Positions 1 to 64,000 of a stretch of 64,000 nucleotides of DNA are shown here, piece by piece. A program made the position numbers and the translations under genes. Below the pieces are notes generated by a model that worked only from the letters and a program-made list of their open reading frames with translations, had not been told where the DNA came from and searched no databases. Position 1 is the stretch's first letter. The number at the start of each line of letters is the position of its first letter. Source of the DNA: Thermodesulfobacteriota bacterium (GTDB lineage Bacteria > Desulfobacterota > Binatia > Bin18); NCBI GenBank assembly GCA_964291405.2, contig OZ219926.1:2784001-2848000 (forward strand), read 5' to 3'.

Positions 1-71
1 AGCTGGGGTAGGTAAAGGCCGATGCTGAAGTAAGAGCTGTCCGTTGTTCCAAAAAACCCGCCTAACCTCGA

Positions 72-123
72 AAAGAGTAAACGTGTCCGGCCTTTATAGC
101 TATGGAGGACACATTTACTCTTT
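72..123. repeat. 17-bp inverted-repeat element, copy 1 (AAAGAGTAAACGTGTCC-N18-GGACACATTTACTCTTT)
   Basis: Arms 72-88 and 107-123 with 1 mismatch. The right arm overlaps the stop codon of the acyl-CoA dehydrogenase. Related copies at 28972, 44942, 53972 and 54073. Confidence 0.85.
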
Positions 124-1269
124 ATAGGCAGTGTAGGCTTTCCCAAACGCCTCGCGGGCGACAATGCCCTTCATAACCTCTGGCGTACCGTCACCGATTT
201 CAAACCCGACGACATCCCGCCAGCGCTGCTCTAAGGGGACTTCCATGCTGTAGCCGTAGTGACCGTGTAAAATCATACAGGCGTGAATCGCCTCGGCAGA
301 CACTTTCGGGCCCATCCATTTGGCCATGGCCGCCTCTTGGGTATGCCGCTGGCCGCAGTCTTTGAGCCACAGACATTTATAGGCAACAAGGCGAGCCGCT
401 TCGAGCAGCGTCAGATATTCGGCGACCTGAAACGCCACGCCCTCAAACGTCGCCAGTGGTTTGCCAAAGACTTGCCGCCCTTTGGTGTATTCGATGGTTT
501 CATCAATCGACTGCTGGGCTGCTCCGACAGCGGCCAAGGCCACCAGGGCCCGGTTAAAATCAAAGGCAATCATGGCCTGATAAAAGCCGCCGCTCTCATC
601 TCCTACCAGATAAGCGGCCGGAATACGCACATTATCAAAAAACAGTGAGCCGCGTTGATGCAGCCGAGCCCCGGCACTGTTATACACCTGACGTGAGACA
701 CCGGGCGCGTCAAAGGGAACCAGAAAGGCGGAAATGCCCCGCGCCCCACCCCCGGCTGTCCTGGCCAAGACCAGCCCGGCGTCCGCATTGCCGGCAAAGG
801 TGATGCTGGCCTTCTCTCCGTTCAGCACATACGCGTCGCCGGTTTTGACAGCGCGGGCCGTGATATTGGCAGCGTCCGAGCCTGCCGCCGGCTCGGTCAG
901 CGCAATAGCCATAATGGCGTCGCCCGTTGCCATGCGGGGCAACCATTCGGCTTGGACCTCGGGCCGGGCGTAAGCGGCCAGCAATTCGGCGATCATCATC
1001 CCAAGCTGGAGAAAGAGACTGTAATTGAAATCGCCGCGCGACAGCTCCTCGTTCATAATGCCACAGGTGACAAAGTCTGCATTCTGGCCGCCAAACTGCT
1101 CTGGCACGCGCAGGCCAAAGATGCCGAGTTCAGCGACTTCCCGAATCTCCGCTCTACCGATCTTTTCTCCTCGGTCCCAGCGCGAATAATTCGGTAACAA
1201 TTTGTCTTTGGCAAACTGACGGACCGTCTGTTGGACCAAGAGATGTTCTTCAGTAAAGGCAAATTCCAT
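115..1269 (-). CDS. Acyl-CoA dehydrogenase (cyclohexanecarboxyl-CoA dehydrogenase-like)
   Basis: ALTEPAAGSD, LNGEKASIT, R-Q-V-FGKPL, HGHYGY and EIGDGTPE motifs; 384 aa. Confidence 0.9.
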   Translation of the reverse strand: MEFAFTEEHLLVQQTVRQFAKDKLLPNYSRWDRGEKIGRAEIREVAELGIFGLRVPEQFGGQNADFVTCGIMNEELSRGDFNYSLFLQLGMMIAELLAAYARPEVQAEWLPRMATGDAIMAIALTEPAAGSDAANITARAVKTGDAYVLNGEKASITFAGNADAGLVLARTAGGGARGISAFLVPFDAPGVSRQVYNSAGARLHQRGSLFFDNVRIPAAYLVGDESGGFYQAMIAFDFNRALVALAAVGAAQQSIDETIEYTKGRQVFGKPLATFEGVAFQVAEYLTLLEAARLVAYKCLWLKDCGQRHTQEAAMAKWMGPKVSAEAIHACMILHGHYGYSMEVPLEQRWRDVVGFEIGDGTPEVMKGIVAREAFGKAYTAYKE

Positions 1270-1399
1270 AACAGTTTTCTGTTGGGCTCAGGCTCAAAAG
1301 AAGAGGAGTGTAGACATGAACGCATAGAGCGTCAATGAAGCAGGCGCTTGGCGGTCTGCCTCGCTCAGGGCATACTAACAAGCCTAAGGAGGAGATTGC

Positions 1400-2185
1400 A
1401 TGCCAGAACCAGTTCTCATGGTTGAGAAAGCCGATGGGATCGCGACCCTGACCCTGAACCGCCCACAGGCGATGAACGCCCTGTCTCGTGAACTCCGGCT
1501 TGCCATTGTCAGCACCCTTGAATCTTTGCAAAACGACCCGGCGACCCATGTCGTTATCCTGACCGGAGCCGGTCGGGCGTTCTGTGCGGGTATGGACCTC
1601 AAAGAGCTGAGCCGGACGAGCGAGCCCTTACAAGAACCGCGACCAACACAGGGCAGCATGGACGTGGTGCGAGTCATGGAGGCGTTCGACCGGCCCATTA
1701 TTGGGGCGATCAACGGTTTTGCCATTACTGGCGGGTTTGAACTGGCCCTGGCCTGCGATGTCCTGATCGCGTCCAGCGACGCGCGTTTTGCAGATACGCA
1801 CGCCCGGATGGGGGTCATGCCGGGTTGGGGCCTGAGCCAGAAACTCTCGCGCGTGATTGGTATTTACCGGGCGCGTGAATTGTCTTTGACCGGAAACTAT
1901 CTGTCCGCCCAGCAAGCCGAAGCCTGGGGACTGGTGAACCGGGTTGTTGCTCCTGATGACTTGCTGCCGACCTGTCATGCCCTGGCCAAGGATATGCTGT
2001 CGTGTCTGCCAGACATGCTGCGCAATATGAAACACGTGATTAACGAAGGCTACGCCCGGACGCTCAGCGACGGGCTCCAACTCGAATCAACCGCCTGGCG
2101 TAAGCAGGTTCGTGGCGTCACGCCAGAGGCGATTGCGAACCGGGTCGAAGGGGTGAAACAGCGCGGACGGACGCAGACATCCTGA
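1400..2185 (+). CDS. Enoyl-CoA hydratase/isomerase (crotonase family)
   Basis: LNRPQAMNAL, FCAGMDLKE and AITGGFELALACD motifs; AGGAG RBS upstream. Confidence 0.92.
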   Translation: MPEPVLMVEKADGIATLTLNRPQAMNALSRELRLAIVSTLESLQNDPATHVVILTGAGRAFCAGMDLKELSRTSEPLQEPRPTQGSMDVVRVMEAFDRPIIGAINGFAITGGFELALACDVLIASSDARFADTHARMGVMPGWGLSQKLSRVIGIYRARELSLTGNYLSAQQAEAWGLVNRVVAPDDLLPTCHALAKDMLSCLPDMLRNMKHVINEGYARTLSDGLQLESTAWRKQVRGVTPEAIANRVEGVKQRGRTQTS

Positions 2186-2192
2186 GTCAGCC

Positions 2193-2218
2193 GGGCGGAC
2201 ACGGGGGTCCGCCCCTAC
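2193..2218 (-). repeat. GTAG-type REP-like hairpin between convergent genes
   Basis: GTAGGGGCGGACCCCCGTGTCCGCCC on the minus strand: a GTAG foot followed by a GC-rich palindrome. Confidence 0.65.
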
Positions 2219-2220
2219 CG

Positions 2221-3096
2221 CTAGACCCGCCCAATGACCGTGTCACCAAGTTCTTTTACGTAATCGATAATTTCTGTCTCAGTGGCATTGAGTGTGAACA
2301 GGGCATCCCCTTTGGGCGGGAAAAGCAGAATCAAACGATCCACGCCCAGGTCCGCATAACGTTTGGCCTTGTCGAGATCGATCCGTCCAACCGGCGTCAC
2401 GCTGATTTCCAGCTTGCCCAATCCGCTCGGACGTTCATTTTTTTCTCCGGCAGCCTGCAAGCCGTCGAGGCATTTCTTGGTCCCATCGACATCGAGGGCA
2501 AAGCCGTACCAGCCGTCGCCATGGGTCACGGACCGTTGAAACGCCTGGGGGGTCATACCGCCAAACACAACCGGCGGACCGGGCTGCTGGACCGGCTTGG
2601 GGAATGCCTTGACGCCGCTAAAAGAGGCAAACGGTCCCTGATAGGACGGGTCGTCCTGACTCCAAATCGCCCGCATGGCATCAACGTAGTCGAGCGTACG
2701 CGGACCTTTATGGCCGAACGGGGCTCCGAGAGCGTCAAATTCCGGCTTGAGATAGCCAATGCCGACACCAAAGATCAGGCGTCCGCCTGACAGGACATCG
2801 AGGCTGGCCATCTCTTTTGCGAGCACCAGCGGATTCCGTTGCGGTAAAATAATAATGCCGGTTCCCATGCGGATGGTTTTGGTCTGGCCGGCCAGAAAGG
2901 CAAAGGAAATATTGGGGTCGAGCATGGGGTAGGTCGGCGGTAACGGCGAGGGCGGCTCCTGCGGGTCCGGCAACACAACGTGCTCGCCCGCCCAGACGGA
3001 TTCAAACCCAGCGGCCTCGGCGGCCTGTGCCACCCGCGCCGATGCGTCCGGCGTACTGCACGGTCCCATATTGATGCCAAAGAGTCCGAGTTGCAT
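2221..3096 (-). CDS. LLM-class, probably F420-dependent oxidoreductase (Rv2161c-like)
   Basis: GFESVWAGEHVVLP, LPQRNPLVLAKEMASLDVLSGGRL and PKPVQQPGPP motifs. Confidence 0.88.
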   Translation of the reverse strand: MQLGLFGINMGPCSTPDASARVAQAAEAAGFESVWAGEHVVLPDPQEPPSPLPPTYPMLDPNISFAFLAGQTKTIRMGTGIIILPQRNPLVLAKEMASLDVLSGGRLIFGVGIGYLKPEFDALGAPFGHKGPRTLDYVDAMRAIWSQDDPSYQGPFASFSGVKAFPKPVQQPGPPVVFGGMTPQAFQRSVTHGDGWYGFALDVDGTKKCLDGLQAAGEKNERPSGLGKLEISVTPVGRIDLDKAKRYADLGVDRLILLFPPKGDALFTLNATETEIIDYVKELGDTVIGRV

Positions 3097-3147
3097 ATCT
3101 TTCCTCCTTTTTTACTCAGGTGAGACGAGTGCAGGGGCCACGCTGCG

Positions 3148-4020
3148 TTACTTCTTTGGCGCTAACACTTCAATGGCCCGCTCGTCCGGCACCATACCAC
3201 CCTTGGGGCTCAGCGGCATGATACACACGTGTGACGCTCCCGCCTCATAATAGGCCGCCACCCGCTCGCGAATTTTTGCTTCGTCTCCCCAGGCAATAAC
3301 CGCGTCCACGAGTCGGTCACTGCCGCCGTTTGCCATGTCGGCGTCAGTAAAACCGACTTCTTTGAAGCGTTGGACGTAGTGATCGATTTGGAGATAGGTC
3401 TGCATATAACTGCGGGCGGCGGCGCGGGCCGTATCCGCGTCCGACTCCAGCATCACACCCAGCTCGGCACACAGCCACGGTTCCGGCCCCAGTGCCCTGC
3501 GGGTCGCCGCAATTTGCTCAGGCACGGTGAAATAGGTATGCGTCCCCTGAGTCTGCGTTGCGGCCAGCGCAAGCATCTTGGGCATCATCCCGGCCAGCAC
3601 CACAGGCGGGTCGTTTTGTGGGGCTGGTGCGGCGTACGGTACAGCTTTCATCCTGGTCAGATACTCACGTGTGAAGCTGAGCGGCTTGCCATACGGAATG
3701 CCGCGCCGGGCGTTGCCCTGCGCATTACTCACGCCCAGGCCGAGCACAAAGCGGTCGCCGTAGAGCTCGGCGAGCGTCCGGGCGGCATTGGCAATCGCAA
3801 TCGGCTCATACGCATAGGTCACCACAATGCCGGTAGCGATGACCAGACGCTCGGTTTGGCTCAGCAAATACGAGGCAAACGAAAAACTTTCGCGGCCCAG
3901 GGTCTCGGGAAACCACAGGGCACTATAGCCGAGCTGTTCGACTTTGCGGGCGAGCCGGCCGGTCTGCTCGCCCGTAAGGCCATCCAGAAAGGTAAAAACA
4001 CCAGGAGGTCGGAGGTCCAT
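3148..4020 (-). CDS. LLM-class, probably F420-dependent oxidoreductase (MSMEG_4141-like)
   Basis: LGYSALWFPE, RFVLGLGVS, GTHTYF and GGSDRLVDAVIAWG motifs. Confidence 0.85.
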   Translation of the reverse strand: MDLRPPGVFTFLDGLTGEQTGRLARKVEQLGYSALWFPETLGRESFSFASYLLSQTERLVIATGIVVTYAYEPIAIANAARTLAELYGDRFVLGLGVSNAQGNARRGIPYGKPLSFTREYLTRMKAVPYAAPAPQNDPPVVLAGMMPKMLALAATQTQGTHTYFTVPEQIAATRRALGPEPWLCAELGVMLESDADTARAAARSYMQTYLQIDHYVQRFKEVGFTDADMANGGSDRLVDAVIAWGDEAKIRERVAAYYEAGASHVCIMPLSPKGGMVPDERAIEVLAPKK

Positions 4021-4036
4021 ACACTGCTCCCGTGGA

Positions 4037-5080
4037 CTAGCGAAAGGCTGGAATAACCTTGCTGGTAAACAGTTCCAAATGAGGCTGAATCCAGCTCGCC
4101 GGCAGGCCCGGCGGCAGCGTCCACGAATAATAATGCGTCAGCGGGGTCTCTAAGGCATAGTCGCGGATCATCTGAATACAGGAGTCCACATCTACCACCT
4201 GAAACAGACCCGATTCACGTAAAGTATCGGTATCCGGCACTTTTGGAAACAGAGGCATACCGGCCTTCTCCGACCACTCGGCATAGGCATTGACCTGATA
4301 GCGAACGTGTTCGGCGGCTTCGTTCCAGGTCTTGTCCGGGTCTTCTGACGGAATCAGCCAAAAATATCCACCCGCGAGGCGAATATCCGTTGTGGACTTC
4401 CCGACCTTTTCCAAGGCGGTCACATAGCGTTCATACGCCTCTTTCAACGGGCCGACGCCGATATAGCCGTCGCCATACTTTGCCGCTCGCCGGAGTGCCG
4501 GTGGGGTGAAGCCACCGACCCAAATCGGTGGCCGGGGTTGCTGAATCGGCTCCGGGGTGAGCTTGGCTTTGGTCACCGTGTAATATTTCCCCTCAAATGT
4601 CAGGGTTTCGCCCTCCCATAGGCGACGAATGATTTCGAGGCCCTCATTCGTACGGGCGCCACGCTCTTTGCTCGACACATCGAAGCTCTCAAACTCCTCG
4701 ACTTTATACCCAACGCCCACACCCAACTCGAACCGACCACCCGAAATCACGTCCACCGTGGCCGCGTCTTCAGCCATCCGGACCGGATTGTGGAAAGGCA
4801 GGAGTATCACGCTCGTCCCGATATGAATTTTCTTGGTCCGGGAGGCAATCGCGGCGGCAATCGGCATCAGCGCAGGAGAATAGCCATCCTCGATAAAATG
4901 GTGCTCGGACAGCCAGATATCGTCAAAGCCGTTCTCCTCTCCCCACACGATCTGGTCAATGATCTCGTTGTAGAGCTGGTCATAAGGACGCTTCCAGGCG
5001 GGTGGGTTGCGAAAGTCGTACCACATACCAAAGCGAATTTTCGGATTTCCGTTCTCACTCATCGGGCTGTCCTCCTTCAT
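4037..5080 (-). CDS. LLM-class flavin-dependent oxidoreductase
   Basis: WLSEHHFIEDGY and PVRMAEDAATVDVISGGRFELGVGVGY motifs. Confidence 0.88.
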   Translation of the reverse strand: MKEDSPMSENGNPKIRFGMWYDFRNPPAWKRPYDQLYNEIIDQIVWGEENGFDDIWLSEHHFIEDGYSPALMPIAAAIASRTKKIHIGTSVILLPFHNPVRMAEDAATVDVISGGRFELGVGVGYKVEEFESFDVSSKERGARTNEGLEIIRRLWEGETLTFEGKYYTVTKAKLTPEPIQQPRPPIWVGGFTPPALRRAAKYGDGYIGVGPLKEAYERYVTALEKVGKSTTDIRLAGGYFWLIPSEDPDKTWNEAAEHVRYQVNAYAEWSEKAGMPLFPKVPDTDTLRESGLFQVVDVDSCIQMIRDYALETPLTHYYSWTLPPGLPASWIQPHLELFTSKVIPAFR

Positions 5081-5287
5081 AACCGATTGCGTATCTTATG
5101 GTCTCAGTGTGAAAATGGAAAGCGGACGTTGCTACAATTGATTCGTCAGACGACCCTTCTTCGCTCTGGAGAATCCTGGGTCCTCCCGCCTAGTTGACGG
5201 GTCGCGGGGTTCTCTGTATAGCGAACGGGTTTCACACGAGAAGAGTATGGGAGAGAATAGAGTATCTCTCCTTGAGAAAGGTATTGC

Positions 5288-6715
5288 ATGACGGACCAGA
5301 TTGGCTCTGAAACAAATCCCCTCCGCGTCGCTATCTTCGGCTCGGGACCGGCTGGATTCTACGCGGTTGGCGAACTGCTCAAGCAAAAAGATATTGCTAC
5401 TCGGGTTGACCTGTTTGACCGCCTGCCGACTCCCTACGGATTGGTCCGGGGCGGCGTGGCACCGGATCATCAAAAAATTAAAGCGGTCATTCGGCAGTAC
5501 GAAAAATTTGCCAGTCGGCCCGGCTTTCGCTTTTTCGGAAACGTGACCTTTGGCGAAGATATCCGGCTGGCCGATACCCTGGCACACTACCATCAAGTCC
5601 TGTTTTCAACCGGCGCAGAATCCGACCGGCAGCTCGGCATTCCGGGTGAGGACTTGACCGGCAGCGACCCGGCGACGATCTTTGTCGGCTGGTATAACGG
5701 GCATCCTGATTACCGCGATCTCAACTATGATCTGAGCAATGTTGAACGTGTCGCCGTGATCGGAAACGGCAATGTGGCCATGGACGTTGCCCGTATTCTG
5801 GCCCGCTCTATTGAAGAACTTTCAAAAACGGATATCGCCGACTATGCGCTCGAAGCGCTCAAGAAAAGTGCGGTCAAGGAGATCTATCTGCTGGGCCGAC
5901 GGGGGCCGGCACAAGCGGCCTTCACCAACCCCGAGATTCGCGAACTGACCGAAATGCCGATCACCGATCTGGTCGTCGAGCCGAAAGACCTCGAACTTGA
6001 CGAGGCCAATGCCGAATTCCTGGCGCAGGCCACAGAGCCGGTGCATCAGCGCAATATGGATATCCTGACGGCCCAGATTCCCAAGGGCGAGGGAACGGCC
6101 CAAAGGAAAATTCGGGCGCGTTTTTTTGTCTCTCCGGTTGAACTCTACGGGACCGAGCGCGTCGAGGGCATGAAACTCGAGAAAAACCGTCTGGTGAAGG
6201 ATGACAGTGGGACGCTGCGTGCGCGCGGAACCGGAGAATACGAGGAGTTGCCGAATATTCAGATGGTCTTCCGCTCTATTGGCTATAAGGGCCATCCGCT
6301 GAAAGACGTTCCGTTTGACGAGCGCTCAGGGATTATTCCGAACCAGACCGGTCGGGTCATCGACCCGGAAACACAGGCGCCTCTTGAGCGCCTGTACGTG
6401 GCCGGCTGGATCAAGCGCGGTCCGTCCGGCGTGGTGGGTACGAATAAGCCGGATGCGATTGAAACCGTCGGACTCATGTTGGAAGACCTGCAACAGGGCA
6501 AGGTGCCCAATACCATCAACGCCAGCGACGAAGCAGTTCCGGCTCTGCTGGCCGAGAAGGGCGTCCGCTACGTCTCTTTTGCTGACTGGAAATATCTGGA
6601 TCAGATAGAAGTCGAGAACGGGAAAAAAGTGGGCAAGCCGCGTGAGAAGATGACGACCGTCGCGGAGATGCTGGCCGCGCTCGATACCCAGACTTTGCAA
6701 GCTGCTGCTAAATAA
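5288..6715 (+). CDS. fprA: Ferredoxin-NADP+ reductase (FprA/adrenodoxin reductase family)
   Basis: GSGPAGFY, PYGLVRGGVAPDH, VIGNGNVAMDVAR and GWIKRGPSGVVGTN motifs. Confidence 0.9.
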   Translation: MTDQIGSETNPLRVAIFGSGPAGFYAVGELLKQKDIATRVDLFDRLPTPYGLVRGGVAPDHQKIKAVIRQYEKFASRPGFRFFGNVTFGEDIRLADTLAHYHQVLFSTGAESDRQLGIPGEDLTGSDPATIFVGWYNGHPDYRDLNYDLSNVERVAVIGNGNVAMDVARILARSIEELSKTDIADYALEALKKSAVKEIYLLGRRGPAQAAFTNPEIRELTEMPITDLVVEPKDLELDEANAEFLAQATEPVHQRNMDILTAQIPKGEGTAQRKIRARFFVSPVELYGTERVEGMKLEKNRLVKDDSGTLRARGTGEYEELPNIQMVFRSIGYKGHPLKDVPFDERSGIIPNQTGRVIDPETQAPLERLYVAGWIKRGPSGVVGTNKPDAIETVGLMLEDLQQGKVPNTINASDEAVPALLAEKGVRYVSFADWKYLDQIEVENGKKVGKPREKMTTVAEMLAALDTQTLQAAAK

Positions 6716-6746
6716 TGGCAAACCGCCGTGGAAGTGAGTCAACGCT

Positions 6747-7724
6747 ATGAAAGCTATTCGGATACACGAGTTTGGTGAACCAGAGGTATTGCAGCTCGAA
6801 GAAGTCGCGGACCTGACCCCCGGGACGGGGCAAGTCGTGGTGCGCATGCACGCGGTCGGAGTCAATCCGGTTGAGACCTATATTCGGTCCGGTATCTACC
6901 CCAAGCCGCCGACGCCCTTCACGCCCGGGTCGGACGGGGCCGGCGTAATCGAGGCCGTGGGCGAGGGCGTGGACCGGGTTGCCGTGGGCGACCGGGTGTA
7001 TCTGGCCGGTTCTCTCAGCGGCACGTACGCCGAACAGGCCCTGTGCAAACAGGAGCAGGTACATCCGCTTGGCGAATCGGCATCGTTCGCCCAAGGGGCC
7101 GCCGTGTTTGTGCCCTATGGTACTGCCTATCAGGCGCTCTTTCACTGCGGCCATGCCTCACCCGGCGAAACGCTTTTCGTGCATGGGGCTAGCGGTGGAG
7201 TGGGCATAGCCGGGGTACAGCTCGGTCGGGCCGCTGGCATGACGGTCATTGGAACCGCGAGTACGGAGCGCGGGCGCCAACTCGTATCCGAACAGGGCGC
7301 GCAGCACGTTCTCGACCACAGTGCCGCCTCGTACCTGGAAGAAGTGCAGACCCTGACGGATGGACGGGGCGTTGATGTGATTTTGGAGATGCTGGCCAAC
7401 GTCAATCTCGCCAAAGACCTCGACCTCCTCGCCATGCATGGGCGCGTGGTTGTCATCGGCAATCGGGGCGAGAGGAATCAGGGCACGATCGAGATCAATC
7501 CGCGGGCGGCCATGATGCGGGATGCCTCCATCATCGGCATGACCTTACGCAACGCCACGCCGCAGGATCACGTCCGTATACACTCGGCCCTTGTGGCCGG
7601 TCTGGCCAACGGTACGCTCCGGCCCGTGATCGGACAGGAACTCCCCCTGGCCGAAGCCGCCCAAGCCCACCGCGCCGTAAGCGGAGCGGGCAAAGCCTAC
7701 GGCAAGGTGGTGCTGATACCGTAG
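6747..7724 (+). CDS. qor: NADPH:quinone oxidoreductase (zeta-crystallin/MDR family)
   Basis: GVNPVETYIRSG, PGSDGAG, HGASGGVG and GKVVL motifs. Confidence 0.88.
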   Translation: MKAIRIHEFGEPEVLQLEEVADLTPGTGQVVVRMHAVGVNPVETYIRSGIYPKPPTPFTPGSDGAGVIEAVGEGVDRVAVGDRVYLAGSLSGTYAEQALCKQEQVHPLGESASFAQGAAVFVPYGTAYQALFHCGHASPGETLFVHGASGGVGIAGVQLGRAAGMTVIGTASTERGRQLVSEQGAQHVLDHSAASYLEEVQTLTDGRGVDVILEMLANVNLAKDLDLLAMHGRVVVIGNRGERNQGTIEINPRAAMMRDASIIGMTLRNATPQDHVRIHSALVAGLANGTLRPVIGQELPLAEAAQAHRAVSGAGKAYGKVVLIP

Positions 7725-7840
7725 GGCTGGTCTTACTCACCGGTATTATCACCACTCGCTCGAATCGTGGTGGGCGCACTCGGCCTAGAGCAAAATTCAC
7801 ATTAGTGTCGCGTCCCACGGCCTCCGCGCGTTGCCCGATA

Positions 7841-7894
7841 CGTAGGGTGCGCCCTGCGCACCGGGGCAAGGTGGTGCATGGGATGCACCCTACG
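7841..7894. repeat. GTAG-type REP doublet, copy A
   Basis: CGTAGGGTGCGCCCTGCGCACC...GGTGCATGGGATGCACCCTACG; near-identical copy at 8042-8093. Confidence 0.85.
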
Positions 7895-7977
7895 GAACTC
7901 TGGAGAGCACCTCGCTACACCACGGAGGAAACTGCTCTAGAGCGTTTTACGATAAGTTGTAGCGGTTTCAGTATGCT

Positions 7978-8024
7978 GAGCGGGAAGTCTTTTGATGTTG
8001 AAATACATGCTTGATACCAATATT
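7978..8024 (+). pseudogene. vapBC toxin-antitoxin remnant (antitoxin C-terminus plus toxin N-terminus)
   Basis: ...EREVF-stop is coupled by TGATG to MLKYMLDTNI, the classic VapC PIN N-terminus. Similarity is lost shortly before the REP at 8042. Confidence 0.7.
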
Positions 8025-8041
8025 GCCTCGGCCCGGGCTCT

Positions 8042-8093
8042 CGTAGGGTGCGCCCTGCGCACCGGGAAGCTGGTGCATGGGATGCACCCTACG
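8042..8093. repeat. GTAG-type REP doublet, copy B
   Basis: Direct repeat of 7841-7894 with a different loop. Confidence 0.85.
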
Positions 8094-8182
8094 GAAGGGA
8101 ACGGCTGGCTATACGGAATCGTAAATTGCTCTAGCCGGAACAATAATTCCACCGAAGTTACTTCACAAAAGAGAGGTAACGT

Positions 8183-9145
8183 ATGCCTACAATAAACTTG
8201 TTTTCCACTTATCGGCAGGGAGAGAACCGCGTCACCGCAACTTTCCTGGCTGTCCTCCAACGGCTAAGCCTACTCAACATCGACCGGATTCTCGGAGGAC
8301 TTCTTGAAGAAGACGCATTTAGCCTTGTCTCCTTTGAGAATCAGCCCAAAGGGCAGAGCACAAGACCTGATGCCAGAATTAGAACAAAATCCGCTATTTG
8401 GATTGAAACCAAGACATCTTCTGACGCGGTGAACACCAACCAGATCCAAGGGCATTTGGAAGTCCTTGGAGAAGGCGAGCGCCTGCTATTGCTCACGCCG
8501 GATGCCGATGAGCCCCAGCAATTGCCCGATAATAATAGAGTTATCTGGTCGAACTTCAGACGCTTGGTCGAGATCGTTGAAGGCATTCTCAAGGACGAGG
8601 ATGAGCCTCCTTCCGAACGGGAGGTATTCCTCCTGAGGGAGTTCATAAAGATGATCCGGCAAGACGGACTCACAGGTTCTACCGAGCAACTTATGAGAAT
8701 AGTGCCCTGTGGTCAGAGCCTTGAGATAAACAGAGAATATGGAATCTACTTTCACCCATCAGATCGTAGCTATACGAAACATCGGTTCGTAGGAATCTAT
8801 AAGGACAAGACCGTCCAGGCAATCTGGGAGATTGAGAGTGTTTTTGACGTTGAATACAACGGAGTTGAGTTTGAAAAAATATTGGTGGAGGGGGAGATGA
8901 CAGATGACTACGATGACAGACTCAGATCTATAATCAATGATGCAAAGAGTGAATGTGACTATGACATTCGGACTGGACACCGCTTTTTTTGTGGAGAGCC
9001 TCAAGAGACCCATTATGAAAGGTTGTCGCGCGGTGGCATTCCGGGTGCTCGGTTTCAGAATTTGCGAGAAGTCATAGGAGACCAATTTGACAACTTGGAT
9101 GTAGAGGGCATTGCACAGAGATTAAGAGAAATGACATGGGAATGA
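8183..9145 (+). CDS. Putative PD-(D/E)XK nuclease-family protein
   Basis: ENRVTATFLAVL...RPDARI...IWIETK...NQIQGH pattern; visibly more AT-rich than the flanks; GAGG RBS. Confidence 0.6.
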   Translation: MPTINLFSTYRQGENRVTATFLAVLQRLSLLNIDRILGGLLEEDAFSLVSFENQPKGQSTRPDARIRTKSAIWIETKTSSDAVNTNQIQGHLEVLGEGERLLLLTPDADEPQQLPDNNRVIWSNFRRLVEIVEGILKDEDEPPSEREVFLLREFIKMIRQDGLTGSTEQLMRIVPCGQSLEINREYGIYFHPSDRSYTKHRFVGIYKDKTVQAIWEIESVFDVEYNGVEFEKILVEGEMTDDYDDRLRSIINDAKSECDYDIRTGHRFFCGEPQETHYERLSRGGIPGARFQNLREVIGDQFDNLDVEGIAQRLREMTWE

Positions 9146-9254
9146 TGTCAACGAGTACGTCTTTAGTTTACATCGTTCAGGTTGGAGATGTGCTCCACGG
9201 GACGCCCAAGCCTGCTCGGCTATGTTCCACCATGTCGTGAGCGTTGTTTTGCTA

Positions 9255-9395
9255 TCAGAAAATCAGCGAACAGAAAGAGATGCGACATGGACACAACGGT
9301 GCAAGTCCAACAAAGGGGCGATCCTGGTCGGAATGAGAGAGGAAAACTTCTTTTGGCACTAGAGACGGATACGCTTTGCCAAGAGAACGCGCCAT
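9255..9395 (-). pseudogene. Truncated second TIR-domain gene (46 codons)
   Basis: TGATG-coupled to the upstream TIR gene. Reads MARSLGKAYPSLVPKEVFLSHSDQDRPFV (TIR betaA/alphaA), then loses similarity and stops. Confidence 0.6.
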
Positions 9396-9805
9396 CAGGC
9401 GTGGCTGAGGATTGCGTCTGCGATTGGTTTGATTTCGGTTTCGTCGTTCCCGTGCTCACTGATCTTGAACTGCGGGAGTCGCTGAAGTATCCAGGGGATA
9501 TCGTCCTCCGGCAGTTGCTGGGGATCGCCTACCAATACCGGGATCAGGCGGTTACGATAACGGGTGCCGCTCAGAGCGGACTCGATTTCCCATTTTACCC
9601 AGGGTGAGCGCAACGCCTCAGGTGTTAGTAGCACAACCATAGCCTCGGACTCTTCGAGGGCCCGGGCGACCTCGTAGCCAAAATTGTCGCCCGGCATGAG
9701 GCAGCTATTCGCTTCCCAAACTTCAAGCCCGGCATCTTTCAGAACAGCGGAGATGTTCCCGACGAGCGGTTCATCCGTTTGGGCATGGCTGATAAAAACT
9801 TGCAT
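9395..9805 (-). CDS. Stand-alone TIR-domain protein (TIR_2)
   Basis: VFISHAQTD, PGDNF, VVLLTPEALRSPWVKWEIESAL (WxxxE catalytic Glu) and LIPV motifs. Confidence 0.88.
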   Translation of the reverse strand: MQVFISHAQTDEPLVGNISAVLKDAGLEVWEANSCLMPGDNFGYEVARALEESEAMVVLLTPEALRSPWVKWEIESALSGTRYRNRLIPVLVGDPQQLPEDDIPWILQRLPQFKISEHGNDETEIKPIADAILSHA

Positions 9806-9971
9806 TGAATCTCTCTGCTGACTTTTTAACCAATATCTACCCTAAAAGACGATACGAGACGCTAGCATAGGCGTCAAGGTCTCGTGTACAGAATGTCTGC
9901 ACAGCACGCGAGTGAGACTAGGGAGCCTGAGCCGTATTACAAGTCCTGTTCGTTCGACCTCGTTGTGCTTT

Positions 9972-11282
9972 TCAGAAGTCGGTCTGTCCAAAATCAATCT
10001 GGATATTGGAGTAGACCTCGTTCAGGCTGGATATGTGTTCCCACGGAACGCCTAAGCCTTCACGGCTGTTCCCCATCATGATGGGTTGCAGGTCTTCTCT
10101 GGCAAGAGGCTGGGCATCGGTGAAGACGAGCACGCCGGCCGCAGTGATCTGAGGTTGATCGAACTCGATAAATCGATCCGTCTCCCAGATGGCATCCTGC
10201 ATCGTCAGCGTCAGCATTTTTGTTTCACCCGGTTGGAAGAGTCCGTCGGGTTCCACCTGCATCGTCGGAATCTCGTTTTGTATATCCGTATAGAGGTCTT
10301 GCGTGGCGGGATTGATGAAAGACAGATAACTGGTCGTGAGCTTGCGTAAGACCACCGCTTGATCCGAGGTGTTCGTGGCTTCAACCTGCATGCTCAGGGA
10401 TCGCTCGGTGGTGTTATAGCGCAGCTCTTTGACCTCGGTCCGAACGGCACTCGGGACTGGGAGGCCGGACAGGTCCCACATTCTGGCGGCTTGGTGTGGA
10501 ATGATCGGCGGACGGCCCGAGTTCGTGACCAATAACCCTCCGATAACCAAGACCACCAGGACCACACCAAAAATAAGAGACGTTCGACGATCAGCGGGAG
10601 TGATTTGTTCTTCATCAACTCCGTTAACCAGCAGGGCGTAACGGACGAGCATCGGCCGTCTGGCCCAATAGCCCAGCCAGGCCAGCCCGAGAATCCCAAA
10701 CACGATATGCCAGCCGACAACCCGCCCAAACCCGTAGTGCTCCAGGTCTATGGTCTCGCCGGTTGCCGGAATCTGTACGGTATAGGATGGCGGGGCGTCG
10801 CCCGGCACAACGGTGATCCACTTGGCCGGACCCACCAGCCCGCCCGTACCGGACAGATTAATCAGCGGGTGGACATGATACCGGCCCGGCTCGCGCGCCT
10901 GGAGAATCATCTTAAAATCGTAAATCTCTCCTAATTCGATATTAAACGCGTTCTGGATAAAGCGGTCATTCACCCAGCGTTCTCGCACGGCAAGTTTCGG
11001 ACCCGGAACCAGGACGCCGAGCCATGCCAACTCCGGTATGGTCAGCATGCGTGGCCAGGAGTTCATCGCTCTGAACTTGCCGGTGACGGTCATGGTCTCG
11101 TTGACCGCGAGCCGCTCGTGCGAGAACTCTACGTTGAAGAACGAGATCCCGCGCATGCGGATAAACGGTTCGAGATTGTGCTCACCATGGGCGTGGACAA
11201 CCGGCGCCTGCATAAACGAGGCCCCGAACACGCACAGGCAGGCGAGGCTGACAGCGAGGCGGGCTTTTCCGAGTGGAGACAT
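9972..11282 (-). CDS. pmoB: Copper membrane monooxygenase subunit B (PmoB/AmoB family, XmoB)
   Basis: Signal peptide, then AHGE (mature N-terminal His32), FIRMR and GRYHVHP..GGLVGPAKWITV (HxH), two TM helices and a C-terminal cupredoxin-like domain. Confidence 0.93.
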   Translation of the reverse strand: MSPLGKARLAVSLACLCVFGASFMQAPVVHAHGEHNLEPFIRMRGISFFNVEFSHERLAVNETMTVTGKFRAMNSWPRMLTIPELAWLGVLVPGPKLAVRERWVNDRFIQNAFNIELGEIYDFKMILQAREPGRYHVHPLINLSGTGGLVGPAKWITVVPGDAPPSYTVQIPATGETIDLEHYGFGRVVGWHIVFGILGLAWLGYWARRPMLVRYALLVNGVDEEQITPADRRTSLIFGVVLVVLVIGGLLVTNSGRPPIIPHQAARMWDLSGLPVPSAVRTEVKELRYNTTERSLSMQVEATNTSDQAVVLRKLTTSYLSFINPATQDLYTDIQNEIPTMQVEPDGLFQPGETKMLTLTMQDAIWETDRFIEFDQPQITAAGVLVFTDAQPLAREDLQPIMMGNSREGLGVPWEHISSLNEVYSNIQIDFGQTDF

Positions 11283-11297
11283 GAAAGCCTCTACCAG

Positions 11298-12041
11298 TCA
11301 GGTTTGACGCAGGACTTTCTGTAGCGGCATAACGCCGAGCAGTTTTCCCAGGCCGATGCCAATCCAATACATGAAGGTGCAGGCGATACCGGCCATTAAT
11401 ATGCTGATCCAGATACGCTGGCCCAGGAAGGCTTGCAGCGTGCCTTCATCTATCCGGCGTAAGTATTCCGGGGTCTGGGGGCGGATGAAGTAATAGCCCA
11501 TCAAATCGGCAACGGTAAAAGTCTTGCCAAACAGCGTCACCGGCTGCAGAAAAGGCATAAGCATCAGCCAGTTCACGGGATAAAAGAGAAAACCCCATAA
11601 AAACCCACCAATCAGACTCGTCGCCAGATAGCTGCGTGACCAAAAGAGAATCAGGTCAAGTGCCAGTGCCATGGGAATCGTTGTGGCCGGCCAGATAAAA
11701 TTAATCGGATAATACTCCATAGCGTAAAAGCTGAAGACCCGACTCAGCCAGGCTCCAATCAAAACGAACACCGCGGTAAACGTGGCTCCCAGCGGCAGAC
11801 GCAGATAGTACCAGGCCAGATAGTGGCCCACCGCAGTGACCAACAGAGCGGAGCTCGGGCCGGCGATCGGCCACCACAGCTTGTCTTTCCAGTCCACCCA
11901 GAAATCCCAGTCACCCATATAGAGCATACGACTGACATGGGGGATAACGGTGAAAAAGCCGATCAGGGCCAGGAGCAGGATGACATCAAAGACCTTGGCC
12001 ATTCTGTGCTGGCCAAGCGCGGCAAGCTCTTCGGCCTTCAT
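11298..12041 (-). CDS. pmoA: Copper membrane monooxygenase subunit A (PmoA/AmoA family, XmoA), 247 aa
   Basis: MGDWDFWVDWKD, RLPLGAT, YPINFIWP, FYPVNW, VADLMGY and TPEYLRRIDEGTL motifs. Start re-called at ATG 12041 behind an AGGAGAGG RBS. Confidence 0.95.
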   Translation of the reverse strand: MKAEELAALGQHRMAKVFDVILLLALIGFFTVIPHVSRMLYMGDWDFWVDWKDKLWWPIAGPSSALLVTAVGHYLAWYYLRLPLGATFTAVFVLIGAWLSRVFSFYAMEYYPINFIWPATTIPMALALDLILFWSRSYLATSLIGGFLWGFLFYPVNWLMLMPFLQPVTLFGKTFTVADLMGYYFIRPQTPEYLRRIDEGTLQAFLGQRIWISILMAGIACTFMYWIGIGLGKLLGVMPLQKVLRQT

Positions 12042-12120
12042 TGTTTTTAACCTCTCCTGAGGCCCGACCCTTCCTGAACGCCGTGCGTTGCGGCAGTCCG
12101 CCGGTAGACGAGTCGGTAGC

Positions 12121-12972
12121 CTACGATGAGGCCTTCGCCTCGGTTGACGCTTGCTGGGCCATTGCTCCCAGGTTTTCAAAGATGCGTGGAACGGTCTTAA
12201 AGAGCAGCGCAAACCCGGCAAAAAAGAAATACGTCGCCCAGGCAAACGGCCAATGGTAGGGCTGCACAAACAGTTCTTCGGTAATCCAGCTTGAGTGTCC
12301 CAGCTCATTAAACGCCACATTGGCGAACAGGAACCAGCCGCCGGCCGGAAACAGCAGATAGCAGATGGGTATGCCTTTGCCCCCTTCACCGACGTAGAGA
12401 TAGTGTAAACGGTTATAGGCGTACCAGGAGCTGACGCCAGTCATGATGATCAACATGGGAAAGGTATAGAAGAAGAGGGGGATGTGGCTGGGCGTAAAGG
12501 CCGTATCGCGCACCACAATTTGGTGCCACACAGCGTCTTGCTCGGCAAAATAGCTGACCCCAAAGCCAAACGTAGCCGCCACCGCGACCGTAGCCCAGAG
12601 TTTGCCGATGTGGTTGAGCTCGTGCTCGGGGTCGATACGCCCCAACTCTTTTCTCTGAACGGCACAGGTCGAACAGGGTTTGCGATAAGCCGTAAAGCCG
12701 ATGATGGCGGCGGCAATAAGGACGATCCACTCGACGTAGAGCAGACCCAACCAATACTTCGCAAATTCAGGCGTCGTTGCGTCCATACCAACCGGGAACC
12801 ACCACTCGCCCTGCCACAGCCTGATGAGAAACAACGACAGCAGCCCCAGGCCGCCGCCTATGACCAGAAAGCGCATGAACGGCATCTCGCCGTGCGCTGT
12901 TTTGTCGTGCTTCATTTCCCCTATCTGAACGGCTTGACTTTCGACTGAGGCCGACATAGACGTTGCTGCCAT
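12121..12972 (-). CDS. pmoC: Copper membrane monooxygenase subunit C (PmoC/AmoC family, XmoC), 283 aa
   Basis: GMDATTPEFAKYW, FAEQDAVWHQIVVRDTAFTPSH (CuC D/H/H) and NVAFNELGHSSWITEELFVQPYHW (CuD N/H/H). Start at 12972 behind GGGGAGGG. Confidence 0.95.
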   Translation of the reverse strand: MAATSMSASVESQAVQIGEMKHDKTAHGEMPFMRFLVIGGGLGLLSLFLIRLWQGEWWFPVGMDATTPEFAKYWLGLLYVEWIVLIAAAIIGFTAYRKPCSTCAVQRKELGRIDPEHELNHIGKLWATVAVAATFGFGVSYFAEQDAVWHQIVVRDTAFTPSHIPLFFYTFPMLIIMTGVSSWYAYNRLHYLYVGEGGKGIPICYLLFPAGGWFLFANVAFNELGHSSWITEELFVQPYHWPFAWATYFFFAGFALLFKTVPRIFENLGAMAQQASTEAKASS

Positions 12973-13117
12973 AGAAGGTCCCTCCCCGTGCATTATCATT
13001 CAGTCCCGAGCGCCCTGTAGTGGACAACCCCGGAACAATAATCGCACTGTACACAGAATAACATCCCCGTACCACATATCTTCCAAAATATGCAAACAGG
13101 GCTTTGAGTTCTGTCCC

Positions 13118-14272
13118 TTACCGATTGTGCTCTTCGTCCTCAAATACCCCCGGCTCATGCCAGCGACGGCTGATGAGCAGTTTCCCGGCGTGGTGTCGCT
13201 TCTTGCGGAAGCCCAACAGGTGAAAAATTTCCATCACAAGCCACCGGGCAATGCGTGGCTCGACGACCAGGGTCGTGGTCTGGTCTGGGTGTCTACGTAC
13301 TCCGGGCAGCAGCGGTAAGAGTCGCTCAAGCCGGAGGTGGCGCAGCCACACCGCGAGACGCAACCAGAACCGCCGGACTGTTCTGACCAGGAAAAACCCG
13401 TCCGCACCCTGACCTTGATAGAGGGGCATCAGGATCTGTCCGGACTCAGGAGCTCGAATCTGGCCGTGACGGTCACGGGCCAAGAGCTGGCCCCGCCTGA
13501 CCGACTGGAAGTTTGTGAAGCCGGGTTCCATCACAAAATCGTCACCGGCTTGGATCAGATGGTGATAGCGGATTTCCAATACCGGCTGCCCGGTCGGCGT
13601 CTTTTCGGGCGCGTCCTGGGGCCGGAGACAGCCAGCGGTTGTCAGGACGCTCCAGATGGCCACAGTATGGTTCTCCACTGCGCTTGGCGAAGCGTGCTGT
13701 CCGCCTTCAAAACCAATGACGACATGTCCCTGCTCGCTCAGATAATTCAGCAGCGTACCCTCTAGCTGTTCTTCCAGGCCAAGAATGACCGGAGCCTGAA
13801 GACCAAAGGCAAAGCGACGGTTGGGCAGGCTATCGCCAATCACCACAAACGGCTGACCCTCGGCAGAGGTGGTGTGCAGGTCGAGGAAGACCGCCGGTCC
13901 CTGGTGCTGGGCCAGCACGGTTTCTATTGCCGTCAGCAGCTCCCGCTGCTCCTGCTCTTCTGAGGTCAGCTCAGCGCGTTGCTCCCTCACCCCTTGGAGG
14001 CGCTCAGATATCCACAGTCGGTTGAAATCCTCATCAATATACCGACAGCCGCGCGCCAGCGCGGCGCGATTTCCGGTGAGCGCGAGTAGCTTGCCTCGAA
14101 AGGAAGGACACCGGGAATGTAAACTGTGCAGCACATCCTGCAAGGCAAAAACCCCAGCCGGCTCATTGCCGTGCATCCCTCCAATACCAATCACGAGCGG
14201 CCCGGGCGTATCGCCGCCATAACTGCCGAGCAGGCGGGGAAAGCCGGGGGACTGGGCGGGAGGGTCGGGCAT
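13118..14272 (-). CDS. Succinylglutamate desuccinylase/aspartoacylase-family (M14) hydrolase
   Basis: GGMHGNE, DFNR, DLHTTS and FEGGQH motifs; start overlaps the stop of the upstream ligase. Confidence 0.85.
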   Translation of the reverse strand: MPDPPAQSPGFPRLLGSYGGDTPGPLVIGIGGMHGNEPAGVFALQDVLHSLHSRCPSFRGKLLALTGNRAALARGCRYIDEDFNRLWISERLQGVREQRAELTSEEQEQRELLTAIETVLAQHQGPAVFLDLHTTSAEGQPFVVIGDSLPNRRFAFGLQAPVILGLEEQLEGTLLNYLSEQGHVVIGFEGGQHASPSAVENHTVAIWSVLTTAGCLRPQDAPEKTPTGQPVLEIRYHHLIQAGDDFVMEPGFTNFQSVRRGQLLARDRHGQIRAPESGQILMPLYQGQGADGFFLVRTVRRFWLRLAVWLRHLRLERLLPLLPGVRRHPDQTTTLVVEPRIARWLVMEIFHLLGFRKKRHHAGKLLISRRWHEPGVFEDEEHNR

Positions 14273-16188
14273 CAGTCCTTCCGGGCTGACCGTTCAAGCA
14301 GACGGGCCGTTAGCGTCAGGATGTCATGCTCGGTCACGATCCCGATCAGCCGCTCGTCCTTGGCCACCAGCAGAGACGCGCTTTTTTCTTGTTGCATCCG
14401 GGCGACTGCTTCTGCGAGGGGTGTCTCGGGTGGAAGCGTCAGCGGCTTCGACTGCATGATCGCCCCGACCGGGACCGGCTCGCTCTCGGCCTGCTGGAGT
14501 GACGGTGTACAGTGACGCAAGACCTCAAAGCACGAGATCAAGCCAACCAGCTTGCCCTGGTCGTCCTCAACCGGGATATGCCGAATCCGTTTCCAGTCCA
14601 TCAGCTTGGCCACCAAGTCTATCGGTTCATTGGGATGGACAGTGAACAGATCGGTCGTCATACATTCTTCAATACGCAGGGTGTGCACTTTCTCACTCCA
14701 GCCTTCTTCAATCTGGGCCAACGGCCACTCATGCACCGGGCTTCCCGCCCATTGTCTTCGAGCGGTGGCTGCGGTCAGCGCGCTCAGCCGCGCCGCTTGG
14801 GTATCAGTCTCCCGCATGTCTGCTAATGAGCGCAAGAGCCAAGACGAACCGGTCCGGCCGACCGTGACCCGTTGTTCGATCACGCCCAGGTACCGCTCAA
14901 TGTCCGCAGGGTTCAGCCTTGCCGTGCGGAGTCCGTGCCGGGCCAGCGGTAATAAGTCCTGGCGAATCAAGTCACGGGCTAGCACGACCTGCCCGTCGAG
15001 CCAGGTAAACTGGGCGTCCAAACCTCTCTGAGCCGCGGCAAGAAAATTGATTTCCGCGTTGTGGAAGGGCATTTTTTGAGCAATATCACCATAGGTTTGT
15101 TGCCCTCCCCGGAGTAAACCGAGGAAAAAGGCAGCGTTCGCGACCTCATCAACAACACTCGGACCGGCTGGCAGGACGCGGTTCTCAATACGGATATGGG
15201 CCTTCCCCCCTCCGATGCCAAAGCAACCTCTATTCCAGCGATACACCGTCCCCGTATGGAGACGCAGGGCTTGTAATTCGGGCAGCCCGCCCTGTTCCAG
15301 TAAGCGCAAAGAATCTTCCCGCGATGGCGTTCCGATCAGGACGCGAAAACGGGCCAAATCTTCCTGGATGAGATCGAGTATCGAGTGGTCTACCCACTGT
15401 TGACCGAAGCTCACCCGTGGCGCACGCTCACGCAGATGGGTGCTGGCGCGGCGGGTATCAACAGATTGCTGAAACAATGGAATCCGCGTCTCGCGCCACA
15501 GCCGGCGGCCAAACAGCAATGGCGAGTTGGCGGCCGCGGCCAGGAGCGGAGCCGTCATGGCCTGGGCGATATTATAACACTGGGGAAACTCGGCTGGCTC
15601 GACTTGGTAGTGGACCTGAAAACTGGTACAGCCCGCTTCCAGCATGACCGAGTCGTGCTTGAGGTTCAGCTCATCCGCGCCCTTGAGCTGAAATTCGTAA
15701 TCGCCCCCACGGAGCTGGGTGAGTATGGTATTCAATTCCCGGTAGCGCGGCTTGGGAGTCATATTGGTCAGCGCCAAGTCAGACTTGCGCAGCGTCGGCA
15801 AAATCCCACTCAGGACCACCTCGGCCCCACACTGGTGAGCGGCAGCCCGCACTGCGGCGAGTGAGCGGTTGAGTTGACCCTCAAGCTGACTCAGGCAGTC
15901 TCCCTCAAATACTAAGGGGTCCAGATTGATCTCCAGATTAAACAGCCCCAACTCAGTGGTGTAATGGGGGTCATCGATCCGCTCCAGGATATCCAGCGCG
16001 AGCGGCGCCGGATGCCAGGCGGCATCCACTAAGAACAGTTCTTGCTCAACCCCAATCCGGTGGACCCCGGATTCGATCAAACCGGTGTCAAGCATGTGCT
16101 CCAGCGCGTGGATATCGCGCAGGAGATGGGTGATAAAGCGGCGGAGTTGGCCTGAATCACTATCGCGCAGTACGTCTTGATTTCCCAC
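14272..16188 (-). CDS. Glutamate-cysteine ligase (GCS2)-family protein with C-terminal CBS pair
   Basis: GVEQE, TELGLFNLEIN, TSFQVH, RWNR and HIRIENRVLPAGP motifs; two CBS repeats (MTTDLFTV..., MQSKPLTL...). Confidence 0.85.
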   Translation of the reverse strand: MGNQDVLRDSDSGQLRRFITHLLRDIHALEHMLDTGLIESGVHRIGVEQELFLVDAAWHPAPLALDILERIDDPHYTTELGLFNLEINLDPLVFEGDCLSQLEGQLNRSLAAVRAAAHQCGAEVVLSGILPTLRKSDLALTNMTPKPRYRELNTILTQLRGGDYEFQLKGADELNLKHDSVMLEAGCTSFQVHYQVEPAEFPQCYNIAQAMTAPLLAAAANSPLLFGRRLWRETRIPLFQQSVDTRRASTHLRERAPRVSFGQQWVDHSILDLIQEDLARFRVLIGTPSREDSLRLLEQGGLPELQALRLHTGTVYRWNRGCFGIGGGKAHIRIENRVLPAGPSVVDEVANAAFFLGLLRGGQQTYGDIAQKMPFHNAEINFLAAAQRGLDAQFTWLDGQVVLARDLIRQDLLPLARHGLRTARLNPADIERYLGVIEQRVTVGRTGSSWLLRSLADMRETDTQAARLSALTAATARRQWAGSPVHEWPLAQIEEGWSEKVHTLRIEECMTTDLFTVHPNEPIDLVAKLMDWKRIRHIPVEDDQGKLVGLISCFEVLRHCTPSLQQAESEPVPVGAIMQSKPLTLPPETPLAEAVARMQQEKSASLLVAKDERLIGIVTEHDILTLTARLLERSARKD

Positions 16189-16344
16189 TCGTATCCCTCG
16201 GGCACGAATCCCTCACCGGTCTCGAATGCGGTAGCGTATGTTATATGTCGTAAGAGCGGAGGCATAGAGTGTCCGGTGACAAAGAGACGGAGCGCGCGGC
16301 TGTGTTTCTCCGAGAGCGTACACCACGCGGAGGAATTAACGACA

Positions 16345-16731
16345 ATGGCAAGTAAGGGCCGACCTTTCCGAACCGTCTCTTTCGAGGGCTTTGAGATTCT
16401 GGTGGGCAAAGGGGATGCCCAGAATGACCGGCTGACCTTCGAGGTTGCGGAGCCTGAAGACTTCTGGCTGCACGTGGTCAACTTTCCCGGCAGCCATGTC
16501 GTGGTACGCAATCCCGACCGGCTCGCCGCACTGCCGCCCGCGGTCTTGGTGCATGCGGCCCGGCTGGCGGCCTGGCATTCCAAGGCGCGCGGCAGCCGGG
16601 GCAAAGTGGAAGTGCATATCTGCCGGGCCGCGGACGTGTCTCAGCCACCCGACTTTCCGCCCGGTAAAGTGCTTTTACGTCGCTGGCACAGCCTCAAAGT
16701 CTATCCTTTGGAGCCGTCCGACGAGGCGTAA
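16345..16731 (+). CDS. Stand-alone NFACT RNA-binding-domain protein (DUF814)
   Basis: ILVGKGDAQNDRLT, DFWLHVVNFPGSHVVVR, AARLAAWHSKAR and PPGKV motifs; start re-called at ATG 16345 behind GGAGG. Confidence 0.85.
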   Translation: MASKGRPFRTVSFEGFEILVGKGDAQNDRLTFEVAEPEDFWLHVVNFPGSHVVVRNPDRLAALPPAVLVHAARLAAWHSKARGSRGKVEVHICRAADVSQPPDFPPGKVLLRRWHSLKVYPLEPSDEA

Positions 16732-16824
16732 TGGTGGACTGTGAATACCGGTTGGGGACAGCCCACAGTTTTCGGAACCCCGCCTATCGGCTTACGCTCC
16801 GCTTACTCGATTGACGGAGGACTG

Positions 16825-17127
16825 CTACACGGCGTGACAGCGAACCCGCGCACGGATTATGTCGCCGCTCTCGGCCTGCACCTTTGACAGTTCGTAGACC
16901 GTCTGAGCGTTCATCCAGAATTCCGGAGTCTGGCCGAAATACTCGCCCAGCGCAATCGCGGTCTCAGCCGTCACTCCGCGCCGTTCATGGACAATCTCGT
17001 GCAGGCGTGTCGCTGGCAGGCCCGTCTCACGCGCCACACGGCTGACGCTCAACGCCATTTCCTCAATTTGCTCCATGAGTAGCGCACCGGGATGCGTTGC
17101 AATCCGATGGGTCGGTGCCTTCAACAT
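16825..17127 (-). CDS. higA: HigA-family antitoxin (HTH)
   Basis: THPGALL...RRGVTAETAIALGEYFGQTPEFWMNAQ. Confidence 0.9.
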   Translation of the reverse strand: MLKAPTHRIATHPGALLMEQIEEMALSVSRVARETGLPATRLHEIVHERRGVTAETAIALGEYFGQTPEFWMNAQTVYELSKVQAESGDIIRARVRCHAV

Positions 17128-17142
17128 AGTCTCGCTCCTGTC

Positions 17143-17439
17143 TCAGTCATAATGGTTGTTCAACTCCACCTCGAAGGCATCCCCTGCCCGCCAGGTGAAA
17201 CATATCCGCCAGCCGCGCGATACACGAATGCTGTACTGTCCGGCGCGGTCTCCCCTGAGGCGTTCAAGCCGATTACCGGGCGGTACTCGAAGGTCTTTTA
17301 TAGAAGCTACATAGTTGATTCGGTCCAGCTTGCTCTGCGCTCTTTTCAGAAGTCTCGCCGGGAACGACCGGTCTCGCACCGGATGTCTACGAAGTCGAGT
17401 TCTGCGATGATGAAGGGCAAACCTACATGGAACTCGCAC
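17143..17439 (-). CDS. higB: HigB/RelE-family toxin (start uncertain)
   Basis: DLRVPPGNRLERLRGDRAGQYSIRV..WRICFTW motif; toxin-before-antitoxin order. The N-terminus is atypical. Confidence 0.82.
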   Translation of the reverse strand: MRVPCRFALHHRRTRLRRHPVRDRSFPARLLKRAQSKLDRINYVASIKDLRVPPGNRLERLRGDRAGQYSIRVSRGWRICFTWRAGDAFEVELNNHYD

Positions 17440-17545
17440 TGCGCAACGACCAGATTATCGCGCTCCATACTCAGGGAGAAACGTTAAAGATTGGTGCCTG
17501 ACCAGCGGAAAAAACAGCCATCTCGCAGGCGTGCCGTTGCGCTCC

Positions 17546-17724
17546 GTCATGCTGGACGTGATCCGGCATCCATGCTTCGACTCCGCCCTTTGGGCTACGC
17601 TCAGCACAAACGGCCTCGTGTTCGTCCTGAGCCTGTCCTGAGTCTTCACGAAGGGCGTAGTGAAGCGAAGTCGAAGGACCTGCCCCTGTTTTCACAGGGG
17701 TGACGTTTTTTCGCCGGAATGACG
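17546..17724. repeat. Composite palindromic REP/BIME-like element
   Basis: Outer GTCATGCTGGACGTGATCCGGCATCC ... CGCCGGAATGAC units flank an inner CTTCGACTCCG..GCTCAGCACAAACGG / GTTCGTCCTGAGC..GAAGTCGAAG inverted pair. Confidence 0.6.
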
Positions 17725-17779
17725 TTGCTGGTGGATATACCGCAGCGTAAAATGCTCCAGCCGTGTAGATTGCCCCCGT

Positions 17780-20700
17780 CTAATCCCCGAATGCTTTCTC
17801 TTCTTTTATTTGGGCCGGGACCGGAGGCGGCATTGGGTCGGGGACCGGAGGCGATGCTTGCACCGGCCTCCGGCGAAAAAGCCGGCGCGGCAGGTTTCTC
17901 AAGGCCGGAACCGTGCGGCCCAGCCATGCCTCAATGTCATCGAATAAGGAATAGGCGACGGGAGTTACCAATAAGGTGATCAATAAGCACAAACTCTGTC
18001 CGCCAATGACCACGACCGCAATGCCCCGATGACTTTCCGCAGCCGGACCCTGGCCGATCAGAATCGGGACCATGCCGGCCACAAGGGCCAGGGTCGTCAT
18101 CAGAATCGGGCGCAGGCGTTCCTTGTTGGCCTGCAAAATGGCTTCGTCGCGCGGCAGGCCTGCGGCCCGTAAATTGATCGTATGGTCAATTTGCAGGATC
18201 GAGTTTTTCTTGACAATCCCGAATAACAATAGCATGCCCAGAATCGCGAACAACGCCAAATGCTGGCCCGCGATGTACAGCGCCAACAGGGCAAAGGGCA
18301 CGGCCAGGGGCAGGGACAGCATAATGGTAATGGGGTGCAGAAAACTCTCAAACTGCGCCGCCAGGACCATATACATGCCAATAATGGACAACAGAAAAGC
18401 AATCTGAAAACTTTCCATCATCTCTTCAAACATCTTGCCCATGCCGGTCACCCCAGTGGTATAGCCCAGCGGCAGGCCCATTTCCTCGACCTCGGCATCA
18501 ATGTCGGCAATCGCGTCGCCGAGCGCCTTGTCTTTGGCCAGATTGCCGGTAATCGTAATCTGGCGCTGCCGGTCCTGGCGGTCAATTTGCACCGGGCCGG
18601 TGCCGGGAACCATATTGACCACATTGTTGAGTATGACCTGCCCGACCGACGCCGACGGAACCGCGACCTGTTGAATCACCTCCGGCCGATTCCGACTCTC
18701 AGGCGTCAGGCGCAGGCGCACATCGTATAACTCATCGCCTTCGCGATAGGTCGTAATTTTTTCACCCGCGATCATAATACGCAGGGTCGACGCAATATCA
18801 GCCGCCTCAATGCCGAGATCGGAAGATTTCCGTCGGTTGAGATGGACTTGGAGTTCAGGGTTCCCGCCCTCGAAGGTCGAGTCCACATCTCGCAGACCCG
18901 GCATGTTCTGGGCGCGGGTTTTCAAATCTTCGGAATACTGTTGGAGCGTTTCCAGGTCCGGACCGCGCAAGTTGTATGAGACATCCACATTCTGGATACC
19001 CCCACCACTGACCGGCAGAATCTGGTCTACGCTGATCCTGAGATTGGGGAATCCCTGAACCTTCTCGCGGGCCAAATCCATGACCTGACTCTGGTGAAGG
19101 TCCCGCTCGGAGTAATGCTTGAGGGTGACGACAATTTTTGACTTTGTTACCGACTCACCCACGGTTGAGCCAATCTCGGTCAGCAGGTGGTTGACACCCG
19201 GAAGGGGATGAATCTCCTCTTCAATCTGGCGTGTCACGGCGTCGGTTTGCGCCAGCGAATAGCCGGGTGGTGTCTTGATATTGATTTCAAACTCCCCCCG
19301 GTCGTCACTGGCCATCAGGCTGGGGCGGACCAGACCCGCAATAAAAGGGGTGGACACAAACACGCCCAGCGTGAGGCACACAATCGCCCAGCGATGACGC
19401 ATCGACCACTTCAGCATGGCGGTATAGGAACGATCGATGAGCCGGTAGAAGCGTGACTCGCGCGAAGAATGGGCGTGGTCGGCCACATGCTCGTCGAGAT
19501 GTTTGGGCAGAAAGCGCGAGCACAGCATGGGGGTGAGGGTAAAGGCGACCAGCAGGGAGACCATGATCGCAAACGCCATGGTAAACCCGAAGCTGCTCAG
19601 CCACATGCCGACGATCCCCTTGAGAAAGCCGACCGGAATGAAGATCACAACCAGCGACAGGGTGGTGGCGCTGACGGCCAGGCCCACCTCGGCTGTGGCG
19701 GCGCGCGCGGCTTCAAAGGCGTTCATGCCCTTTTCTTCGATGTAGCGATAAATGTTTTCCAGCACGACAATCGCGTCATCAATGACAATGCCGACGGCCA
19801 GGGTGAGCCCCAGCAGGGTGATGCGATTGAGGGAATAGCCGGCCGCGGCCAAAAGCGTATAGGTCGAGATGATGGACACCGGAATCGCAACCGCGGCAAT
19901 CAGTGTCGAGCGCAGATTGCCGAGAAAGAAGTACACGATGATACTGGCAAACAGCGAGCCCAGGATGAGATGCTGCTGGACCTCGTGCACGGAGGCTTTG
20001 ACGAAATCTGACTGATCGCGGGTAACGAGCGCTTCGACCCCCGGCGGGAGGAGCTGCCGAACCTCAACCAGACGCTCCTGAACCGCCTCGACTGCGGCCA
20101 CCGTGTTCGAGCCGGACTGTTTACGAATGATAAGCGACACGGCGTTCTTGCCGTCGTACCGGGACAATGAGCGCGGCTCTTCCACGCCGTCTTCGACCCG
20201 GCCAATATCGGCCAGGGTAATAGGTACGCCGTCATTGGTGGCGACCACGATATCCTCGAACTCACGGACCGATTTGACCCGTCCGAGCGTGCGCAAAACG
20301 GTCTCTCCGCTCTCTTGGGTAATACGTCCGCCCGGAAATTCGACGTTTTGCTTGGCCAGGGCCTGTGCAACGGTTCGGATAGCCAGCCCGTATGCCTTCA
20401 GTCGGTCGGGATCAATCAAAATCTGAATTTCCCGTTTCCGACCGCCTAATACATCAATGGCGCCGACTCCGGTCACCGACTCCAGGGGTTCTTTGACCTG
20501 ATTCTCTGCGATTTCGGTCAGCTCCTTCAGACCGCGAAAGCCTGAGACGGTAACGGTGGCAATCGGGGTGGCGTCAATGTCGAACTTCTCGACAATCGGC
20601 GGGTCTGCATCTTCGGGCAGGTCAGCCAGGACCGTGCCCACCTTGTCGCGGACTTCTTGGGCGGCAATGCCAAGGTCTTTCTCCAGAACGAACTGCACAA

Positions 20701-20974
20701 TAATTTGGGATAACCCTTCACGGGTGACCGACCGGAGCTCATCAATTCCACTGACCGTATTGATGGCTTCCTCAATGATCTTGGTCACCTGGGCCTCAAT
20801 CTCTTCCGGTCCGGCACCGGGCAGGGTGGTTGTCACCGTCACAACCGGCATTTCGACCTTAGGCATCAACTCCAAGGTGAGGCTGTTGTAGGAAAACCAG
20901 CCGGCCACCACGAGCACCCCAACCAGCATGGTGGCAAAGACGGGTCGGCGAACACACACGTCGGCAAGAATCAT
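17780..20974 (-). CDS. RND efflux permease (AcrB/AcrD/AcrF family)
   Basis: GIVIDDAIVVLEN, GIVKKNSIL and RLRPILMTT motifs; 1064 aa. Confidence 0.95.
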   Translation of the reverse strand: MILADVCVRRPVFATMLVGVLVVAGWFSYNSLTLELMPKVEMPVVTVTTTLPGAGPEEIEAQVTKIIEEAINTVSGIDELRSVTREGLSQIIVQFVLEKDLGIAAQEVRDKVGTVLADLPEDADPPIVEKFDIDATPIATVTVSGFRGLKELTEIAENQVKEPLESVTGVGAIDVLGGRKREIQILIDPDRLKAYGLAIRTVAQALAKQNVEFPGGRITQESGETVLRTLGRVKSVREFEDIVVATNDGVPITLADIGRVEDGVEEPRSLSRYDGKNAVSLIIRKQSGSNTVAAVEAVQERLVEVRQLLPPGVEALVTRDQSDFVKASVHEVQQHLILGSLFASIIVYFFLGNLRSTLIAAVAIPVSIISTYTLLAAAGYSLNRITLLGLTLAVGIVIDDAIVVLENIYRYIEEKGMNAFEAARAATAEVGLAVSATTLSLVVIFIPVGFLKGIVGMWLSSFGFTMAFAIMVSLLVAFTLTPMLCSRFLPKHLDEHVADHAHSSRESRFYRLIDRSYTAMLKWSMRHRWAIVCLTLGVFVSTPFIAGLVRPSLMASDDRGEFEINIKTPPGYSLAQTDAVTRQIEEEIHPLPGVNHLLTEIGSTVGESVTKSKIVVTLKHYSERDLHQSQVMDLAREKVQGFPNLRISVDQILPVSGGGIQNVDVSYNLRGPDLETLQQYSEDLKTRAQNMPGLRDVDSTFEGGNPELQVHLNRRKSSDLGIEAADIASTLRIMIAGEKITTYREGDELYDVRLRLTPESRNRPEVIQQVAVPSASVGQVILNNVVNMVPGTGPVQIDRQDRQRQITITGNLAKDKALGDAIADIDAEVEEMGLPLGYTTGVTGMGKMFEEMMESFQIAFLLSIIGMYMVLAAQFESFLHPITIMLSLPLAVPFALLALYIAGQHLALFAILGMLLLFGIVKKNSILQIDHTINLRAAGLPRDEAILQANKERLRPILMTTLALVAGMVPILIGQGPAAESHRGIAVVVIGGQSLCLLITLLVTPVAYSLFDDIEAWLGRTVPALRNLPRRLFRRRPVQASPPVPDPMPPPVPAQIKEEKAFGD

Positions 20975-20990
20975 ACGCTCTCCACAGGGC

Positions 20991-22148
20991 TTACTGGGAT
21001 TGGGATAAGGAGTCTATTGAGTCGGTTGAGTCCAAAGACCCAACGACTTCCTGGGTTTGCACGGTCATGCCGTCGGCCAGACGGTTGAGGGCGCTGACGG
21101 CGACCGTTTCTCCTTCAGCAAGTCCTTTGGCAATTTCTATCCAGTCCCCGTCCTCCATGCCGGAGGTGACCTCACGCGAGGTGATGACGTTATCCTCAAC
21201 GATAAAGATGCGCTCAACCCCGGCAAAACGCGCCAGGCCGGTGCGTGGAATAAAGAGGGCGTCTTCTTCGCCGAGCACGCCGGTAATACGCGCAAAATAG
21301 CCGGGACGGAGTTTCCCATCGGGATTGGGGATCTCGGCTTCAATTAGCAGGGAGCGCGTCCTGTGGTCCACCCGGGCGGCCATGCGGGTTAGGATTCCTT
21401 CAAATATCTGTCCAGGCAGCGCCTCGACTTCAACTCGGAGCGGCATGCCCGTCTCGGCCACCGCGGCAAAGCGTTCCGGCACAGGGGAACGCAGCTTGAG
21501 CGGGTTGACCACGACCAATTCAAGCAGGGATGATGCCGCCTCCTTGTACTCACCGGGATTGATAAAGCGTTCCTGGACAAAACCGTTGACTGGCGAAACA
21601 ATCCGGGTATCGCGCAGGCGTTTGCGCGCCAGAGCCAGGATCTTTTCCGCGGTACGGACCCGCGCCTCCATCACTTTATAGTCGGCCTCATTGGTATCCA
21701 GCCGTTGCTCGGGAATCAGGTTTTCCGCGGCCAACTCCTTGGCGCGGGTATATTCGGCCTGGGCGCGGATGAAGTTGGCTTCCGCCTGTTTGAGTGCGCT
21801 TTCCTGGACTTCAACCTCCAGGGCAAGCTCTTCCTGCTCCATCTCGGCCAGGAGCTGGCCCTTTTTTATTTTGTCACCAAAGTCAACATACACTTGCTGG
21901 ACGTAGCCCTCCTGCTTATTCGACAGAATGATGCTCTCTTTGGCGAATAACGCCCCCTGTCCCCGGCCGGTTCGCACTACGGTGCGTACGACTGGCTGGG
22001 CTACCTGAACGGTGAGAGGCGGGGGAGGGGCAGCAGCGGCTTGGTCTTGCGCTTTGGCCGCCTCCGAACTGGACGATTGACAACTCGGAAAGACGAGCAG
22101 GACCAACACCATATACACTTGGCCAAGAGGGAATAAGAAGGATTTCAC
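20991..22148 (-). CDS. RND periplasmic adaptor (MFP) lipoprotein
   Basis: Lipobox-like VFPSC, lipoyl/hairpin segments and NPDGKLRPG. Confidence 0.92.
   Translation of the reverse strand: MKSFLFPLGQVYMVLVLLVFPSCQSSSSEAAKAQDQAAAAPPPPLTVQVAQPVVRTVVRTGRGQGALFAKESIILSNKQEGYVQQVYVDFGDKIKKGQLLAEMEQEELALEVEVQESALKQAEANFIRAQAEYTRAKELAAENLIPEQRLDTNEADYKVMEARVRTAEKILALARKRLRDTRIVSPVNGFVQERFINPGEYKEAASSLLELVVVNPLKLRSPVPERFAAVAETGMPLRVEVEALPGQIFEGILTRMAARVDHRTRSLLIEAEIPNPDGKLRPGYFARITGVLGEEDALFIPRTGLARFAGVERIFIVEDNVITSREVTSGMEDGDWIEIAKGLAEGETVAVSALNRLADGMTVQTQEVVGSLDSTDSIDSLSQSQ
21010..21049. repeat. 9-bp-period GAGTC/GACCC repeat inside the MFP 3' end
   Basis: GAGTCTATT GAGTCGGTT GAGTCCAAA GACCCAAC; encodes the SLDSTDSIDS tail; same units as 27433-27529. 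Confidence 0.55.
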
Positions 22149-22795
22149 GATACTGGCTCCTCATGGTTCTGATGCTGATTCAGAACTCCGTTGAAAAACA
22201 AATCGAGCAAAATACCCGCGTCTTCGGTGGCTGGACGCGCCGTCAGCCCCAATGCCCGTTGCTGAAAGCAGCCACGAATCGCCTCGTTGAGGACAAAGGC
22301 CGAGGCTTCGACATTATGGGGCCGGAACACGCCCACGCGAACGCCGTCCTGGATGATTTCTTCGATAAAACGGATATGGGTCAGATACAGGTCGAGCATA
22401 TGCGCCGCTTCCGGATGATTGGGTGAAGCGGCCAGAAAGTTCCGCTCCAGCAGCAGGGTCTTGAAAAAATCGCGATAGGTATCGCTCAGTTCAAGGCTGA
22501 CTTCAATCAGACGTTGGAGCTTTTCAATCGGAGTCAGCGCCTGGGCGACTTGCGTGCGTACCTGACCGGTGAAATTCTGCATTCCTTGCTCAACAGCAGC
22601 GGTGAAGAGTTCATCCTTGTTCTGGAAATACAGATAGACGGTCCCCTTGGCGATCTCCGCCTCCTCAGCAACGCGCTCAACCGTGGCCCCCTGAAACCCG
22701 TGGCTCGCCACCACCCGGCACGTAGCATCCAGAATTTCGCGGATTCGAAACTCGCGGAGTACGTCTTCTTTTCTTGTGGCTGAACTTTTAGTCAT
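22145..22795 (-). CDS. TetR/AcrR-family regulator of the RND operon
   Basis: HTH motif ATVERVAEEAEIAKGTVYLYFQNKDELF; start re-called at ATG 22795. Confidence 0.92.
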   Translation of the reverse strand: MTKSSATRKEDVLREFRIREILDATCRVVASHGFQGATVERVAEEAEIAKGTVYLYFQNKDELFTAAVEQGMQNFTGQVRTQVAQALTPIEKLQRLIEVSLELSDTYRDFFKTLLLERNFLAASPNHPEAAHMLDLYLTHIRFIEEIIQDGVRVGVFRPHNVEASAFVLNEAIRGCFQQRALGLTARPATEDAGILLDLFFNGVLNQHQNHEEPVS

Positions 22796-22831
22796 ATGAC
22801 TGACTATACAGTCAGTATATGCAAAATGCAA
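22796..22831 (-). promoter_or_regulatory. Sigma70 promoter with overlapping palindromic operator; probable leaderless tetR mRNA
   Basis: TTGCAT (22826-22831), 17-bp spacer, TATAGT (22803-22808), 7 nt, ATG. Palindrome ACTGACT-N4-AGTCAGT at 22799-22816. Confidence 0.75.
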
Positions 22832-22860
22832 GACATGTCAGAGCGTCGGTCTTTATTCCC

Positions 22861-23989
22861 TTATCTTCCGGGGGTTTCTCGAGAAAATAAAATAACTGGT
22901 CGAACTATCAGGATGCTGATTATTGCATTCCTGGTTGAACAGGGAACCGCTGGCAACGCCGTGTGCGATACTATGCCGGGAAATGTCGATTTCTGATGTG
23001 TCAGGATGGAAGTCTGCAAAGTAGACATCACGAAGATAAGTGTTAAAGCGGTGAGGTAGGAGCAGGCATTTCCCCTTTTCAATTTTTGCGGCCACAGCTA
23101 AATGGGCCAAGCTGTCCGTCTCGGAAGGTTGCTCGGCTATACCAAGGCTAGTGTGATGAGTACGTAAGATTCCTTCGATGCGAGGAAACTAATGCCGTAC
23201 AACTCACAGGATCATCGTTTTTCGCTCAGCAGCGTGTTCAAGGATTTTTAGGTGTTCCGCAACGATCCAGGGGTGGGTACACCAACTATTCATTTGCGGG
23301 ATACGCCCTTTGACTCTTCGGAGATAATGTCATTAAGCTCCTCATCTGGATTCCAACCGGAACGGACACGGCTTATCAAAGTGTTGATCGTTTCATTCCG
23401 AAGGCTGCAAACGGAAACCATTTCGCCGCAAACAACGCATCCCATTCAGAGGCAGATATACTAAATCGTTCCTGAAAAAGAATATGGTAAGCTTGTCCCA
23501 AGACGGAGGAGATATCATACTGGCGCCGCTGGGGGCTTGGTCTAGAGATAGGACCAAAATCATAGAAAAGCCCCTTTCTCCAGCCCACGGAGAAAAGGAA
23601 GTAGAAAGCCAGCATCTCAGGTATCCATACTCCAAGATCGAGGCGCTCCTCATCAGCTATATCGTCTTTCGTGACGCCTGCCCCGGCTCCAACTGGGCGC
23701 CTGCGCGAATTCCGGCTCGTAGCGCTAGTTCGTTGATATAAACGGTTGCTTTGCCATTACGATTAGCAAATAGCAAGCAGGTGATCCACTTGCGATGGGG
23801 GGATCGGATCTGGCAATTTTTGGAGGATAGTGCTTGGAATGCCCTCAAGTCGCTTGATGAAAGGTTGCCCATCTTCCGAGATGTAAATTCGCGAAAAGCA
23901 ACCTTAACGTTCTCCCCAGTACGCCCAGCTTCAAGGGCATAGCCAGCAGGCGGTTCAAGAATAATTTCGACTGGCATCTCCACCTCCAC
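22861..23989 (-). pseudogene. Multiply frameshifted gene of about 370 aa with a C-terminal RxxxxH (HEPN-like) motif
   Basis: Consecutive minus-strand fragments in shifting frames (…FSVGWRKGLFYDFGP…, …PRIEGILR…, …SRHSIAHG…); AT-richer than the flanks. Confidence 0.65.
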
Positions 23990-24164
23990 GAACGAAGAGA
24001 AGGCCCTTCACTCGCAGCTCACCAGAAATGAGCTTGGGTAGTCGGGTAGTAAGGCATCCCGCAGAGCGGCGAGGTAGCGGGACTCCGTTGCGTTCCACTG
24101 AGCCAACGTGCCAAGGATGTTTTTGCAAGGAAATATCAGTTCGCTGGTCTCACCGCCGGCTGTA

Positions 24165-24953
24165 CTATTTCCCCTGGAATTGGGGGCGGCGTTTTTCCAT
24201 GAAGGCTTTCACCCCTTCTTGATAGTCCTCGCTCCCAAAGCAACGGGTGGACCAGGACTTGATGGCGTCCATGTCGCGCAGGGTTGCCGCTTTGGCACTT
24301 TCCCGGACGAAAAACTTGTGAGCCGCTACGCTTAAGGGGGCGTTGTCAGCCATCTTGAGCGCGTATTCGCGGGTATAGGAGTCAAGCTCGGCTTTGGGCA
24401 GGACGCGATTGACCAAGCCCATATGGGCCGCTTCTTCCGCGTTATAGACCCGTGCGGTCATCAGAATCTCAGCAGCGTTGGAGACCCCAACAATATGGAC
24501 GAGCCGCTCAACCCCCCGCTCAACCGGATAGGCAATGCCCAAACGCGCCGCCGGAATCCCAAAGCGGGCATCATCGGCACACAGCCGCAGGTCGCACATG
24601 ACGGCCACCGAACACCCGCCGCCCATGCAGAAGCCATGAATCATAGTAATGACCGGTTTTTCTAAGCCGGCGAGCGATTTCAGCGCGCCGGCTACAGCCT
24701 GGTCATAGCCCCGCGTCGCCTCAGCCCCGGAGCGGACCTTGCCGAACTGCGAGATATCGGCGCCTGAGACAAAGGCTTCCTCGCCTGCCCCACGCAGGAT
24801 GAGCACGCGCAGGTCATCGTCTGCCGCGACCTCGGCAACGAGCTGCGGCAGGGTAAGCCACATGTCCAGGTCAACCGCGTTCCGGCGCTCGGGCTTATTG
24901 AAAACAATCCAGGCTAACGGGGCTTCTTTTTGCAGAAGGAGGGTGTCTGACAT
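24165..24953 (-). CDS. Enoyl-CoA hydratase (crotonase family)
   Basis: AFVSGADISQF, GFCMGGG and SEDYQEGVKAFMEKRRPQFQG motifs; start re-called at MSDT behind AGGAG. Confidence 0.92.
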   Translation of the reverse strand: MSDTLLLQKEAPLAWIVFNKPERRNAVDLDMWLTLPQLVAEVAADDDLRVLILRGAGEEAFVSGADISQFGKVRSGAEATRGYDQAVAGALKSLAGLEKPVITMIHGFCMGGGCSVAVMCDLRLCADDARFGIPAARLGIAYPVERGVERLVHIVGVSNAAEILMTARVYNAEEAAHMGLVNRVLPKAELDSYTREYALKMADNAPLSVAAHKFFVRESAKAATLRDMDAIKSWSTRCFGSEDYQEGVKAFMEKRRPQFQGK

Positions 24954-25229
24954 GGTGAACTCCTGTTTTGTCTTTTGCACGCTTGCGTCCGCCCACCATA
25001 CCGCTCTCGCTGGGGTATTGTCCATCGCTGTGTCTCTTCGCCCGCCCTCACCTGGAATGTCAAGCTGTCTGGTATTCCTTTCCTATCCGGTGTATCATGA
25101 CAAAAATAAAGAACCGGCTCTCGGTGCGACCTTTCTCTCGCATGGATCTTCTTCCAGAAACTTCACACGACCCTCTGCCGGAGTGACACACGATATAAAG
25201 TCGCGACGGCAGGAAAGACGGGGGACAAT

Positions 25230-26294
25230 ATGGCAGATGGATGGCAAAACCAAGGAGGCTCTTCTCCCGGCGACGAACTTCTCCAGGGTCTTGAGGACCT
25301 CAAACGGACGTTCCAACGTTTTACCAAAGGAGCCGGAGTCTGGCTGATCATCGCGGTCGTCGCCCTCCTGTGGATCGGCTCGGGATTCTATGTCGTCGGT
25401 CCGAGCGAACGGGGCATTGTGCTGCGCTTTGGGGAGGTTGTGGCGGAAACTGACCCTGGCTTACGCTTTCATCTACCCTGGCCCGTTGAAAGGCATGTGG
25501 TGGTTGATATCGCCCGCGTTCGGAGCGCTCAGGTCGGCTATCGTCCGTCAGGGGTGCCTGGGCGTAGCGGCAGAGGCAGTGGCCGCACCATTCCGCAGGA
25601 AGCCCTGATGCTGACCGGTGACGAAAATATCGTTGAAGTCAACCTGGTGGTGCAGTATCGCATTCAAGATCCGGTCAGATATCTTTTTGGCGCGTTTGAG
25701 CCCGAAGGTATGTTGCATTCCTCGGCAGAGGTCGCGCTGCGCAGTGCGGTTGGCGGAAACACGATTGATTACACGATGACGGACGGACGGCTTGAGGTCC
25801 AGGAGCAAGCGAAAAGGGCACTCCAGAGCCTGCTCGATATCTATCAAACTGGCCTGTTCGTCACCGAGGCCCGCCTGCTCGCGGTTGATCCTCCCAACGA
25901 AGTCCGGGACGCCTTCAACGATGTGGTCCGGGCCTTGGAGGACCGGGACCGGCTCCGCCAGGAGGCCGAAGGCTATCAGGAGGACGTGGTGCCGAAGGCG
26001 CGTGGTGAGGCCGCCCAAATGGTCCAGCAAGCCGAGGCGTATAAGGCCCAGCGGGTCATCCGTTCCCAGGGTGACGCCGAGCGTTTTCTCCAGATCCTGG
26101 CCGAGTATGAGAAAGCCAAGTCGGTGACACGCGACCGGCTCTATCTTGAGAGTGTTGAGCGGATTATGCCGACCATGGAAAAGTTCATCCTCGATTCACA
26201 AAACGGCGGTGGGGTTGTACCCTTATTACCGCTGAAAGAGCTGAGCGCCGGCGAGACCGCAGCCGGGGCCGCAGCGAGTCAGGAGGGGAGATAA
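25230..26294 (+). CDS. hflK: FtsH protease modulator HflK
   Basis: SPFH domain, MLTGDENIV, PKARGEA and VTRDRLYLE motifs. Confidence 0.93.
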   Translation: MADGWQNQGGSSPGDELLQGLEDLKRTFQRFTKGAGVWLIIAVVALLWIGSGFYVVGPSERGIVLRFGEVVAETDPGLRFHLPWPVERHVVVDIARVRSAQVGYRPSGVPGRSGRGSGRTIPQEALMLTGDENIVEVNLVVQYRIQDPVRYLFGAFEPEGMLHSSAEVALRSAVGGNTIDYTMTDGRLEVQEQAKRALQSLLDIYQTGLFVTEARLLAVDPPNEVRDAFNDVVRALEDRDRLRQEAEGYQEDVVPKARGEAAQMVQQAEAYKAQRVIRSQGDAERFLQILAEYEKAKSVTRDRLYLESVERIMPTMEKFILDSQNGGGVVPLLPLKELSAGETAAGAAASQEGR

Positions 26295-27167
26295 ATGGTA
26301 CCGCGCTTAGTTATCGGGCTGGGCTTAGTCCTGGTCTTTGTCGCCGCCCAGGCGGCGTTCACGATTGGTGAGTGGGAGCAAGGGATGGTGGTGCAGTTCG
26401 GTAATCCGAAACGTATCATTCAGGAGCCCGGCCTCTACTTTAAGCTGCCAGTAGCGCAAAATCTGGTCCGCTTTGAAAAACGGGTCCTGACAACCGATGC
26501 CCGTGAGTCCGAATATATTACGCTCGACAAGAAGCGTGTCCTGGTGGACCACGTCTCGCGTTGGCGTATCGACGATCCCCTCCAATTCTACCGGAGCGTC
26601 CGCGACCGCATTCGGGCCATGGCCCGGCTGGACGACATTATTTCGGCCCGCCTCCGACAAGAAATCGCCACGCATAATTTTCTCGATCTTATTCGTGAAA
26701 AGCGTGAAGATATTATGGCTATCGTGACCAAAGATACCCGAGAGACGGCCAAGAGCTTTGGTATCGAAGTGACCGACGTTCGGATCAAACGGCTCGACCT
26801 GCCCGAAGAAGTCCAGGCCAGCGTGTTTGCCCGGATGCGGGCGGAGCGCGAACGGATTGCCAAGCGCTACCGGGCGGAAGGGGAAGAGCAAGCGCAGCAT
26901 ATCCGGGCCGGTGCCGACCGGGAGCGTGAGGTCATCCTGGCCACTGCGTATGAGTCGAGCGAAAAGCTCAAAGGTGAGGGTGATGCCGAGGCCACGAGCA
27001 TTTATGCCAACGCGTTCGGCAAAGACGCCGAGTTCTATGCTTTCACACGACGGCTCCAGGCCTATGAGAAAATCCTGAGTAATGACACCACGCTGCTCCT
27101 GAACCCGGACTCCGAACTCCTGAACTACTTGCAGAGTCCGGGCAGCAGTCCACCAGCCAGCGAATAG
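26295..27167 (+). CDS. hflC: FtsH protease modulator HflC
   Basis: PGLYFKLP, DVRIKRLDLP, RMRAERERIA and EFYAFTRRLQAY motifs. Confidence 0.95.
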   Translation: MVPRLVIGLGLVLVFVAAQAAFTIGEWEQGMVVQFGNPKRIIQEPGLYFKLPVAQNLVRFEKRVLTTDARESEYITLDKKRVLVDHVSRWRIDDPLQFYRSVRDRIRAMARLDDIISARLRQEIATHNFLDLIREKREDIMAIVTKDTRETAKSFGIEVTDVRIKRLDLPEEVQASVFARMRAERERIAKRYRAEGEEQAQHIRAGADREREVILATAYESSEKLKGEGDAEATSIYANAFGKDAEFYAFTRRLQAYEKILSNDTTLLLNPDSELLNYLQSPGSSPPASE

Positions 27168-27173
27168 TCGAGT

Positions 27174-27434
27174 ATGCCTGGACTCGTTCGCCTGCTGCTC
27201 CTGCTTGCAGTGGGCTACCTGATTATTGCGGGTATTCGTCGTCTCTTCTTGCCCGCTACTTCCGACCCAACGAAGCGGCAGGCAAACGCTTCGGGTCCAG
27301 AGAGCGTGCCCTTAGTCCAGGACCCCCAGTGCGGGCGTTTTATTCCGCAGAACGAAGCAATTCAGGTCTCGCGGCGTGGCCGGACCGTCTACTTCTGTAG
27401 TCAGGAGTGTCGCGCCGCGTATCGGGCGGCATGA
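27174..27434 (+). CDS. Small membrane-anchored YHS/TRASH-domain protein
   Basis: N-terminal TM; DPQCG...YFCSQEC. Confidence 0.8.
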   Translation: MPGLVRLLLLLAVGYLIIAGIRRLFLPATSDPTKRQANASGPESVPLVQDPQCGRFIPQNEAIQVSRRGRTVYFCSQECRAAYRAA

Positions 27435-27529
27435 GTGTATAGGGTCTTTAGAGTGTATAGGGTCTTTGGAGTCTTTAGAGTCAAGACTCAATGACTCAAC
27501 AGACCCAACGACCCAACAGACTCAACCAG
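27433..27529. repeat. Inverted array of about 9-bp GAGTC/GGGTC units between convergent genes
   Basis: 18-bp tandem GAGTGTATAGGGTCTTT(A/G) x2, then GAGTC units followed by GACTC/GACCC units. Confidence 0.75.
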
Positions 27530-28442
27530 ACCGAAATGCCGGAATGATCTCTTCCCCGATCAGACGGGTATTTTCGTCAATATAGTCGGCGGGGCAGGCC
27601 GAGGGCAGGATCACTGTTTTCGCACCGGCGTCAATATATTCCTGAAGTCGTTTCTGGCACTCTTCCGGCGTGCCGGCCAGGGCATATTTCCCTATCAGCT
27701 TGGAAAAATCTTGGGCGTACTGCTTGCCGAGCCGGTTTGCCGCCATCTCCCGGCCTTTGTCTCCGTTCGCGTGGGTCGCGGTGAAGATGAACACCCCAGG
27801 CTGAAACGACTCGACATCCCGCCCGTACTCTTTGCGCAGACTTTTGATCTTCTCAATGCTGTCGTGGAGCTGTTCGGGCGTATACATATACGGCAGCCAG
27901 CCATCCGCATATTTTGCCGTGCGTTTCATGGCCGGCTCCTTGCGGCCGGCAACCCAGATTGGCGGTCGTGGTTTCTGTACGGGCGCCGGTTCAATGCTGA
28001 CTTCATTCAGCGTGGTGTACCTTCCTTCGAAGGACACTTTCTTTTCCGTCCATAAGCGGGTGATCACTTCAAGCGCCTCATTCGTACGAGAGCCGCGCTG
28101 CTTCACCGGTACGCCGCAGGCCTCGAACTCTTTTGGAAACTCTCCACCAATGCCAACCCCAAAGTTATAGCGTCCATGTGAGGCCACATCGAGCGCCGCA
28201 CCCATTTTTGCCACCAGGGCGGCCGGATATAGCGGCAGGAGGACGATAGAGCTGAGCAGTTTAATCTTCTGGGTGGCGCCGGCCGCAACCGAGAGCGAGA
28301 TAAAGGTATTGCCCACCGGTCCGTGAAACATGACGTGTTCGCCACAACCGAGCAAATCAAAATCTAGCTGCTCTGCCCGCCGGGCAAACTCCCCAATATT
28401 GTCCATGATTGGCAAAGCCGTCCCAAATTCAATATCTCCCAT
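27522..28442 (-). CDS. LLM-class flavin-dependent oxidoreductase
   Basis: GEHVMFHGP, GVGIGGEFPKEFEACGV and PVQKPRPPIWV motifs; start re-called at MGDI behind AGGAGG. Confidence 0.88.
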   Translation of the reverse strand: MGDIEFGTALPIMDNIGEFARRAEQLDFDLLGCGEHVMFHGPVGNTFISLSVAAGATQKIKLLSSIVLLPLYPAALVAKMGAALDVASHGRYNFGVGIGGEFPKEFEACGVPVKQRGSRTNEALEVITRLWTEKKVSFEGRYTTLNEVSIEPAPVQKPRPPIWVAGRKEPAMKRTAKYADGWLPYMYTPEQLHDSIEKIKSLRKEYGRDVESFQPGVFIFTATHANGDKGREMAANRLGKQYAQDFSKLIGKYALAGTPEECQKRLQEYIDAGAKTVILPSACPADYIDENTRLIGEEIIPAFRSG

Positions 28443-28538
28443 ACATCCTCCTACGAAATGATGTTCTCTCATAGCGGTGAACGTGGAGAGGAATCAAGCC
28501 GAGTCCGGTCCGTTCCAGGCCGAACGGAGTCTCTTGGC

Positions 28539-28877
28539 CTACTCCTCTGGCTTCTCGTCCATCCTCTGCCACGCGCCTCTCTGCCGCAGACGCTTGATAT
28601 CGTGAGCGGTCTGTTGCACCCGGATACCCATTGCGCCCAGGAGTTCAGTGCTCATATCCGCAGTAATCTGATCCTTGATGCTGCCGCTGCCGTAGGGGTC
28701 GGCGTTCATGAAGGCCTCGATTTTTTCGCGTGGTAGGCCGGTTTCGATGCAGATGTCCAGAAATTGCAGCAGGTCGATTTGCCCGCGCTGTTGGGTATAC
28801 AGCTCGTGTAAGCGTCGACAGTCTGCGCATATCCGTTTGAACCAGCCCGCGCGCTCCTGGCAGTATGCGCATTTCAT
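28539..28877 (-). CDS. Hypothetical protein with N-terminal CxxC-x10-CxxC zinc ribbon
   Basis: MKCAYC...ICADC; codon usage like the host. Confidence 0.6.
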   Translation of the reverse strand: MKCAYCQERAGWFKRICADCRRLHELYTQQRGQIDLLQFLDICIETGLPREKIEAFMNADPYGSGSIKDQITADMSTELLGAMGIRVQQTAHDIKRLRQRGAWQRMDEKPEE

Positions 28878-28971
28878 CGCCCCGAGCTTAACGGTTCGCC
28901 CGGAGGGGAACAACGGGCGGGGCCAGACGATTTTGTGCTGGACAGTAAGAGTTGAGCGATATAAGGCTGAG

Positions 28972-28991
28972 AAGAGTAAACGTTTACTCTT
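28972..28991. repeat. Perfect 20-bp palindrome; collapsed copy of the 17-bp IR element
   Basis: AAGAGTAAAC|GTTTACTCTT, 28 bp upstream of the xylE start. Confidence 0.75.
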
Positions 28992-29019
28992 TGATGAACG
29001 TTCCGCAGGAGGGAGACCT

Positions 29020-29937
29020 ATGAGTGTAATGCGGCTCGGGTATGTACACGCCCGCGAATCGGACCTTGAGAAAGCGATTGACTATTACAGCAACGTCTTG
29101 GGGCTACAGGAAGTCGCCTGTCAGGACGACAAACATTATTTCAAATGCTGGGACGAGTATGACCATCACAGTCTGGTCGTTGAAAATGGTGGCCTGGGTA
29201 TGGTGAAGATGGGTTATAAAGTCGCGACTCAGGATGATCTTACCCAGATTGAGAAAGGGGCAGAGCAGTTCGGCCTGAGCGTCAGTCGGGTCTCGGCCGG
29301 TGAGAATCTGGGGATTGGACAGGCCGTCCGCTGCACGCTCCCGTCTGACCACGTATTGGAACTGTACGCCGAGGCCGAGCAGAGCGGCACCCAGGTTGGC
29401 GTGCTCAACCCTGACCCGTGGCCGAGCGACCGGTCGGCGACCGGCATCGGGCCAGACCGATTGGATCATCTGTTACTGACGGCTGAAGACGTGCAGACCA
29501 ATGTGGACTTCTTCACCCAAGTCCTCGGCTTTCGGATGAGCGAGCGGATCATTCCCGACCCGAACAACGAAGAACTCTTGGGCGCGTTTTTGTTTTGCTC
29601 GAACAAGGCGCACGATATCGCCTTTGTCAAAGGCCCGAACGGGAAGCTGCACCACTTCGCTTTCTGGCTGGATAGCTGGAATGATATTTTACGGGCCGGC
29701 GATATCCTGGGCAGGAATAATGTGAAAATCGACTTCGGTCCGGCCCGACATGGAATCACCCGCGGTACGACGATTTACTTCCTGGGCCCAAACGGCAATC
29801 GCAATGAGGTTTTCTCAGGCGGGTATATGACCTACGCCGACTTCCCGTGTATTACCTGGACCGCGGATCAGATCGGGAAAGCCATTTTCTATATTCACCG
29901 AGAGGTCAACGAGCGCTTCAACACCCACGTCACGTGA
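29020..29937 (+). CDS. xylE: Catechol 2,3-dioxygenase (extradiol, type I)
   Basis: MRLGYV, FKCWDEYDHHS, RLDHLLL, KAHDIAF, LHHFAF and GPARHGITRGTTIYF..GNRNEVF motifs; start re-called at 29020 behind GGAGGG. Confidence 0.93.
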   Translation: MSVMRLGYVHARESDLEKAIDYYSNVLGLQEVACQDDKHYFKCWDEYDHHSLVVENGGLGMVKMGYKVATQDDLTQIEKGAEQFGLSVSRVSAGENLGIGQAVRCTLPSDHVLELYAEAEQSGTQVGVLNPDPWPSDRSATGIGPDRLDHLLLTAEDVQTNVDFFTQVLGFRMSERIIPDPNNEELLGAFLFCSNKAHDIAFVKGPNGKLHHFAFWLDSWNDILRAGDILGRNNVKIDFGPARHGITRGTTIYFLGPNGNRNEVFSGGYMTYADFPCITWTADQIGKAIFYIHREVNERFNTHVT

Positions 29938-29987
29938 TGACTCCTCTGCCCGCCTGATTTGCTCGGTGGATAGCCGCCCGGCCTCAC

Positions 29988-31313
29988 CTAGCCTGTCGGC
30001 TCTGCGACCGAGAGCAACGGCCGGCGAGGCCGAGCCCGCTGGGCAGCCGGCAGCTCACGCGGGATATAGCGGGTGTATAATTCATAGCGCTTGAGAATAG
30101 CATTGACATACTGCACCGCCTCACCGCCGGGGATAAAACTGGCGTTGATCTGCTGATAATACTCGGCGTCTTCCAGGAGAGGGAAAACGGACTCAACCGA
30201 GTCTTTCCAACAGTACGGGTCGTAGCCCAGGGCATGGGCGAGCCGCTGGGCCGCTCTGACTCGACTCGGGCCCAGCAGGTAGCCACTCAGAGCCAGGGCA
30301 AGACGGTCCTGGTGCCTGCCATCAGGGAACTGTTGCAGGAGAGACTGTAGATATTTGGTCCCTGCCTCAAGATTGCCGTGCAGGGTGTAAAAATCTTTCA
30401 CCCCGACCTCACGAGCCGCAACCTCCCTGACTTGCATAAGGCCATACGCGTCGCGCGGACTCCTCCGTTTTGGGTCAAAGCGCGATTCCTCAAAAATAAG
30501 AGCAGCAATAAGCCGCCAGTCAAAGCCAGCCAGCTCAGCATACTGCGCAATGAGAGGGTCGTATCGCGACAAACGGTTGGAGAATGCTGTTGATTCATCC
30601 GAACGGAGAAAACGGGTTGTTGTAAAATACTTCTCGTACAAAATTTTCTGTAGACCGGAGCGCTTCGTTTGAGCGTGATAGTCATTGATCGTGGCGAGCA
30701 GTTCCGAGTGTTCTGCTCGGACCGCCCAGCCTATCTGGGCCGGCTCCGAAAGAGGGCATACGCTTTCAGGGTGAGCGGCTGCCTCAGAAAGAACAGCGTT
30801 GGTCTGGAGCGCCTCGGGTGAACCTTGGTTCGTATTGCGAAGCAGCAGCGGCGTGTGAGGTTGGTCTGCCCGAGTAATAACCCGGACATCCGTGGCCATA
30901 TGGGCCTGAGAGTACCGAATGCGAGTGGAGGGGCCGCCATCCGGGACAACAACACCGGCGGCAATATCGCCTCTCCCTTCAACGAGCCACTGCGTGAGCG
31001 CCACACCTGGGGGTGGGGTCCGGACCTGGAGGGTGACGCCAAGCTGCCGGGCAAACTCGCGGGCCAATTCGTATTCAAACCCCTGTTCCTGACCCCGGTA
31101 GAGAAAATAGGACGCTGCATCATGGTGCATGAGCACGGTGAGTACTCCCCGTTTTTGGATATCAGCGACGGTTGGATGCAGGACGTGAAGAACCCGAACG
31201 GCAGAAGGAGCAGGTAAGATCGGCGCAGAGGGTGGAGACCAGAGCACCACGCCGCCGAGCGTACTCATCAGAACCAAGATCAGGATGCTGAAACGAAGGC
31301 TATTATGTCGCAT
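29988..31313 (-). CDS. mltF: MltF-like lytic transglycosylase (SBP-like domain plus SLT domain)
   Basis: GFEYELAREFA, DWRLIAALIFEESRFDP, AYGLMQV and GGEAVQYV motifs. Confidence 0.8.
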   Translation of the reverse strand: MRHNSLRFSILILVLMSTLGGVVLWSPPSAPILPAPSAVRVLHVLHPTVADIQKRGVLTVLMHHDAASYFLYRGQEQGFEYELAREFARQLGVTLQVRTPPPGVALTQWLVEGRGDIAAGVVVPDGGPSTRIRYSQAHMATDVRVITRADQPHTPLLLRNTNQGSPEALQTNAVLSEAAAHPESVCPLSEPAQIGWAVRAEHSELLATINDYHAQTKRSGLQKILYEKYFTTTRFLRSDESTAFSNRLSRYDPLIAQYAELAGFDWRLIAALIFEESRFDPKRRSPRDAYGLMQVREVAAREVGVKDFYTLHGNLEAGTKYLQSLLQQFPDGRHQDRLALALSGYLLGPSRVRAAQRLAHALGYDPYCWKDSVESVFPLLEDAEYYQQINASFIPGGEAVQYVNAILKRYELYTRYIPRELPAAQRARPRRPLLSVAEPTG

Positions 31314-31409
31314 ACAGACAGTAGGAATATCCTTTACTCTTTTCGTTATTGTACAGCCCGCTCCTCCGGCGTGTTTGACAGTCTCAGACTTTTTACTTAC
31401 CGTGCCCGT

Positions 31410-32060
31410 GTGAACACGCGCGAAAAAATTCTCGACGTTGCCGGACGGCTGTTCGCCACGCAGGGGTATGCCGATACCTCATTGGCACAAGTGGCCCGGT
31501 CTGCGGAAGTGAGTAAGGCCCTCATTCTGTGGCATTTCAATAGCAAGAATGACCTCTTTCGTACGGCCTTACAGAACTTCCTGTCCCCGTACGCTATCGA
31601 CGCGACCGGCCTGCGTGGGCTGAGTGAACGGGAACAATTTGAGAAACTCATTGATGACTATTATACCTTTATCACTGACCACTTACCATCAGTAAAATTT
31701 GTCCTGGGCCAAGTCGTCCGTGAGGAAGAGAACGCTAAAGAGGTCATTGACCATGTCAGCGACCTCTACCACGTGTATCAGCAGTTGTTGACTTCCATTC
31801 TGAATCAGGGCCGAAAGACGCGCGTATTCCTGCCTGACATTCAGTCGGCGGAAGAGGCGGCCTTGATTATGGCAACCCTGACCGGATTACTGGTCCAGCG
31901 GCTCGTTGACGCCAACAGTGGCGTCGATGCACCCCGGTTGCTGGCTCGCTTCAAGGAGACGCTCCGGAGCCGACTCTATATGACCGAGGCGGCTTCTCCT
32001 TTAGGCCGCACCGCAGCCTATCGTCTTACTGATGGAGCGCGCTCTGTCGCGGAGCGATAG
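31410..32060 (+). CDS. TetR-family transcriptional regulator
   Basis: TREKILDVAGRLFATQGY..VSKALILWHFNSKNDLF; GTG start assumed. Confidence 0.88.
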   Translation: MNTREKILDVAGRLFATQGYADTSLAQVARSAEVSKALILWHFNSKNDLFRTALQNFLSPYAIDATGLRGLSEREQFEKLIDDYYTFITDHLPSVKFVLGQVVREEENAKEVIDHVSDLYHVYQQLLTSILNQGRKTRVFLPDIQSAEEAALIMATLTGLLVQRLVDANSGVDAPRLLARFKETLRSRLYMTEAASPLGRTAAYRLTDGARSVAER

Positions 32061-32092
32061 CCACATCCGTGAGCACGACACAAGGAGGGCTT

Positions 32093-32305
32093 ATGGTCGA
32101 GAAAACGATTGAACTGACAGGTCTGTCTTCAACCAGTATTGAAGACGCGGTATCTCTTGCCGTCTCCCGGGCGGCCGTCACCGTTAGCGGGATCTACGAG
32201 GTCCAGGTCTCAGACATTACCGCAGTGGTCGAAGACGGAGTGATAGCCCGCTGGAAGGTGAAAATAAAAGCCACATTTCCCATTAAGGACAGCATACACG
32301 AATGA
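32093..32305 (+). CDS. Dodecin (flavin-binding)
   Basis: KTIELTGLSSTSIEDAV...WKVKIKATF; GGAGG RBS. Confidence 0.85.
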   Translation: MVEKTIELTGLSSTSIEDAVSLAVSRAAVTVSGIYEVQVSDITAVVEDGVIARWKVKIKATFPIKDSIHE

Positions 32306-33297
32306 CACAGACCGAAACCAAGACCGAAGCCAAGATTCGCGAAGTTGCCTCCGGCGTCTACCAGCTGTTTCTGCCACTCCCGATGCGGCCGAGCATTGTC
32401 AATGTCTATCTTGTCAGGGACGATGATGAATGGGCGTTGATCGATACGGGTATGCACACCGCAGACAGTATCGCCACGCTCAAGGCCGCTCTCAGCGCAG
32501 TTGGCTGTGAACCGACCTCTATCCGCACCCTCATCTCAACCCACCATCACGCCGACCACTTTGGCACCTCACGCACATACCAGGAGTTGACCGGTGCCGA
32601 GGTCTACCTGAATGAGTTAGAACTATCCCGGGTCGAGCGGCTGCAAGCGACCGAACGGCACCCCGAAGCGTTTGCGTTTTTTCAGCAACACGGCATTCCG
32701 TTGGACTCGCCGGAGCAACTGCCGACCCCAGGCAGCTTTTACGGTTCTCGTTATATGCCGGCCAAACCGGATCATTTCATCCGTGATGGCGAATCCCTCT
32801 ACGTAGGGAAACGTGAGCTGCGGGTCGTCTGGACGCCCGGTCATACACAAGGGCACTGCTGCATCTACCTGCCCGAGGATAAGGTCATGATCGTGGGCGA
32901 TCATCTCCTGCCCAAGATTACGCCCCACGTTGGTGTGTACTACGCGGGGCCGGACAATCCGCTCCGGGATTTTCTCGACTCCCAGGAGAAGATTCAGGAC
33001 TTTGACGTGGAACTCGTGTTGCCCGCCCATGGTGGCGTGTTTAAGGATCATCGTTACCGTGCCAAGCAGATTATTCAGCATCATCGCTACCGTTTGGATG
33101 AGATGTACGACCTCATTCGTGGGAAAGCCTATTCGGCCTATGAAGTCGCGTCCAAGGTCTTTGATTTGAATTCCGGCCTGCCTATCTTTCATGTGTTTGC
33201 GGCCACGTTTGAAACCTTGGCTCATCTGCACCTGCTGATGTACGATGGGAAGGTGAAACGAGTCGAAGACGAACCCATCACGCGCTTTATCGCCTGA
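32302..33297 (+). CDS. MBL-fold metallo-hydrolase
   Basis: THHHADHFG, TPGHTQGH, GDH and LPAHG motifs. Confidence 0.9.
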   Translation: MTQTETKTEAKIREVASGVYQLFLPLPMRPSIVNVYLVRDDDEWALIDTGMHTADSIATLKAALSAVGCEPTSIRTLISTHHHADHFGTSRTYQELTGAEVYLNELELSRVERLQATERHPEAFAFFQQHGIPLDSPEQLPTPGSFYGSRYMPAKPDHFIRDGESLYVGKRELRVVWTPGHTQGHCCIYLPEDKVMIVGDHLLPKITPHVGVYYAGPDNPLRDFLDSQEKIQDFDVELVLPAHGGVFKDHRYRAKQIIQHHRYRLDEMYDLIRGKAYSAYEVASKVFDLNSGLPIFHVFAATFETLAHLHLLMYDGKVKRVEDEPITRFIA

Positions 33298-33352
33298 AGC
33301 GGAGGCGCGGGCTTGGTGTCCCGGAGCGCATTTCACTCCGGGGGTTTTTCGT

Positions 33353-34093
33353 ATGCGCTACACCGTTTTCGATATTGAGACCCGCATCGACAAGAGCCTG
33401 GTGCGGGCCGTCTATTTCCCGCATGCGGAAGAAGAGGGCTTGTCGGACGACGATACTTACCGCCGGATGCAGCAACGCCTGCGCGAGGAACAGGGTAATG
33501 ATTTTTTCCCGCTGTCTTTTCATCTGCCTATTTCCATCGCTGTCGGGCAAGTGAATGAAGAGCGAGTGCTGACCGGAGTCGAGACGATTCCTACCGCGGA
33601 CACCGCTCAATCAGAGGCGGCCGAGGAAGCATTAATACGAGCGTTTTGGGAACGGCTGGAACGCTTCTCCGGGACCCTGGTCAGTTTCAATGGGCGGAAT
33701 TTCGACCTGCCCGTGTTGGAACTGCAAGCGCTCAAGCATGGCTGCCGCATTCCACGCTATTTTAGTGGCAAGGCCCGTTATCGATTCTCTGACGAAGGCC
33801 ACTACGATCTCTACGATTTTCTGACCAACTACGGAGTCCATCGTCTGCGGGGCGGCTTTAACGCCCTCGCCAAGCTGATCGGACTGCCGGGGAAAACCGA
33901 TATTGACGGATCGATGGTCCAGCAGTTGTGGGAAGACGGACGTTTGGACGATATCCACCGCTACTGTCGCACTGATGTCATCCAAACCTATTTTCTTTTT
34001 CTGCGGGTCGAGTTGATGCGCGGGCGGATAACCCAGCAGCAGTACGATACCGCTACCGAGCAGTCCGCGTCCTTTCTTGAGGAAGAAGCCTAG
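33353..34093 (+). CDS. PolB-like 3'-5' exonuclease
   Basis: FDIET, FNGRNFDLPVL, PGKTDIDGSMV and YCRTDV (DEDD) motifs. Confidence 0.88.
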   Translation: MRYTVFDIETRIDKSLVRAVYFPHAEEEGLSDDDTYRRMQQRLREEQGNDFFPLSFHLPISIAVGQVNEERVLTGVETIPTADTAQSEAAEEALIRAFWERLERFSGTLVSFNGRNFDLPVLELQALKHGCRIPRYFSGKARYRFSDEGHYDLYDFLTNYGVHRLRGGFNALAKLIGLPGKTDIDGSMVQQLWEDGRLDDIHRYCRTDVIQTYFLFLRVELMRGRITQQQYDTATEQSASFLEEEA

Positions 34094-34193
34094 GGCGTGG
34101 CGGGACCTCGGCTCTCGACTCGCTCGTCAGTGGGTTTTCCGGCTGCCTGCGCAGAGGGAGTATGGGTCGATAACGCACGGCGCCTGCTACACC

Positions 34194-34532
34194 ATGGACA
34201 TTGCAAAGGGATATATTTTTCTCCTGCTCGGCGTAAGCCTCTCCCTGGGGTGTGTCTCGCACACGGAACGCGTACCGTACCGTCCACACCTGACGCAGCA
34301 AGATGAAGGGGTATGGGCTGAGGTGAAGCGTGAGTTTGGCTGGCAGTCGTCGCGCAAAACAACCAGGCCGAAAAAAAGACAGGCATCGTTCTATACAAGA
34401 ATGGTCCGGAGCGTCACAGGCTGGTTTACGGATAACGAGCGGCCTGTAGGACCGGACATCCACCCGCGCCAGTGGGAACGGATGCACCAGGAATACGAGC
34501 GGGAGCAGAAGAAGAGGTTGGGGCTGTACTAG
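34194..34532 (+). CDS. Hypothetical lipoprotein
   Basis: Hydrophobic leader ending in LSLGC. Confidence 0.5.
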   Translation: MDIAKGYIFLLLGVSLSLGCVSHTERVPYRPHLTQQDEGVWAEVKREFGWQSSRKTTRPKKRQASFYTRMVRSVTGWFTDNERPVGPDIHPRQWERMHQEYEREQKKRLGLY

Positions 34533-34587
34533 GGGCGGGGAGAAAGGCTATCGATACGGTCAGGGCTTTGAGAGGGAAAGGAGCGCC

Positions 34588-35691
34588 ATGAAAGCATTGG
34601 TTGTCGGAGGCACCGGACCGACCGGACCGTTTATTGTGAATGGCCTGATTGAGCGGGGCTATGAGGTCACGATTTTTCATCGTGGAACGCACGAAATTCC
34701 TGAAATTCCGCCTGAGGTCGAACATATTCACGGGGATCCGCATTTCCGAGAAACCATAGACGCCGCCCTGACTGGCCGTACGTTTGATCTGGCGGTCGTC
34801 ACCTACGGACGGATTCGTTTTCTTGCCGAAGCCCTGGTCGGTAAGATCGGGCGTTTTGTGGGCGTGGGTGGAGTAGCGAGTTACCGGGGGTATATGGACC
34901 CCTCGGTGCTGTCTCCCGTTGGGCTCAAAGTGGCGGTTGCCGAAGATGCACCCGTTGTTGAAAGTGAAGCGGAACTCCGCTTTGCCTATCTGATTGCCCA
35001 AACCGAACAAGCCGTGCTGGCCTGCCATCCCACCGCAGCCTATTTCCGGTATCCCTACGTCTACGGCCCCTATCAGCTCGTTCCACGCGAGTGGTGTGTG
35101 ATCCGGCGTATTCTTGACAAGCGCCCGCATATGATCGTCGCCGATGGTGGGCTGACGCTTTTTACCCACGGCTATGCTGCCAATCTGGCCCACGCGGTGC
35201 TGCTGGCGGTTGATCAGCCCGAGGCATCGGCTGGACAGTTATACAACTGTGGCGATGAAAGTCAGCTCACGATCCATCAGGCGATCGAAGTGATTTCCGG
35301 AGCCATGAATTATGAGTGGGACATTATCAGCATGCCCAACGACCTGGCGCGTCCCGCGCGACCCTACACCATGCAGGAAACCTCCCACCACCGCGTTGTT
35401 GACCTGACCAAGATCAAAAACCAACTGGGGTACACGGACCTCTATCCAGTCGAAGAGGCCATAGAAAAAACGGTCGCATGGTATCTGGCCAACCAGCCCG
35501 AACGGGGTGGAGAGATTGAAAGGCGCCTGCAAGACCCGTTTAACTATGAGGCTGAAGATCGCCTCATCGCCGCGTATCAGGACAGCATGCAGCGCTTAGC
35601 CGATATTCCCTTTGCGGTCCAAACGGACCGCCCGCATCCGTACGCCCACCCCAAGGAGCCGGGCCAGGAACGGGACCACCGGGAACGCTAG
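34588..35691 (+). CDS. NAD-dependent epimerase/dehydratase-family (atypical SDR) protein
   Basis: GGTGPTG, FRYPYVYGP and YNCGD motifs. Confidence 0.85.
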   Translation: MKALVVGGTGPTGPFIVNGLIERGYEVTIFHRGTHEIPEIPPEVEHIHGDPHFRETIDAALTGRTFDLAVVTYGRIRFLAEALVGKIGRFVGVGGVASYRGYMDPSVLSPVGLKVAVAEDAPVVESEAELRFAYLIAQTEQAVLACHPTAAYFRYPYVYGPYQLVPREWCVIRRILDKRPHMIVADGGLTLFTHGYAANLAHAVLLAVDQPEASAGQLYNCGDESQLTIHQAIEVISGAMNYEWDIISMPNDLARPARPYTMQETSHHRVVDLTKIKNQLGYTDLYPVEEAIEKTVAWYLANQPERGGEIERRLQDPFNYEAEDRLIAAYQDSMQRLADIPFAVQTDRPHPYAHPKEPGQERDHRER

Positions 35692-35760
35692 AGGAGTCTT
35701 GTCGGGGCAGGAGGGTTATCACGTCTTTGTAAACGCCGATGGCGACGTAATAAAGAAAGC

Positions 35761-35847
35761 CTACTTCGTCCAGCGCAAGACATCGATGCCACAATAAATC
35801 AGCACCCCGATGAAGGTCAGAAAAACAATGGAAACGATGATATCCAT
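35761..35847 (-). CDS. Candidate 28-aa single-TM small protein
   Basis: MDIIVSIVFLTFIGVLIYCGIDVLRWTK*; not in the ORF track; weak RBS. Confidence 0.35.
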   Translation of the reverse strand: MDIIVSIVFLTFIGVLIYCGIDVLRWTK

Positions 35848-35886
35848 GTTGCAAATCCCGTAGCTATTGTCCTAGTGGTCCCGTCC

Positions 35887-36753
35887 TTACGCTGGCATCA
35901 GGCCGAAGTCGTACTCCAGCAAGGTGAAGGGTGTTGTCAGGCCATAGCGTTCGGCCAGGGTTGCGTCCTCACACTCCTTGAAGTCGGCCACGAGCGAGTC
36001 CTTGGTGGCAAAGACCGCGTCCGAGTCCAGATAGGCGTCACCCTTCACGAAGATGTGGGTAGTCAGGGGTCTGTAGCCGTCAGCGGAGAGCATGAAATGC
36101 ACATGCGCCGGACGCATCCCGTGCCGTCCGGTTGCATCCAGCATGCGGCCGACCGGGCCATCGGTTGGAATCGAATAGCTCACCGGGGTTTCAGAGATGA
36201 TCGCATAACCGCCGTCTTCTTCAGTCGTGAATCTCCCGCGCAGATTCCACTCAGGCGCGTCCTGGTCCTGAATATCGTACAGGCCGTTGGCCGAGGTCTG
36301 CCACACATCAACCGTCGCTCCTGCAATGGGTGCCCCCTCGGCGTCCGTGACCTTCCCTCTCATTAACGTTGGCCGTGCGCCAACGTCTCTGCGGATGACG
36401 GATGTGCCGTTCTTCTGTTCCGGTGCGTCCTCGACATAAAATGGACCCAAGACGGTCGATTCGGTCCCAAGACCCGTCTTGGGATGATTGAGCGTATCGA
36501 CCAGCATGGACACTCCCAGTGTGTCGGACAGCAGGATAAACTCCTGCCGTTTGTCGTCGCACATTTTGCCCGTAGCAGTCAGAAACTGGATGCCCGCAAA
36601 CCATTCATCCTCCGTGAGTTCAACCTCCTTCACAAAGGCGTGCATATGCTCGATGAGGCTGGTGATGATGCGCTGCATGCGTGGGTCCGAGGTCTTGCTC
36701 GCATATTCTTTCACAACCGCTTCGGTGATGTTGTCTGCTGTATAATCACGCAT
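35887..36753 (-). CDS. Intradiol ring-cleavage dioxygenase (hydroxyquinol/catechol 1,2-dioxygenase family)
   Basis: RQEFILLSDTLG, TVLGPFY, GLYDIQ, YSIPTDGPVG and MRPAHVHF motifs (Tyr/Tyr/His/His Fe ligands). Confidence 0.92.
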   Translation of the reverse strand: MRDYTADNITEAVVKEYASKTSDPRMQRIITSLIEHMHAFVKEVELTEDEWFAGIQFLTATGKMCDDKRQEFILLSDTLGVSMLVDTLNHPKTGLGTESTVLGPFYVEDAPEQKNGTSVIRRDVGARPTLMRGKVTDAEGAPIAGATVDVWQTSANGLYDIQDQDAPEWNLRGRFTTEEDGGYAIISETPVSYSIPTDGPVGRMLDATGRHGMRPAHVHFMLSADGYRPLTTHIFVKGDAYLDSDAVFATKDSLVADFKECEDATLAERYGLTTPFTLLEYDFGLMPA

Positions 36754-36965
36754 ACTCTTCCCTCCTCTTGGCGTGGACAAGTCAAAGCCTGCTCGATACA
36801 GGGTTGGCTACCTCCAGGAATAGCGTAGCGGTGGCTTGTCGCATACCCCGCTATCATTCTCTTCTGTTGACATAACGTATCGGTTGATGAGCATATGATG
36901 TGTTTGAGGGACACCCATCCATTCGTAGATAAGTAAACGCGAGGGGAAAGAGAGGGATATCCTAT

Positions 36966-37886
36966 ATGGCACGCTTACGGAGGCTCGAGTACGGGTCCCC
37001 GGTCGACCAGTGGCCCACCACCTTGCGGTTAGGGATTGAGAAGGGATTCTTTGAGGAAGAAGGTCTTGATCTCTCGATCCGGGTCATCTTCGGGGGACCG
37101 CCGCTGGCGGCGGCCTTAGATGCCGGGGAGGTGCAGATTGGCGAGATTGGCTCACCCCCGGGCCTTACCGCGATCAGTCATGGGGCGCAGTTCAAGATTA
37201 TTGGCGGCGGGACACACCAGAAACTACTGTTTTATCTTGGCGTTCGGAGTGACATCCAAGATTTCCAGGGGTTGAAAGGCAAACGGTTTGGCCTGCTCTC
37301 CATGGGGAGCTGCGACGAGTGGGTGGGTCGCGCCATGTTCCTCAAGGGAGGACTGGATCCGGACCGGGATATTACCTTTATCCCCCTCTTGAACAAGTAT
37401 TCCCAGATTCTCTCGTTGATGAAGGAGGGAGAAGTCGATGCAGTACTCGGGGTAGAGCCAGATTTAGCCCTGGGCGAGAGTCAAGGGCTGCTCAGGACGT
37501 GGGCAGGCGCCTACGAAGAGTCCTACCTGCCGCGCTTCCAGTGGTCTATCATTGTTGCGCAAAACGATTTCATTGAGCGCGAGCCCGATGTGATCCAGGC
37601 GCTGCTACGGGCGTACCAGCGTTCGGCCCACTATGCTGCCGAGCATGTTGACGAGTGGGTGGATTTTGTCTCACGTTGGTACCGTATTGATCGGGCTGTG
37701 GCGCAGCGGGCCGTCGCGCGCGACCTTCCCCAATTCCACCTTGACTGCCAGATAGACCTGGTCGGGCTGCAGAAGGTCATTGAGCTCCAGCAGCGGATGG
37801 GCGTCATTACCCGTTCGCTGTCTACCGAGGAGGTTGTGAATCTACAGTTTGTGCCGAATCTAAGTGAACCGGTCGGGGCGCACTGA
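36966..37886 (+). CDS. NMT1/SsuA-like substrate-binding-fold protein
   Basis: GIEKGFFEEEGLD, LKGKRFG and GLDPDRDITF motifs. No clear signal peptide and no adjacent permease. Confidence 0.8.
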   Translation: MARLRRLEYGSPVDQWPTTLRLGIEKGFFEEEGLDLSIRVIFGGPPLAAALDAGEVQIGEIGSPPGLTAISHGAQFKIIGGGTHQKLLFYLGVRSDIQDFQGLKGKRFGLLSMGSCDEWVGRAMFLKGGLDPDRDITFIPLLNKYSQILSLMKEGEVDAVLGVEPDLALGESQGLLRTWAGAYEESYLPRFQWSIIVAQNDFIEREPDVIQALLRAYQRSAHYAAEHVDEWVDFVSRWYRIDRAVAQRAVARDLPQFHLDCQIDLVGLQKVIELQQRMGVITRSLSTEEVVNLQFVPNLSEPVGAH

Positions 37887-37902
37887 CGAGGAGAGATCAC
37901 CC

Positions 37903-38910
37903 ATGAGATTAGGCTTCTGGCCGCCGGTATATGGGAACTGGATTATTTCGACGCAGCCGGAGACACGCAACGCATCGTTCGACTACACAAAGCGGGCAGC
38001 GTTGCTGGCTGAGCGGCTTGGATTCCAGACCTTGCTGCTCGCAGAACACTTCATGAACCCGGTTGCCCCTGAGCTGGAGCAACTCGATGCTTGGACGACG
38101 GCCAGCGCGCTGGCGGCTGTGACAGAGCGGATCGAGATCCTTGCAGCGGTCAAGCCCGGTTTCCGTGCCCCGGGGGTCATCGCCAAGATGGCGAGTAACA
38201 TAGATCATATCAGTCACGGGCGTTTTGCTGTGAATCTTGTCTCGGCCTGGTGGTTGCCGGAGTTTGAAATGCTGGGAGTGCCAGTGCTGCGCCACGACGA
38301 TCGCTATGCGCGTTCGGAAGAGTTCTTGACCGTTATCAAGGGGAGCTGGACCCAGGAGAAGTTCTCCTTTTCGGGGAGGTACTTTACGGTCAAAAATGCC
38401 ACCCTGTTTCCCAAGCCCGTGCAAAAGCCCCATCCGCCAATCTATATTGGGGGAGAGTCGGAGCAGGGGAGGCGGTTGGGAGCAAAGATGGCAGATATTT
38501 TCTTAATCAACGGTCGGCCACTGGGGGAGATTAAGGAGATCATTCAGGATGTCCAAGGACTGGCCGCGGAGCACGGACGCCAGCTTCGTTTTGGGATGTC
38601 TGCCTTTGTCATCTGCCGTGACACTGAGCGGGAAGCACTGGCCGAGTTTGAGCGGCTTGTGGCCCTCCGCAAGGCCGAGATCATTGGTGCAGACAAGGAG
38701 GTGGCGATGTTCAAGACGGTCCCCTACGCAACCCGAGAGGTCGGCACGAATGGAGGAATCGCAGCCGGGCTGGTTGGGACGGCTCCTCAGATTGCCGAGC
38801 GGATGCTAGCATTTGAGGCGATCGGCGTTGAGACCTTTTTGTTGCAGTTCCATCCGGTTCTGGAGGAGCTAGAGCGTTTTGGAGAGACCGTCGTGCCATT
38901 GCTCCGGTAG
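37903..38910 (+). CDS. LLM-class FMNH2-dependent monooxygenase (SsuD/SfnG-like)
   Basis: DAWTTASALAAVTERIEIL, IDHISHGRFAVNLVSAWW, IYIGGES and GLVGTAPQIAER motifs. Confidence 0.85.
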   Translation: MRLGFWPPVYGNWIISTQPETRNASFDYTKRAALLAERLGFQTLLLAEHFMNPVAPELEQLDAWTTASALAAVTERIEILAAVKPGFRAPGVIAKMASNIDHISHGRFAVNLVSAWWLPEFEMLGVPVLRHDDRYARSEEFLTVIKGSWTQEKFSFSGRYFTVKNATLFPKPVQKPHPPIYIGGESEQGRRLGAKMADIFLINGRPLGEIKEIIQDVQGLAAEHGRQLRFGMSAFVICRDTEREALAEFERLVALRKAEIIGADKEVAMFKTVPYATREVGTNGGIAAGLVGTAPQIAERMLAFEAIGVETFLLQFHPVLEELERFGETVVPLLR

Positions 38911-38919
38911 GTAGTCCCT

Positions 38920-40398
38920 ATGGCTGATGTGACAAGCGAATTGACAATAGGCCGTAAAGACTTCGTTGCTGAAGCCAACGCGTGGAGTGACGCCCAATCC
39001 GCTGCCGCTCAGCGTCTTCCAGCCCTGCTTGAGGAGCGCGGTATTAAAACGGTTCGCGTCGCGTACTGCGATCAGCACGGTTTGATGCGCGGCAAAAGTT
39101 TAACCGCACCACATTTCCTTTTAGCTTTGCGTAATGGGGTAACAGAGACGGTCGCCACGCTCGGTATGGATACCGCCAACACGATTTCCTTCCCGCTCTT
39201 TGAGCGTGATGGCGGCTTTGGCTTGGAGCAAATGGGTGGTGTTGGTGACCTCTTACTCGTGCCTGACCCCTCTACGCTGAAAGTCCTACCATGGGCACCT
39301 CAGACCGCCTGGATACTCTCTGACCTATATTTAAAAGATGGCAGCCGCTGCCCTTTTGATTGCCGCCATGTCATGCGTAGCGCTCTCAATGCACTCCAAG
39401 CTGAAGGTTATCACTTTGCCGCCGGACTAGAACTAGAGTTCTATATTTTCGACGTTGAGGATCAACGGCTGGCATTACAGGATTCTGGGCAGCCGGCCGA
39501 GCCGCCAGTGGTGCGTGCGCTCAATCATGGTTATCAATTGCACGGCAGTGGTCAGATCGACGTTCTTGAGCCCCTGGCAGATGAGTTGCGCGATGTAATG
39601 ACTGAACTTGGATTGCCGTTACGGACGATTGAAGTGGAATGGGGGCCGGGACAATTTGAGGTTACTTTTAATCCGCTCGTCGGCCTTGATGCGGCCGATA
39701 CGCTCCTCATGTTTCGCACGGCAACCAAGCATATGATGCGCCGCCAAGGCCGTCTGGCTAGTTTTATGACTAAACCGGCGTTACCCAATATCTATTCTAG
39801 TGGCTGGCACCTGCACCAGTCTTTGCAAGATGCAAACTCGGCCAGCAATGCCTTTACAGCTAATGACCCACAGACGTTGGTGAGTGATACTGGCCGCTAC
39901 TATATCGGTGGGCTGCTAGCGCATGCGGCCGCCGCGACAGCCTTTTCCAACCCAACCATTAATGGCTATAAGCGCCTGAACGCAAACCCTTTGGCTCCGA
40001 ACCGCGCCGTGTGGTCACACGACAACCGGGGGGCCATGTTACGCCTGATCGGTGGATACGGGGCTCCAGACACGCATATCGAGAATCGCAGTGGGGAGCC
40101 GTGCGCGAATCCCTATCTGTATATGGCCTCGCAGATCCATGCTGGCCTTGATGGCCTTCGCCATAAAACGGACCCTGGTGGCCCGATCCAAGATAATCCC
40201 TATGCTCAAACTGATAAGCCACCTCTACCCAACAGCTTGATGCAGGCAATTGATGCGCTTGATCAGTCTGCTGCGCTACGCGCCGGGTTCAGCGACCAGT
40301 TTGTGGACTATTACCTCAAGCTCAAACGATTCGAAATTGCTCGCTTCCTTTCCTATGTGACTGACTGGGAGCATAGGGAGTATTTTGAGCTATATTGA
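38920..40398 (+). CDS. tdnQ: Glutamine-synthetase-like gamma-glutamyl-arylamine ligase (TdnQ/AtdA1-like)
   Basis: DQHGLMRGK, GLELEF, EWGPGQFE, SSGWHLHQSL, IENRSGEPCANPYL and WEHREYF motifs; directly upstream of a Rieske pair. Confidence 0.85.
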   Translation: MADVTSELTIGRKDFVAEANAWSDAQSAAAQRLPALLEERGIKTVRVAYCDQHGLMRGKSLTAPHFLLALRNGVTETVATLGMDTANTISFPLFERDGGFGLEQMGGVGDLLLVPDPSTLKVLPWAPQTAWILSDLYLKDGSRCPFDCRHVMRSALNALQAEGYHFAAGLELEFYIFDVEDQRLALQDSGQPAEPPVVRALNHGYQLHGSGQIDVLEPLADELRDVMTELGLPLRTIEVEWGPGQFEVTFNPLVGLDAADTLLMFRTATKHMMRRQGRLASFMTKPALPNIYSSGWHLHQSLQDANSASNAFTANDPQTLVSDTGRYYIGGLLAHAAAATAFSNPTINGYKRLNANPLAPNRAVWSHDNRGAMLRLIGGYGAPDTHIENRSGEPCANPYLYMASQIHAGLDGLRHKTDPGGPIQDNPYAQTDKPPLPNSLMQAIDALDQSAALRAGFSDQFVDYYLKLKRFEIARFLSYVTDWEHREYFELY

Positions 40399-40408
40399 TC
40401 GGGGGAGA

Positions 40409-41764
40409 ATGCCAATGAGTGTTACCACGCTCGCTAAAAACACACGCAACGCGGTCACTGATAAGTGGGCTTTCCTGGTCCAAGCGGATCGGGTCCACCG
40501 CTCAGTTTACACTGACAGTGATATTTTTAAGCGTGAAATGGTCAACATCTTTGGAAGCGCCTGGGTCTTTGTTGGGCATGAAAGCGAGATTCCCAGCGCG
40601 AATGACTTTGTCACTCGGCGTTTTGGTGGACGCCCCATTATCCTCACCCGGGACCGCGCTGGTGAGATTCATATCCTGCTCAACCGCTGCGCACACAAGG
40701 GGGCAAAGGTGTGTCGGGCCGATAAGGGCTCGGCCAAGATGTTTGTTTGTCCCTACCATGCGTGGTCGTATAATCTCAGTGGTCGGTCTGTATCCGTCCC
40801 ACTGAATGATGCCTACGCACACAATCCCAGCAGCCGCAGGTACAACTTACTCCAAGTGCCACGCGTGGCCACGTATCGTGGTTTTATTTTTGGGACGCTC
40901 AACGCGAAAGCGCCGGATATTGAAACCTATCTGACTGGGGTACGTGGCCCCTTTGACGATTGGATAGATCGCTATGATGGAGGTGAGATTAGAGTAACGG
41001 GAACGCCACGCTATCGGATGGCCGCCAACTGGAAATTCGTCACCGATAATCAAGGAGACGGCTATCATCCTGCCTACTCTCACCTCTCGCTGCTGGCGAT
41101 GACGAGTCAGCGCTATGGGGCCGACCGGGACATGTCGTATTTTGGTGGAAACGTTGATCAGTCCAGGATGTTCGTCAAATGCTTTGAGAACGGCCACTTC
41201 TATGCGGATCAACGCCCGGAGATGTTTGCCGACTCTGCCTGGGCCGTCCAACGCCCGCAACCAGGCCGTGAGCACTATGAAGCAAAGCTGTACCGCCGCT
41301 ATGGTGAGACAGAGGCGAAACGTTTACTTGAACTGGCAATTGGCGCAGGAATGAACCTGACTATTTTCCCCAATCTGCTGCTGATTGGGAATCAGATCCA
41401 ATTGGTTGACCCGATCGCGGTCGACCAGACGGACGTGTGGTGGTTGGCTACCAGCGTCGCGGACTTGCCCGACGAGATTAATACCCTCCGGATGCGGACC
41501 CAGGAAGATTTTCCAATGTTCGGGGAAGTTGACGACGTGGAAAACTTTGAGGCGTGCCAAGAAGGGCTCGGTATCGCAGAAGACGAGTGGGTTGATTGCA
41601 GCCGTCATTTGAACAGTCCGACAGAAGTCCAAGAAGCGGACGGGATACGCGCGCCCGTCACCAGTGATCTGACCATGCGGACCTTTTACCGAGAGTGGCA
41701 ACGTCTTATGCGTAGCGAGGTACACATCGACTTGAGTGATCAGCGTGAGGGAGAGAATGCATGA
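40409..41764 (+). CDS. tdnA1: Rieske ring-hydroxylating oxygenase alpha subunit (aniline dioxygenase TdnA1/AtdA3-like)
   Basis: CAHKG...CPYHAW Rieske motif, DGYHPAYSH Fe site, QRPQPGRE, GAGMNLTIFPNLLLIGNQIQ and RMRTQEDFP segments recalled from aniline dioxygenases. Confidence 0.88.
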   Translation: MPMSVTTLAKNTRNAVTDKWAFLVQADRVHRSVYTDSDIFKREMVNIFGSAWVFVGHESEIPSANDFVTRRFGGRPIILTRDRAGEIHILLNRCAHKGAKVCRADKGSAKMFVCPYHAWSYNLSGRSVSVPLNDAYAHNPSSRRYNLLQVPRVATYRGFIFGTLNAKAPDIETYLTGVRGPFDDWIDRYDGGEIRVTGTPRYRMAANWKFVTDNQGDGYHPAYSHLSLLAMTSQRYGADRDMSYFGGNVDQSRMFVKCFENGHFYADQRPEMFADSAWAVQRPQPGREHYEAKLYRRYGETEAKRLLELAIGAGMNLTIFPNLLLIGNQIQLVDPIAVDQTDVWWLATSVADLPDEINTLRMRTQEDFPMFGEVDDVENFEACQEGLGIAEDEWVDCSRHLNSPTEVQEADGIRAPVTSDLTMRTFYREWQRLMRSEVHIDLSDQREGENA

Positions 41765-42369
41765 GTGCTGCCACCAGTACCAAGCGAAACCTGCTGCGCG
41801 AACAGCCAGGCCCTTCGACCTATGTGAATGATGCGTTGTACGAGCGACTGTTCCGGATTGCCGAGCAATGGTCAGAGGTCGGTCCTACGGTTCCCACCTC
41901 ACAGGCTGCCGTTGTGACTGCTTTGCTCAATCAAGAATGCCGTCTGCTTGATGACGAACGTTTCGAAGACTGGCTCGATCTCTTTGTCGAAGAGTGTGTG
42001 TATTGGATACCGAGCGATGTCGTGCCACAAGACCCCCGGCGCGAAATTACCTGGGAGCTGCAAGACCGGCGGCGCTTGGAAGACCGGGTTGCCCGAATAC
42101 GTACGGGTCAGGCCTTTTCGCAAATTCCACCAACGCGGACCCGACACTGTTTAAGCAATATTGAGATCTGGACGGCTGGTACTGACGAACTACGTGTGCG
42201 CACCAATCTGACCATTCATACCTATCGCAAGGGAGAACAGCAGACGTTGCCGTGCATGGGCGGATATGTGTTACAGCGCCAAGCCAACGACGCTTGGCTT
42301 ATCGAGCTGAAGCAGATTAATCTCATCGACGCGGATCAGGCCCAGGGCAATATTTCGTTCTTCCTCTAG
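41761..42369 (+). CDS. tdnA2: Ring-hydroxylating oxygenase beta subunit
   Basis: ECRLLDDERFEDWL..YWIP, RLEDRVARI, SQIPPTRTRH and GNISFFL motifs; ATGA overlap with alpha. Confidence 0.88.
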   Translation: MSAATSTKRNLLREQPGPSTYVNDALYERLFRIAEQWSEVGPTVPTSQAAVVTALLNQECRLLDDERFEDWLDLFVEECVYWIPSDVVPQDPRREITWELQDRRRLEDRVARIRTGQAFSQIPPTRTRHCLSNIEIWTAGTDELRVRTNLTIHTYRKGEQQTLPCMGGYVLQRQANDAWLIELKQINLIDADQAQGNISFFL

Positions 42370-42377
42370 GGACTCAT

Positions 42378-43127
42378 ATGAAACCTATTCTTATTCTCAA
42401 AACCGGAGAATTATCGCGGCGCATGATCTCGCAATTTGGCCGCGCGGAACAGGCTTTTTTTGATGTGCTAGGAGAAGAACGCTGTGCGGTGGTTGACGCG
42501 CGCAAGGAAACCCTGCCTGAACCGGATTGGGCTGGTATTGTTGTGACCGGCTCGATTGCCTCAGCCAACGATCCTGACCCCTGGATCGTAAAGAGCGAGG
42601 ATTTTCTGAAACGAGCTGCTGACCAGGCAGTTCCGATCTATGGCGTCTGTTTTGGGCATCAACATGTTGCCCGGACGTTTGGGGGTCGGGTTGAAAAAAA
42701 TCCTCGCGGCTGGGAGCTTGGTACGGCAACGGTCTCTTTGACTGAGGAGGGACAGCAGAACGAGCTTTTCTCGTCCGTACCCGAATCTTTTTTGGCTCAA
42801 GAGAGTCATGGAGAAATCGTAGCTGAGCTACCGCCCGGTGCGCGCGTGTTAGCCCATAATGACAACTGTGCCCATCAAGCATTTTCTCTTGACGATCGCA
42901 TCTGGGGTACCCAATTCCATCCGGAATATACGCCTGCGTATATGGAGGTATTGATCGCCCTCCACACCACCGCCCTGCCGCCTGAATCATTTCCGCACTG
43001 GCCTGTTGACGAGCACCCCCTTCAAGACTGGCTGCGCAAAACTGTTCGGAACACACCGGCAGCGCAGCGTTGTCTCACGAATTTTGCCTCGATTGTTATG
43101 GAGCGGCTACGGACGCAGGTAAGATAG
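42378..43127 (+). CDS. tdnT: Class I glutamine amidotransferase-like hydrolase (TdnT/AtdA2-like)
   Basis: VTGS, GVCFGHQ and QFHPE (Cys-His-Glu triad). Confidence 0.82.
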   Translation: MKPILILKTGELSRRMISQFGRAEQAFFDVLGEERCAVVDARKETLPEPDWAGIVVTGSIASANDPDPWIVKSEDFLKRAADQAVPIYGVCFGHQHVARTFGGRVEKNPRGWELGTATVSLTEEGQQNELFSSVPESFLAQESHGEIVAELPPGARVLAHNDNCAHQAFSLDDRIWGTQFHPEYTPAYMEVLIALHTTALPPESFPHWPVDEHPLQDWLRKTVRNTPAAQRCLTNFASIVMERLRTQVR

Positions 43128-43853
43128 GCGCAGGCGGCCGGAGACAATCGCCTTGGTCGCCCGCTTTATGCCGTCCGAGTCATCAACGACCATCCACGGA
43201 CCCGAGTGAACAAAACTCTGTAGCGTTTCACCCCTGTGTATGAGCTGGGGATAGAGCTCGTGGGTTGTACTAAACGCGCGCCCCTCCGGCATATACTCAA
43301 AAATTCGTGGCTCCAACACCTGGCAGCCGGTAAACATGAACCGAGAAAGAGGTTCGTTGATCTCAATCTCGCTCGGCTCGCCTCGAATGCGCCGGACCGC
43401 GCCAGTCCGATCCGTTTCAATTAGGCCATACGTGGCCTCATTGGGATTCGATCTGAGCAGCAAGGTCCCAATGGCATGGGCCTGCTGGTGGGCGGCCAGG
43501 AAGGCGGTCAAATCGAAATCAAGGATCGTATCCGCATTCAAGACCAGAAACGGTTCACCGTCGAGAAACGGCTGGGCGTTCTTGATCCCGCCGCCAGTGT
43601 CCAGGATGGGGTCTTCCGGCGAATAGGTGATCCGCAGGCCGTAGGCACTTCCGTCGCCCAATGCGTCTCTGAGCAGATGCCCAAGATGGTGGAGGTTCAG
43701 CACGACCTCTTCGACGCCGTGGGATTTGACAAACAGGAGGGTGTATTCAATCAAGGGACGGCCGGCGACCGGCACCAGCGCTTTGGGAAGCGTATCCGTC
43801 AGCGGCCGCATCCGGGTCCCGAAGCCGGCCGCAAGAATCATGGCACGCATCAT
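43107..43853 (-). CDS. murU: Nucleotidyltransferase (MurU-like)
   Basis: AMILAAGFGTRMRPLTDTLPKAL and LDTGGGIKNA motifs; paired with an AmgK-like kinase. Confidence 0.8.
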   Translation of the reverse strand: MMRAMILAAGFGTRMRPLTDTLPKALVPVAGRPLIEYTLLFVKSHGVEEVVLNLHHLGHLLRDALGDGSAYGLRITYSPEDPILDTGGGIKNAQPFLDGEPFLVLNADTILDFDLTAFLAAHQQAHAIGTLLLRSNPNEATYGLIETDRTGAVRRIRGEPSEIEINEPLSRFMFTGCQVLEPRIFEYMPEGRAFSTTHELYPQLIHRGETLQSFVHSGPWMVVDDSDGIKRATKAIVSGRLRLSYLRP

Positions 43854-44931
43854 GAGCCGGAGAAGTGCTCTGGAAAATGCTCCGCCAGAATGTCTTGCAG
43901 GTACCGATACTGCGGCAGACGGCCCAACACCCGGCGGATCGTTGCCAGTGTCGGCGGAATATAGCGCGTATAGCCGCTCTTGCCTTTTTCCAGCTCCAGA
44001 TAATAGAAACGACCGACAACCTTACAGGCTTTTTGGAGCAGGCACAGATTATACTCGTCCCACACGTATTCCGGTGCCAGCGAGTCACCGCCAGTGTGGT
44101 GCCACGCCTCGTGGTAGTAATTGACCAGCGCCTCTTCCAACTCCGGGGAGACGACTTCCGGCGTATCCCGGTCATTGAGCAGCGTGGCGAGATCATAGGT
44201 GGCCGGGGCGAGCAGGGCATCCTGAAAATCGATCACCCGGATGTGCTCCTGCTGCACGAATAAATTCCAACTGTGGTAATCGCGGTGGTTGAGAAAAAAG
44301 GTGGCCTGGTCGAGACGGGTGGAGATATCCTCAAAGATGCCACTCAGGGCCTGTGGGTCTCTGTCGGAGAGAGGGACTGCTTGCCGCGCTTGTCCAGGCC
44401 CCACTCGACAAAGTGCTCGAATTCCCACAAGAAGAGGCGCTTATCAAAGCGCTGCTGAAAGGCAATGCACCGCTCGTTTTTCTGACGGGTGCCCTCGATC
44501 TGGATGAGCAGCAACTGGTCGATGGCACGCCGATACCACTGTTCCACCTCGGCTCGGGGCACGTCCTGGACGGCATCACGCAAGGGCAGGTCGCCAATGT
44601 CTTCCAGGAGGAGAAAACCATCCTGATAGCCATCCGCGTAGAGCTCTGGGATACTCACTCCTAGAGGCTCAAGAAAGGCGTGCACGTTGAGATAGGGCAG
44701 CTCCTTGAGGGGTTCGTCGAATACGGCGAGCTCGTCCGATGAGAGCGCGAGACCACTTCCGGCCAGAATCATGACAACCGCCGAGGCCGGGCTGTCACCG
44801 CTCAGAGACAGCCGAACATAACTCCGGCTTGAGGCGTCTCCAGCCAGTGGATCAATCCGCGTAATCTGAGTTTCTCGCCCCCACTTTTCAGCAACGGCAG
44901 CGTCAAGCGCCTGGCGTAGTGTCACATCCAT
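43850..44931 (-). CDS. amgK: AmgK-like anomeric sugar kinase (APH fold), frameshifted near 44355
   Basis: LAGDASSRSYVR and LLEDIGD in one frame; HRDYHSWNL, IDFQDA and YDLATLL in the next. Confidence 0.78.
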
Positions 44932-44941
44932 AGCTGACGAG

Positions 44942-44995
44942 AAAGAATGAACGTGTCCCGCTTTGATCGTGGTGGAAAGGACACGTTCATTCTTT
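44942..44995. repeat. 17-bp inverted-repeat element (variant arms)
   Basis: AAAGAATGAACGTGTCC-N20-GGACACGTTCATTCTTT; perfect pairing with compensatory changes. Confidence 0.85.
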
Positions 44996-45083
44996 GTAAC
45001 AATCGGGTGAGGACTTGTCAAAAATGAACGTCCAGCACCAGCTCTGCGTTGCAAATCGTCTACGCCTGTGATGGAAAAAAGCA

Positions 45084-45314
45084 GTGGACTCTGACCTGGA
45101 TGTCACAGCATTATCGCACGACCAGCTGGTAACTCTGGTCTATGACTTGCGCCGGCAGCTGGCTGCCAGAGAGCGAGAAATCGCCCGGCTGCAACAGTCC
45201 GGTGCCGGGAAGTCCGCGCCGGGCGCTGAAGACCACGATGCGGAAGCAGAGCCGCCGCCCGGTACACAGGCGGCCCTCATGGCTCAGCTCGAGCAGATAT
45301 ACCCCGAAGACTAG
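45084..45314 (+). CDS. Small hypothetical coiled-coil protein
   Basis: 76-aa ORF with a heptad-like segment; no family recognised. Confidence 0.45.
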   Translation: MDSDLDVTALSHDQLVTLVYDLRRQLAAREREIARLQQSGAGKSAPGAEDHDAEAEPPPGTQAALMAQLEQIYPED

Positions 45315-45406
45315 GTCCGCCTTCACTCACAATACGCCCGCGTTCCCCTAATCTCTTTACCCTCAGATATGAAGCGGTTAAGGTAGGGCCGCGGAAGGAG
45401 ACGGGA

Positions 45407-46591
45407 ATGGATTTCAACTTTACCCCGGAAGAGGAGGCTTTCCGGCAAGAGCTGCGTACGTGGCTCCACAGCCATCTGCCTACGGGCTACGATCCTGAGC
45501 GTTTTGACGATATCGACGCGGACGCGCGCTTTGAGTATCAGCGGACGTGGCAAAAGACCGCTCACCAAGACCGTTGGGTGGGTATCCACTGGCCAGAGGA
45601 ATACGGAGGGCGCAACGCCAGCCTCATGGAGATGTTCATCTTCAATCAGGAGCTGCACCGAGTCCACGCCCCGCGGTTTGCCAATACGCTCGGGCTGATG
45701 ATGTCAGGTCCGACCCTGATTCATTGGGGGACTGAGGAGCAGAAGAAACGCTATCTGCCCCGGATTCTGTCTGGCGACGAAATTTGGTGTGAGGGACTGT
45801 CCGAGCCGGATGCGGGATCTGACCTGGCTTCGATGCAGACGCGAGCCGTAGAGGACGGCGACTATTTTGTGGTGAACGGCCAGAAAGTCTGGACCAGCTT
45901 TGCCCATCGGGCGGATTTCATCCAGCTCTTTGTCCGTACCGACCCCGACGCGCCCAAACACCGGGGGATAAGCTGTCTGGCCGTGGATATGAAAACGCCG
46001 GGAGTGACGGTTCGACCGCTGGTCCAGATGACGGGCGATTCCGAGTTCAACGAAGTCTTTTTTGAGGAAGTCCGGGTGCCCAAGACCAATCTGATCGGGC
46101 CCAAAAATGAAGGCTGGAAAGTCCTGGTCACCACCCTGATGCACGAACGCGCCGGGATTGGATCAGGCTTGCCCGTTCACCGTCAGTTCTCCGAGTTGCT
46201 CAAGGTCAGCAAAGAAGTGGAAATCAACGGTCGGCCCGCCTGTGAGGACCCTGCCGTGCGTCAGCAGTTGGCGCAGTTTGCCATTGAATGCAAAGCCATC
46301 ACCTACAATATGTTCCGCAGCTTCAGCAAACGCCTCAAAGGCAATCCGCCCGGACCGGAGGGATCGGTCAATAAGCTCGCCGGCTCGGAACTCAATATGC
46401 AGCTCGCCCGGTTTGCCACCGAGCTGCTCGGACCCTACGCCCAGCTTACGCAAGGCTCACACTACACGATTGATAACGGTCGCTGGCCGCGCGCCGCGTT
46501 GTGGTACCGTTTACTGACGATTGGTGGCGGAACCTCGGAAATACAGAAGAATATTTTGGGTGACCGGGTGCTCGGCCTGCCAAAAGGTTGA
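45407..46591 (+). CDS. Acyl-CoA dehydrogenase (FadE-like)
   Basis: WPEEYGGR, WCEGLSEPDAGSDLA, NGQKVWTS, FNEVFF and IGGGTSEIQKNI motifs. Confidence 0.93.
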   Translation: MDFNFTPEEEAFRQELRTWLHSHLPTGYDPERFDDIDADARFEYQRTWQKTAHQDRWVGIHWPEEYGGRNASLMEMFIFNQELHRVHAPRFANTLGLMMSGPTLIHWGTEEQKKRYLPRILSGDEIWCEGLSEPDAGSDLASMQTRAVEDGDYFVVNGQKVWTSFAHRADFIQLFVRTDPDAPKHRGISCLAVDMKTPGVTVRPLVQMTGDSEFNEVFFEEVRVPKTNLIGPKNEGWKVLVTTLMHERAGIGSGLPVHRQFSELLKVSKEVEINGRPACEDPAVRQQLAQFAIECKAITYNMFRSFSKRLKGNPPGPEGSVNKLAGSELNMQLARFATELLGPYAQLTQGSHYTIDNGRWPRAALWYRLLTIGGGTSEIQKNILGDRVLGLPKG

Positions 46592-46623
46592 GGCTGCCAG
46601 GCCGCACCGTGAATCCATACACG

Positions 46624-46659
46624 AGGAGGCATCAGCATGGGAAAGCTTGACGGAAAAGT
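46624..46659 (+). repeat. 36-bp exact direct repeat (RBS plus first codons), copy 1
   Basis: AGGAGGCATCAGCATGGGAAAGCTTGACGGAAAAGT, identical to 48855-48890. Confidence 0.95.
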
Positions 46660-48787
46660 TGCTGTTGTCTCTGGTGGGGAAGAAAAATCCGTGGCCATGA
46701 TGCACTCCACGTACGACGCACCGACGCAGACGGTCGCCCTGCCGCCGGCATTGGCGAACATGAACAGCAATGTGCTGGATGACGCAATCCTGAAGAAGCT
46801 GGTCGACCCAGACATCTATTACGCTTTTGCGCGCTGTCGGGCGACCGGACTGCCGATGGACAAGGAGGATGCGAACGCGCTGGCGGAATCCATCCGGGAG
46901 TGGGCTCAGTCAAAGGGTTGCATCGGGTATTCGCACTGGTTCTCGCCGATGCGAGGACCGATTCACGGAGAGAAGCTCGAGACGTTCGTGGCGGTGGATT
47001 TCGCGACCGATCGGTTGATTATCAACCTGACCGGCTCTGAGCTGTTTCAGACTGAGACCGATGGGTCGTCGTTTCCAAACGGGGAGCTGCGCGAAACACA
47101 TAAGGCGGCGGCCTATATCGGCTGGGACACTGGATCTCCGCCCTTCGTCTACCGGGAGACGCTATATATCCCGTCTGCCTTTGTTTCCTGGACCGGCGAG
47201 GCGCTCGACCAAAAAACTCCGCTGTTGCGTGCCGACCTTGCAGTCGACGAGCAGAGCATGCGGCTGTTGGCACATCTCGGCGACACCGACACCCAGCAGG
47301 TCGTGTGCAATGTTGGTTGGGAGCAGGAGTTCTTTTTGATTGACCGAGAAAAATACTTAGCACGTCCAGACCTAGTGGCCACAGGACGCACTCTGCTGGG
47401 GGCCGCGCCGCTGCGCGGTCAGGAACTGTCGACCAACTATTTTGCTAGACTGTCGCCACGGGTGAACCGCTATATGGCCGAGGCGCGCGAGAAGATGTGG
47501 GAACTCGGGATTTCGATCCACTGCACCCACAACGAGGTCGCGCCAGCGCAACATGAGATATCGCCGATCTTCAATCTGGCCAACCTCGCCGCGGACACCA
47601 ATGTGCTGGCGATGGATGTGCTCCGCGACTTGGCCTTCGATCATGGTTTCGTCATCCTCTTCCATGAAAAGCCGTTTGCCGGCATCAACGGAAGCGGCAA
47701 ACACAACAACTGGGGCCTGAACACCGATACCGGTGTCAACCTGTTCGTGCCAGGGGACACCGAAAACGATAACCGCCGCTTCATCGCGTTTGTCGCAGCC
47801 CTGTTGCGTGGGGTGAACAAGCATGGCGACTTGCTGCGTTGTGGGGTGTCGACCGCCGGTAACGATCACCGGTTGGGTGCGCAGGAGGCGCCACCAGCGA
47901 TCATCACGCTCCACCTCGGCGAGCGCCTGGAAGCGCACGTGAAGAAGGTCGCCGAGGGCGGTAAATTCACCGCCTACGAAACGCAGCACAAGCAGATCGA
48001 GATATCGGCGCCAGTGGCCGACATCCGGGCCAGTCTGGAAGACCGCAACCGCACCGCGCCATTCCCTTGGTGCGGTAACCGGTTCGAGTTTCGCGCGGTG
48101 GGTGGAAACCAGCATATCGCCTTCCCGCTGACGATGGTCAACGCGGCGCTAGCGGACAGCCTGAAGCATATGTGCGATGAGATCGAAGCCGGCAAGGAAG
48201 TTGATCAAGTCATCCGTGAAACCATCAAGCAGAATCAGGGCGCCCTCTTCAGTGGAAACGGCTACTCCGAGGAGTTGTATGCACACGCCGAAAAATCTAC
48301 CCTGATCCACCTGAAGAGCAGCCCCGAGGCATACCAGGCGCTGACGTCGGCCAAGAATGTCAAGCTCTTTGGTGACTTGGGTATCTTCAACGAACGAGAG
48401 ATTGCGGCGCGTCAGGGCGTCCTCCAAGAAGCCTACGCGACGGAGCTTTGGATCGAGGCACGGACTCTCCTGAATATCCTGCGGACCCTGATCATTCCCG
48501 TCGCCATCGAGGATGCCCGTGTGGGCACCGAATCTGGCTATTCGTCCAAGCTTTTCGACGAAAAGGCGAATCTCGTTCAGCAATTGCTGACTGAAACCGA
48601 AAAACTGGCTGTGGCGTTCGACGACTTTCCCGACGATGATCCTGTGCAATCGGCGTCTTACGCCCACGAAACTATAAAACCGCTGATGCAGTCCGCAAGG
48701 ACCGTAGCGGATCGGCTGGAAGCGGTAGTGGATGGCCGCCTCTGGCCATTGCCGACCTATTCCGAGTTGCTGCACGGGCATCAATGA
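46637..48787 (+). CDS. glnN: Glutamine synthetase type III with an SDR-derived N-terminus
   Basis: HWFSP, ETDGSSFP, GWEQEFFL, HNEVAPAQHE, EKPFAGINGSGKHNNW, DRNRTAPF and WPLPTYSELL motifs. Confidence 0.92.
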   Translation: MGKLDGKVAVVSGGEEKSVAMMHSTYDAPTQTVALPPALANMNSNVLDDAILKKLVDPDIYYAFARCRATGLPMDKEDANALAESIREWAQSKGCIGYSHWFSPMRGPIHGEKLETFVAVDFATDRLIINLTGSELFQTETDGSSFPNGELRETHKAAAYIGWDTGSPPFVYRETLYIPSAFVSWTGEALDQKTPLLRADLAVDEQSMRLLAHLGDTDTQQVVCNVGWEQEFFLIDREKYLARPDLVATGRTLLGAAPLRGQELSTNYFARLSPRVNRYMAEAREKMWELGISIHCTHNEVAPAQHEISPIFNLANLAADTNVLAMDVLRDLAFDHGFVILFHEKPFAGINGSGKHNNWGLNTDTGVNLFVPGDTENDNRRFIAFVAALLRGVNKHGDLLRCGVSTAGNDHRLGAQEAPPAIITLHLGERLEAHVKKVAEGGKFTAYETQHKQIEISAPVADIRASLEDRNRTAPFPWCGNRFEFRAVGGNQHIAFPLTMVNAALADSLKHMCDEIEAGKEVDQVIRETIKQNQGALFSGNGYSEELYAHAEKSTLIHLKSSPEAYQALTSAKNVKLFGDLGIFNEREIAARQGVLQEAYATELWIEARTLLNILRTLIIPVAIEDARVGTESGYSSKLFDEKANLVQQLLTETEKLAVAFDDFPDDDPVQSASYAHETIKPLMQSARTVADRLEAVVDGRLWPLPTYSELLHGHQ

Positions 48788-48824
48788 CCCAGTGAGAACA
48801 CACACTGCCAAAGGGATAAGATTG

Positions 48825-48845
48825 GTAGGGGCTCCGTGTCCCTAC
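48825..48845. repeat. Short GTAG-type hairpin
   Basis: GTAGGG GCTCCGTGT CCCTAC. Confidence 0.5.
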
Positions 48846-48854
48846 AGAAAAAGA

Positions 48855-48890
48855 AGGAGGCATCAGCATGGGAAAGCTTGACGGAAAAGT
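48855..48890 (+). repeat. 36-bp exact direct repeat, copy 2
   Basis: Native RBS and start of the SDR gene. Confidence 0.95.
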
Positions 48891-49764
48891 GGCAGTCGTC
48901 ACCGGCTCGGGCCGGGGTATTGGGCGGGGTATTGTCCAACTCATGGCCAAAGAAGGGGCGAAGGTCGTGGTGAACGACCTGGGCGGCAGTGTCGACGGCG
49001 AGGGGGAAAATAAAGCTCCGGCGCAGCAGGTGGTTGAAGAAATACAGGCGGCAGGCGGAGAGGCCGTGGCCAACACGGACAATATTGCCACCGTGCAGGG
49101 TGGAGAAAACCTGATTCAGACCGCAGTGGATGCGTTTGGTCAGCTCGACATTCTGGTCAACTGCGCCGGTATCCTGCGCGACCGGATGATCTTCAATATG
49201 ACCGAAGAAGAGTGGGATGCGGTGGTGGCAGTCCATCTCAAGGGTCACTACTGTACGATTCGTCCGGCATCGGCCCTGATGCGTCGCCAGAAGAGCGGGC
49301 GGATTATCAACTTCTCTTCCGGGTCTGCCCTGGGTGCTCCGGGACAGCCGAACTACGCTGCGGCAAAGGCCGGCATCCTTGGACTGACGTATAGCAGCGC
49401 CAACGCCCTGGCAAAATATAATATTACCTGCAACGCTATACTGCCCGGCGCAGCCACCCGCATGACCGATACGATTCCGGCCAACTTTGCGCAGGAAATG
49501 GGCTTGTCGGAGAGCAGTGGTGCTGCCCAGGGGAGTCCGCTTGATCCCTCCAACGTGGCTCCGATCGTTATTTTCCTGGCCAGCGATGAAGCCCAATATG
49601 TCAACGGGCAGGCCTTTGGGGCGAGTGGCTATAAAATCTCTCTGTATTCCCATCTCAAGCCCGAAAGGACGATTTACAGTCAGGGGCCGTGGGACCTCGA
49701 TCATCTCTTCAAAGTCTTCAAGGGCACCTTGGGCTCCAATCTGAAGCCCCCGCGTATGGAGTGA
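48868..49764 (+). CDS. Short-chain dehydrogenase/reductase (FabG/3-hydroxyacyl-CoA dehydrogenase-like)
   Basis: TGSGRGIG, VVVNDLG, NCAGILRD and NYAAAK (YxxxK) motifs. Confidence 0.93.
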   Translation: MGKLDGKVAVVTGSGRGIGRGIVQLMAKEGAKVVVNDLGGSVDGEGENKAPAQQVVEEIQAAGGEAVANTDNIATVQGGENLIQTAVDAFGQLDILVNCAGILRDRMIFNMTEEEWDAVVAVHLKGHYCTIRPASALMRRQKSGRIINFSSGSALGAPGQPNYAAAKAGILGLTYSSANALAKYNITCNAILPGAATRMTDTIPANFAQEMGLSESSGAAQGSPLDPSNVAPIVIFLASDEAQYVNGQAFGASGYKISLYSHLKPERTIYSQGPWDLDHLFKVFKGTLGSNLKPPRME

Positions 49765-49903
49765 TGCTCGAAGTGTGCTATGCTGGCGGCCAGCCCGACG
49801 CACTTACGGGCGGGTCTCTGGCAACGTTTGTGGAACGGCACTCAGGGCACGAGGATCAAACGGAGGTATCCTCGTGCCCTTCTTTTTTTGAGGAGGAAAG
49901 GAC

Positions 49904-50443
49904 ATGCAGGCCAGACGGTACGGGAACGGGAAGAGACGGACTCTCTTCACGACAGTGAGTCTGGCGCTCATGCTGATCATCTTCGGACCTGCCCCTGGAG
50001 ACGCGCAGGAGACGGTTGCTGACGGCAAGCGCGTGTCGCTCGAATATACCGTGACATTTGAAGATAAGACGGTCTTTGACTCGAACGTCGGCAAGGAGCC
50101 GCTGGTGTATATCCATGGCTCAGAGAAACGAGTCCCTTTCTTCTCCAAGCATCTGACCGGACTCAAGGCGCAAGAGACGAAACAGTTCGCCATGCCGCCT
50201 GAGGACGTCTACGGCCCGGACGATCCTGAACGGATTCTCGAAGTGCCGAAAGACAGTATTCCTGAAGACCGGCGGAAAGTCGGTGAGAAGCTGGAGGGAA
50301 GAAGTCCAGAGGGCCGGCCACTCTATGCGGAGGTTCTCGAGGTCAAGGCGGAGACGGTGGTCATCGATACCAACCATCCGCTCGCCGGAGAGACATTATT
50401 CTTCGATGTGAAAATACTGCAGGTGGAGACAGCGTCTGAGTAG
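49904..50443 (+). CDS. SlyD-type FKBP peptidyl-prolyl isomerase with signal peptide (paralog 1)
   Basis: VSLEYT, EPLVYIHG, YG and DTNHPLAGETLFFDVKI motifs; hydrophobic leader. Confidence 0.85.
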   Translation: MQARRYGNGKRRTLFTTVSLALMLIIFGPAPGDAQETVADGKRVSLEYTVTFEDKTVFDSNVGKEPLVYIHGSEKRVPFFSKHLTGLKAQETKQFAMPPEDVYGPDDPERILEVPKDSIPEDRRKVGEKLEGRSPEGRPLYAEVLEVKAETVVIDTNHPLAGETLFFDVKILQVETASE

Positions 50444-50518
50444 CAGTGAGGCCTTTGCTCCATGGCGATAAATCCAATAGCGAACACAATACGGACGATA
50501 GAAGGAAGGATATTCTCG

Positions 50519-51097
50519 ATGGAAACGACACGCTATAGGCAGGGAAAACGGAGAATTTTTATTATCACGCTCGGTCTTGGGTTCCTGTTGGTGACCTCAG
50601 GCTACGCCCAAGACACGGTCGGCGAGGGTAAGCGCGTATCGCTCGAATATACGCTCACCCTCGAAGACCAGACGGTTATTGATACGAATGTGGGGAAAGA
50701 CCCATTAGTCTATACGCATGGTGCCCAGGATATCATTCCGGGCCTGGAGAAACAGCTGATAGGCTTAAAAGTCGGGGATACCAAGAACGTCGAAGTCGCG
50801 CCTGCGGACGGGTATGGCGAGGTTGACCCGAGTCGTGTCCAAGAAGTGCCCAAGGAGAATATCCCCGAAGAGGCGTGGGGTGTCGGAAAAAGACTCCAAG
50901 GACAAGGCCCGGATGGCGGGATGATATTTGCCGAAGTCACGGAGGTGAAGGAGAACACAGTTATTGTTGATCTGAATCATCCGATGGCCGGCAAGACGTT
51001 GTTCTTTGCCGTCAAAGTCCTCAAGATTGAAACAGCCGAGGCGCAAAAGGTGGAGATGCCGGGGATGCCATCGGCCCCCGCAGAAGCGGGAGAATAG
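50519..51097 (+). CDS. SlyD-type FKBP peptidyl-prolyl isomerase with signal peptide (paralog 2)
   Basis: IIPGLEKQLIG, GYG and DLNHPMAGKTLFF motifs; leader ending GYA-Q; start re-called at 50519. Confidence 0.88.
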   Translation: METTRYRQGKRRIFIITLGLGFLLVTSGYAQDTVGEGKRVSLEYTLTLEDQTVIDTNVGKDPLVYTHGAQDIIPGLEKQLIGLKVGDTKNVEVAPADGYGEVDPSRVQEVPKENIPEEAWGVGKRLQGQGPDGGMIFAEVTEVKENTVIVDLNHPMAGKTLFFAVKVLKIETAEAQKVEMPGMPSAPAEAGE

Positions 51098-51185
51098 ATA
51101 GCCAGGAACCATCCCCTGAGCAAGACTGACGGGGGACCGTGGTAGCGGTTCCGTTTCCCGCTTTTCCTGGCTAGACTAAAAGGTC

Positions 51186-51809
51186 ATGGCGGAGCATTCG
51201 GTCAAGACAACAGCCCTCCTTCCGTCCGACCACCGGCCGTTTAATTTTGCCCACCTCCTTACCAGCGTGCGACTCGTCCTGACCCCGGTGTTTCTCCTCG
51301 CTATTGAATGCAGCATACAGCAGCCAAGTCTGTTCCGCACGGGCTGTGTGGGTGGGCTCTTTGTGGTGATCTGCGCCAGCGATTACTATGACGGTCCGAT
51401 TGCCAGGGCGCTGGGCTTGAGTTCGGACTGGGGCAAGATACTCGATAATCTGGCGGATATCACCTTCCTGCTCGTGACCCTGACCTATTTGGCGTATAGC
51501 GGTATCGTGCCGTGGTGGATTCCGTGTGCGGTTGGCTGCGCCTTTGGCCAGTATACGCTTGACTCGTGGTGGCTCTCCAGACGAGACACGGCTATCGCGC
51601 TCGTGTCCAATCCCATCGGCCACTGGGCGGGTGTGCTGAATTATGTCGGCACCGGTCTGATGGCATGCCACGCCGCCCTCCAGCGGCAGCTTCTTCCCTT
51701 CCCTCTTGACCAGGCTGTGCTCTTCTTGTGGCTCGGCTATCTGTTACTGGCAATGGGCATGCGATTCCGGTTTTTTTGCCGTGCGCAACGGACGATTATT
51801 CACAACTAG
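51186..51809 (+). CDS. CDP-alcohol phosphatidyltransferase
   Basis: LLTSVR and SDYYDGPIARALGLSSDWGKILDNLAD signature. Confidence 0.85.
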   Translation: MAEHSVKTTALLPSDHRPFNFAHLLTSVRLVLTPVFLLAIECSIQQPSLFRTGCVGGLFVVICASDYYDGPIARALGLSSDWGKILDNLADITFLLVTLTYLAYSGIVPWWIPCAVGCAFGQYTLDSWWLSRRDTAIALVSNPIGHWAGVLNYVGTGLMACHAALQRQLLPFPLDQAVLFLWLGYLLLAMGMRFRFFCRAQRTIIHN

Positions 51810-51823
51810 CGCGTACATTATCT

Positions 51824-52291
51824 ATGGAGAGAAAAATTGTCGGATTTCATCGTGATCCGAAAAACGATTGGGCCGCCGATCTCGCCTGTGGTCATGGGCA
51901 GCATGTGCGCCACAACCCGCCGTTTGAAAACCGACCCTGGGTCGTCACCGAAGACGGCCGCGCGTCCAAGCTTGGCGTGACTCTCAACTGCGTTCGGTGT
52001 GACGCGCTCGAACTGCCCGACGACTTCAGGCCGTACAAGCGAACGGCTGTTTTTCAGGCCGAGTCCGTTCCGGCCGGACTGACCTCATCCCACTCCACGA
52101 AACCGGGTGTGTGGGCAAAGATTCAGGTCCTGGCCGGACAGCTCAGGTACGTTGTGACAGAGCCCATCAACCAGGCGTTTCTCCTGGATTCTGAGCATGT
52201 CGGGATTATTGCTCCCGAAGTTGTCCATTATGTCCAGCCCGAAGGGGCGGTTCGATTTTACGTTGAATTTTATCGCAAACCCGAAGCGTAG
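51824..52291 (+). CDS. DUF3565 plus TehB-N/DUF1971 cupin fusion protein
   Basis: LACGHGQHVRHNPP..CVRC, then PYKRT..HSTKPGVWAKI..FYVEFY. Confidence 0.75.
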   Translation: MERKIVGFHRDPKNDWAADLACGHGQHVRHNPPFENRPWVVTEDGRASKLGVTLNCVRCDALELPDDFRPYKRTAVFQAESVPAGLTSSHSTKPGVWAKIQVLAGQLRYVVTEPINQAFLLDSEHVGIIAPEVVHYVQPEGAVRFYVEFYRKPEA

Positions 52292-52506
52292 CGACAAAGC
52301 GATGATCTTCGGACGTTCCTTCTTCTCGTGTCAAAGCCATGACCCCAGCCATTCACGCCCTCAAACGCGCCCGGATTCTCTTCTTTGGAGGAGAGGTGCC
52401 GAACCGCCTTGCGGGTTGACGGACTGACTATTTTGGAGTGAAATCGAACTCTTATCGGGCCACGCGCTTGTGACTCGATCAGCACGAAGGCTCTTGCCGA
52501 GAAGAC

Positions 52507-54158
52507 ATGCCAATCAGATCACTCACACTGTTGTTTCCGGTAATCGTCGGCTGTCTCATCTCCTCTTGCTCCCTGACACCAAATCGAATGCCCCCGATTC
52601 TCGAAGCAGCGATGGAGTTACCCGACGAGTTTGCCGAAAGTGAAGTTGCCGGCTCATACGAGCCGCTGGAGTGGTGGAAGGCGTTCGCCGACCCGGTTCT
52701 CGACCAGGTCATCGAAGCGGTGCTGGCCTCGAACTTCGACCTCGCCGAGGCGGTCGCCCGGGTCGACCAGGCCAGGGCGCGGGAGCGTATCGTCAAAGCC
52801 CCGGCGTTTCCGCTGCTTCAGCCTTCGGTGGAGATCACCGATATGGAGACATCTACCAATGCGGGTATTGCCGCGTACCTGGACGAATTGGGGGTGGGTT
52901 CCGACGTATACCGCGATTTTGGCTTCGAGATTCCCGATCGGATCGGCCTGACGACCTACGACCTGGGTCTTGACATCTCCTACGAACTTGACTTCTGGGG
53001 CCGCAATCGCAACGACGCGCATGCCGCCGGTGCCGAGCGGCGGGCTTCGGAGTCGGACTACCTGACAGCCCGCATGGGGTGCTGGCCGAAACCGTGCGCA
53101 CCTACCTGGAGATCGTCGACCTGCGCCACCAACGGCGGCTGGCCGGCGAAGTCGTGGAAATCTTTCAGCAGCGGGAGTCCTTGGCCGAGTCTCGTTACGA
53201 CCGCGGGCTGACCGGTGCACGCGCCCTCTATACGGCGCGGCAGAACCTGAGCAACGCGCAAACCAGGGTGCCGCAAATCGAGGCGCTGTTGGCGGACGCG
53301 AAAGGCCGACTTTGGGTGCTCCTGGGGGGGTACCATGCGGACCTCGCGGGCATATTGCCCGATTCCCTGACGCCCTCCGCCGCGCTCGACCCGGTTCCGG
53401 CAGGCATTCCGGCCGACCTCCTGGCACAACGGCCTGACGTCAACGCGGCAAGGCAGCGGATGGAAGCAGCCCGCTACACCGTTGGCGCACGCCGCGCGGA
53501 TTTGCTGCCGAGCTTATCCCTGTACGGTTCCATCGGGCTGCAAAGTGCCGAGGCGGGCGAGTGGTTCGACCCGGATCAATGGTTCCGGAACCTGAGCTTC
53601 AACTTGCTTGGCCCCGCATTTCAAGGTTCACGGCTGCGCAGCAACGTTGATCTCGCCGAGGCCCGGTGGAATGAAGCTGCCGCCGCCTACGGGCGTTCCG
53701 TGGTCAGCGCGGTCAACGAAGTCGAGGCCGCCCTGGCGGGGCTGGAGGCCAACCGCCGCCGGCATTCCCTGCTGGCTTCCAGGACGCAAGAGGCTCAGGC
53801 CGAAACGGTGTTGCAGGAACGGCGTTATGCCTCCGGAGTAGGTAGCTATGAGGATTTCCTGACGGCGACGCACACCCTCCTGGGCGCGCAATCCGCGCTG
53901 GCAGCGGCGCAGCGTGACCTGGGGCACGCGCGTCTTGTCCTGCATCGCGCGCTGGGGGGCGCGTGGACTGCAAAGAGTAAACGTGTCCTCCAATCACACA
54001 AAAAAGCGGGACACGTTTACTCTTTCAACGAAGGGGAAGCCATCCAGCAGAGTAACCTAGCTCCTGACACCAAGGAGGGAACGTGTCCTTCCTCGACCGG
54101 CAGATGCGGGACACGGTCCCTCTTTCAACCGCGTCGGCTTGTGAGCGCCCCGGAGTAA
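52507..54158 (+). CDS. NodT/OprM-family outer membrane efflux lipoprotein, frameshifted at 53076-53079
   Basis: WWKAFADPVL, SYELDFWGR, PADLLAQRPDV and LHRALGGAW motifs. One extra G in the G4 run restores the frame. Confidence 0.85.
53972..54025. repeat. 17-bp inverted-repeat element (perfect)
   Basis: AAAGAGTAAACGTGTCC-N20-GGACACGTTTACTCTTT, read through by the OMF C-terminal tail. Confidence 0.88.
54073..54125. repeat. 17-bp inverted-repeat element (degenerate)
   Basis: AGGAGGGAACGTGTCC-N20-GGACACGGTCCCTCTTT. Confidence 0.75.
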
Positions 54159-54164
54159 ATCACC

Positions 54165-55379
54165 ATGTCCCGCATTTTCAGCTTTGTCATTGCCGGCGCC
54201 ATCCTCAGTGTTTCAGTGGCGTTGGCGGCTTTTCTCATTTCACTGGCACCCGAACCGACCCGCACTGAACCCCCGCCCCAGATCCCGTTCGCGCAGACGG
54301 AACTGGTTTCGGCCGGCACCGGTCCCATACCGGTCTACGGGTCCGGTACCGTGAGGCCGAGCGCTGAGATCGGTATCGCACCGCAGGTGGGGGGGAAAAT
54401 CGACTGGGTGGACCCGGGATTCCAGAGCGGGGGACGGGTAACGGCGGGCCAGACGCTCATCCGCATAGAAGAGGCGGACTTTCTGTACCGGGTGCGGGAA
54501 GCCGAGGCCAATCTCGCCGCCCGGCGGGTAGCCCTCCTTGAGGAGGAGGAAAAAGCCGAAATTGCCCGAGTCCAATACGAACTGTATATCGCCGGCCAGG
54601 GAGATGCGGATGCGACGTCAGCCGCGAATCCCCTCACGCTGAGAGAGCCTCAATTGAACGCGGCGCGTGCCGCAGTGAGCCGCGACGAGGCCCGGCTCGC
54701 TGAAGCCAATCTTGCCCTGTCCAGGACCCGGGTCACGGCACCGTTCGACGGCTTCGTACGCGAAGAATCCGTGGACGTGGGACAAGTCGTCGCCGTCGGC
54801 CAGACCGTCGGCCTGCTTTTCGCTGCGGAGGCCGTGGAGGTGGTCGTGCCCTTGTCCGATTCCGACGCGGCACTGATCGCGGGACTTTGGGATCTCAGGG
54901 CGGGTGACGGGGTGCGACGGGTGGCGGCCCGTGTGGTCGCCCAGTACGGGGACGGGAGCTACGCCTGGGAGGGGTATGTGGATCGGGGCGAGCTATCCCT
55001 GGACAAACAAACGCGAACGATAGACGTGATCGTGCGTGTACCCGAACCGTTTACAACTGGTGTCCGGACGGACGGCTCCGATGTTGTCGGTGAGCGCCCT
55101 CCCTTGCTGGTAGGCAAGTTCGTAGATGTGGAAATCCACGGCCATGAATTGGATGGATACTACCGGGTGCCGCGAGCGGCATTACAATCTGGCAACGAGG
55201 TTTGGATTGTGAATGATGGCGGCGTGGTGAGTATCGTTCCGGTACAGGTCCTACAACGGACCAACGACGAGGTATATGTGACCGGCACCCTTGAAAGCGG
55301 CCAGACCGTCATCACCGGTGGAATCCGGTTTGCCACAGAAGGCATGCGCGTCCTGACGGCAGCTGACCCGACACCATGA
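54165..55379 (+). CDS. RND periplasmic adaptor (MFP)
   Basis: APQVGGKI, LREPQL, TAPFDG and PLLVGKFV motifs. Confidence 0.9.
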   Translation: MSRIFSFVIAGAILSVSVALAAFLISLAPEPTRTEPPPQIPFAQTELVSAGTGPIPVYGSGTVRPSAEIGIAPQVGGKIDWVDPGFQSGGRVTAGQTLIRIEEADFLYRVREAEANLAARRVALLEEEEKAEIARVQYELYIAGQGDADATSAANPLTLREPQLNAARAAVSRDEARLAEANLALSRTRVTAPFDGFVREESVDVGQVVAVGQTVGLLFAAEAVEVVVPLSDSDAALIAGLWDLRAGDGVRRVAARVVAQYGDGSYAWEGYVDRGELSLDKQTRTIDVIVRVPEPFTTGVRTDGSDVVGERPPLLVGKFVDVEIHGHELDGYYRVPRAALQSGNEVWIVNDGGVVSIVPVQVLQRTNDEVYVTGTLESGQTVITGGIRFATEGMRVLTAADPTP

Positions 55380-58300
55380 GTCCTGACAACGGCCCTCACA
55401 CGGAACCATCCGGCCCGATCGCCTACATGGCTGGCAACAGTGTCGCTGCCAATCTGTTGATGTGGGCCATCATCGCCGCCGGGCTGGTGTCACTGACCGG
55501 TCTGGAGCGCGAAGCGTGGCCCACGGTCCCATTCTACCATGTCGAAGTTTCAATGCCCTATCCCGGCGCCACCCCGGAAGAGGTGGAGGAGTCGATCATC
55601 GCCAAGATCGAGGACCAGGTCAGCGGGTTGGATGATGTCAAGGCGGTCAAGTCCGTCGCGGCCCCAGGTATGGCATCCGTGCGTATTCAAATGGATTCCC
55701 GTACGGACATGGATCGAGCGTTGGACGATATCGAGTCTGCCGTCAATCGTATAGAGTCTTTCCCGGCTGGTGCCGACCGTCCCCAATTCAGGGAGATGAC
55801 CAACCGCCAGAGCATGATGCGGCTCATCGTGTATGGCGATGTGCCCGAGCGCTCGCTCAAGGAATTGGCGTACCAGATCGAGGACGAACTCACGACACTT
55901 CCCTCCGTGTCCCAGGTCGAGGTCAGTGGTGTTCGGAAATACGAGATCTCTATCGAGGTACCGCTGCATCGGCTGAGAGCCCTTGGACTGACACTCCCCG
56001 GCATCGCCACCACGATTCATCGCAGTTCCCTGGACCTTTCTGCCGGCAGTATCGATACCAGGGAATCCCAGGTGCGGGTCCGGACCCTCGGCCAGAACTA
56101 TGACCAACAGGATTTCGAAGAGATCGTCCTTCTCAGCGGCAGTGACGGCACGGTATTGCGCCTCGGCGACATCGCCGAGGTCCGCGACGGTTTTCAGGAA
56201 ACCGACCTGATTGTCCGGCACCAGAACCATCCCGCCGTATTCGTCGAAGTCTACCGGGCCGATGATGAGCACGTGATGGATGTCGCCACGACCGTCCGAG
56301 AGCACCTGACGAACGAGGTGGTCCCGGCTCTGCCGGACGGTGTGGGCATCACCATCTGGAATGACGAATCCCAGGCCTATGAGGAACGCGCCGCTCTTCT
56401 CCTCAAGAACGGAGTTCTGGGCCTGTTGCTGGTGTTGATCGCCCTGAGCTTGTTTCTCGAAATTCGGCTCGCCCTGTGGGTCGCCGCCGGCATCGCCATT
56501 TCGGGTATCGGCACCCTGGCCGCCATGCTGGTACTCGACTATGCAATCAACACCATCAGCCTGTTTTCGTTTGTCCTCGCCATCGGTATTGTCGTCGACG
56601 ACGCGATCGTCGTAGCCGAGCACATTCAAGTACGAACGCAAGCGGGGAACACCCGGAGTCGCGGCGGCGATCCGCGGCGTCACGTCGGATCAAAGTGCCG
56701 TTGACATTCGCGGTGCTCACTTCGGTGGTGGCGTTCGTCCCACTACTATTTATCCCTGGTGGCGTCGGTAAGGTATGGGAGGCACTGCCGGTCATCATGA
56801 TCGCCATGCTGCTGGTTTCTCTGGTCGAATCGCTGTTCGTGTTGCCCAACCACCTATCCCACCTTCCCGGCCCGGACTGGGTGCCGACCAGCGCCTTCGA
56901 TCGGTTCTTCGCACGGATTCAGAGTTGTGTAAACGAATTGCTGAACAAGTTCGTACAAGGCCCCTTGGGTCGGGCGCTACAGTTTGCGACGGACCAGCCT
57001 GCGGTGACGATGGCGGGGGCAGTGGGAATGCTCATATTAAGTATCTCTCTGTTACCGGCGGGTATCGTCCCTACCACATTGGCCGCTGACGTCGAGGGGG
57101 ATTTCGCAACGGTCACTCTGGACATGCCCGATGGGACGACCGCGCCGAGGACATACGAGGTGGCGAAGGAACTGGAGGCCGCGGGCCACCGGGTCATCGA
57201 ACGACTGTCGCGCGGCCGACCCGAGGATGCACCTCCGTTGCTGACCGGCGTCACGGTGACCGTCGGACAGGGGCCGAGACTTGAGGGTGGGGGACTGAAT
57301 CCCGAGCCCACCCTCAATCCGCGGGCCAATATCGCCACCATCGAATTCAAACTCCTGGGCGCACAGCAGAGACAGCTCTCCACCAGAGAGGTCGTGCAGG
57401 CATGGCGCGAGGAGGTGGGAGTGCTGCCCTACGTGCGCGGTATCACCTTCAGCGGCGAGCTCATCGACCTGGGCAATCCGGTCGAGGCCGTGCTGTCGCA
57501 TCCTGACCCGGAGCGCCTCGCCCAGATCGCAGACTCCGTGGTCGATGGTCTCCGTGGAGTGAGAGGCATCTACGACATCCGTTCGGATCACACCCCAGGC
57601 ATCCCGGAAATACAGCTCGAACTGCGGCCGGAAGCGCGGACCCTGGGTCTCACGCTTGAAGAGTTGGCCGGGCAGACGCGCGCCGCATTTTTTGGAGCAG
57701 AGGCCGTCCGGGTGCAACGCGGCCGGGAAGAGGTCCGGGTCTACGTGCGTCTGCCCGCCGATGAGCGGAATGCCATCACCGATGTCGAAGGATATCTGCT
57801 CCGTACGCCGAGCGGGGCCGAGGTCCCGGTTACCAGTGTGGCCGTGCTGAACCCAGGCGTATCGCCGCCGGCCGTTCGACGGAGGGATGGTCAGCGCGTC
57901 GTCACGGTCACGGCGGACGTGGACCCCACGGTGATTTCCGGCGACGAAGCCAACAGCATTCTGACCAATTCGATCCTCGCGGACTTGACCGCCGTGTACC
58001 CGGACCTGACATACACGTTTGGAGGTGAACAACAAGAGCAACTCGAGTCCGTAGGTGCGCTGTATCGCGGGTTTGCGATTGCCTTACTCATGATTTTCGT
58101 GCTGCTCGCCATCCCCCTACGCTCCTATACCAAACCGTTCATCATCATGGCCGTTCTCCCGTTCGGGTTCATCGGCGTGATCCTGGGTCACTGGGTCCTG
58201 GGAGTAGCCCTGAGCGCAGTATCCTTTATGGGTATCTTCGGCCTCAGCGGCGTGGCTGTGAACGATTCCCTCGTCATGATCGATTTCATCGATCAGAAAC

Positions 58301-58614
58301 TCAGAGAAGGGGTCCCGATGCGCACGGCAATCATAGAGGGTGCTAAAGGGCGCTTTCGTCCGATCATGCTCACTTCCGTGACGACTTTCCTGGGCTTCAC
58401 CCCTCTCATTCTGGAACGCTCCATTCAGGCCCAGTTCCTGATCCCCTTTGCCGCGTCGCTCGGTTTCGGCATTCTCTTCACCACGGCCATCCTTATGATG
58501 GTCGTTCCGGCGTTATACGCGATCCAATTCCGGCTGATTTCTTCGCGTGGTAATTCTGGTGTCCCCGACACCTCGGTACACGCCCGATCCGCGAGCGAGA
58601 GCCTGCACGCGTAA
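55376..58614 (+). CDS. RND efflux permease, with two +1 indels (about 56630 and 56682)
   Basis: GIVVDDAIVVAE, VNDSLVM and RFRPIMLTS motifs. An intermediate frame reads YERKRGTPGVAAAIRGV and links the two ORFs. Confidence 0.88.
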
Positions 58615-58759
58615 GCAAGCGTACGAACTCTGGACTGTAGACGATGTTCCTACTGAAGGACATTTTTCTACAGTTTTGCTATACAAGCGATCAGGCGCTG
58701 TGTATCTTCCATCAGAGACTCCTTAAAAAGTGCGCACAATGGAGGTGACACCCTTGGAA

Positions 58760-60754
58760 ATGAGGACTCTGAGCTTCGCTGAAGACTTTTGTTTGCTGAT
58801 GTTTGACGACGCCTCCGGAGGCCTCTGCCCGCTCCGGGGGCGAACGATGGACTTCGGTTTGGCGGCCGCCGTCCTGTTGGAGTTGGCTCAGCACAATCGT
58901 ATCGAGACCAAGCCCAACAGTCTCTCTGTGGTCGATGCATCGCCGATTGGCGATCCCGTGGCGGACCCGGTGCTGGCCCAGGTCGCGTCGAGCGGACGGT
59001 CCGGCTCTCCGGAATACTGGGTACAGCGCATAGGGCTTCAGTCGGGCTCGCAGATAGCCGAGGCCAGCTTGGATCGGCTCGTAGAGCGCGGAATCCTGGA
59101 GCGGATCACGGGTGGCCTCTTCTTCCTCACCTCTGAGGTGGCACGTTCGCGACGCTACCCCAGGGCAACAGGCCGCGGCGCGGACGAAGTCCGCGTCCGG
59201 GTGATGCGGACACTCTTCAGCGGCGAGGCTCCGGACCCTTGGGATGCTGATCTGATAGGGCTCGCCGAGGCCTGCGGTGTCTTCAGGCTTATCCTGAGCG
59301 CGGCCGAGTTCGACAACGTGAGAGGTCGAGTCGAGAAGATGCGGCCGCCTAACCCGCTCTGCCACGCCGCTCAGCAGGTAGCCGCTGACGATTTGGCCAC
59401 GCAAGAGCCTTCGCGCCGAGAATTCAAGCCGATACCGGAGGTGCCGGGACTGCCGATCCTCGGCAATGCCCTGGGCATGAGCGGCGACCTGCAGGCATAC
59501 CTCGACGGGCTGTACAAACAGTACGGGCCGATTTTCAGTCTTCGAGCGCCTGGCCTCCGGGTAGTAGTCATGGGAGGCAAGGAGGCGATAGCGTTCGCGA
59601 TGAGGTATTCGCAGACGCACCTGCGTAGCAACCGGTCGTTCGCCGTCTTCTGCGAGGCGATGGAGACCGACCGGTCGATCATCTCCATGGACGGTCACGA
59701 TCATATCAAACTCCGGCGCCTCGCCCACGCCGGCTACGCCAGGATGACGGTCACGGACAACTTGGCGACGATCATCGACGTCGCCCGTCGCGTCGTTGCG
59801 TCCTGGCCCGTCGCCCAACCCCTTTCGGTCTATCCGGCAATGCAGGAGATTGCGATTCCGCAACTCGGAACTGTTGCAACCGGGCTCGCGCCGACTGAAT
59901 TCGTCGACGATCTCAGGTACTGGTTCGACTCGCTCGTCATCGCCATGCGTCAGGATCGGCCGAAGTTCATGCGTGACTACCGGTTGCGAAAGGTGCGTCC
60001 CAGAATCAAGGAACTCTTTCGCCAAGCCGTGGAACTACACGATCCGCAGCGTCGCGAGGGGTGTCCCCGCGATCTGATCGATGAGTTCCTGGAGTTGCAC
60101 AGGCGCGATCCGCAGTTCCTCCCGGAGACCGATCTCATCTCCTCGGTGGTCGCCCCATACATCCAGGCCCTGGACCCCATCGCCGGCACCCTGGGGTTCG
60201 CTTTGCTTCGCTTGCTGGCAGAACCACGGTACGCCGAAATACTCCAAAACGAGGCGGATGAAGCGTTTGCCTCGGGGCTGGCCGATGCCGACGACATTCA
60301 CGGACTGGATATGACATACGCGTTCCTTGCCGAGGTCATGCGCTGCCGCACCATCACGCCGATCATCCTGCGCACGGCGTGTAACTCCTTCGAGTTCGAG
60401 GGTCACTGGGTACCCGCCGGTACGCCGCTGTGGCTGGCTCCGGGGGTGGTCCACAACGACCCGGACTACTACCCGAACCCCGACCGATTCGAACCCGAGC
60501 GGCACTTGCCGCCACGGCTCGAATCCCAGCAGAAGGGCGCTTTCGTTCCCTTTGGAATCGGTCCGCATTCCTGCCTCGGAGATTCATTTTCCAGAGATCA
60601 GATGGCGGTGACGCTGGCCACGCTTCTGCACTGTGCCGAATTCGGCCGCTATCCGGTTGGAGACAGTCGCGTGAGAATCACCTCATACCCGTCGCTCCGT
60701 CCGCACGGCAAGTGCCGCATTCAGATAAAGCGTCACCGGCTCGCCGCTCAGTAA
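58760..60754 (+). CDS. GPP34 (GOLPH3/Vps74-like) domain-cytochrome P450 fusion 1
   Basis: N-terminus LSFAEDFCLL..AAAVLLELA..GDPVADPVL..LDRLVERGIL (GPP34-like). C-terminus PGLPILGN, EVMR (ExxR), FEPER and FGIGPHSCLG (heme Cys). Confidence 0.85.
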   Translation: MRTLSFAEDFCLLMFDDASGGLCPLRGRTMDFGLAAAVLLELAQHNRIETKPNSLSVVDASPIGDPVADPVLAQVASSGRSGSPEYWVQRIGLQSGSQIAEASLDRLVERGILERITGGLFFLTSEVARSRRYPRATGRGADEVRVRVMRTLFSGEAPDPWDADLIGLAEACGVFRLILSAAEFDNVRGRVEKMRPPNPLCHAAQQVAADDLATQEPSRREFKPIPEVPGLPILGNALGMSGDLQAYLDGLYKQYGPIFSLRAPGLRVVVMGGKEAIAFAMRYSQTHLRSNRSFAVFCEAMETDRSIISMDGHDHIKLRRLAHAGYARMTVTDNLATIIDVARRVVASWPVAQPLSVYPAMQEIAIPQLGTVATGLAPTEFVDDLRYWFDSLVIAMRQDRPKFMRDYRLRKVRPRIKELFRQAVELHDPQRREGCPRDLIDEFLELHRRDPQFLPETDLISSVVAPYIQALDPIAGTLGFALLRLLAEPRYAEILQNEADEAFASGLADADDIHGLDMTYAFLAEVMRCRTITPIILRTACNSFEFEGHWVPAGTPLWLAPGVVHNDPDYYPNPDRFEPERHLPPRLESQQKGAFVPFGIGPHSCLGDSFSRDQMAVTLATLLHCAEFGRYPVGDSRVRITSYPSLRPHGKCRIQIKRHRLAAQ

Positions 60755-60957
60755 AGTCCCCATCGACGCGAGTTTCTCTTGCCCGGGAACGAGTGTCAAC
60801 GGTGGCAGGATTAGGAGTTGAACTACTCCGGCTTTCGGCCGAGCACAGAGTACATTGGCGTGAATATCCCCAACCGGTCGGATTCTGCAGACACTACCAA
60901 GATAAGACTTGTCCCTCCCTAAACCGGAGAGCTATAATACAGCAAGGGCGAAGACCT

Positions 60958-62982
60958 ATGACTGTTACTCAAGAGGGTGCGACAACCCAACCCCTAACTT
61001 TGACCCAAGAACTCATCCTGATGCTCCTCAACGAGGAGACCGGCTACTTCCACCAAGTGCCCGGCTGGGATCTGAACTGCGCCGTGATCGGTGCCGTGCT
61101 CGCGGAGCTTTCCCTCAGACGTCGCATTGACACGGATGAGGAATCCCTGTTCCTTGTGGACGGGACGGAAACGGGCAACCCCGTTCTGGACCCCATCCTG
61201 AAGGAAATTGCAGCTGAACCGGTTCAACGGAACACCCAGTACTGGATCGAACGGCTCGCTCCCCGTGCGGAGTCGATCATTGATGCGGTTCTGGATCGCT
61301 TGGTTGAGCTAAAGGTCCTGGAACACCACGAAGGCGGGTTCTATACGCTGGCTCGCGCTGCCTGGCAGACGGAAGTGTTCGACAGCTCCTCAGAAGGCAC
61401 GGCGATTCAATTCGTCAAGACGCGCATCAGCAATGCAATTTTCAACAATGATATCCCTGACCCGAGAGATATCATCATTATCTGTCTCATCAACACGTGC
61501 GACGTCTTTCGCTTCATGTTTCAACTTGATGACGAGGCAGAGGAGCGCATCGAGTTCATCTGCAAGATGGATTTGATCGGCCGGTCCATCGCTGCTGCGG
61601 TCTCCCACAACCTTGCCGGCCCGCTGCTTCGACATTCCGCCCTGACTAAGAAGATTCCGGCTGTCTCCCTGAGCAAGTTGCTGTTCAATCCCCATATTCG
61701 CAGCGGCAATATTCCCGCGCTCTTTGCGGATCTTACGCAAGAGTACGGCCCGGTATTTGAAATCCGTCCTCCGTTTGCCGAGCCCATGATTTTCCTGGCC
61801 GGGCCACGGACAAACCGCTGGGTACATCGGCACGGGCGGATGTACCTGAGGGCCAAGGACTATTTTGCCGACTTCGAGAAAGTCTACGGTGCGTCTGGCG
61901 TACTCCCTTCCCTGGATGGCGCCGATCATTTCCGGCTTCGCAAGGCGATGGGGCCGGCCTATTCACGCGGGAGACTGGGAGGTCAGTTGGACCAGGTCTA
62001 CCATTATGCTCGTAAATATATGGCGGATTGGACGGTTGGAGACTCCCTCTCTGCAACGCGCCTGTGCCGACGCATGATTAACGCGCAAATCTCACCTCTC
62101 CACCTCAGCGTTGACTCGCAAGATATCATCGACGATCTAGTCGTCTACAAGGAACGAGCGCTCAACACCCACATCCTAAAAGCCCTGCCCAAATTCATGC
62201 TGAAAACCCCAGGGATGAGCCGCCGGGCAAAAATTATCGACACCTTGCTGGAACGGGTCCAGGGGGTCCACACGCCGGCCCAGCGGTCCGGATGTCCGCG
62301 GGACCTTGCGGATGACTGGTTAAGCCTGCACGCGAGCGATCCGCAATTGATGCCGGAGTCGAATCTGCGTTTCGCTCTTTCAGTCGCGCTGGTTGCCAGC
62401 GTCTACCTTGGCGATGCGTTCAGCTTCGCTTTGTACGCCATGGCGTCACAACCGGCGCTCTACTCCAAAATCCAAAGTGAGGCCGATGCCCTGTTCGATA
62501 ACGGTGATCCGGAGGGCGAGGACTTCACCCCAGCCGCAATCGACGTCACGCACCGCTTCCTCATAGAGTGCCTACGCATGTATCCGATTGTCCCGATGTC
62601 TGTACGAACCGTGATGAATTCGTGCGTGGTCGAGGGCTACGAACTACCGGTGGGGTCACAGCTCTACATTGCCCAGACAGCCGCGCATTATATGGACGAC
62701 GTCTTCCCTGACCCCTTCTCTTTCGATATCGACCGCTATCTGCCTCCGCGTAATGAGCACCTCAGTTCCGGGTACGCACCCTACGGGCTGGGTACGCACA
62801 CCTGTCTGGGCTCCCGATGGATGGACCTGCAACTGGCCGTCAATGTGCTTATGGTTGCGCACTACTTTACGCTCAAGGTCCCCACGAACTACAAGTTCCG
62901 GTTCAGCCCGTTGCCGTCAATGAAACCGAGCAAGAAGCTGAAATTCCACATCACCGAACAGAGGCGCGACTTGCCCGTCTGA
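60958..62982 (+). CDS. GPP34 (GOLPH3/Vps74-like) domain-cytochrome P450 fusion 2
   Basis: LTLTQELILMLLNEETG..GAVLAELSL..TGNPVLDPIL..LDRLVELKVL, then ECLR, FDIDR and YGLGTHTCLG. Start re-called at ATG 60958. Confidence 0.85.
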   Translation: MTVTQEGATTQPLTLTQELILMLLNEETGYFHQVPGWDLNCAVIGAVLAELSLRRRIDTDEESLFLVDGTETGNPVLDPILKEIAAEPVQRNTQYWIERLAPRAESIIDAVLDRLVELKVLEHHEGGFYTLARAAWQTEVFDSSSEGTAIQFVKTRISNAIFNNDIPDPRDIIIICLINTCDVFRFMFQLDDEAEERIEFICKMDLIGRSIAAAVSHNLAGPLLRHSALTKKIPAVSLSKLLFNPHIRSGNIPALFADLTQEYGPVFEIRPPFAEPMIFLAGPRTNRWVHRHGRMYLRAKDYFADFEKVYGASGVLPSLDGADHFRLRKAMGPAYSRGRLGGQLDQVYHYARKYMADWTVGDSLSATRLCRRMINAQISPLHLSVDSQDIIDDLVVYKERALNTHILKALPKFMLKTPGMSRRAKIIDTLLERVQGVHTPAQRSGCPRDLADDWLSLHASDPQLMPESNLRFALSVALVASVYLGDAFSFALYAMASQPALYSKIQSEADALFDNGDPEGEDFTPAAIDVTHRFLIECLRMYPIVPMSVRTVMNSCVVEGYELPVGSQLYIAQTAAHYMDDVFPDPFSFDIDRYLPPRNEHLSSGYAPYGLGTHTCLGSRWMDLQLAVNVLMVAHYFTLKVPTNYKFRFSPLPSMKPSKKLKFHITEQRRDLPV

Positions 62983-63004
62983 CAAATCGAACCAGGACGT
63001 TGGG

Positions 63005-64000
63005 ATGACCCTACCCGTTGTCCGATTCGCGGCGATTGAGGGTCTCGTGCTCGAGGCGGCGGCCATGCTGTTGGTGTTTGTCGGCGTTTTGTTTCTGGGT
63101 TCTATACTCCTGCCCGGCCGTCGGGTTGCAGGGCCGGATCTCGAGGGAAAATCACGCACCTACAAGCTCAACGGCCTCGCCTTGTTCCTGATTGTCGTGA
63201 TGGTGGCATGCCTCGCCCAAGTCTCCGGCTGGTTCTCACTTTCCGTGCTGCATACCCACTTTGCCGCTTTGTTCGTGGTGGCAAACGGATTCGCATTTGC
63301 TCTTTCCGGCTGGCTGTATTGCCGTGGAGCCTGGGCCGGAGAGGCATCACCAGGAGTCTGGCGAGGATTTTTCTTTGGCTCGGAGCTCAGTCCGACCTGG
63401 CTCGGGGTGGACTTGAAGCTTTTCAGCTACCGCCCTTCCCTCATCGCCCTGGCACTGTTCAACGCATCGTTTGCCGTCGTGCAGTACGAAACCTACGGCG
63501 GGCTGACCCTGGCCATGGCGCTCTATCAGATCTTCACCTTCTTGTACGTGCTCAACTACTTCCAGTTCGAATACGGGATGACCCACACCTGGGACATGGT
63601 CAGTGAGCGCTTCGGGTGGATGTTGATTTGGGGCGACTATGTGCTGGTGCCGTTCTTCTATAGCCTCGCGGGCTGGTGGCTGGTTCACGCAACGGAACCG
63701 CTGTCTCCCATGGCCGCCGGCGCGCTCGTCTTGTTGTTCGCCTTTGGCTTCTGGCTCTTTCGCGGCGCCAACGAGCAAAAGCACCGCTTCAAGCATGACC
63801 CTGCGGTCACGATTTGGGGACAACCCGCCCGGTCCCTGGACGGGCGCCTGCTGGTCTCCGGATTTTGGGGTATTGGACGACATCTCAACTATACCGGCGA
63901 GGTCTGCGTCTACCTCGCGTTCACCCTGACCACTGGACTCGCCTCCTGGGTGCCATACCTGTTACCCGCGTGGCTGGCGGGTCTGTTGTGGCATCGATCG
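63005..64000 (+). CDS. ERG24/ERG4/DHCR7-family sterol reductase (Delta14-reductase-like), runs off the window end
   Basis: Open frame from ATG 63005, absent from the ORF track: YKLNGL, FFGSELSP, DLKLF, TWDMVSERFGWMLIWGD, RGANEQKHRFK, LLVSGFWGIGRHLNYTGE and HR motifs. Confidence 0.9.
   Translation, partial: MTLPVVRFAAIEGLVLEAAAMLLVFVGVLFLGSILLPGRRVAGPDLEGKSRTYKLNGLALFLIVVMVACLAQVSGWFSLSVLHTHFAALFVVANGFAFALSGWLYCRGAWAGEASPGVWRGFFFGSELSPTWLGVDLKLFSYRPSLIALALFNASFAVVQYETYGGLTLAMALYQIFTFLYVLNYFQFEYGMTHTWDMVSERFGWMLIWGDYVLVPFFYSLAGWWLVHATEPLSPMAAGALVLLFAFGFWLFRGANEQKHRFKHDPAVTIWGQPARSLDGRLLVSGFWGIGRHLNYTGEVCVYLAFTLTTGLASWVPYLLPAWLAGLLWHRS

Follow-up and report, generated by a model that had tools for sequence, protein, structure and literature searches.

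In the genome of an uncultured Binatia bacterium, we identified an intact copper membrane monooxygenase (CuMMO) operon, xmoCAB, which is one of two divergent Binatia operons of this kind and which probably encodes a working enzyme with a short-chain alkane or alkene as its likeliest substrate. CuMMOs catalyze the initial reaction in the oxidation of methane, ammonia, and small alkanes. The host genome spans 4.95 Mb on three contigs and is 97.5% complete, and runs labeled sponge metagenome contain both its DNA and its transcript contigs (labels as given by the search tool). The operon lies in the 64,000-nucleotide stretch of DNA that was analyzed as a whole (the window), with the following features:

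12121..12972, minus strand: xmoC, encoding a PmoC/AmoC-like subunit of 283 aa (Pfam PF04896, E 3e-43)
12664..12675, minus strand: CxxC codons of XmoC (KPCSTCAV), with coordinates derived from residue numbers
11298..12041, minus strand: xmoA, encoding a PmoA/AmoA-like subunit of 247 aa (Pfam PF02461, E 2e-59)
9972..11282, minus strand: xmoB, encoding a PmoB/AmoB-like subunit of 436 aa (Pfam PF04744, E 1e-98, residues 33-391)

A first-pass annotation of this DNA had described an intact C-A-B operon with tight spacing and ribosome-binding sites (RBSs), and this is confirmed: the three adjacent minus-strand open reading frames (ORFs) are separated by 79 nt (C-A) and 15 nt (A-B), and purine-rich RBS candidates stand 5 to 10 nt ahead of all three ATGs. 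Specifically, GGGGAGGG lies 7 nt upstream of the xmoC ATG, GGAGAGG lies 10 nt upstream of the xmoA ATG, and GAGG is the purine-rich site ahead of the xmoB ATG. The xmoC ORF as called mechanically covers 12121-12999; its conserved start is the ATG at 12972, and the corresponding "MAAT..." start is common to most orthologues. Likewise, the mechanical xmoA ORF extends to a GTG at 12389, overlapping xmoC. The N terminus of XmoB is a signal-peptide-like stretch ending in VHA, followed by His32. The CuMMO superfamily is defined by PF04896, PF02461, and PF04744 subunits encoded side by side, the arrangement found here.

The CuB, CuC, and CuD ligands had likewise been annotated as conserved, and all nine copper ligands are indeed present. 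XmoB carries His32 and H136-x-H138, and XmoC (283-aa numbering) carries the CuC ligands D146/H150/H163 (D-x3-H-x12-H) and the CuD ligands N222/H226/H240 (N-x3-H-x13-H). The XmoB histidines are kept in 21/21 orthologues, as are the D/H and N/H motifs of XmoC, one row (L018) being shifted by one column in the ligand alignment with its motifs intact in the printed sequence. Moreover, the CuC and CuD ligands are invariant in 15 XmoC/PmoC sequences, those of Methylococcales and Cycloclasticus among them.

XmoC also contains a CxxC motif, which sits between predicted helices 2 and 3, in an insertion that the alignment puts at ~6 to 8 residues. Both cysteines are kept in 21/21 XmoC orthologues and in relatives with as little as 56% identity, and they were also seen in three distant PmoCs (P0344, P0345, and P0348); CxxC was not found in XmoC/PmoC of Methylococcales, Cycloclasticus, the second operon of the genome, or six other divergent matches. 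In a single-chain model of XmoC (mean pLDDT, 64.5), the motif opens a short helix that is flanked by two long ones, and the helix 2-3 loop is presumably cytoplasmic, by analogy with pMMO topology. A second insertion relative to pMMO, of 3 to 8 residues, lies near residue 200. Tentatively, the operon may stand for a CuMMO subfamily of its own that is marked by the XmoC CxxC, that arose or was acquired in the ancestor of two sponge-associated Binatia genera, and that acts on a substrate unlike that of the second operon, with the CxxC serving as an extra metal or redox site. Were this so, a single symbiont would assign different roles to its two copper monooxygenases, the CxxC site would be without counterpart in solved pMMO and AMO, and the window subfamily would stand alongside the older Binatia CuMMO.

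The sequences themselves depart strongly from the methanotroph and nitrifier consensus, as had been claimed: none of the six NCBIfam pMMO/AMO equivalog cut-offs is reached, and identity to Methylococcales and Cycloclasticus subunits is 32 to 43%. Against the pMMO equivalogs TIGR03078/03079/03080, the scores were 145 versus a cut-off of 281 for C, 272 versus 395 for B, and 204 versus 318 for A. Against the AMO equivalogs NF041641/NF041557/NF041640, they were 158 versus 319 for C, 218 versus 290 for A, and 335.7 versus 336 for B. The best solved relatives are 7s4l_C for XmoC (E 3e-33) and 6cxh_A for XmoB (E 5e-73); for XmoA, AMO 9cl6_B (E 2e-47) and pMMO 6cxh_B (E 5e-47) are 1.6 bits apart. That narrow preference for an AMO and the borderline score of XmoB on AmoB_BACT would fit an ammonia monooxygenase used for energy in the manner of nitrifiers; however, XmoA and XmoC score far under the AMO cut-offs, no RuBisCO was found in the genome, and the window is rich in acyl-CoA, luciferase-like, and aromatic-catabolic genes. 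The only genomic ORF with >5 CxxCH motifs is an 8-CxxCH cytochrome c of a bc-type complex. A PF13447 (HAO) search of the genome gave no match, a weak test because its control gave matches in no genome. Ammonia oxidation for energy is unlikely, and we attach very little credence to a nitrifier-style enzyme.

In a PmoA tree, the window clade received 100% support with a stem of 0.89 and fell outside the group containing Methylococcales pMMO and the Cycloclasticus enzyme; 19 of 46 forks are open, and the deep placement of the clade is not settled by this tree. The tree consists of cluster representatives plus one Actinomycetota MAG cluster; the label "hydrocarbon-type" therefore derives from published work rather than from named HMO, BMO, or TUSC references in the comparison. 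The window copy is only 44% identical to the next PmoA cluster representative. No amplicon-type names occur among the 61 PmoA matches, and the names and cluster members for 20 proteins are exclusively those of MAGs labeled Actinomycetota, Gammaproteobacteria, and Desulfurellaceae bacterium. An A189f primer site is present with 1 mismatch, and neither pmoA copy of the genome has an A682r site within 3 mismatches, a pattern that does not assign the window copy to a clade.

The second CuMMO operon of the genome (G000:C3, ~217.2 to 220.4 kb) is arranged in the order C-A-x-B. It shares the three subunit types and copper ligands with the window operon but matches it at just 32% (B), 39% (A), and 32% (C) identity, has an extra 117-aa gene between A and B, and encodes a shorter XmoB of 372 aa and an XmoC without the CxxC insertion. 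Genes for a multicopper oxidase, a cupredoxin-like protein, and a PedH-like PQQ dehydrogenase follow on the same strand. The two paralogues are as distant from each other as from pMMO, and an AU test of the two as sisters (p 0.297) neither shows nor rejects their monophyly. This distance, the confinement of the window type to two genera, and the clade-specific CxxC insertion, together with the broad substrate range of CuMMOs according to the available text of PMC12533140, would accommodate a split of substrates between the operons, with the window enzyme acting on another small molecule (ammonia co-metabolically, acetone, halomethanes, or volatile sulfur compounds). Nonetheless, no operon-linked gene points to such substrates; this reading is purely permissive, and we regard it as improbable.

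No hao, methanol dehydrogenase, or copper chaperone had been annotated nearby. For the window this stood, since HAO, PQQ dehydrogenase, and copper-chaperone domains were all missing from a Pfam scan of its 56 larger ORFs; for the genome as a whole the absence of a methanol dehydrogenase did not hold, as XoxF-like and ethanol-type PQQ dehydrogenases are encoded elsewhere. Five genomic PQQ dehydrogenases exceed the TIGR03075 cut-off, of which one is XoxF-like (matching 4mae with 788 bits) and four are of the ethanol type; the PedH-like one adjoins the second CuMMO operon. The XoxF-like enzyme, a lanthanide methanol dehydrogenase, keeps methane in consideration, and with it a true pMMO, whose host would be a methanotroph or facultative methane oxidizer and a methane sink inside sponges. 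The retention of all copper ligands and the RNA-library contigs across the operon agree with this, and the available text of PMC9999580 and PMC8262859 proposes sponge Binatota as methane oxidizers and reports pmoA transcription. On the other hand, the scores lie below the pMMO equivalog cut-offs, the clade falls outside the Methylococcales pMMO group, and no Fae, Mch (H4MPT route), or RuBisCO was found in the 97.5% complete genome. XoxF occurs in 50/55 genomes of the family, operon-less ones included; being family-wide, the XoxF-like dehydrogenase is not tied to the window operon, and we rejected its co-occurrence as evidence. Furthermore, a 2026 preprint (bioRxiv 10.64898/2026.02.02.703227), in its available text, finds that TUSC-encoding Binatia MAGs (order JACPRU01) lack parts of the methane-processing modules, and it groups both pmoA-like clades of Binatia with the hydrocarbon monooxygenases. 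We consider a true pMMO doubtful and favor a small alkane or alkene as the substrate, with methane as the main alternative.

Judged from homology with the solved pMMO and AMO structures, XmoC, XmoA, and XmoB should assemble into a membrane complex. With O2 and reducing equivalents drawn from the membrane, this complex would hydroxylate a small hydrophobic molecule, the reaction taking place at the copper sites of XmoC. If that molecule is a short-chain alkane or alkene, the alcohol product could then be handed to the periplasmic PQQ dehydrogenases of the genome; no alcohol or aldehyde dehydrogenase specifically linked to the window operon was found. A functional link between the operon and its neighbors was also considered and rejected. 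Upstream, the AstE-like and GCS2-CBS genes are missing in 8/20 operon-holding related loci; downstream, the gene for a PIG3-like quinone oxidoreductase has been retained where a species has deleted the operon, and synteny is therefore uninformative on function.

To define the distribution of the operon, we searched 301 Binatia genomes. PmoA with at least 78% identity to the window copy was found in 24/26 genomes of genus g1 and 4/7 of genus g3, and all remaining matches were at most 46% identical, save a 39-residue fragment in one genome (G025). A g3-type XmoB query matched in 26/28 g1 and 6/8 g3 genomes, and 20 Binatia loci carry an XmoB 72 to 97% identical to the window copy. CuMMOs with no more than 46% identity to the window PmoA, the second operon included, are widespread in Binatia. 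The window-type operon is a lineage-restricted accessory paralogue, confined to two genera within one family. It is also dispensable, and a few species have lost it or carry a degraded form: it is absent from a complete single-contig genome (G150), was not found in two others (G251 and G043), is degraded in G025, and is deleted in one sister species (L030), where a 241-bp xmoB remnant is left.

Where the operon is kept, it is under purifying selection. Across 21 orthologues, the median pairwise dN/dS, with pairs of dS at or below 0.05 or saturated excluded, was 0.143 for xmoB, 0.087 for xmoA, and 0.156 for xmoC (whose range includes an artefact row, L018), and that of three flanking genes was 0.041 to 0.089. 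A check for relaxed selection (dN/dS near 1) thus returned medians of 0.09 to 0.16, i.e., purifying. XmoA and XmoB have no internal stops in the 21 orthologues; two XmoC rows have flagged stops, both in the extracted sequence, that of L018 lying upstream of the likely start and that of L022 being not settled. Between the two genera, identity is 58 to 64% for XmoB and 78 to 80% for XmoA, indicating that XmoB diverges faster. The deletion in L030 and the degradation in G025 are what a decaying or silent relic would offer as evidence, but the intact frames and low dN/dS over 21 orthologues, the ligands kept in all of them, and the RNA-library contigs that span the operon make such a relic scarcely credible.

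Evidence of expression came from contigs of four RNA libraries (four studies), which span xmoC-xmoA and parts of xmoB with 90 to 100% likeness; one contig of 1573 nt at depth 41 joins xmoC and xmoA. Bins 8234-9403 and 13148-14083 were empty in all four RNA runs, and parts of xmoB had no RNA contigs in some runs; gaps there and in the flanks are not evidence of silence. Since these runs are assembled contigs picked for holding the stretch, with DNA carry-over possible, the data are suggestive of transcription of the window operon. Together, the intact frames and ligands, purifying selection, RNA contigs, and 44% identity to the next PmoA agree with the annotated functional enzyme of a poorly characterized clade with unknown substrate.

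The substrates of divergent CuMMO clades, Binatia included, bear on claims of unrecognized methane sinks in sponges and soils. The near-complete genome described here holds both Binatia operon types in full context, which makes it well suited to supplying expression constructs, and it could serve as a reference for paralogue-specific transcript mapping. In the available text of PMC8262859 and PMC9999580, the pmoA-based claims on sponge Binatota do not separate the two paralogues.

Compared with known systems, the window operon resembles pMMO (PDB 6cxh/7s4l, 3rgb/1yew) in subunit set, gene order, and length, and the CuB, CuC, and CuD ligands align. It differs in that its subunits are 32 to 43% identical and below the TIGR03078/79/80 cut-offs, that XmoC has the two insertions (the CxxC one and that near residue 200), and that the "H" of pMMO RTIHW is Ser at the aligned PmoB position; unlike in pMMO methanotrophs, the H4MPT pathway was not found in the genome. 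With bacterial AMO (PDB 9cl6, 9leg, and 9pxf), it shares the fold family, and XmoA scores equally on AMO and pMMO, whereas the NF0416xx scores lie below cut-offs and no HAO-like protein was found in the genome. As for the HMO/BMO of Actinobacteria/SAR324, an Actinomycetota MAG PmoA (P0043 cluster) is 40% identical; this cluster is not sister to the window clade in the PmoA tree, which does not settle their relationship.

The operon belongs with the Binatota/Binatia CuMMOs, a group that the first-pass annotation had itself listed among the already reported divergent clades. Such enzymes are already in print (PMC8262859, Murphy 2021; PMC9999580, Ramirez 2023; PMC11264602, Slate River MAGs; and the 2026 preprint), and in the available text of these sources Binatia sequences are placed near hydrocarbon monooxygenases and pmoA transcripts are described in sponges, the latter reported in PMC9999580. 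Shared features include the Binatia host, the CAB order, a CAxB second copy, conserved PmoB histidines, and, for order Bin18, reported sponge association and pmoA transcription. The published Binatia clades are TUSC/cluster 2, for which the preprint requires that a sequence share at least ~86% of its amino acids with the original TUSC amplicons, and "Actinobacteria/SAR324," equal to "putative pmoA Binatales"; the window copy may belong to either of them. Because a Binatia CuMMO clade has been reported (PMC8262859, PMC9999580, and the preprint, in their available text), novelty is lower than the annotation implied. The restriction to two genera, the CxxC insertion, and the faster divergence of XmoB are not mentioned in the available main text of PMC8262859, PMC9999580, PMC11264602, or the preprint. 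What our analysis adds to the known Binatia enzymes is the presence of two deeply divergent operons, the two-genus restriction, purifying selection, RNA contigs, and the CxxC insertion.

On the minus strand, 9972-12999 holds three consecutive open reading frames (ORFs) in head-to-tail order, each matching a subunit family of the copper membrane monooxygenases (CuMMOs):

12121-12972, minus strand: xmoC, mechanical ORF from 12999, start ATG 12972; Pfam AmoC, E 3e-43
11298-12041, minus strand: xmoA, start ATG 12041; Pfam AMO, E 2e-59
9972-11282, minus strand: xmoB, start ATG 11282; Pfam Monooxygenase_B, E 1e-98

The xmoC start at 12972, where the first-pass annotation had ended the operon, is supported by GGGGAGGG 7 nt upstream and by the protein beginning "MAAT...", as it does in most of 20 orthologues. 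For subunit A, the mechanical ORF begins at GTG 12389 and overlaps xmoC; the true start is almost certainly ATG 12041, since GGAGAGG lies 10 nt upstream of it. The xmoB ATG follows the A stop by 15 nt, with GAGG 5 nt upstream, and the N terminus of XmoB is a signal-peptide-like stretch ending in ...VHA, followed by His32. Alignment to solved pMMO (the methane-oxidizing CuMMO), together with our own alignments, located the CuB ligands at His32, His136, and His138 of XmoB, and the CuC (D-x3-H-x12-H) and CuD (N-x3-H-x13-H) ligands in XmoC. Every one of these ligands is retained by all 21 orthologues; one row, from the relative's locus L018, is off by one column in this alignment, with its motifs intact in the sequence. 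The six XmoC ligands are also invariant among 15 sequences comprising the window clade, a second operon of the same genome, five Methylococcales, and one Cycloclasticus. The first-pass observation of an intact C-A-B operon with conserved CuB, CuC, and CuD ligands was confirmed in every particular that could be tested.

The strong departure from methanotroph and nitrifier consensus noted at first pass was borne out as well. All six NCBIfam equivalog models of pMMO and bacterial AMO (the ammonia-oxidizing CuMMO) scored below their curated cut-offs, AmoB_BACT being the sole borderline case (335.7 versus 336). Among 28 loci returned, 20 were labelled Candidatus Binatia, their XmoB being 72-97% identical along most of the protein; a further Binatia locus, L030, holds only an xmoB remnant, and one 69%-identical locus carries an Enterobacteriaceae label, in our view through misbinning. 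Matches at 32-35% came from one Cycloclasticus locus and from six loci with the labels Methylococcales, Methylococcaceae, or Methylocucumis; by subunit, identity to Methylococcales and Cycloclasticus was 32-35% (B), 37-43% (A), and 37-39% (C). Searched against 1.84 billion cluster representatives, XmoA belonged to a separate 50% cluster, P0040 (97% identical), beyond which the closest representative was 44% identical. Among the 90% clusters, the most distant relatives stood at 53-57% (A), 52-61% (B), and 56-60% (C) identity; after a gap, further matches were at most 47%, 37%, and 40% identical, respectively. A quick maximum-likelihood tree of PmoA (49 rows) gave the window clade 100% support, with a stem length of 0.89 changes per column, and set it outside the group with the Methylococcales and Cycloclasticus sequences; with 19 of 46 forks open, the tree supports no deeper placement.

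By alignment, XmoC of this clade has about 6-8 inserted residues, with a C-x-x-C motif (KPCSTCAV) among them. Both cysteines are kept in all 21 orthologues, in relatives down to 56% identity, and in three distant PmoCs at 34-37% identity; neither Methylococcales nor Cycloclasticus has the pair, and the second operon and six further divergent hits lack it as well. A structure model of mediocre overall confidence (pLDDT 64.5, about 80 around the motif) places CxxC where a short helix begins, with a long helix on either side, and from pMMO topology we presume that the loop would face the cytoplasm. A search for literature on PmoC with CXXC found, by titles and abstracts, nothing on such a motif.

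The operon is narrowly distributed. The window XmoA matched in 68 of 301 Binatia genomes (including G208, flagged as unpublished and used for no other claim); identity of at least 78% was confined to one family, in its genera g1 (24/26, the window's genome included) and g3 (4/7). Every remaining full-length match was at most 46% identical, the exception being a 39-residue fragment in the Binatia genome G025 (72%). A g3-type XmoB query matched in 26 of 28 g1 and 6 of 8 g3 genomes and gave no match above 38% in other genera of the family. Between g1 and g3, XmoA is 78-80% identical and XmoB only 58-64%. The operon is lost or decayed in some sister species: it is absent from G150, a complete, single-contig g1 genome; L030 retains a 241-bp 3' remnant of xmoB (8001-8241) with the same neighbours on both sides; G025 has, besides its A fragment, a B lacking the first 71 residues; and in G134 B is in two pieces. 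Given its restriction to g1 and g3 and these visible losses, the window operon is an accessory, lineage-restricted paralogue. In a 75%-identical relative (L022, 6289-7983), the xmoC frame as extracted runs on for 564 codons with the usual stop missing, which could reflect a real read-through, a record error, or an extraction flaw.

Where retained, xmoCAB is under purifying selection, somewhat weaker than that on its neighbours. Median pairwise dN/dS over 21 orthologues (Nei-Gojobori, own script; pairs with dS of at most 0.05 or saturated excluded) was 0.143 for B, 0.087 for A, and 0.156 for C, the upper range of the XmoC values being inflated by an extraction artefact in the L018 row; three flanking genes gave 0.059, 0.089, and 0.041. 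Medians of 0.087-0.156 contradict relaxed selection (dN/dS near 1), which the first-pass annotation had named as an argument against function.

RNA contigs from four libraries of four studies were compared to 8000-15000. In all four runs they covered 11419-12989 (xmoA and xmoC), plus parts of xmoB, at 90-100% likeness, and one 1573-nt contig (depth 41) bridged C and A; none of the four runs had an RNA contig in bins 8234-9403 or 13148-14083. The runs are assemblies picked for holding this very stretch, with DNA carry-over possible, so the contigs are consistent with operon transcription and with the published report of pmoA transcription in sponge-associated Binatota, short of proof (Ramirez et al. 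2023, PMC9999580).

The genome (4.95 Mb, three contigs, 97.5% complete) holds exactly two CuMMO operons. The second lies on contig C3 of the window's own genome, G000:

G000:C3, about 217-220 kb, within locus L041 (about 205-225 kb): second CuMMO operon, order C-A-x-B, where x is a gene of 117 aa; B of 372 aa
L041, same strand, after the operon: 176-aa ORF, multicopper oxidase (564 aa), cupredoxin-like ORF (243 aa)
L041, next: PedH-like PQQ dehydrogenase, then two luciferase-like monooxygenases

The best solved relative of this PQQ dehydrogenase is a quinoprotein ethanol dehydrogenase (6zcv). The two operons differ markedly, with identities of 32% (B), 39% (A), and 32% (C). An AU test did not reject the paralogues as one clade (p 0.297); thus, the paralogues may have arisen either by an ancient duplication inside Binatia or by separate acquisition.

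Around the window operon lie acyl-CoA dehydrogenases, enoyl-CoA hydratases, six luciferase-like monooxygenases, RND pumps, aromatic-ring dioxygenases, and P450s, a content that fits the "heterotrophic-looking" genome of the first-pass annotation in that sense. Synteny with relatives runs from an NFACT-like gene through a variable AstE-like and GCS2-CBS pair, CAB, and a variable insert to a PIG3-like quinone oxidoreductase and a flavoprotein. These neighbours stay where the operon is gone, so a functional link between them was dropped. Other features of the window were as follows:

8183-9145, plus strand: 320-aa ORF without Pfam or NCBIfam match, in 0 of 28 related loci
9395-9805, minus strand: TIR-domain protein, in three related loci (L010, L014, L016)
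8183-9805: stretch of 50% GC between xmoB and the quinone oxidoreductase; looks like a variable insert, possibly defence-related
35887-43127: catechol 1,2-dioxygenase, NMT1-like binding protein, luciferase-like monooxygenase, glutamine-synthetase-like protein, Rieske dioxygenase alpha and beta subunits, class-I glutamine amidotransferase; a layout that we take to resemble aniline-dioxygenase clusters
52507-54158: outer-membrane efflux protein as two overlapping ORFs
55376-58614: AcrB-type pump as two overlapping ORFs; a frameshift or an indel in the assembly may account for this split and the preceding one
58730-62982: two tandem ORFs, each with GPP34 (Golgi phosphoprotein 3) and cytochrome P450 domains, an unusual architecture

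Genome-wide, five PQQ dehydrogenases exceed the TIGR03075 cut-off, one of them XoxF-like (4mae, 788 bits); XoxF occurs in 50 of 55 family genomes, operon-less ones included. Fae, Mch, and RuBisCO were not found in the genome. PF13447 (HAO) had no match there either, a weak test in that the control matched nowhere. Counting CxxCH motifs gave one octahaem ORF, in locus L042 (G000:C3, about 129-137 kb): a cytochrome c of 899 aa with 8 CxxCH. It comes after split cytochrome b genes, with which it makes up a bc-type complex that has a large multihaem subunit. Taken with the surrounding genes, the findings on HAO, the octahaem ORF, and RuBisCO make ammonia oxidation for energy unlikely. Methane is a possible substrate, albeit without support from gene linkage. 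A short-chain alkane or alkene would fit best, given the alcohol dehydrogenase repertoire and the published placement of Binatia sequences near hydrocarbon monooxygenases (PMC11264602; bioRxiv 10.64898/2026.02.02.703227). Altogether, our data support the first-pass interpretation of a functional enzyme from a poorly characterised clade.

CuMMOs of this lineage are already known, and since the first-pass annotation had counted Binatota among the divergent clades, the window operon belongs to a known divergent group, of which it is a further member. In the public-run index, the window stretch occurs mostly in runs labelled "sponge metagenome", and sponge-associated Binatota have been proposed as methane sinks (Ramirez et al. 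2023, PMC9999580). One preprint describes TUSC-encoding MAGs as lacking complete methane-processing modules (bioRxiv 10.64898/2026.02.02.703227). CuMMO genes were reported in the Binatota orders Bin18 (2/2 genomes, one from sponge) and Binatales (9/48), organised as CAB and CAxB/CAxxB, with two copies in two genomes, conserved PmoB histidines, and PmoA sequences divided between two groups, TUSC/cluster 2 and "Actinobacteria/SAR324" (Murphy et al. 2021, PMC8262859). To these the present analysis adds both Binatia CuMMO types in one near-complete genome, and a paralogue confined to two genera in which the CxxC insertion is conserved.

Follow-up and report, generated by a model that had tools for sequence, protein, structure and literature searches.

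Gene content of the putative sterol island

The window analysed here is a stretch of 64,000 nucleotides from the genome of a Thermodesulfobacteriota bacterium of the class Binatia (contig OZ219926.1). Its end is occupied by six genes, whose common orientation (+ strand), positions and Pfam domains agree with an earlier note that had listed them as a co-oriented series. The first codes for an OMF of the NodT/OEP type (52507-54158, +), with Pfam OEP on both of its ORF pieces. It is followed by a gene for an MFP, the periplasmic adaptor (54165-55379, +; Pfam HlyD_3 and HlyD_D23), the stop of which overlaps by 4 nt with the start of an RND inner-membrane permease gene (55376-58614, +; Pfam ACR_tran at positions 9-413 and 421-1019 of 1021). 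Two GPP34-P450 fusions of 674 aa each come next: fusion 1 (58730-60754, +; Pfam GPP34 E 6e-34, p450 E 4e-48) and fusion 2, or P450-2 (60958-62982, +; GPP34 E 8e-29, p450 E 8e-32). The ORF of the latter opens at 60430 with an upstream extension, and the domain-bearing protein begins at the ATG at 60958. After a spacing of 22 nt (62983-63004), also given correctly in the earlier note, lies a gene for a sterol reductase of the ERG4_ERG24 family (363 aa; 63005 to window-equivalent 64096, +; Pfam ERG4_ERG24 E 1e-69 for the full ORF and E 3e-53 for the in-window part).

Together they open a probable sterol island that spans about 23 kb, from window position 52507 to window-equivalent 75722. The continuation of the cluster past the window, which had been anticipated, is confirmed by downstream ORFs and their Pfam domains: CYP51, a fusion of squalene epoxidase and oxidosqualene cyclase (SE::OSC), a sterol methyltransferase (SMT), SdmA-like and SdmB-like proteins and, beyond the latter, a flavoprotein and a KshA-like Rieske oxygenase. 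The three genes proposed as a downstream check (oxidosqualene cyclase, squalene epoxidase and sterol methyltransferase) are thus all present, together with CYP51 and the two Sdm-like genes, at most 8 kb beyond the window end. A CYP204-type P450 gene lies 0.84 kb past the Rieske gene, its product matching 9wat, which cleaves steroid side chains in steroid degraders, with E 8.5e-165; it is followed by thiolase and DUF35 genes. The GC content is elevated in parts of the island. Elsewhere in the same window, a second, intact RND-MFP-TetR set is found at 17780-22831.

The cyclase carries Pfam SQHop_cyclase_N and _C (E 1e-50 to 6e-55) and scores 725 bits on TIGR03463 osq_cycl, whose strict cut-off is 851, versus 270 bits on hopene_cyclase; a separate SHC is encoded elsewhere in the genome. 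The epoxidase (Pfam SE E 7e-21, and FAD_binding_3) forms the N-terminal half of the same ORF, giving a fusion of 1133 aa, and such an SE-OSC fusion is common to all of the best 120 relatives listed. Two SQS_PSY genes in the genome are possible suppliers of squalene. CYP51 matches PDB 7jj1/6mcw with E 1.7e-103 and is most like the Methylococcus enzyme. The reductase aligns with the delta(14)-sterol reductase 4quv (E 1.9e-65, residues 30-363 against 86-427), both of its PDB matches are delta(14)-sterol reductases, and its gene adjoins CYP51, upstream of CYP51 and SE::OSC; within the ERG4/ERG24 family it thus appears most like a delta14-sterol reductase. The SdmA-like and SdmB-like proteins score 410 bits on NF052579 (E 6e-123) and 310 bits on NF052578 (E 3e-92), respectively, both under the equivalog cut-off of 600. 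The nearest solved relative of the Rieske enzyme is a 3-ketosteroid 9alpha-hydroxylase (E 7e-23).

As deposited, two of the pump genes are interrupted. A 1-nt frameshift near 53075 divides the OMF gene into ORFs at 52507-53211 and 53079-54158. The RND gene falls into two ORFs (55376-56704 and 56476-58614) through two 1-nt frameshifts near 56628-56630 and 56679-56682, which a three-frame reading places about 55 nt apart. Contigs of the public runs X1, X2 and X9 have one extra base after window position 53075 (L001:1076), which restores the OMF frame, and those of X1 and X2 are one base shorter at each RND shift site, which restores a single frame. In run X1 the contig with both RND corrections has a depth of 34.7, and a 2578-nt contig spanning fusion 1 a depth of 34.3, with one other letter different. 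The OMF orthologues at other loci also read in one frame. Because the contigs of other runs restore both frames exactly, the breaks are probably consensus errors of the assembly or a rare variant, and the pump of the window is probably intact. Regarding the families, an OMF orthologue from another locus (L078) scores 282 bits on TIGR01845 outer_NodT, and the MFP 151 bits on TIGR01730 RND_mfp, above the cut-off of 94.9. The permease belongs to a divergent subfamily: an intact orthologue (L069) obtains 408 bits on RND_permease_2 (NF033617), far under the cut-off of 1250 for this multidrug (HAE1-type) subfamily. The pump proteins are 56-77% identical across phyla.

The GPP34-P450 fusions

Proteins composed of GPP34 and P450 domains have been described from sponge symbionts under the name GPP34_L, and were proposed to bind PI4P and to control phagocytosis (Microbiome 2025;13:4, PMC11706023). 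Both window proteins are members, having the same two-domain architecture, a similar length (about 660-680 aa) and the same phylum range.

A tree of the fusions resolves three clades, fusion 1 belonging to clade A and fusion 2 to clade C, each with a support of 100; the two proteins are 29% identical over 666 aa. The heme cysteine is retained in 76 of 76 aligned fusions, and fusion 1 displays the heme Cys motif FGIGPHSCLG as well as ExxR. The best full-domain PDB matches of the fusion 1 P450 domain include CYP51 (E 3e-23) and also the steroid side-chain-cleaving CYP204A3. Against the CYP51 of the island itself, this domain aligns end to end (455 aa, E 3e-17), yet with an identity of only 23% and a different I-helix, whereas only 111 aa of fusion 2 could be aligned. 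P450 family assignment follows a 40% identity rule. Considering the low identity of fusion 1, the I-helix difference and the presence of a true CYP51 1 kb downstream, the fusions are relatives of CYP51 rather than CYP51 itself.

At the conserved Thr position of the I-helix, fusion 1 has a Pro. A one-residue gap at the acid position of the I-helix, along with a Tyr replacing the Thr, is seen in every one of the 32 clade C rows and in no other row. The acid-alcohol pair by which ordinary P450s activate oxygen is thus missing from clade C, and its members may not be plain hydroxylases.

The kinship of the GPP34 domain with GOLPH3 and Vps74 is real (profile versus 3kn1, E 8.7e-10). In GOLPH3 (PMC3596250), the key PI4P residues are R90, W81, R171 and R174, and R90L abolishes binding. 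Three of these four are missing in all 76 fusions: the W81 column holds no Trp (Pro in 54), the R90 column no Arg (Ala in 67) and the R171 column no Arg (Asp or Glu in 58), while Arg occupies the R174 column in only 29. These columns derive from a low-identity profile match that is well supported around R90. The fusions are therefore unlikely to be PI4P binders of the GOLPH3/Vps74 type. Both N-termini open directly with the GPP34 domain and, by eye, have no hydrophobic leader.

Linkage across related loci and genomes

The conservation of the cluster was assessed in 79 loci encoding relatives of the fusion, with a neighbourhood of 10 kb. At least one part of this pump is found in 23 of the 29 clade C loci (RND in 21, OMF in 17, MFP in 14) versus 1/32 loci of clade B. 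The KshA-like Rieske oxygenase (15), the flavoprotein (10) and SMT (6) are further neighbours among the 29, and all seven SMT-like neighbours tested have Sterol_MT_C. Unbiased clustering of all ORFs from 30 clade C loci ranked the same families first. The clade C loci come from five phyla (Acidobacteriota, Gemmatimonadota, Chloroflexota, Binatota and Pseudomonadota), so that the pairing of a GPP34-P450 with the pump, for which the earlier note had asked whether it is conserved, extends well beyond this genome. The clustered clade C loci contain no ferredoxin or reductase gene conserved with the cassette, except for a BenC-like reductase in seven related gammaproteobacterial loci. As for habitat, runs recorded as sponge metagenomes contain parts of the stretch.

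Cassette and biosynthetic genes are interleaved in this genome and at one other Binatia locus (L046), where the junction is repeated with 86-95% protein identity. OSC lies within 10 kb in only one of the 29 clade C loci, and ERG24 in none of the 79 related loci. Most genomes have the cassette far from OSC, for example at 3.58 Mb and 2.35 Mb, respectively, in G001. A search of 15 genomes containing such loci gave an OSC orthologue, with 69-86% identity, in eight; in the other seven it was not found with this query, which for a genome record is not proof of absence, and five of these have no cyclase match at all. Among the five, three harbor Sterol_MT_C and four ERG4_ERG24. These distributions suggest that the cassette would not depend on de novo synthesis and that host sterols are a likely alternative substrate. 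Among 200 genomes sampled from this phylum, no OSC and a single GPP34-P450 fusion were detected.

Proposed role and comparison with known systems

We consider it rather probable that the island joins de novo sterol synthesis to a P450 tailoring and export cassette in a sponge-associated bacterium. The genes present, their families, their conserved linkage, the lost PI4P pocket and the atypical I-helix of clade C are direct observations, and what the substrate is, which reactions take place and which way transport runs are predicted from homology or gene neighbourhood. A first unit would be a complete oxygen-dependent pathway, in which the first sterol would come from the SE::OSC fusion, its C-14 methyl group would be removed and the resulting double bond saturated by CYP51 and the ERG24-type reductase, SdmA and SdmB would carry out C-4 demethylation, and the sterol methyltransferase would alkylate the side chain. 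The second unit would be a horizontally mobile cassette common to sponge symbionts of several phyla, comprising a clade C GPP34-P450 (here with a clade A paralogue), the KshA-like Rieske oxygenase, the LkcE-like flavoprotein and a dedicated OMF-MFP-RND pump. The fusions are predicted to be cytoplasmic and to act where the membrane faces the cell interior, their GPP34 domain docking them to the membrane or to a partner rather than reading PI4P. Oxidation or desaturation of the sterol could be the task of the CYP51-related P450 domain, the flavoprotein and the Rieske enzyme. The pump would then pick up the product in the inner membrane or the periplasm and deliver it to the outer membrane or outside the cell, possibly to the host. 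The earlier note had suggested a module that makes or remodels sterol-like lipids and exports them: the gene content supports the first part, all three of the sought sterol genes being downstream, while sterol export and the P450 chemistry are still deduced from sequence.

It is also conceivable, if unlikely, that the cassette acts on sponge-host sterols or other hydrophobic metabolites, by remodelling them or by detoxifying and expelling them, and that its adjacency to the de novo pathway reflects island building by horizontal transfer and no shared pathway. The seven genomes in which no OSC orthologue was found are consistent with this, as are the five without a cyclase match, most of which have sterol modification genes and no sterol-making route. 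The separation of cassette and OSC in most genomes, the CYP204-type P450, thiolase and DUF35 genes past the Rieske gene, the rarity of both OSC and the fusion in the phylum and the raised GC in parts of the island point in the same direction. However, the two sets of genes are interleaved here and in L046, with P450-2 only 22 nt from the reductase, OSC is present in over half of the 15 genomes, and the negative results come from one query. Moreover, host-derived and de novo substrates are mutually compatible.

The published reading, in which the fusions are PI4P-binding effectors released by symbionts to disturb host phagosome maturation and the neighbouring genes are irrelevant, seems very improbable to us. 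It agrees with the genuine relationship to GOLPH3/Vps74, with the occurrence of the fusion in sponge symbionts only, as its authors report (PMC11706023), and with the sponge-metagenome runs. The absence of the PI4P pocket residues argues against it, as do the missing leader, the invariant heme cysteine of a P450 that requires cytoplasmic reducing partners, and the linkage of clade C to the pump and sterol-type enzymes; the words sterol, steroid and efflux are absent from the main text of that paper. Finally, an ordinary or decaying multidrug efflux operon beside unrelated P450 genes by chance, which the three frameshifts and the second RND set (RND pumps thus being common here) might suggest, is highly unlikely given the contrast between clades C and B, the conservation of the pump proteins across phyla, and the unbroken frames and matching depths of the independent contigs.

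Returning to the joined pathway and cassette, several of its parts have known counterparts. ERG24-CYP51-LSS clusters (CSGs) and SMT/sdmAB clusters have been published for sponge symbionts, with Binatia among the classes and evident horizontal transfer (Kelly et al. 2022, PMC9531527; Brown et al. 2023, PMC10070321). As described in the main texts, their core has the same order of reductase, CYP51 and cyclase, with SMT and sdmA/sdmB nearby, whereas here it runs on into the RND pump, two GPP34-P450s, the KshA-like Rieske oxygenase and the flavoprotein. Those main texts mention neither RND, efflux nor Rieske, that of Brown et al. does not contain "P450" and that of Kelly et al. does not contain "Golgi"; the supplements may show such neighbours. 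In comparison with the GPP34_L study, the missing PI4P residues and the three clades, one of them tied to the pump and sterol-type enzymes, are what differs here. The claim that the system was undescribed consequently does not hold for the sterol clusters, known since 2022 (PMC9531527), or for the fusion, known since 2025 (PMC11706023), and stands for their link to each other and to the pump, which was not found in print in the parts of these sources consulted.

In Methylococcus capsulatus, an RND-superfamily transporter of the BstA-BstB-BstC system is assigned to moving sterol across the envelope (eLife 2024, PMC10942540). The island likewise has an RND-superfamily transporter gene beside sterol genes, in this case within a classical tripartite OMF-MFP-RND set, and Pfam revealed no BstB-like or BstC-like gene at this locus. 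With the sterol pathways of M. capsulatus and Enhygromyxa salina (SdmA/SdmB C-4 demethylation and CYP51; PMC10202945), it shares an SdmA-like Rieske protein, an SdmB-like reductase, a Methylococcus-like CYP51 and a MaSR1-like reductase, and differs by the fusion of SE and cyclase, the extra oxidases, the pump and an uncultured, host-associated organism.

A further proposal, which we regard as rather unlikely, is that the clade C GPP34-P450s with their Tyr-for-Thr I-helix would join the flavoprotein and the KshA-like Rieske oxygenase in a non-canonical class of sterol-transforming enzymes whose products the pump delivers to the sponge. Bacteria would then make or finish, from their own or host sterol, some of the unusual "sponge" sterols that are oxidised or alkylated, biomarker precursors included, and GPP34 would be a bacterial sterol- or membrane-handling module instead of a PI4P reader borrowed from eukaryotes.

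At this locus a complete de novo pathway would be physically linked with a cassette for tailoring and export that is passed from phylum to phylum. The locus also offers uncharacterised candidate sterol enzymes, namely an atypical P450, a KshA-like Rieske oxygenase, an LkcE-like flavoprotein and a four-helix membrane protein. It further suggests a testable alternative function for the GPP34-P450s, which rank among the most sponge-specific of known bacterial proteins and are at present interpreted as host-manipulation effectors. More broadly, it bears on which organisms make the odd sterols of marine sponges: steranes whose side chains are unusual serve as the earliest chemical evidence of animal life, and this argument would be weaker if sponge symbionts make, tailor and export sterols.

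Gene content of a probable sterol island

The genome (G000; 4.95 Mb in 3 contigs, 97.5% complete) contains the window as G000:C3:2784001-2848000, and two 20-kb regions of it, L001 and L002, were also retrieved (L001 coordinate + 51999 = window coordinate). ORF listing and Pfam bear out the six co-oriented genes that the earlier note had described at window positions 52507-64000. All lie on the + strand and comprise OMF (52507-54158), MFP (54165-55379) and RND (55376-58614) genes, the GPP34-P450 fusion 1 (58730-60754) and fusion 2 (60958-62982, whose true start was fixed separately), and an ERG4/ERG24-family reductase that starts at 63005, 22 nt past fusion 2 as had been stated.

The remainder of the reductase (363 aa in total, + strand) lies past the window end, and the protein matches the delta14-sterol reductase PDB 4quv (E 1.9e-65). 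Downstream on the same strand are a CYP51 similar to the Methylococcus enzyme (E 1.7e-103) and, with an ATG overlapping the CYP51 stop, squalene epoxidase and oxidosqualene cyclase (OSC) fused in a single 1133-aa ORF (L001:13512-16913, window-equivalent 65511-68912). The cyclase is directly followed by a 245-aa four-helix membrane protein of no known family (L001:16904-17644, window-equivalent 68903-69643, + strand). Three genes on the - strand come next, for a sterol methyltransferase (SMT) that bears Sterol_MT_C, a Rieske oxygenase resembling SdmA (E 6e-123) and a reductase resembling SdmB (E 3e-92). These are followed by a FAD protein of amine-oxidase fold on the + strand, whose nearest solved relative is LkcE (E 2e-20), and by a KshA-like Rieske oxygenase on the - strand, nearest among solved structures to 3-ketosteroid 9alpha-hydroxylase (E 7e-23). 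The three enzymes that the earlier note had proposed to seek downstream, namely OSC, squalene epoxidase and SMT, are all present just past the window. From these genes, the locus is predicted to encode a complete oxygen-dependent sterol pathway together with extra oxidases and a pump, in an island of about 23 kb. Outside the island, the genome has two genes of the SQS_PSY family, another ERG4_ERG24 gene, a squalene-hopene cyclase and a single short gene for GPP34.

The epoxidase::cyclase architecture is widespread, both domains being present in all of the 120 best listed of 821 relatives (E <= 1e-30; 1107-1168 aa), and no paper on it was found in the literature searched. The KshA-like oxygenase has 1897 relatives at E <= 1e-20, with no functional name among the 120 listed. 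The reductase 8,14-Bsr (PMC13277303) is a different enzyme with no bearing on the ERG24-type gene. The ORF listed for the 245-aa protein is 336 aa long and overlaps OSC. The protein has four hydrophobic helices and is kept in three other loci (L046, L044 and L070) at 55-93% identity; it had no Pfam match even at E 10, and a PDB profile search returned noise only. With the protein language model Atlas, 22 of 30 hits fell in one set, whose top-listed cluster (score 0.92) has 20% of members with PF05241, a weak lead towards EBP, the sterol delta8-delta7 isomerase family.

A P450 gene followed by thiolase-like and DUF35/ChsH2-type genes (L002:4564-7642, window-equivalent 76563-79641) lies 0.84 kb past the sterol island, with a YbaK-like gene in between. 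The P450 matches PDB 9wat (E 8.5e-165), which is CYP204A3, described in PMC12808266 as a bacterial steroid side-chain cleavage enzyme. This group may cut sterol side chains; it shows no conservation with the cassette (a clade C GPP34-P450, the KshA-like oxygenase, the LkcE-like flavoprotein and the OMF-MFP-RND pump) in other loci. Within the window, a copper membrane monooxygenase is encoded on the - strand at 9972-12999 by three genes, which Pfam assigns to AmoC/PmoC, AmoA and subunit B. They are set among numerous genes for luciferase-like monooxygenases and acyl-CoA dehydrogenases, an arrangement suggestive of hydrocarbon or ammonia oxidation.

In the window sequence, one frameshift splits the OMF gene and two split the RND gene. 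Logan contigs from four public sequencing runs were placed over the region. Those of runs X1, X2 and X9 carry, at all local depth, one added base after window 53075, and contigs have one base fewer than the window near 56628-56630 and another one fewer near 56679-56682; by frame arithmetic, these three indels together restore both ORFs exactly. The X1 contig with both RND corrections has a depth of 34.7 and a 2578-nt X1 contig across fusion 1, differing by one letter, a depth of 34.3; since these depths match, both probably derive from the same organism. Because the indels restore the ORFs and the X1 depths agree, we regard the pump as intact and the interruptions in the window as presumptive consensus errors or a rare variant. 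Two overlapping ORFs on the - strand at 43850-45054, the downstream one restricted to the C-terminal portion of the APH phosphotransferase profile (positions 138-234 of 239), may reflect another assembly frameshift like those of the pump genes. A second RND permease, intact and 1064 aa long (ACR_tran, E 4e-269), is encoded with an adaptor and a TetR regulator on the - strand at 17780-22831 and resembles a standard efflux operon, unlike the divergent pump linked to the sterol genes.

Conservation and probable spread of the cassette

Proteins combining GPP34 and P450 domains form at least 92 clusters in a protein search, and the closest relative lacking the fusion is annotated as sterol 14-demethylase (26% identity, E 4e-17). 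A genome scan with one genome per species gave at least 562 relatives among 601 stretches, of which the 79 top-ranking loci, with flanks of 10 kb to either side, were analysed. When the island proteins were searched against these loci by tblastn, matches were obtained for RND in 24-25, OMF in 19, MFP in 15, the KshA-like oxygenase in 17, the flavoprotein in 10, SMT in 8, OSC in 4 and squalene epoxidase in 3, and for ERG24 in none of the 79 within the 10-kb flanks. Sterol_MT_C was present in all seven SMT-like neighbours tested.

A FastTree phylogeny of 76 full-length fusions, leaving out ten loci with P450-only, truncated or frameshifted matches, resolves three clades with support of 100 each: fusion 1 falls in clade A, fusion 2 in clade C, and clade B is generic. 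The co-occurrence of the cluster in other genomes, expected from the earlier note, is thereby found in clade C, where 23 of 29 loci have a pump part as a neighbour versus 1 of 32 in clade B. The KshA-like oxygenase accompanies 15 clade C loci versus 1 in clade B, the flavoprotein 10 versus 0, SMT 6 versus 2, and OSC or squalene epoxidase 1 versus 3. At least one of pump, Rieske oxygenase or flavoprotein is present at 27/29 clade C loci, and the same families rank top in an unbiased clustering of all ORFs of 30 clade C loci. The cluster is a real and conserved feature.

Clade C loci are distributed over five phyla, and cross-locus identities of 79-93% for the flavoprotein and 61-77% for RND (apart from L080, a clade C locus whose sole RND is unrelated at 27%) would fit recent horizontal spread; transfer of core sterol genes has been reported by Kelly et al. 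(PMC9531527). L046, the nearest syntenic locus, repeats the transition from cassette to sterol genes at 86-95% identity; its record is titled Binatia, which supports a tentative placement of the present genome in that class. Among 200 other genomes sampled from the same phylum, none has the OSC orthologue and one has a GPP34-P450 (a same-genus genome, 35% identity), and several island genes have a GC content above the 95th percentile of the genome; this rarity and the raised GC point to a probable acquisition by transfer. Sequencing runs in which parts of the stretch occur are registered as sponge metagenomes. In a Dehalococcoidia genome, L003, a small second replicon of 144,742 bases, encodes both types of fusion together with SMT, the flavoprotein and the Rieske oxygenase, and it may serve as a mobile vehicle for these genes; no cyclase was detected in the genome as a whole with the OSC query.

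Domains of the fusion proteins

The two tandem paralogues are 29% identical, and fusion 1 has 23% identity to the island CYP51 across the whole P450 domain. The ExxR motif and the heme cysteine are retained in the two proteins, and the cysteine is present in 76/76 aligned fusions. All 32 clade C rows, and no others, have a gap at the acid position of the I-helix and a Tyr replacing its oxygen-activating Thr, and in fusion 1 and the two orthologues closest to it the Thr position is occupied by Pro; from the alignment, these departures hint at a non-standard chemistry. At G000:C3:3017493-3019142 the genome encodes one more P450 of this family, with 34% identity to fusion 2 across residues 253-669. 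A weak GPP34 remnant (24 bits) is located just upstream in a different open frame, so that a third fusion gene, disrupted or wrongly assembled, may be present here.

The GPP34 domain had no match in PDB as a single sequence, and a profile of the N-terminal domain matched GOLPH3 and Vps74 (E about 1e-9). In GOLPH3, according to PMC3596250, PI4P is bound via R90, W81, R171 and R174, and R90L abolishes binding. Among the 76 fusions, the W81 column has Pro in 54 and Trp in none, the R90 column Ala in 67 and Arg in none, the R171 column Asp or Glu in 58 and Arg in none, and the R174 column Arg in 29. These columns, the lack of a leader visible by eye in fusions 1 and 2, and the operon context speak against a secreted PI4P-binder model as proposed in PMC11706023. 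A CDP-alcohol phosphatidyltransferase gene at window 51186-51809, which precedes the pump operon by 0.7 kb, would be relevant only if phospholipid head groups were recognised by the GPP34 domain.

Contigs of the sponge metatranscriptome X20 show 92-99% similarity to portions of the pump, reductase, CYP51, SMT and SdmA genes, with many differing letters; they are not evidence of expression of this organism's genes, since they belong to relatives and the library may hold DNA. Parts of fusion 1 are uncovered in X20 and X9, and nothing follows from this gap.

Sterol source and relation to published clusters

The cyclase half of the epoxidase::cyclase protein was searched in 15 genomes behind cassette loci. 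An OSC orthologue is present in 8/15 at 69-86% identity, usually distant from the cassette, and seven of the eight have open frames of 1144-1346 aa, i.e. are epoxidase-fused. Two genomes have a hopene-cyclase-like match only, and five have none at E <= 1e-20; of these five, three harbor Sterol_MT_C and four ERG4_ERG24. Because five genomes lack a cyclase match and most of them have SMT or reductase genes, the cassette appears tied to sterol enzymes and not strictly to sterol synthesis, and sterols of the host come into serious consideration as an alternative substrate.

Earlier publications describe clusters of ERG24, CYP51 and LSS in symbionts of sponges, among them Binatia (PMC9531527), clusters of SMT with sdmAB (PMC10070321) and the GPP34-P450 architecture (PMC11706023). 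The claim of the earlier note that no pathway with this architecture had been described thus holds in part: it does not stand for the sterol clusters or the fusion taken separately, but a limited literature search and the main texts of these three papers yielded none linking the fusion or the RND pump to sterol clusters, and the main text of PMC11706023 does not mention sterol, steroid or efflux. Gene content gives good support to the sterol assignment, and we infer the roles of the fusions, Rieske enzyme, flavoprotein and pump from linkage and distant homology. This locus adds the direct junction of the cassette with a complete pathway, the two tandem fusion paralogues and the neighbouring CYP204-type gene; further contributions are the I-helix marker of clade C and the retention of SMT and reductase genes in cyclase-free genomes.

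Follow-up and report, generated by a model that had tools for sequence, protein, structure and literature searches.

Two adjacent genes of a Binatia bacterium encode proteins in which a GPP34 domain is fused in front of a cytochrome P450, and the pair has an efflux pump on its 5' side and a sterol biosynthesis operon on its 3' side. On balance, we take both products to be cytoplasmic sterol-tailoring P450s that carry GPP34 at the position of a membrane anchor and whose product would leave the cell through the pump. In the window, which is the whole 64,000-nucleotide stretch of DNA analysed, gene A lies at 58760..60754 (+ strand, ATG start, 664 aa) and gene B at 60958..62982 (+ strand, ATG start, 674 aa). 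Both were identified with Pfam, and each is intact and reads as one unbroken open frame. The span given in the original prediction, 58760-61640, covered gene A and included only the N-domain of gene B. A GTG at 58730 would extend gene A to 674 aa, but the ATG at 58760 is the likelier start because relatives begin at the equivalent 'M-x-x-L-S/T-F-A-E-D', and 664 aa is also the length of two close ones. Independent short-read contigs from two studies spanned 58446/58461-61023, aligned gap-free and differed at 1 and 0 letters, which upheld the single-frame reading of gene A.

The extra N-terminal domain proved to be GPP34-like in both proteins, as had been predicted. Pfam (PF05719, cut-off 29.1 bits) placed GPP34 at residues 17-210 of gene A (~58778-59359, + strand; 118.2 bits) and residues 15-215 of gene B (~61000-61602, + strand; 102 bits). 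A profile built from 28 N-domains matched GOLPH3 (3kn1, E 1.1e-11) and Vps74 (E 2.8e-9), whereas a single N-domain sequence used as query gave no match. When an AlphaFold2 model of the gene A N-domain (pLDDT 88.8) was compared with the PDB by Foldseek, all eight matches with E <= 0.001 were GOLPH3 or Vps74 chains (TM 0.59-0.70), the next match having an E of 0.12, and the model strands at 123-126 and 130-133 aligned to the GOLPH3 beta-hairpin region. As modelled, the gene A N-domain has the GOLPH3/Vps74 fold, a helical core with a projecting beta hairpin. The domains of A and B resemble GOLPH3/Vps74 (3kn1, 9qpq, 2zih) in profile (E 1e-11), in TM score (0.6-0.7), in the core helices and in the hairpin region, but they are ~40 residues shorter, acidic and altered in the PI4P pocket. 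They are also fused to an enzyme, whereas GOLPH3/Vps74 is a separate protein that serves as adaptor for the tails of glycosyltransferases and for the COPI coat.

The GOLPH3 PI4P pocket residues are W81, R90, R171 and R174, as given in the accessible text of PMC2806290. In the HMM alignment, gene A has R/A/S/A at these columns and gene B P/I/E/I; a basic residue is kept at the R174 position alone, and in clade III only. The alignment at W81 could shift, since a Trp conserved in clade II, to which gene B belongs, lies two residues further on. Judged by this alignment, the pocket residues are not retained in A or B. Both N-domains are net acidic, with 23 K+R versus 28 D+E in gene A and 18 K+R versus 36 D+E in gene B, and are therefore a poor fit with simple binding to anionic membranes. 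With four pocket residues replaced and a net acidic composition, a PI4P-type lipid reader is unlikely.

The fusion had been treated as unusual, but the architecture itself is already known from sponge symbionts, and at least 567 GPP34-P450 relatives are encoded in one-genome-per-species contigs. According to the accessible text of PMC11706023 (Microbiome 2025;13:4), GPP34_L proteins consist of GPP34 and a cytochrome P450, 656 of 663 long GPP34 proteins are P450 fusions, the long fusions make up 47.5% of the GPP34 proteins in the sponge-symbiont data set, and the GPP34_L family is reported from sponge symbionts only. A and B agree with GPP34_L in having GPP34 first and the P450 second, in their length of ~660-680 aa, in belonging to a family spread over many phyla and probably in the habitat signal. 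What sets them apart from the published account (PMC11706023) is their place, flanked by an efflux pump on one side and a sterol operon on the other, and the missing PI4P residues. The same paper proposes that GPP34 proteins, including the P450 fusions, are released into host cells, bind PI4P and disturb phagosome maturation. Homology of the domain to the PI4P effector GOLPH3 and the reported restriction of the family to sponge symbionts fit this proposal, as does the presence of pieces 90-97% identical to this stretch in a run labelled sponge metagenome. We consider a secreted effector very improbable for A and B: the pocket arginines and tryptophan are lost (the R174 position being kept in one clade), the proteins have no detected signal peptide or transmembrane segment, their N-domains are acidic, the genes conserved alongside encode metabolic enzymes and exporters rather than secretion systems, and a haem enzyme dependent on a bacterial redox chain would hardly be expected as a secreted effector. 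The accessible text of PMC11706023 gives no experiment for the host PI4P proposal, uses 'sterol' 0 times and makes no link to sterol gene clusters; in the literature searched, the architecture is described without a functional test. The sterol-operon context points to sterol tailoring, not to the published host-manipulating role.

The second domain is a P450 in both proteins (PF00067), at residues 237-634 of gene A (~59438-60631, + strand; 164.9 bits) and residues 247-646 of gene B (~61696-62895, + strand; 112.2 bits). The haem-ligand loop, the EXXR motif and the PERF motif are kept in gene A (FGIGPHSCLG, EVMR and PDRF) and in gene B (YGLGTHTCLG, ECLR and PFSF). The I-helix acid-alcohol pair (A/G-G-x-D/E-T) is altered: gene A reads ALDPIAG, with the acid retained and Pro in place of Thr, gene B reads 'VASV-YLGD', with neither acid nor alcohol, and the canonical AGLDT is found in clade III relatives. 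This alteration leaves the assignment to the P450 fold unaffected but weakens the case for an ordinary monooxygenase, above all for gene B, whose product, as far as the motif tells, may have atypical chemistry or act as a non-standard partner.

The closest P450s outside the GPP34-P450 family are CYP51-type (26% identity, E 4e-17), and among solved structures the closest full-length match in sequence to the P450 domain is CYP51 of Methylococcus capsulatus, a sterol-pathway P450 (85 bits). That gene A is itself a CYP51 was ruled out, since the neighbouring true CYP51 scored 350 bits against the same protein; in the tree, the fusions separate from CYP51 and from the CYP51 paralogue. Solved P450s share only 17-22% identity with the P450 domain, and its matches by structure (CYP184A1, CYP51, BM3, CYP46A1 and CYP17A1) are of a generic kind. 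The CYP51-ferredoxin fusion of M. capsulatus (6mcw, 7jj1, 7snm) is likewise a bacterial P450 with an extra fused domain, but there the addition is a C-terminal redox partner, whereas in A and B it is an N-terminal, non-redox adaptor fold. A redox-partner fusion of the BM3 or CYP51-ferredoxin type was ruled out, as GPP34 was the sole second domain found with Pfam.

A Pro-rich hinge, 'IPEVPGLPILGN' in gene A (+ strand), joins the two domains. The family consensus directly after GPP34 is 'IPxVPGLPxxGN', with I235, P236, G240, L241, P242 and G245 invariant in nine aligned family sequences, and it resembles the hinge of microsomal P450s. The full-length AlphaFold2 model of gene A (pLDDT 87.6) suggests, from its pTM of 0.84, that the two domains are held in a fixed arrangement. 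No signal peptide or transmembrane stretch was found in A or B. Gene A has zero 19-residue windows with a Kyte-Doolittle value >= 1.6, and the few in gene B fall inside a core GPP34 helix and the I-helix.

The order along the + strand is an OEP-HlyD-RND efflux set, gene A, gene B and then ERG24-CYP51-squalene epoxidase/oxidosqualene cyclase. The outer-membrane efflux protein (52507..54158, + strand) reads as two window ORFs (52507-53211 and 53079-54158), both with a Pfam OEP match; short-read contigs have one extra base behind 53075, which would fuse the two frames. It is followed by the HlyD-type membrane-fusion protein (54165..55379, + strand; Pfam HlyD_3 and HlyD_D23) and the AcrB-family RND permease (55376..58614, + strand; Pfam ACR_tran). 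The permease also reads as two ORFs (55376-56704 and 56476-58614), which cover positions 9-413 and 421-1019 of the 1021 in the ACR_tran profile, and the X1/X2 contigs have one base fewer at ~56630 and at ~56682, returning it to a single frame. Its NCBIfam scores are far under the multidrug cut-offs. The BstABC sterol transporters of M. capsulatus are reportedly RND-type, encoded near sterol genes and proposed to move sterols outward; the window pump is a tripartite OEP-HlyD-AcrB-type set.

A sigma-70-like promoter match (TTGTCC-18-TATAAT, 60909..60938, + strand) was found by consensus scan 20 bases 5' of gene B; it agrees at 10 of 12 consensus positions and is a pattern match only, the region having 4 such sites versus 1.4 expected. 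A gap of 22 bases separates gene B from the ERG4/ERG24-type sterol reductase gene (63005..64000, + strand), which extends beyond the end of the window and encodes 363 aa in all; co-transcription with the fusion genes is plausible. Pfam ERG4_ERG24 scored 181.5 bits on the portion inside the window and 235.9 bits on the complete gene. The reductase gene is the first of the ERG24-CYP51-SE/OSC operon, whose cyclase scores 725 bits to TIGR03463. The true CYP51 of this operon is a separate gene. Further 3' are a sterol methyltransferase (Sterol_MT_C), SdmA-like (410 bits) and SdmB-like (309 bits) genes, a flavoprotein and a KshA-like Rieske oxygenase (KshA_C); no redox partner gene was found within the cluster.

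The three genes 3' of gene B correspond in order and in size (~5.9 kb) to the sponge-symbiont ERG24-CYP51-LSS operon (PMC9531527), and the SMT and SdmA/SdmB-like genes follow as in published SMT/sdmAB clusters (PMC10070321). Binatia are among the reported carriers of sponge-symbiont steroid gene clusters (PMC9531527, PMC10070321). The GPP34-P450 genes and the upstream pump go unmentioned in the accessible texts of these papers, with 'GPP34' 0 times in PMC9531527 and 'P450' 0 times in PMC10070321, and no paper in the literature searched connected GPP34 with bacterial sterol genes. The earlier suggestion of a lipid substrate for the P450 is plausible, given that genes A and B are wedged into a sterol biosynthesis cluster.

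For sterol tailoring we envisage four steps. The operon, together with the methyltransferase, SdmA/SdmB-like, flavoprotein and KshA-like genes, would build an inner-membrane sterol, which the P450 domain of A, and perhaps also that of B, would oxidise further. GPP34, placed immediately ahead of the proline-rich hinge as the membrane anchor is in microsomal P450s, would keep the enzyme at the cytoplasmic membrane face or on a membrane protein (the exporter or a sterol enzyme) through a contact other than GOLPH3's PI4P pocket. The product would finally be exported by the upstream OEP-HlyD-RND pump.

We examined whether this context recurs within 10 kb of GPP34-P450 genes at 80 loci. An exporter adjoins the fusion at 41 of the 80 loci, an ecdysteroid-kinase-like or sulfotransferase gene is near it at 30, a KshA-like Rieske oxygenase or flavoprotein at 18, and a sterol methyltransferase or cyclase-type gene at 7. 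Homologues of the RND permease (58-78% identity) were beside it at 20-22 loci and of HlyD at 15-16. An OSC of at least 69% identity was present in 9 of 48 carrier genomes: 8 of the 10 reached via an RND/KshA-subclade locus, one with an unclassified locus (L087) and none of the remaining 37. Since the sterol operon is found in 21% (115/537) of Ircinia symbiont genomes generally, as stated in the accessible text of PMC9531527, the 9 of 48 is close to background, and de novo sterol synthesis is not a general companion of the family.

These counts bear on a broader role, in which host-derived or environmental hydrophobic compounds, maybe host sterols and maybe not sterols at all, would be hydroxylated by the family, conjugated with phosphate or sulfate and expelled by pumps, as in a three-phase route of detoxification or conditioning; the sterol-operon position here would then be secondary. 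The commonest neighbours are indeed exporters (RND 20, MFS 19) and conjugating enzymes (EcKL-like kinase 18, sulfotransferase 13), co-directional GP450-EcKL-MFS or GP450-SULT strings are frequent, and single database proteins fuse GPP34, MFS and P450 (P0076) or sulfotransferase, GPP34 and P450 (P0032). An OSC-type cyclase is absent from 39 of the 48 carrier genomes, among them those of gene A's closest relatives. Against this, in the window and in relatives G034, G037 and G178 the GPP34-P450 genes lie inside the sterol cluster proper, the cyclase is present in most RND/KshA-subclade genomes, and the KshA-like, SMT and EcKL neighbours are steroid-linked families, by name only. We regard general lipophile handling as unlikely for A and B. 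A family-wide role as oxidases that decorate sterols of symbiont or host origin, which would then be phosphorylated, sulfated and exported, is a tentative proposal that we regard with some doubt; if true, part of the unusual oxidised and conjugated sterol chemistry credited to sponges would be bacterial, and GPP34 would be a prokaryotic Golgi-type enzyme-retention adaptor that places a lipid-modifying enzyme on a membrane or on its exporter without PI4P.

The two genes differ in their relatives. In the tree, gene A falls in clade I and gene B in the B subclade of clade II, and the two are 29% identical over 666 columns. The pair therefore did not arise by local duplication; of the old duplication originally predicted, the age of the split stood. 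Among the database matches of gene A, 92 of 99 carry both Pfam domains, and the closest genome records are uncultured Binatia MAGs. Relative G037 has a 90% orthologue of gene B (3804803-3806827) just 5' of its cyclase (3810736-3812742) and a second GPP34-P450 on the opposite side of the sterol cluster. No gene A orthologue was found in nine family relatives (best 40%), so gene A looks like a recent import rather than a fixed part of the pathway. L018 and L022 have orthologues of both A and B and no OSC-type cyclase; L022 has the order RND-A-x-B-flavoprotein-KshA, which is the window order minus the sterol genes between B and the flavoprotein. Two same-genus relatives also have GPP34-P450 and lack the cyclase.

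Vps74/GOLPH3 oligomerise via the beta hairpin, and A and B could form an obligatory heterodimer through their GPP34 domains, in which the subunit of a non-standard or regulatory kind would be B. In three genomes (those of the window, L018 and L022) an A-type gene adjoins a B-type gene, a second GPP34-P450 lies within 10 kb of 5 of 6 B-subclade genes, the modelled hairpin region aligns to that of GOLPH3, and the gene B N-domain is 57-72% conserved across phyla even though the acid-alcohol pair is gone. We find such an obligatory pair improbable, as G037 has the B orthologue without an A orthologue, L095 has a lone B-type gene, and most loci contain a single fusion, with two in only 5 of 80. The possible heterodimer of the original prediction did not advance beyond gene adjacency as its single support. 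Elsewhere in the genome, we observed a third GPP34-P450 copy, with the GPP34 remnant and the P450 in different frames, and one stand-alone GPP34 of 220 aa.

Genes A and B, two neighbouring GPP34-P450 fusions, are co-directional open frames on the + strand, situated between an OEP-HlyD-RND pump and a sterol operon. Gene A extends from a GTG at 58730 or, more likely, an ATG at 58760 to 60754 (664 aa from the ATG); the ATG is favored because the relatives begin at the matching Met, and two close ones are 664 aa long. Gene B extends from an ATG at 60958 to 62982 (674 aa), with a sigma-70-like match, detected by pattern only, 20 bases upstream. Pfam searches placed the GPP34 domain at residues 17-210 (118 bits) and the p450 domain at residues 237-634 (165 bits) of gene A, and at residues 15-215 (102 bits) and 247-646 (112 bits) of gene B. 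No signal peptide or membrane-spanning stretch was found in either protein. Short-read contigs from two independent studies spanned 58446/58461-61023 without gaps and with 1 and 0 letter differences, indicating that the gene A frame is not an assembly artefact.

Upstream of gene A are an OEP gene, a HlyD gene and an AcrB-family RND gene. The OEP gene (52507-54158) and the RND gene (55376-58614) are each split into two overlapping ORFs in the window, and we considered whether the cluster is decaying. Contigs of the short-read runs X1 and X2 differed from the window by one additional base at ~53075 and one base fewer at each of ~56630 and ~56682, and these single-base differences restored single OEP and RND frames. 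Decay was therefore rejected, and the results suggest that the pump is probably intact and that the deposited sequence carries indel errors. An APH/ecdysteroid-kinase-like gene ~14 kb upstream (43850-45054, - strand) also appears split into two overlapping ORFs; among the conjugating enzymes encoded beside GPP34-P450 genes at other loci, its Pfam family is the most frequent.

The sterol operon begins 22 bases after gene B with an ERG4/ERG24 reductase gene, followed by a true CYP51 (350 bits to the M. capsulatus enzyme) and by a single 1273-codon frame encoding squalene epoxidase and oxidosqualene cyclase (OSC). This frame, at 3092-6913 of L005, a stretch of the window's own genome (G000:C3:2849091-2852912), scored 725 bits to TIGR03463. 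In 9/9 other genomes with the cyclase, it was located in frames of 1158-1476 codons, so sterol operons of this lineage seem to carry the two enzymes as a fusion. The cyclase and the sterol methyltransferase are separated by a multi-pass membrane protein (L005 ~6904-7644), which was conserved at 86-87% in two Binatia relatives. A Pfam search with it was empty, and the protein-atlas lead was the sterol isomerase family EBP, with a score of 0.91 and the family assigned to 20% of cluster members. The methyltransferase is followed by an SdmA-like gene (410 bits), an SdmB-like gene (309 bits), an amine-oxidase-type flavoprotein, a KshA_C Rieske oxygenase and a second CYP51-like P450 (L005 14564-15985), which scored 552 bits to PDB 9wat_A ('Cytochrome P450', 440 aa) versus 265 bits to M. 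capsulatus CYP51.

The GPP34+P450 architecture has been named GPP34_L (PMC11706023, Microbiome 2025). According to the available text of that paper, 656 of 663 long GPP34 proteins are GPP34+P450, and among the GPP34 proteins of a sponge-symbiont set covering 20 phyla, GPP34_L accounts for 47.5%; it is called exclusive to sponge symbionts, a role in PI4P-dependent phagocytosis evasion is proposed, and the word 'sterol' is absent from this text. The fusion itself is thus already published, and the window adds two members, from two clades. ERG24-CYP51-cyclase was described as a 'cluster of steroid genes' in 115/537 Ircinia symbiont genomes, including Binatia (PMC9531527), and SMT/sdmAB clusters of sponge symbionts were also described (PMC10070321); the accessible parts of these papers leave GPP34 and P450, respectively, unmentioned. 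A preprint (10.64898/2025.12.19.695621) makes no mention of P450, GPP34, gene cluster, efflux or Rieske, and the main texts of the literature searched contained no link of GPP34-P450 to sterol clusters and efflux pumps. Here, the fusion and the ERG24-CYP51-cyclase operon, which were separately reported as sponge-symbiont-enriched, are physical neighbours. With this adjacency, an enzymatic role open to assay takes the place of a speculative one in host manipulation, the questions being which sterol is oxidised and at what position. The adjacency is also relevant to the origin of sponge sterols, and so to the interpretation of sterane biomarkers, and to the function of the bacterial relatives of GOLPH3, the eukaryotic Golgi adaptor. 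The window, in which a pump and a complete sterol cluster are contiguous with two divergent fusions, offers a ready construct design for heterologous expression.

We examined how widely the fusion is spread. Both domains were present in 92 of the 99 database proteins matching at E <= 1e-10; another 2 were P450-only relatives and 5 were distant P450s (<=26% identity), the first of these 5 being named sterol 14-demethylase. Contigs from one genome per species contained at least 567 stretches encoding relatives; 80 loci were kept from this search, which was seeded with a 9-sequence alignment, and all were from MAGs of Chloroflexota, Acidobacteriota, Spirochaetota, Latescibacterota, Gemmatimonadota, Pseudomonadota and Binatia. 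A tree of 75 rows (70 fusion ORFs from 64 loci, the window genes, the P450 part of the third copy in the window's genome and two CYP51-type outgroups) resolved three well-supported clades. Gene A was placed among the 9 rows of clade I and is closest (73-76%) to sequences from Bryobacterales, Ca. Multivorans and Dehalococcoidia records. Gene B was placed in a subclade of clade II comprising 6 rows and is closest (~71%) to sequences from Gemmatimonadota, Chloroflexota and Acidobacteriota records; the third copy belonged to clade III. The duplication had been predicted to be old, and the split between A and B indeed appears so, with 29% identity end to end and placement in different clades. A local tandem duplication was rejected, as the two genes belong to different supported clades, and orthologues of each, at 70-76%, are present in other phyla.

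In the window's class, fusions (frames of at least 590 codons) were confined to the window's own family (4/6 sampled genomes versus 0/54 of other families). No gene A orthologue was found in 9 genomes of the same family or lineage (best match 40%), and a gene B orthologue was present in only one of them, G037 (90%). In the sequencing runs examined, gene A was covered by one contig at a read depth of ~34, unlike the pump and gene B, which were covered by many related contigs at depths of 80-920. On the basis of this coverage and the missing orthologues, gene A looks like a recent import.

A PDB sequence search with a single N-domain sequence returned no match. With a profile of 28 N-domains, the PDB search returned GOLPH3 (3kn1, E 1.1e-11; 9qpq) and Vps74 (2zii, 4tu3, 2zih), and the rest was noise. 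A Foldseek search with the AlphaFold2 model of the gene A N-domain (pLDDT 88.8, pTM 0.87) matched eight GOLPH3/Vps74 chains (E 1.6e-7 to 1.2e-4, TM 0.59-0.70) before a ninth match at E 0.12. The original prediction that the N-domains are GPP34-like is thus borne out, as profile and structure searches both returned GOLPH3/Vps74.

The PI4P pocket of GOLPH3 consists of W81, R90, R171 and R174, as given in the available text of PMC2806290. In the profile alignment, the corresponding columns contain R, A, S and A in gene A and P, I, E and I in gene B, and a basic residue of the pocket is kept in the R174 column only, in clade III only. Clade II has a conserved Trp two residues beyond the W81 column, so the alignment at W81 might shift; the three basic positions would not be regained by this. 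The N-domains are net acidic (23 K+R versus 28 D+E in A, and 18 versus 36 in B). Judged from these residues, a PI4P-type role is what the GPP34 domain probably does not perform. The earlier suggestion of a heterodimer was followed by a predicted complex of the A and B GPP34 domains, run without controls (score 0.00, mark 0.32), which gave no verdict. A second fusion was located near B-type genes in 5/6 cases, and G037 contains the B orthologue without an A orthologue.

Both P450 halves retained the Cys-ligand loop (FGIGPHSCLG in A and YGLGTHTCLG in B) and the EXXR and PERF-like motifs. The I-helix motif varied across the tree: it is the canonical AGLDT in clade III relatives, ALD(P/T) in gene A and some close orthologues, AGH-YLGS in the main part of clade II, and ASV-YLGD, with neither the acid nor the alcohol, in the gene B subclade. 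The full-length gene A model was confident (pLDDT 87.6, pTM 0.84), with a weak linker at residues 242-251. Among the matches listed, Foldseek with this model returned only generic P450s (CYP184A1, CYP51, BM3, CYP46A1 and CYP17A1; 17-22% identity), with no pointer to the substrate or to the N-domain. The best full-domain solved sequence relative of the P450 half was M. capsulatus CYP51, at only 85 bits versus the 350 bits of the separate true CYP51, and A or B as the CYP51 of the cluster was rejected on these scores. Directly after the GPP34 domain is a conserved Pro-rich segment, IPxVPGLPxxGN (invariant columns). In microsomal P450s, the membrane anchor is placed before a Pro-rich hinge, the same position as that of GPP34 here.

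We then clustered the ORFs from the 80 loci, up to 10 kb on each side. Within 10 kb, RND genes were found at 20/80 loci, MFS at 19, ecdysteroid-kinase-like (EcKL) at 18, HlyD at 15, sulfotransferase at 13, KshA-like Rieske at 12 (20 by tblastn), OEP at 12, flavoprotein at 9, ferredoxin-reductase-like at 5 and sterol methyltransferase at 4. At least one exporter, conjugating enzyme, KshA/flavoprotein or sterol gene was present at 59/80 loci and none at 21/80, with typical strings being GP450-EcKL-MFS, GP450-sulfotransferase, and KshA-GP450 with OEP-HlyD-RND. The hinge position, the neighbouring exporter and sterol genes and the high pTM of the model with both domains together suggest that GPP34 is probably a tether or adaptor, which would bring the soluble P450 to the site of a sterol-like substrate, either on the membrane itself or bound to a membrane partner, and that the product would probably exit through the pump.

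The main rival is a broader route in which host or environmental lipophiles are hydroxylated, conjugated and exported. A sterol methyltransferase or cyclase-type gene was located within 10 kb at 7/80 loci, among which the cyclase was at least 59% identical to that of the window's genome in 4 and only 27% identical in L070. Genome-wide, OSC at >= 69% identity was found in 9/48 carrier genomes, a rate not above the 21% of sponge symbionts in which the sterol operon has been reported, and the 39 carrier genomes without the cyclase are better fitted by the lipophile route. By the clade of the lead locus, OSC was present in 8/10 genomes of the RND/KshA-subclade, in one genome with an unplaced locus (L087) and in 0/37 others. 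These results indicate that only one clade, and not the family, is tied to de novo sterol synthesis. If the substrate in the genomes without the cyclase is a host sterol, the sterol and lipophile readings merge. For the sterol reading, G037 and G034, two relatives' genomes, have a GPP34-P450 gene inside the sterol cluster, between the KshA-like and flavoprotein genes, and G037 additionally has the B orthologue ahead of ERG24. In the own-family sample (6 genomes), OSC was found in G178 only, again beside GPP34-P450 genes. At locus L022, the order RND-A-x-B-flavoprotein-KshA is that of the window minus the sterol genes between B and the flavoprotein. A phylum-wide sample contained an OSC-type cyclase in 0/80 genomes, with only SHC-like matches at 23-35%, which marks the cyclase as lineage-specific.

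Several variants of the fusion were observed. Vicinamibacterales loci (L026-L028, L031, L037 and others) encode P450-only clade III members of ~470-510 aa without GPP34, at L037 directly 3' of an EcKL-like gene; these members show that the GPP34 domain was lost or is absent within the family. Two database proteins matching gene A, P0076 (953 aa; GPP34, MFS transporter and P450) and P0032 (649 aa; sulfotransferase, GPP34 and P450), may be genuine fusions with the usual neighbours, or else gene calls that were merged. The third GPP34-P450 locus of the window's genome, L004 (G000:C3:3015993-3019160), contains sulfotransferase-like pieces, the remnant of a GPP34 domain (1189-1692) and a P450 that is intact (1738-3156), each in a different frame, and its relatives have intact versions of 672-676 codons; either L004 is a pseudogene or its frames were broken by assembly indels. 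The same genome encodes a stand-alone GPP34 protein of 220 aa (161 bits; G000:C3:1240794-1241393, - strand), and copies of near-identical length were present in same-family relatives and in another family of the class.
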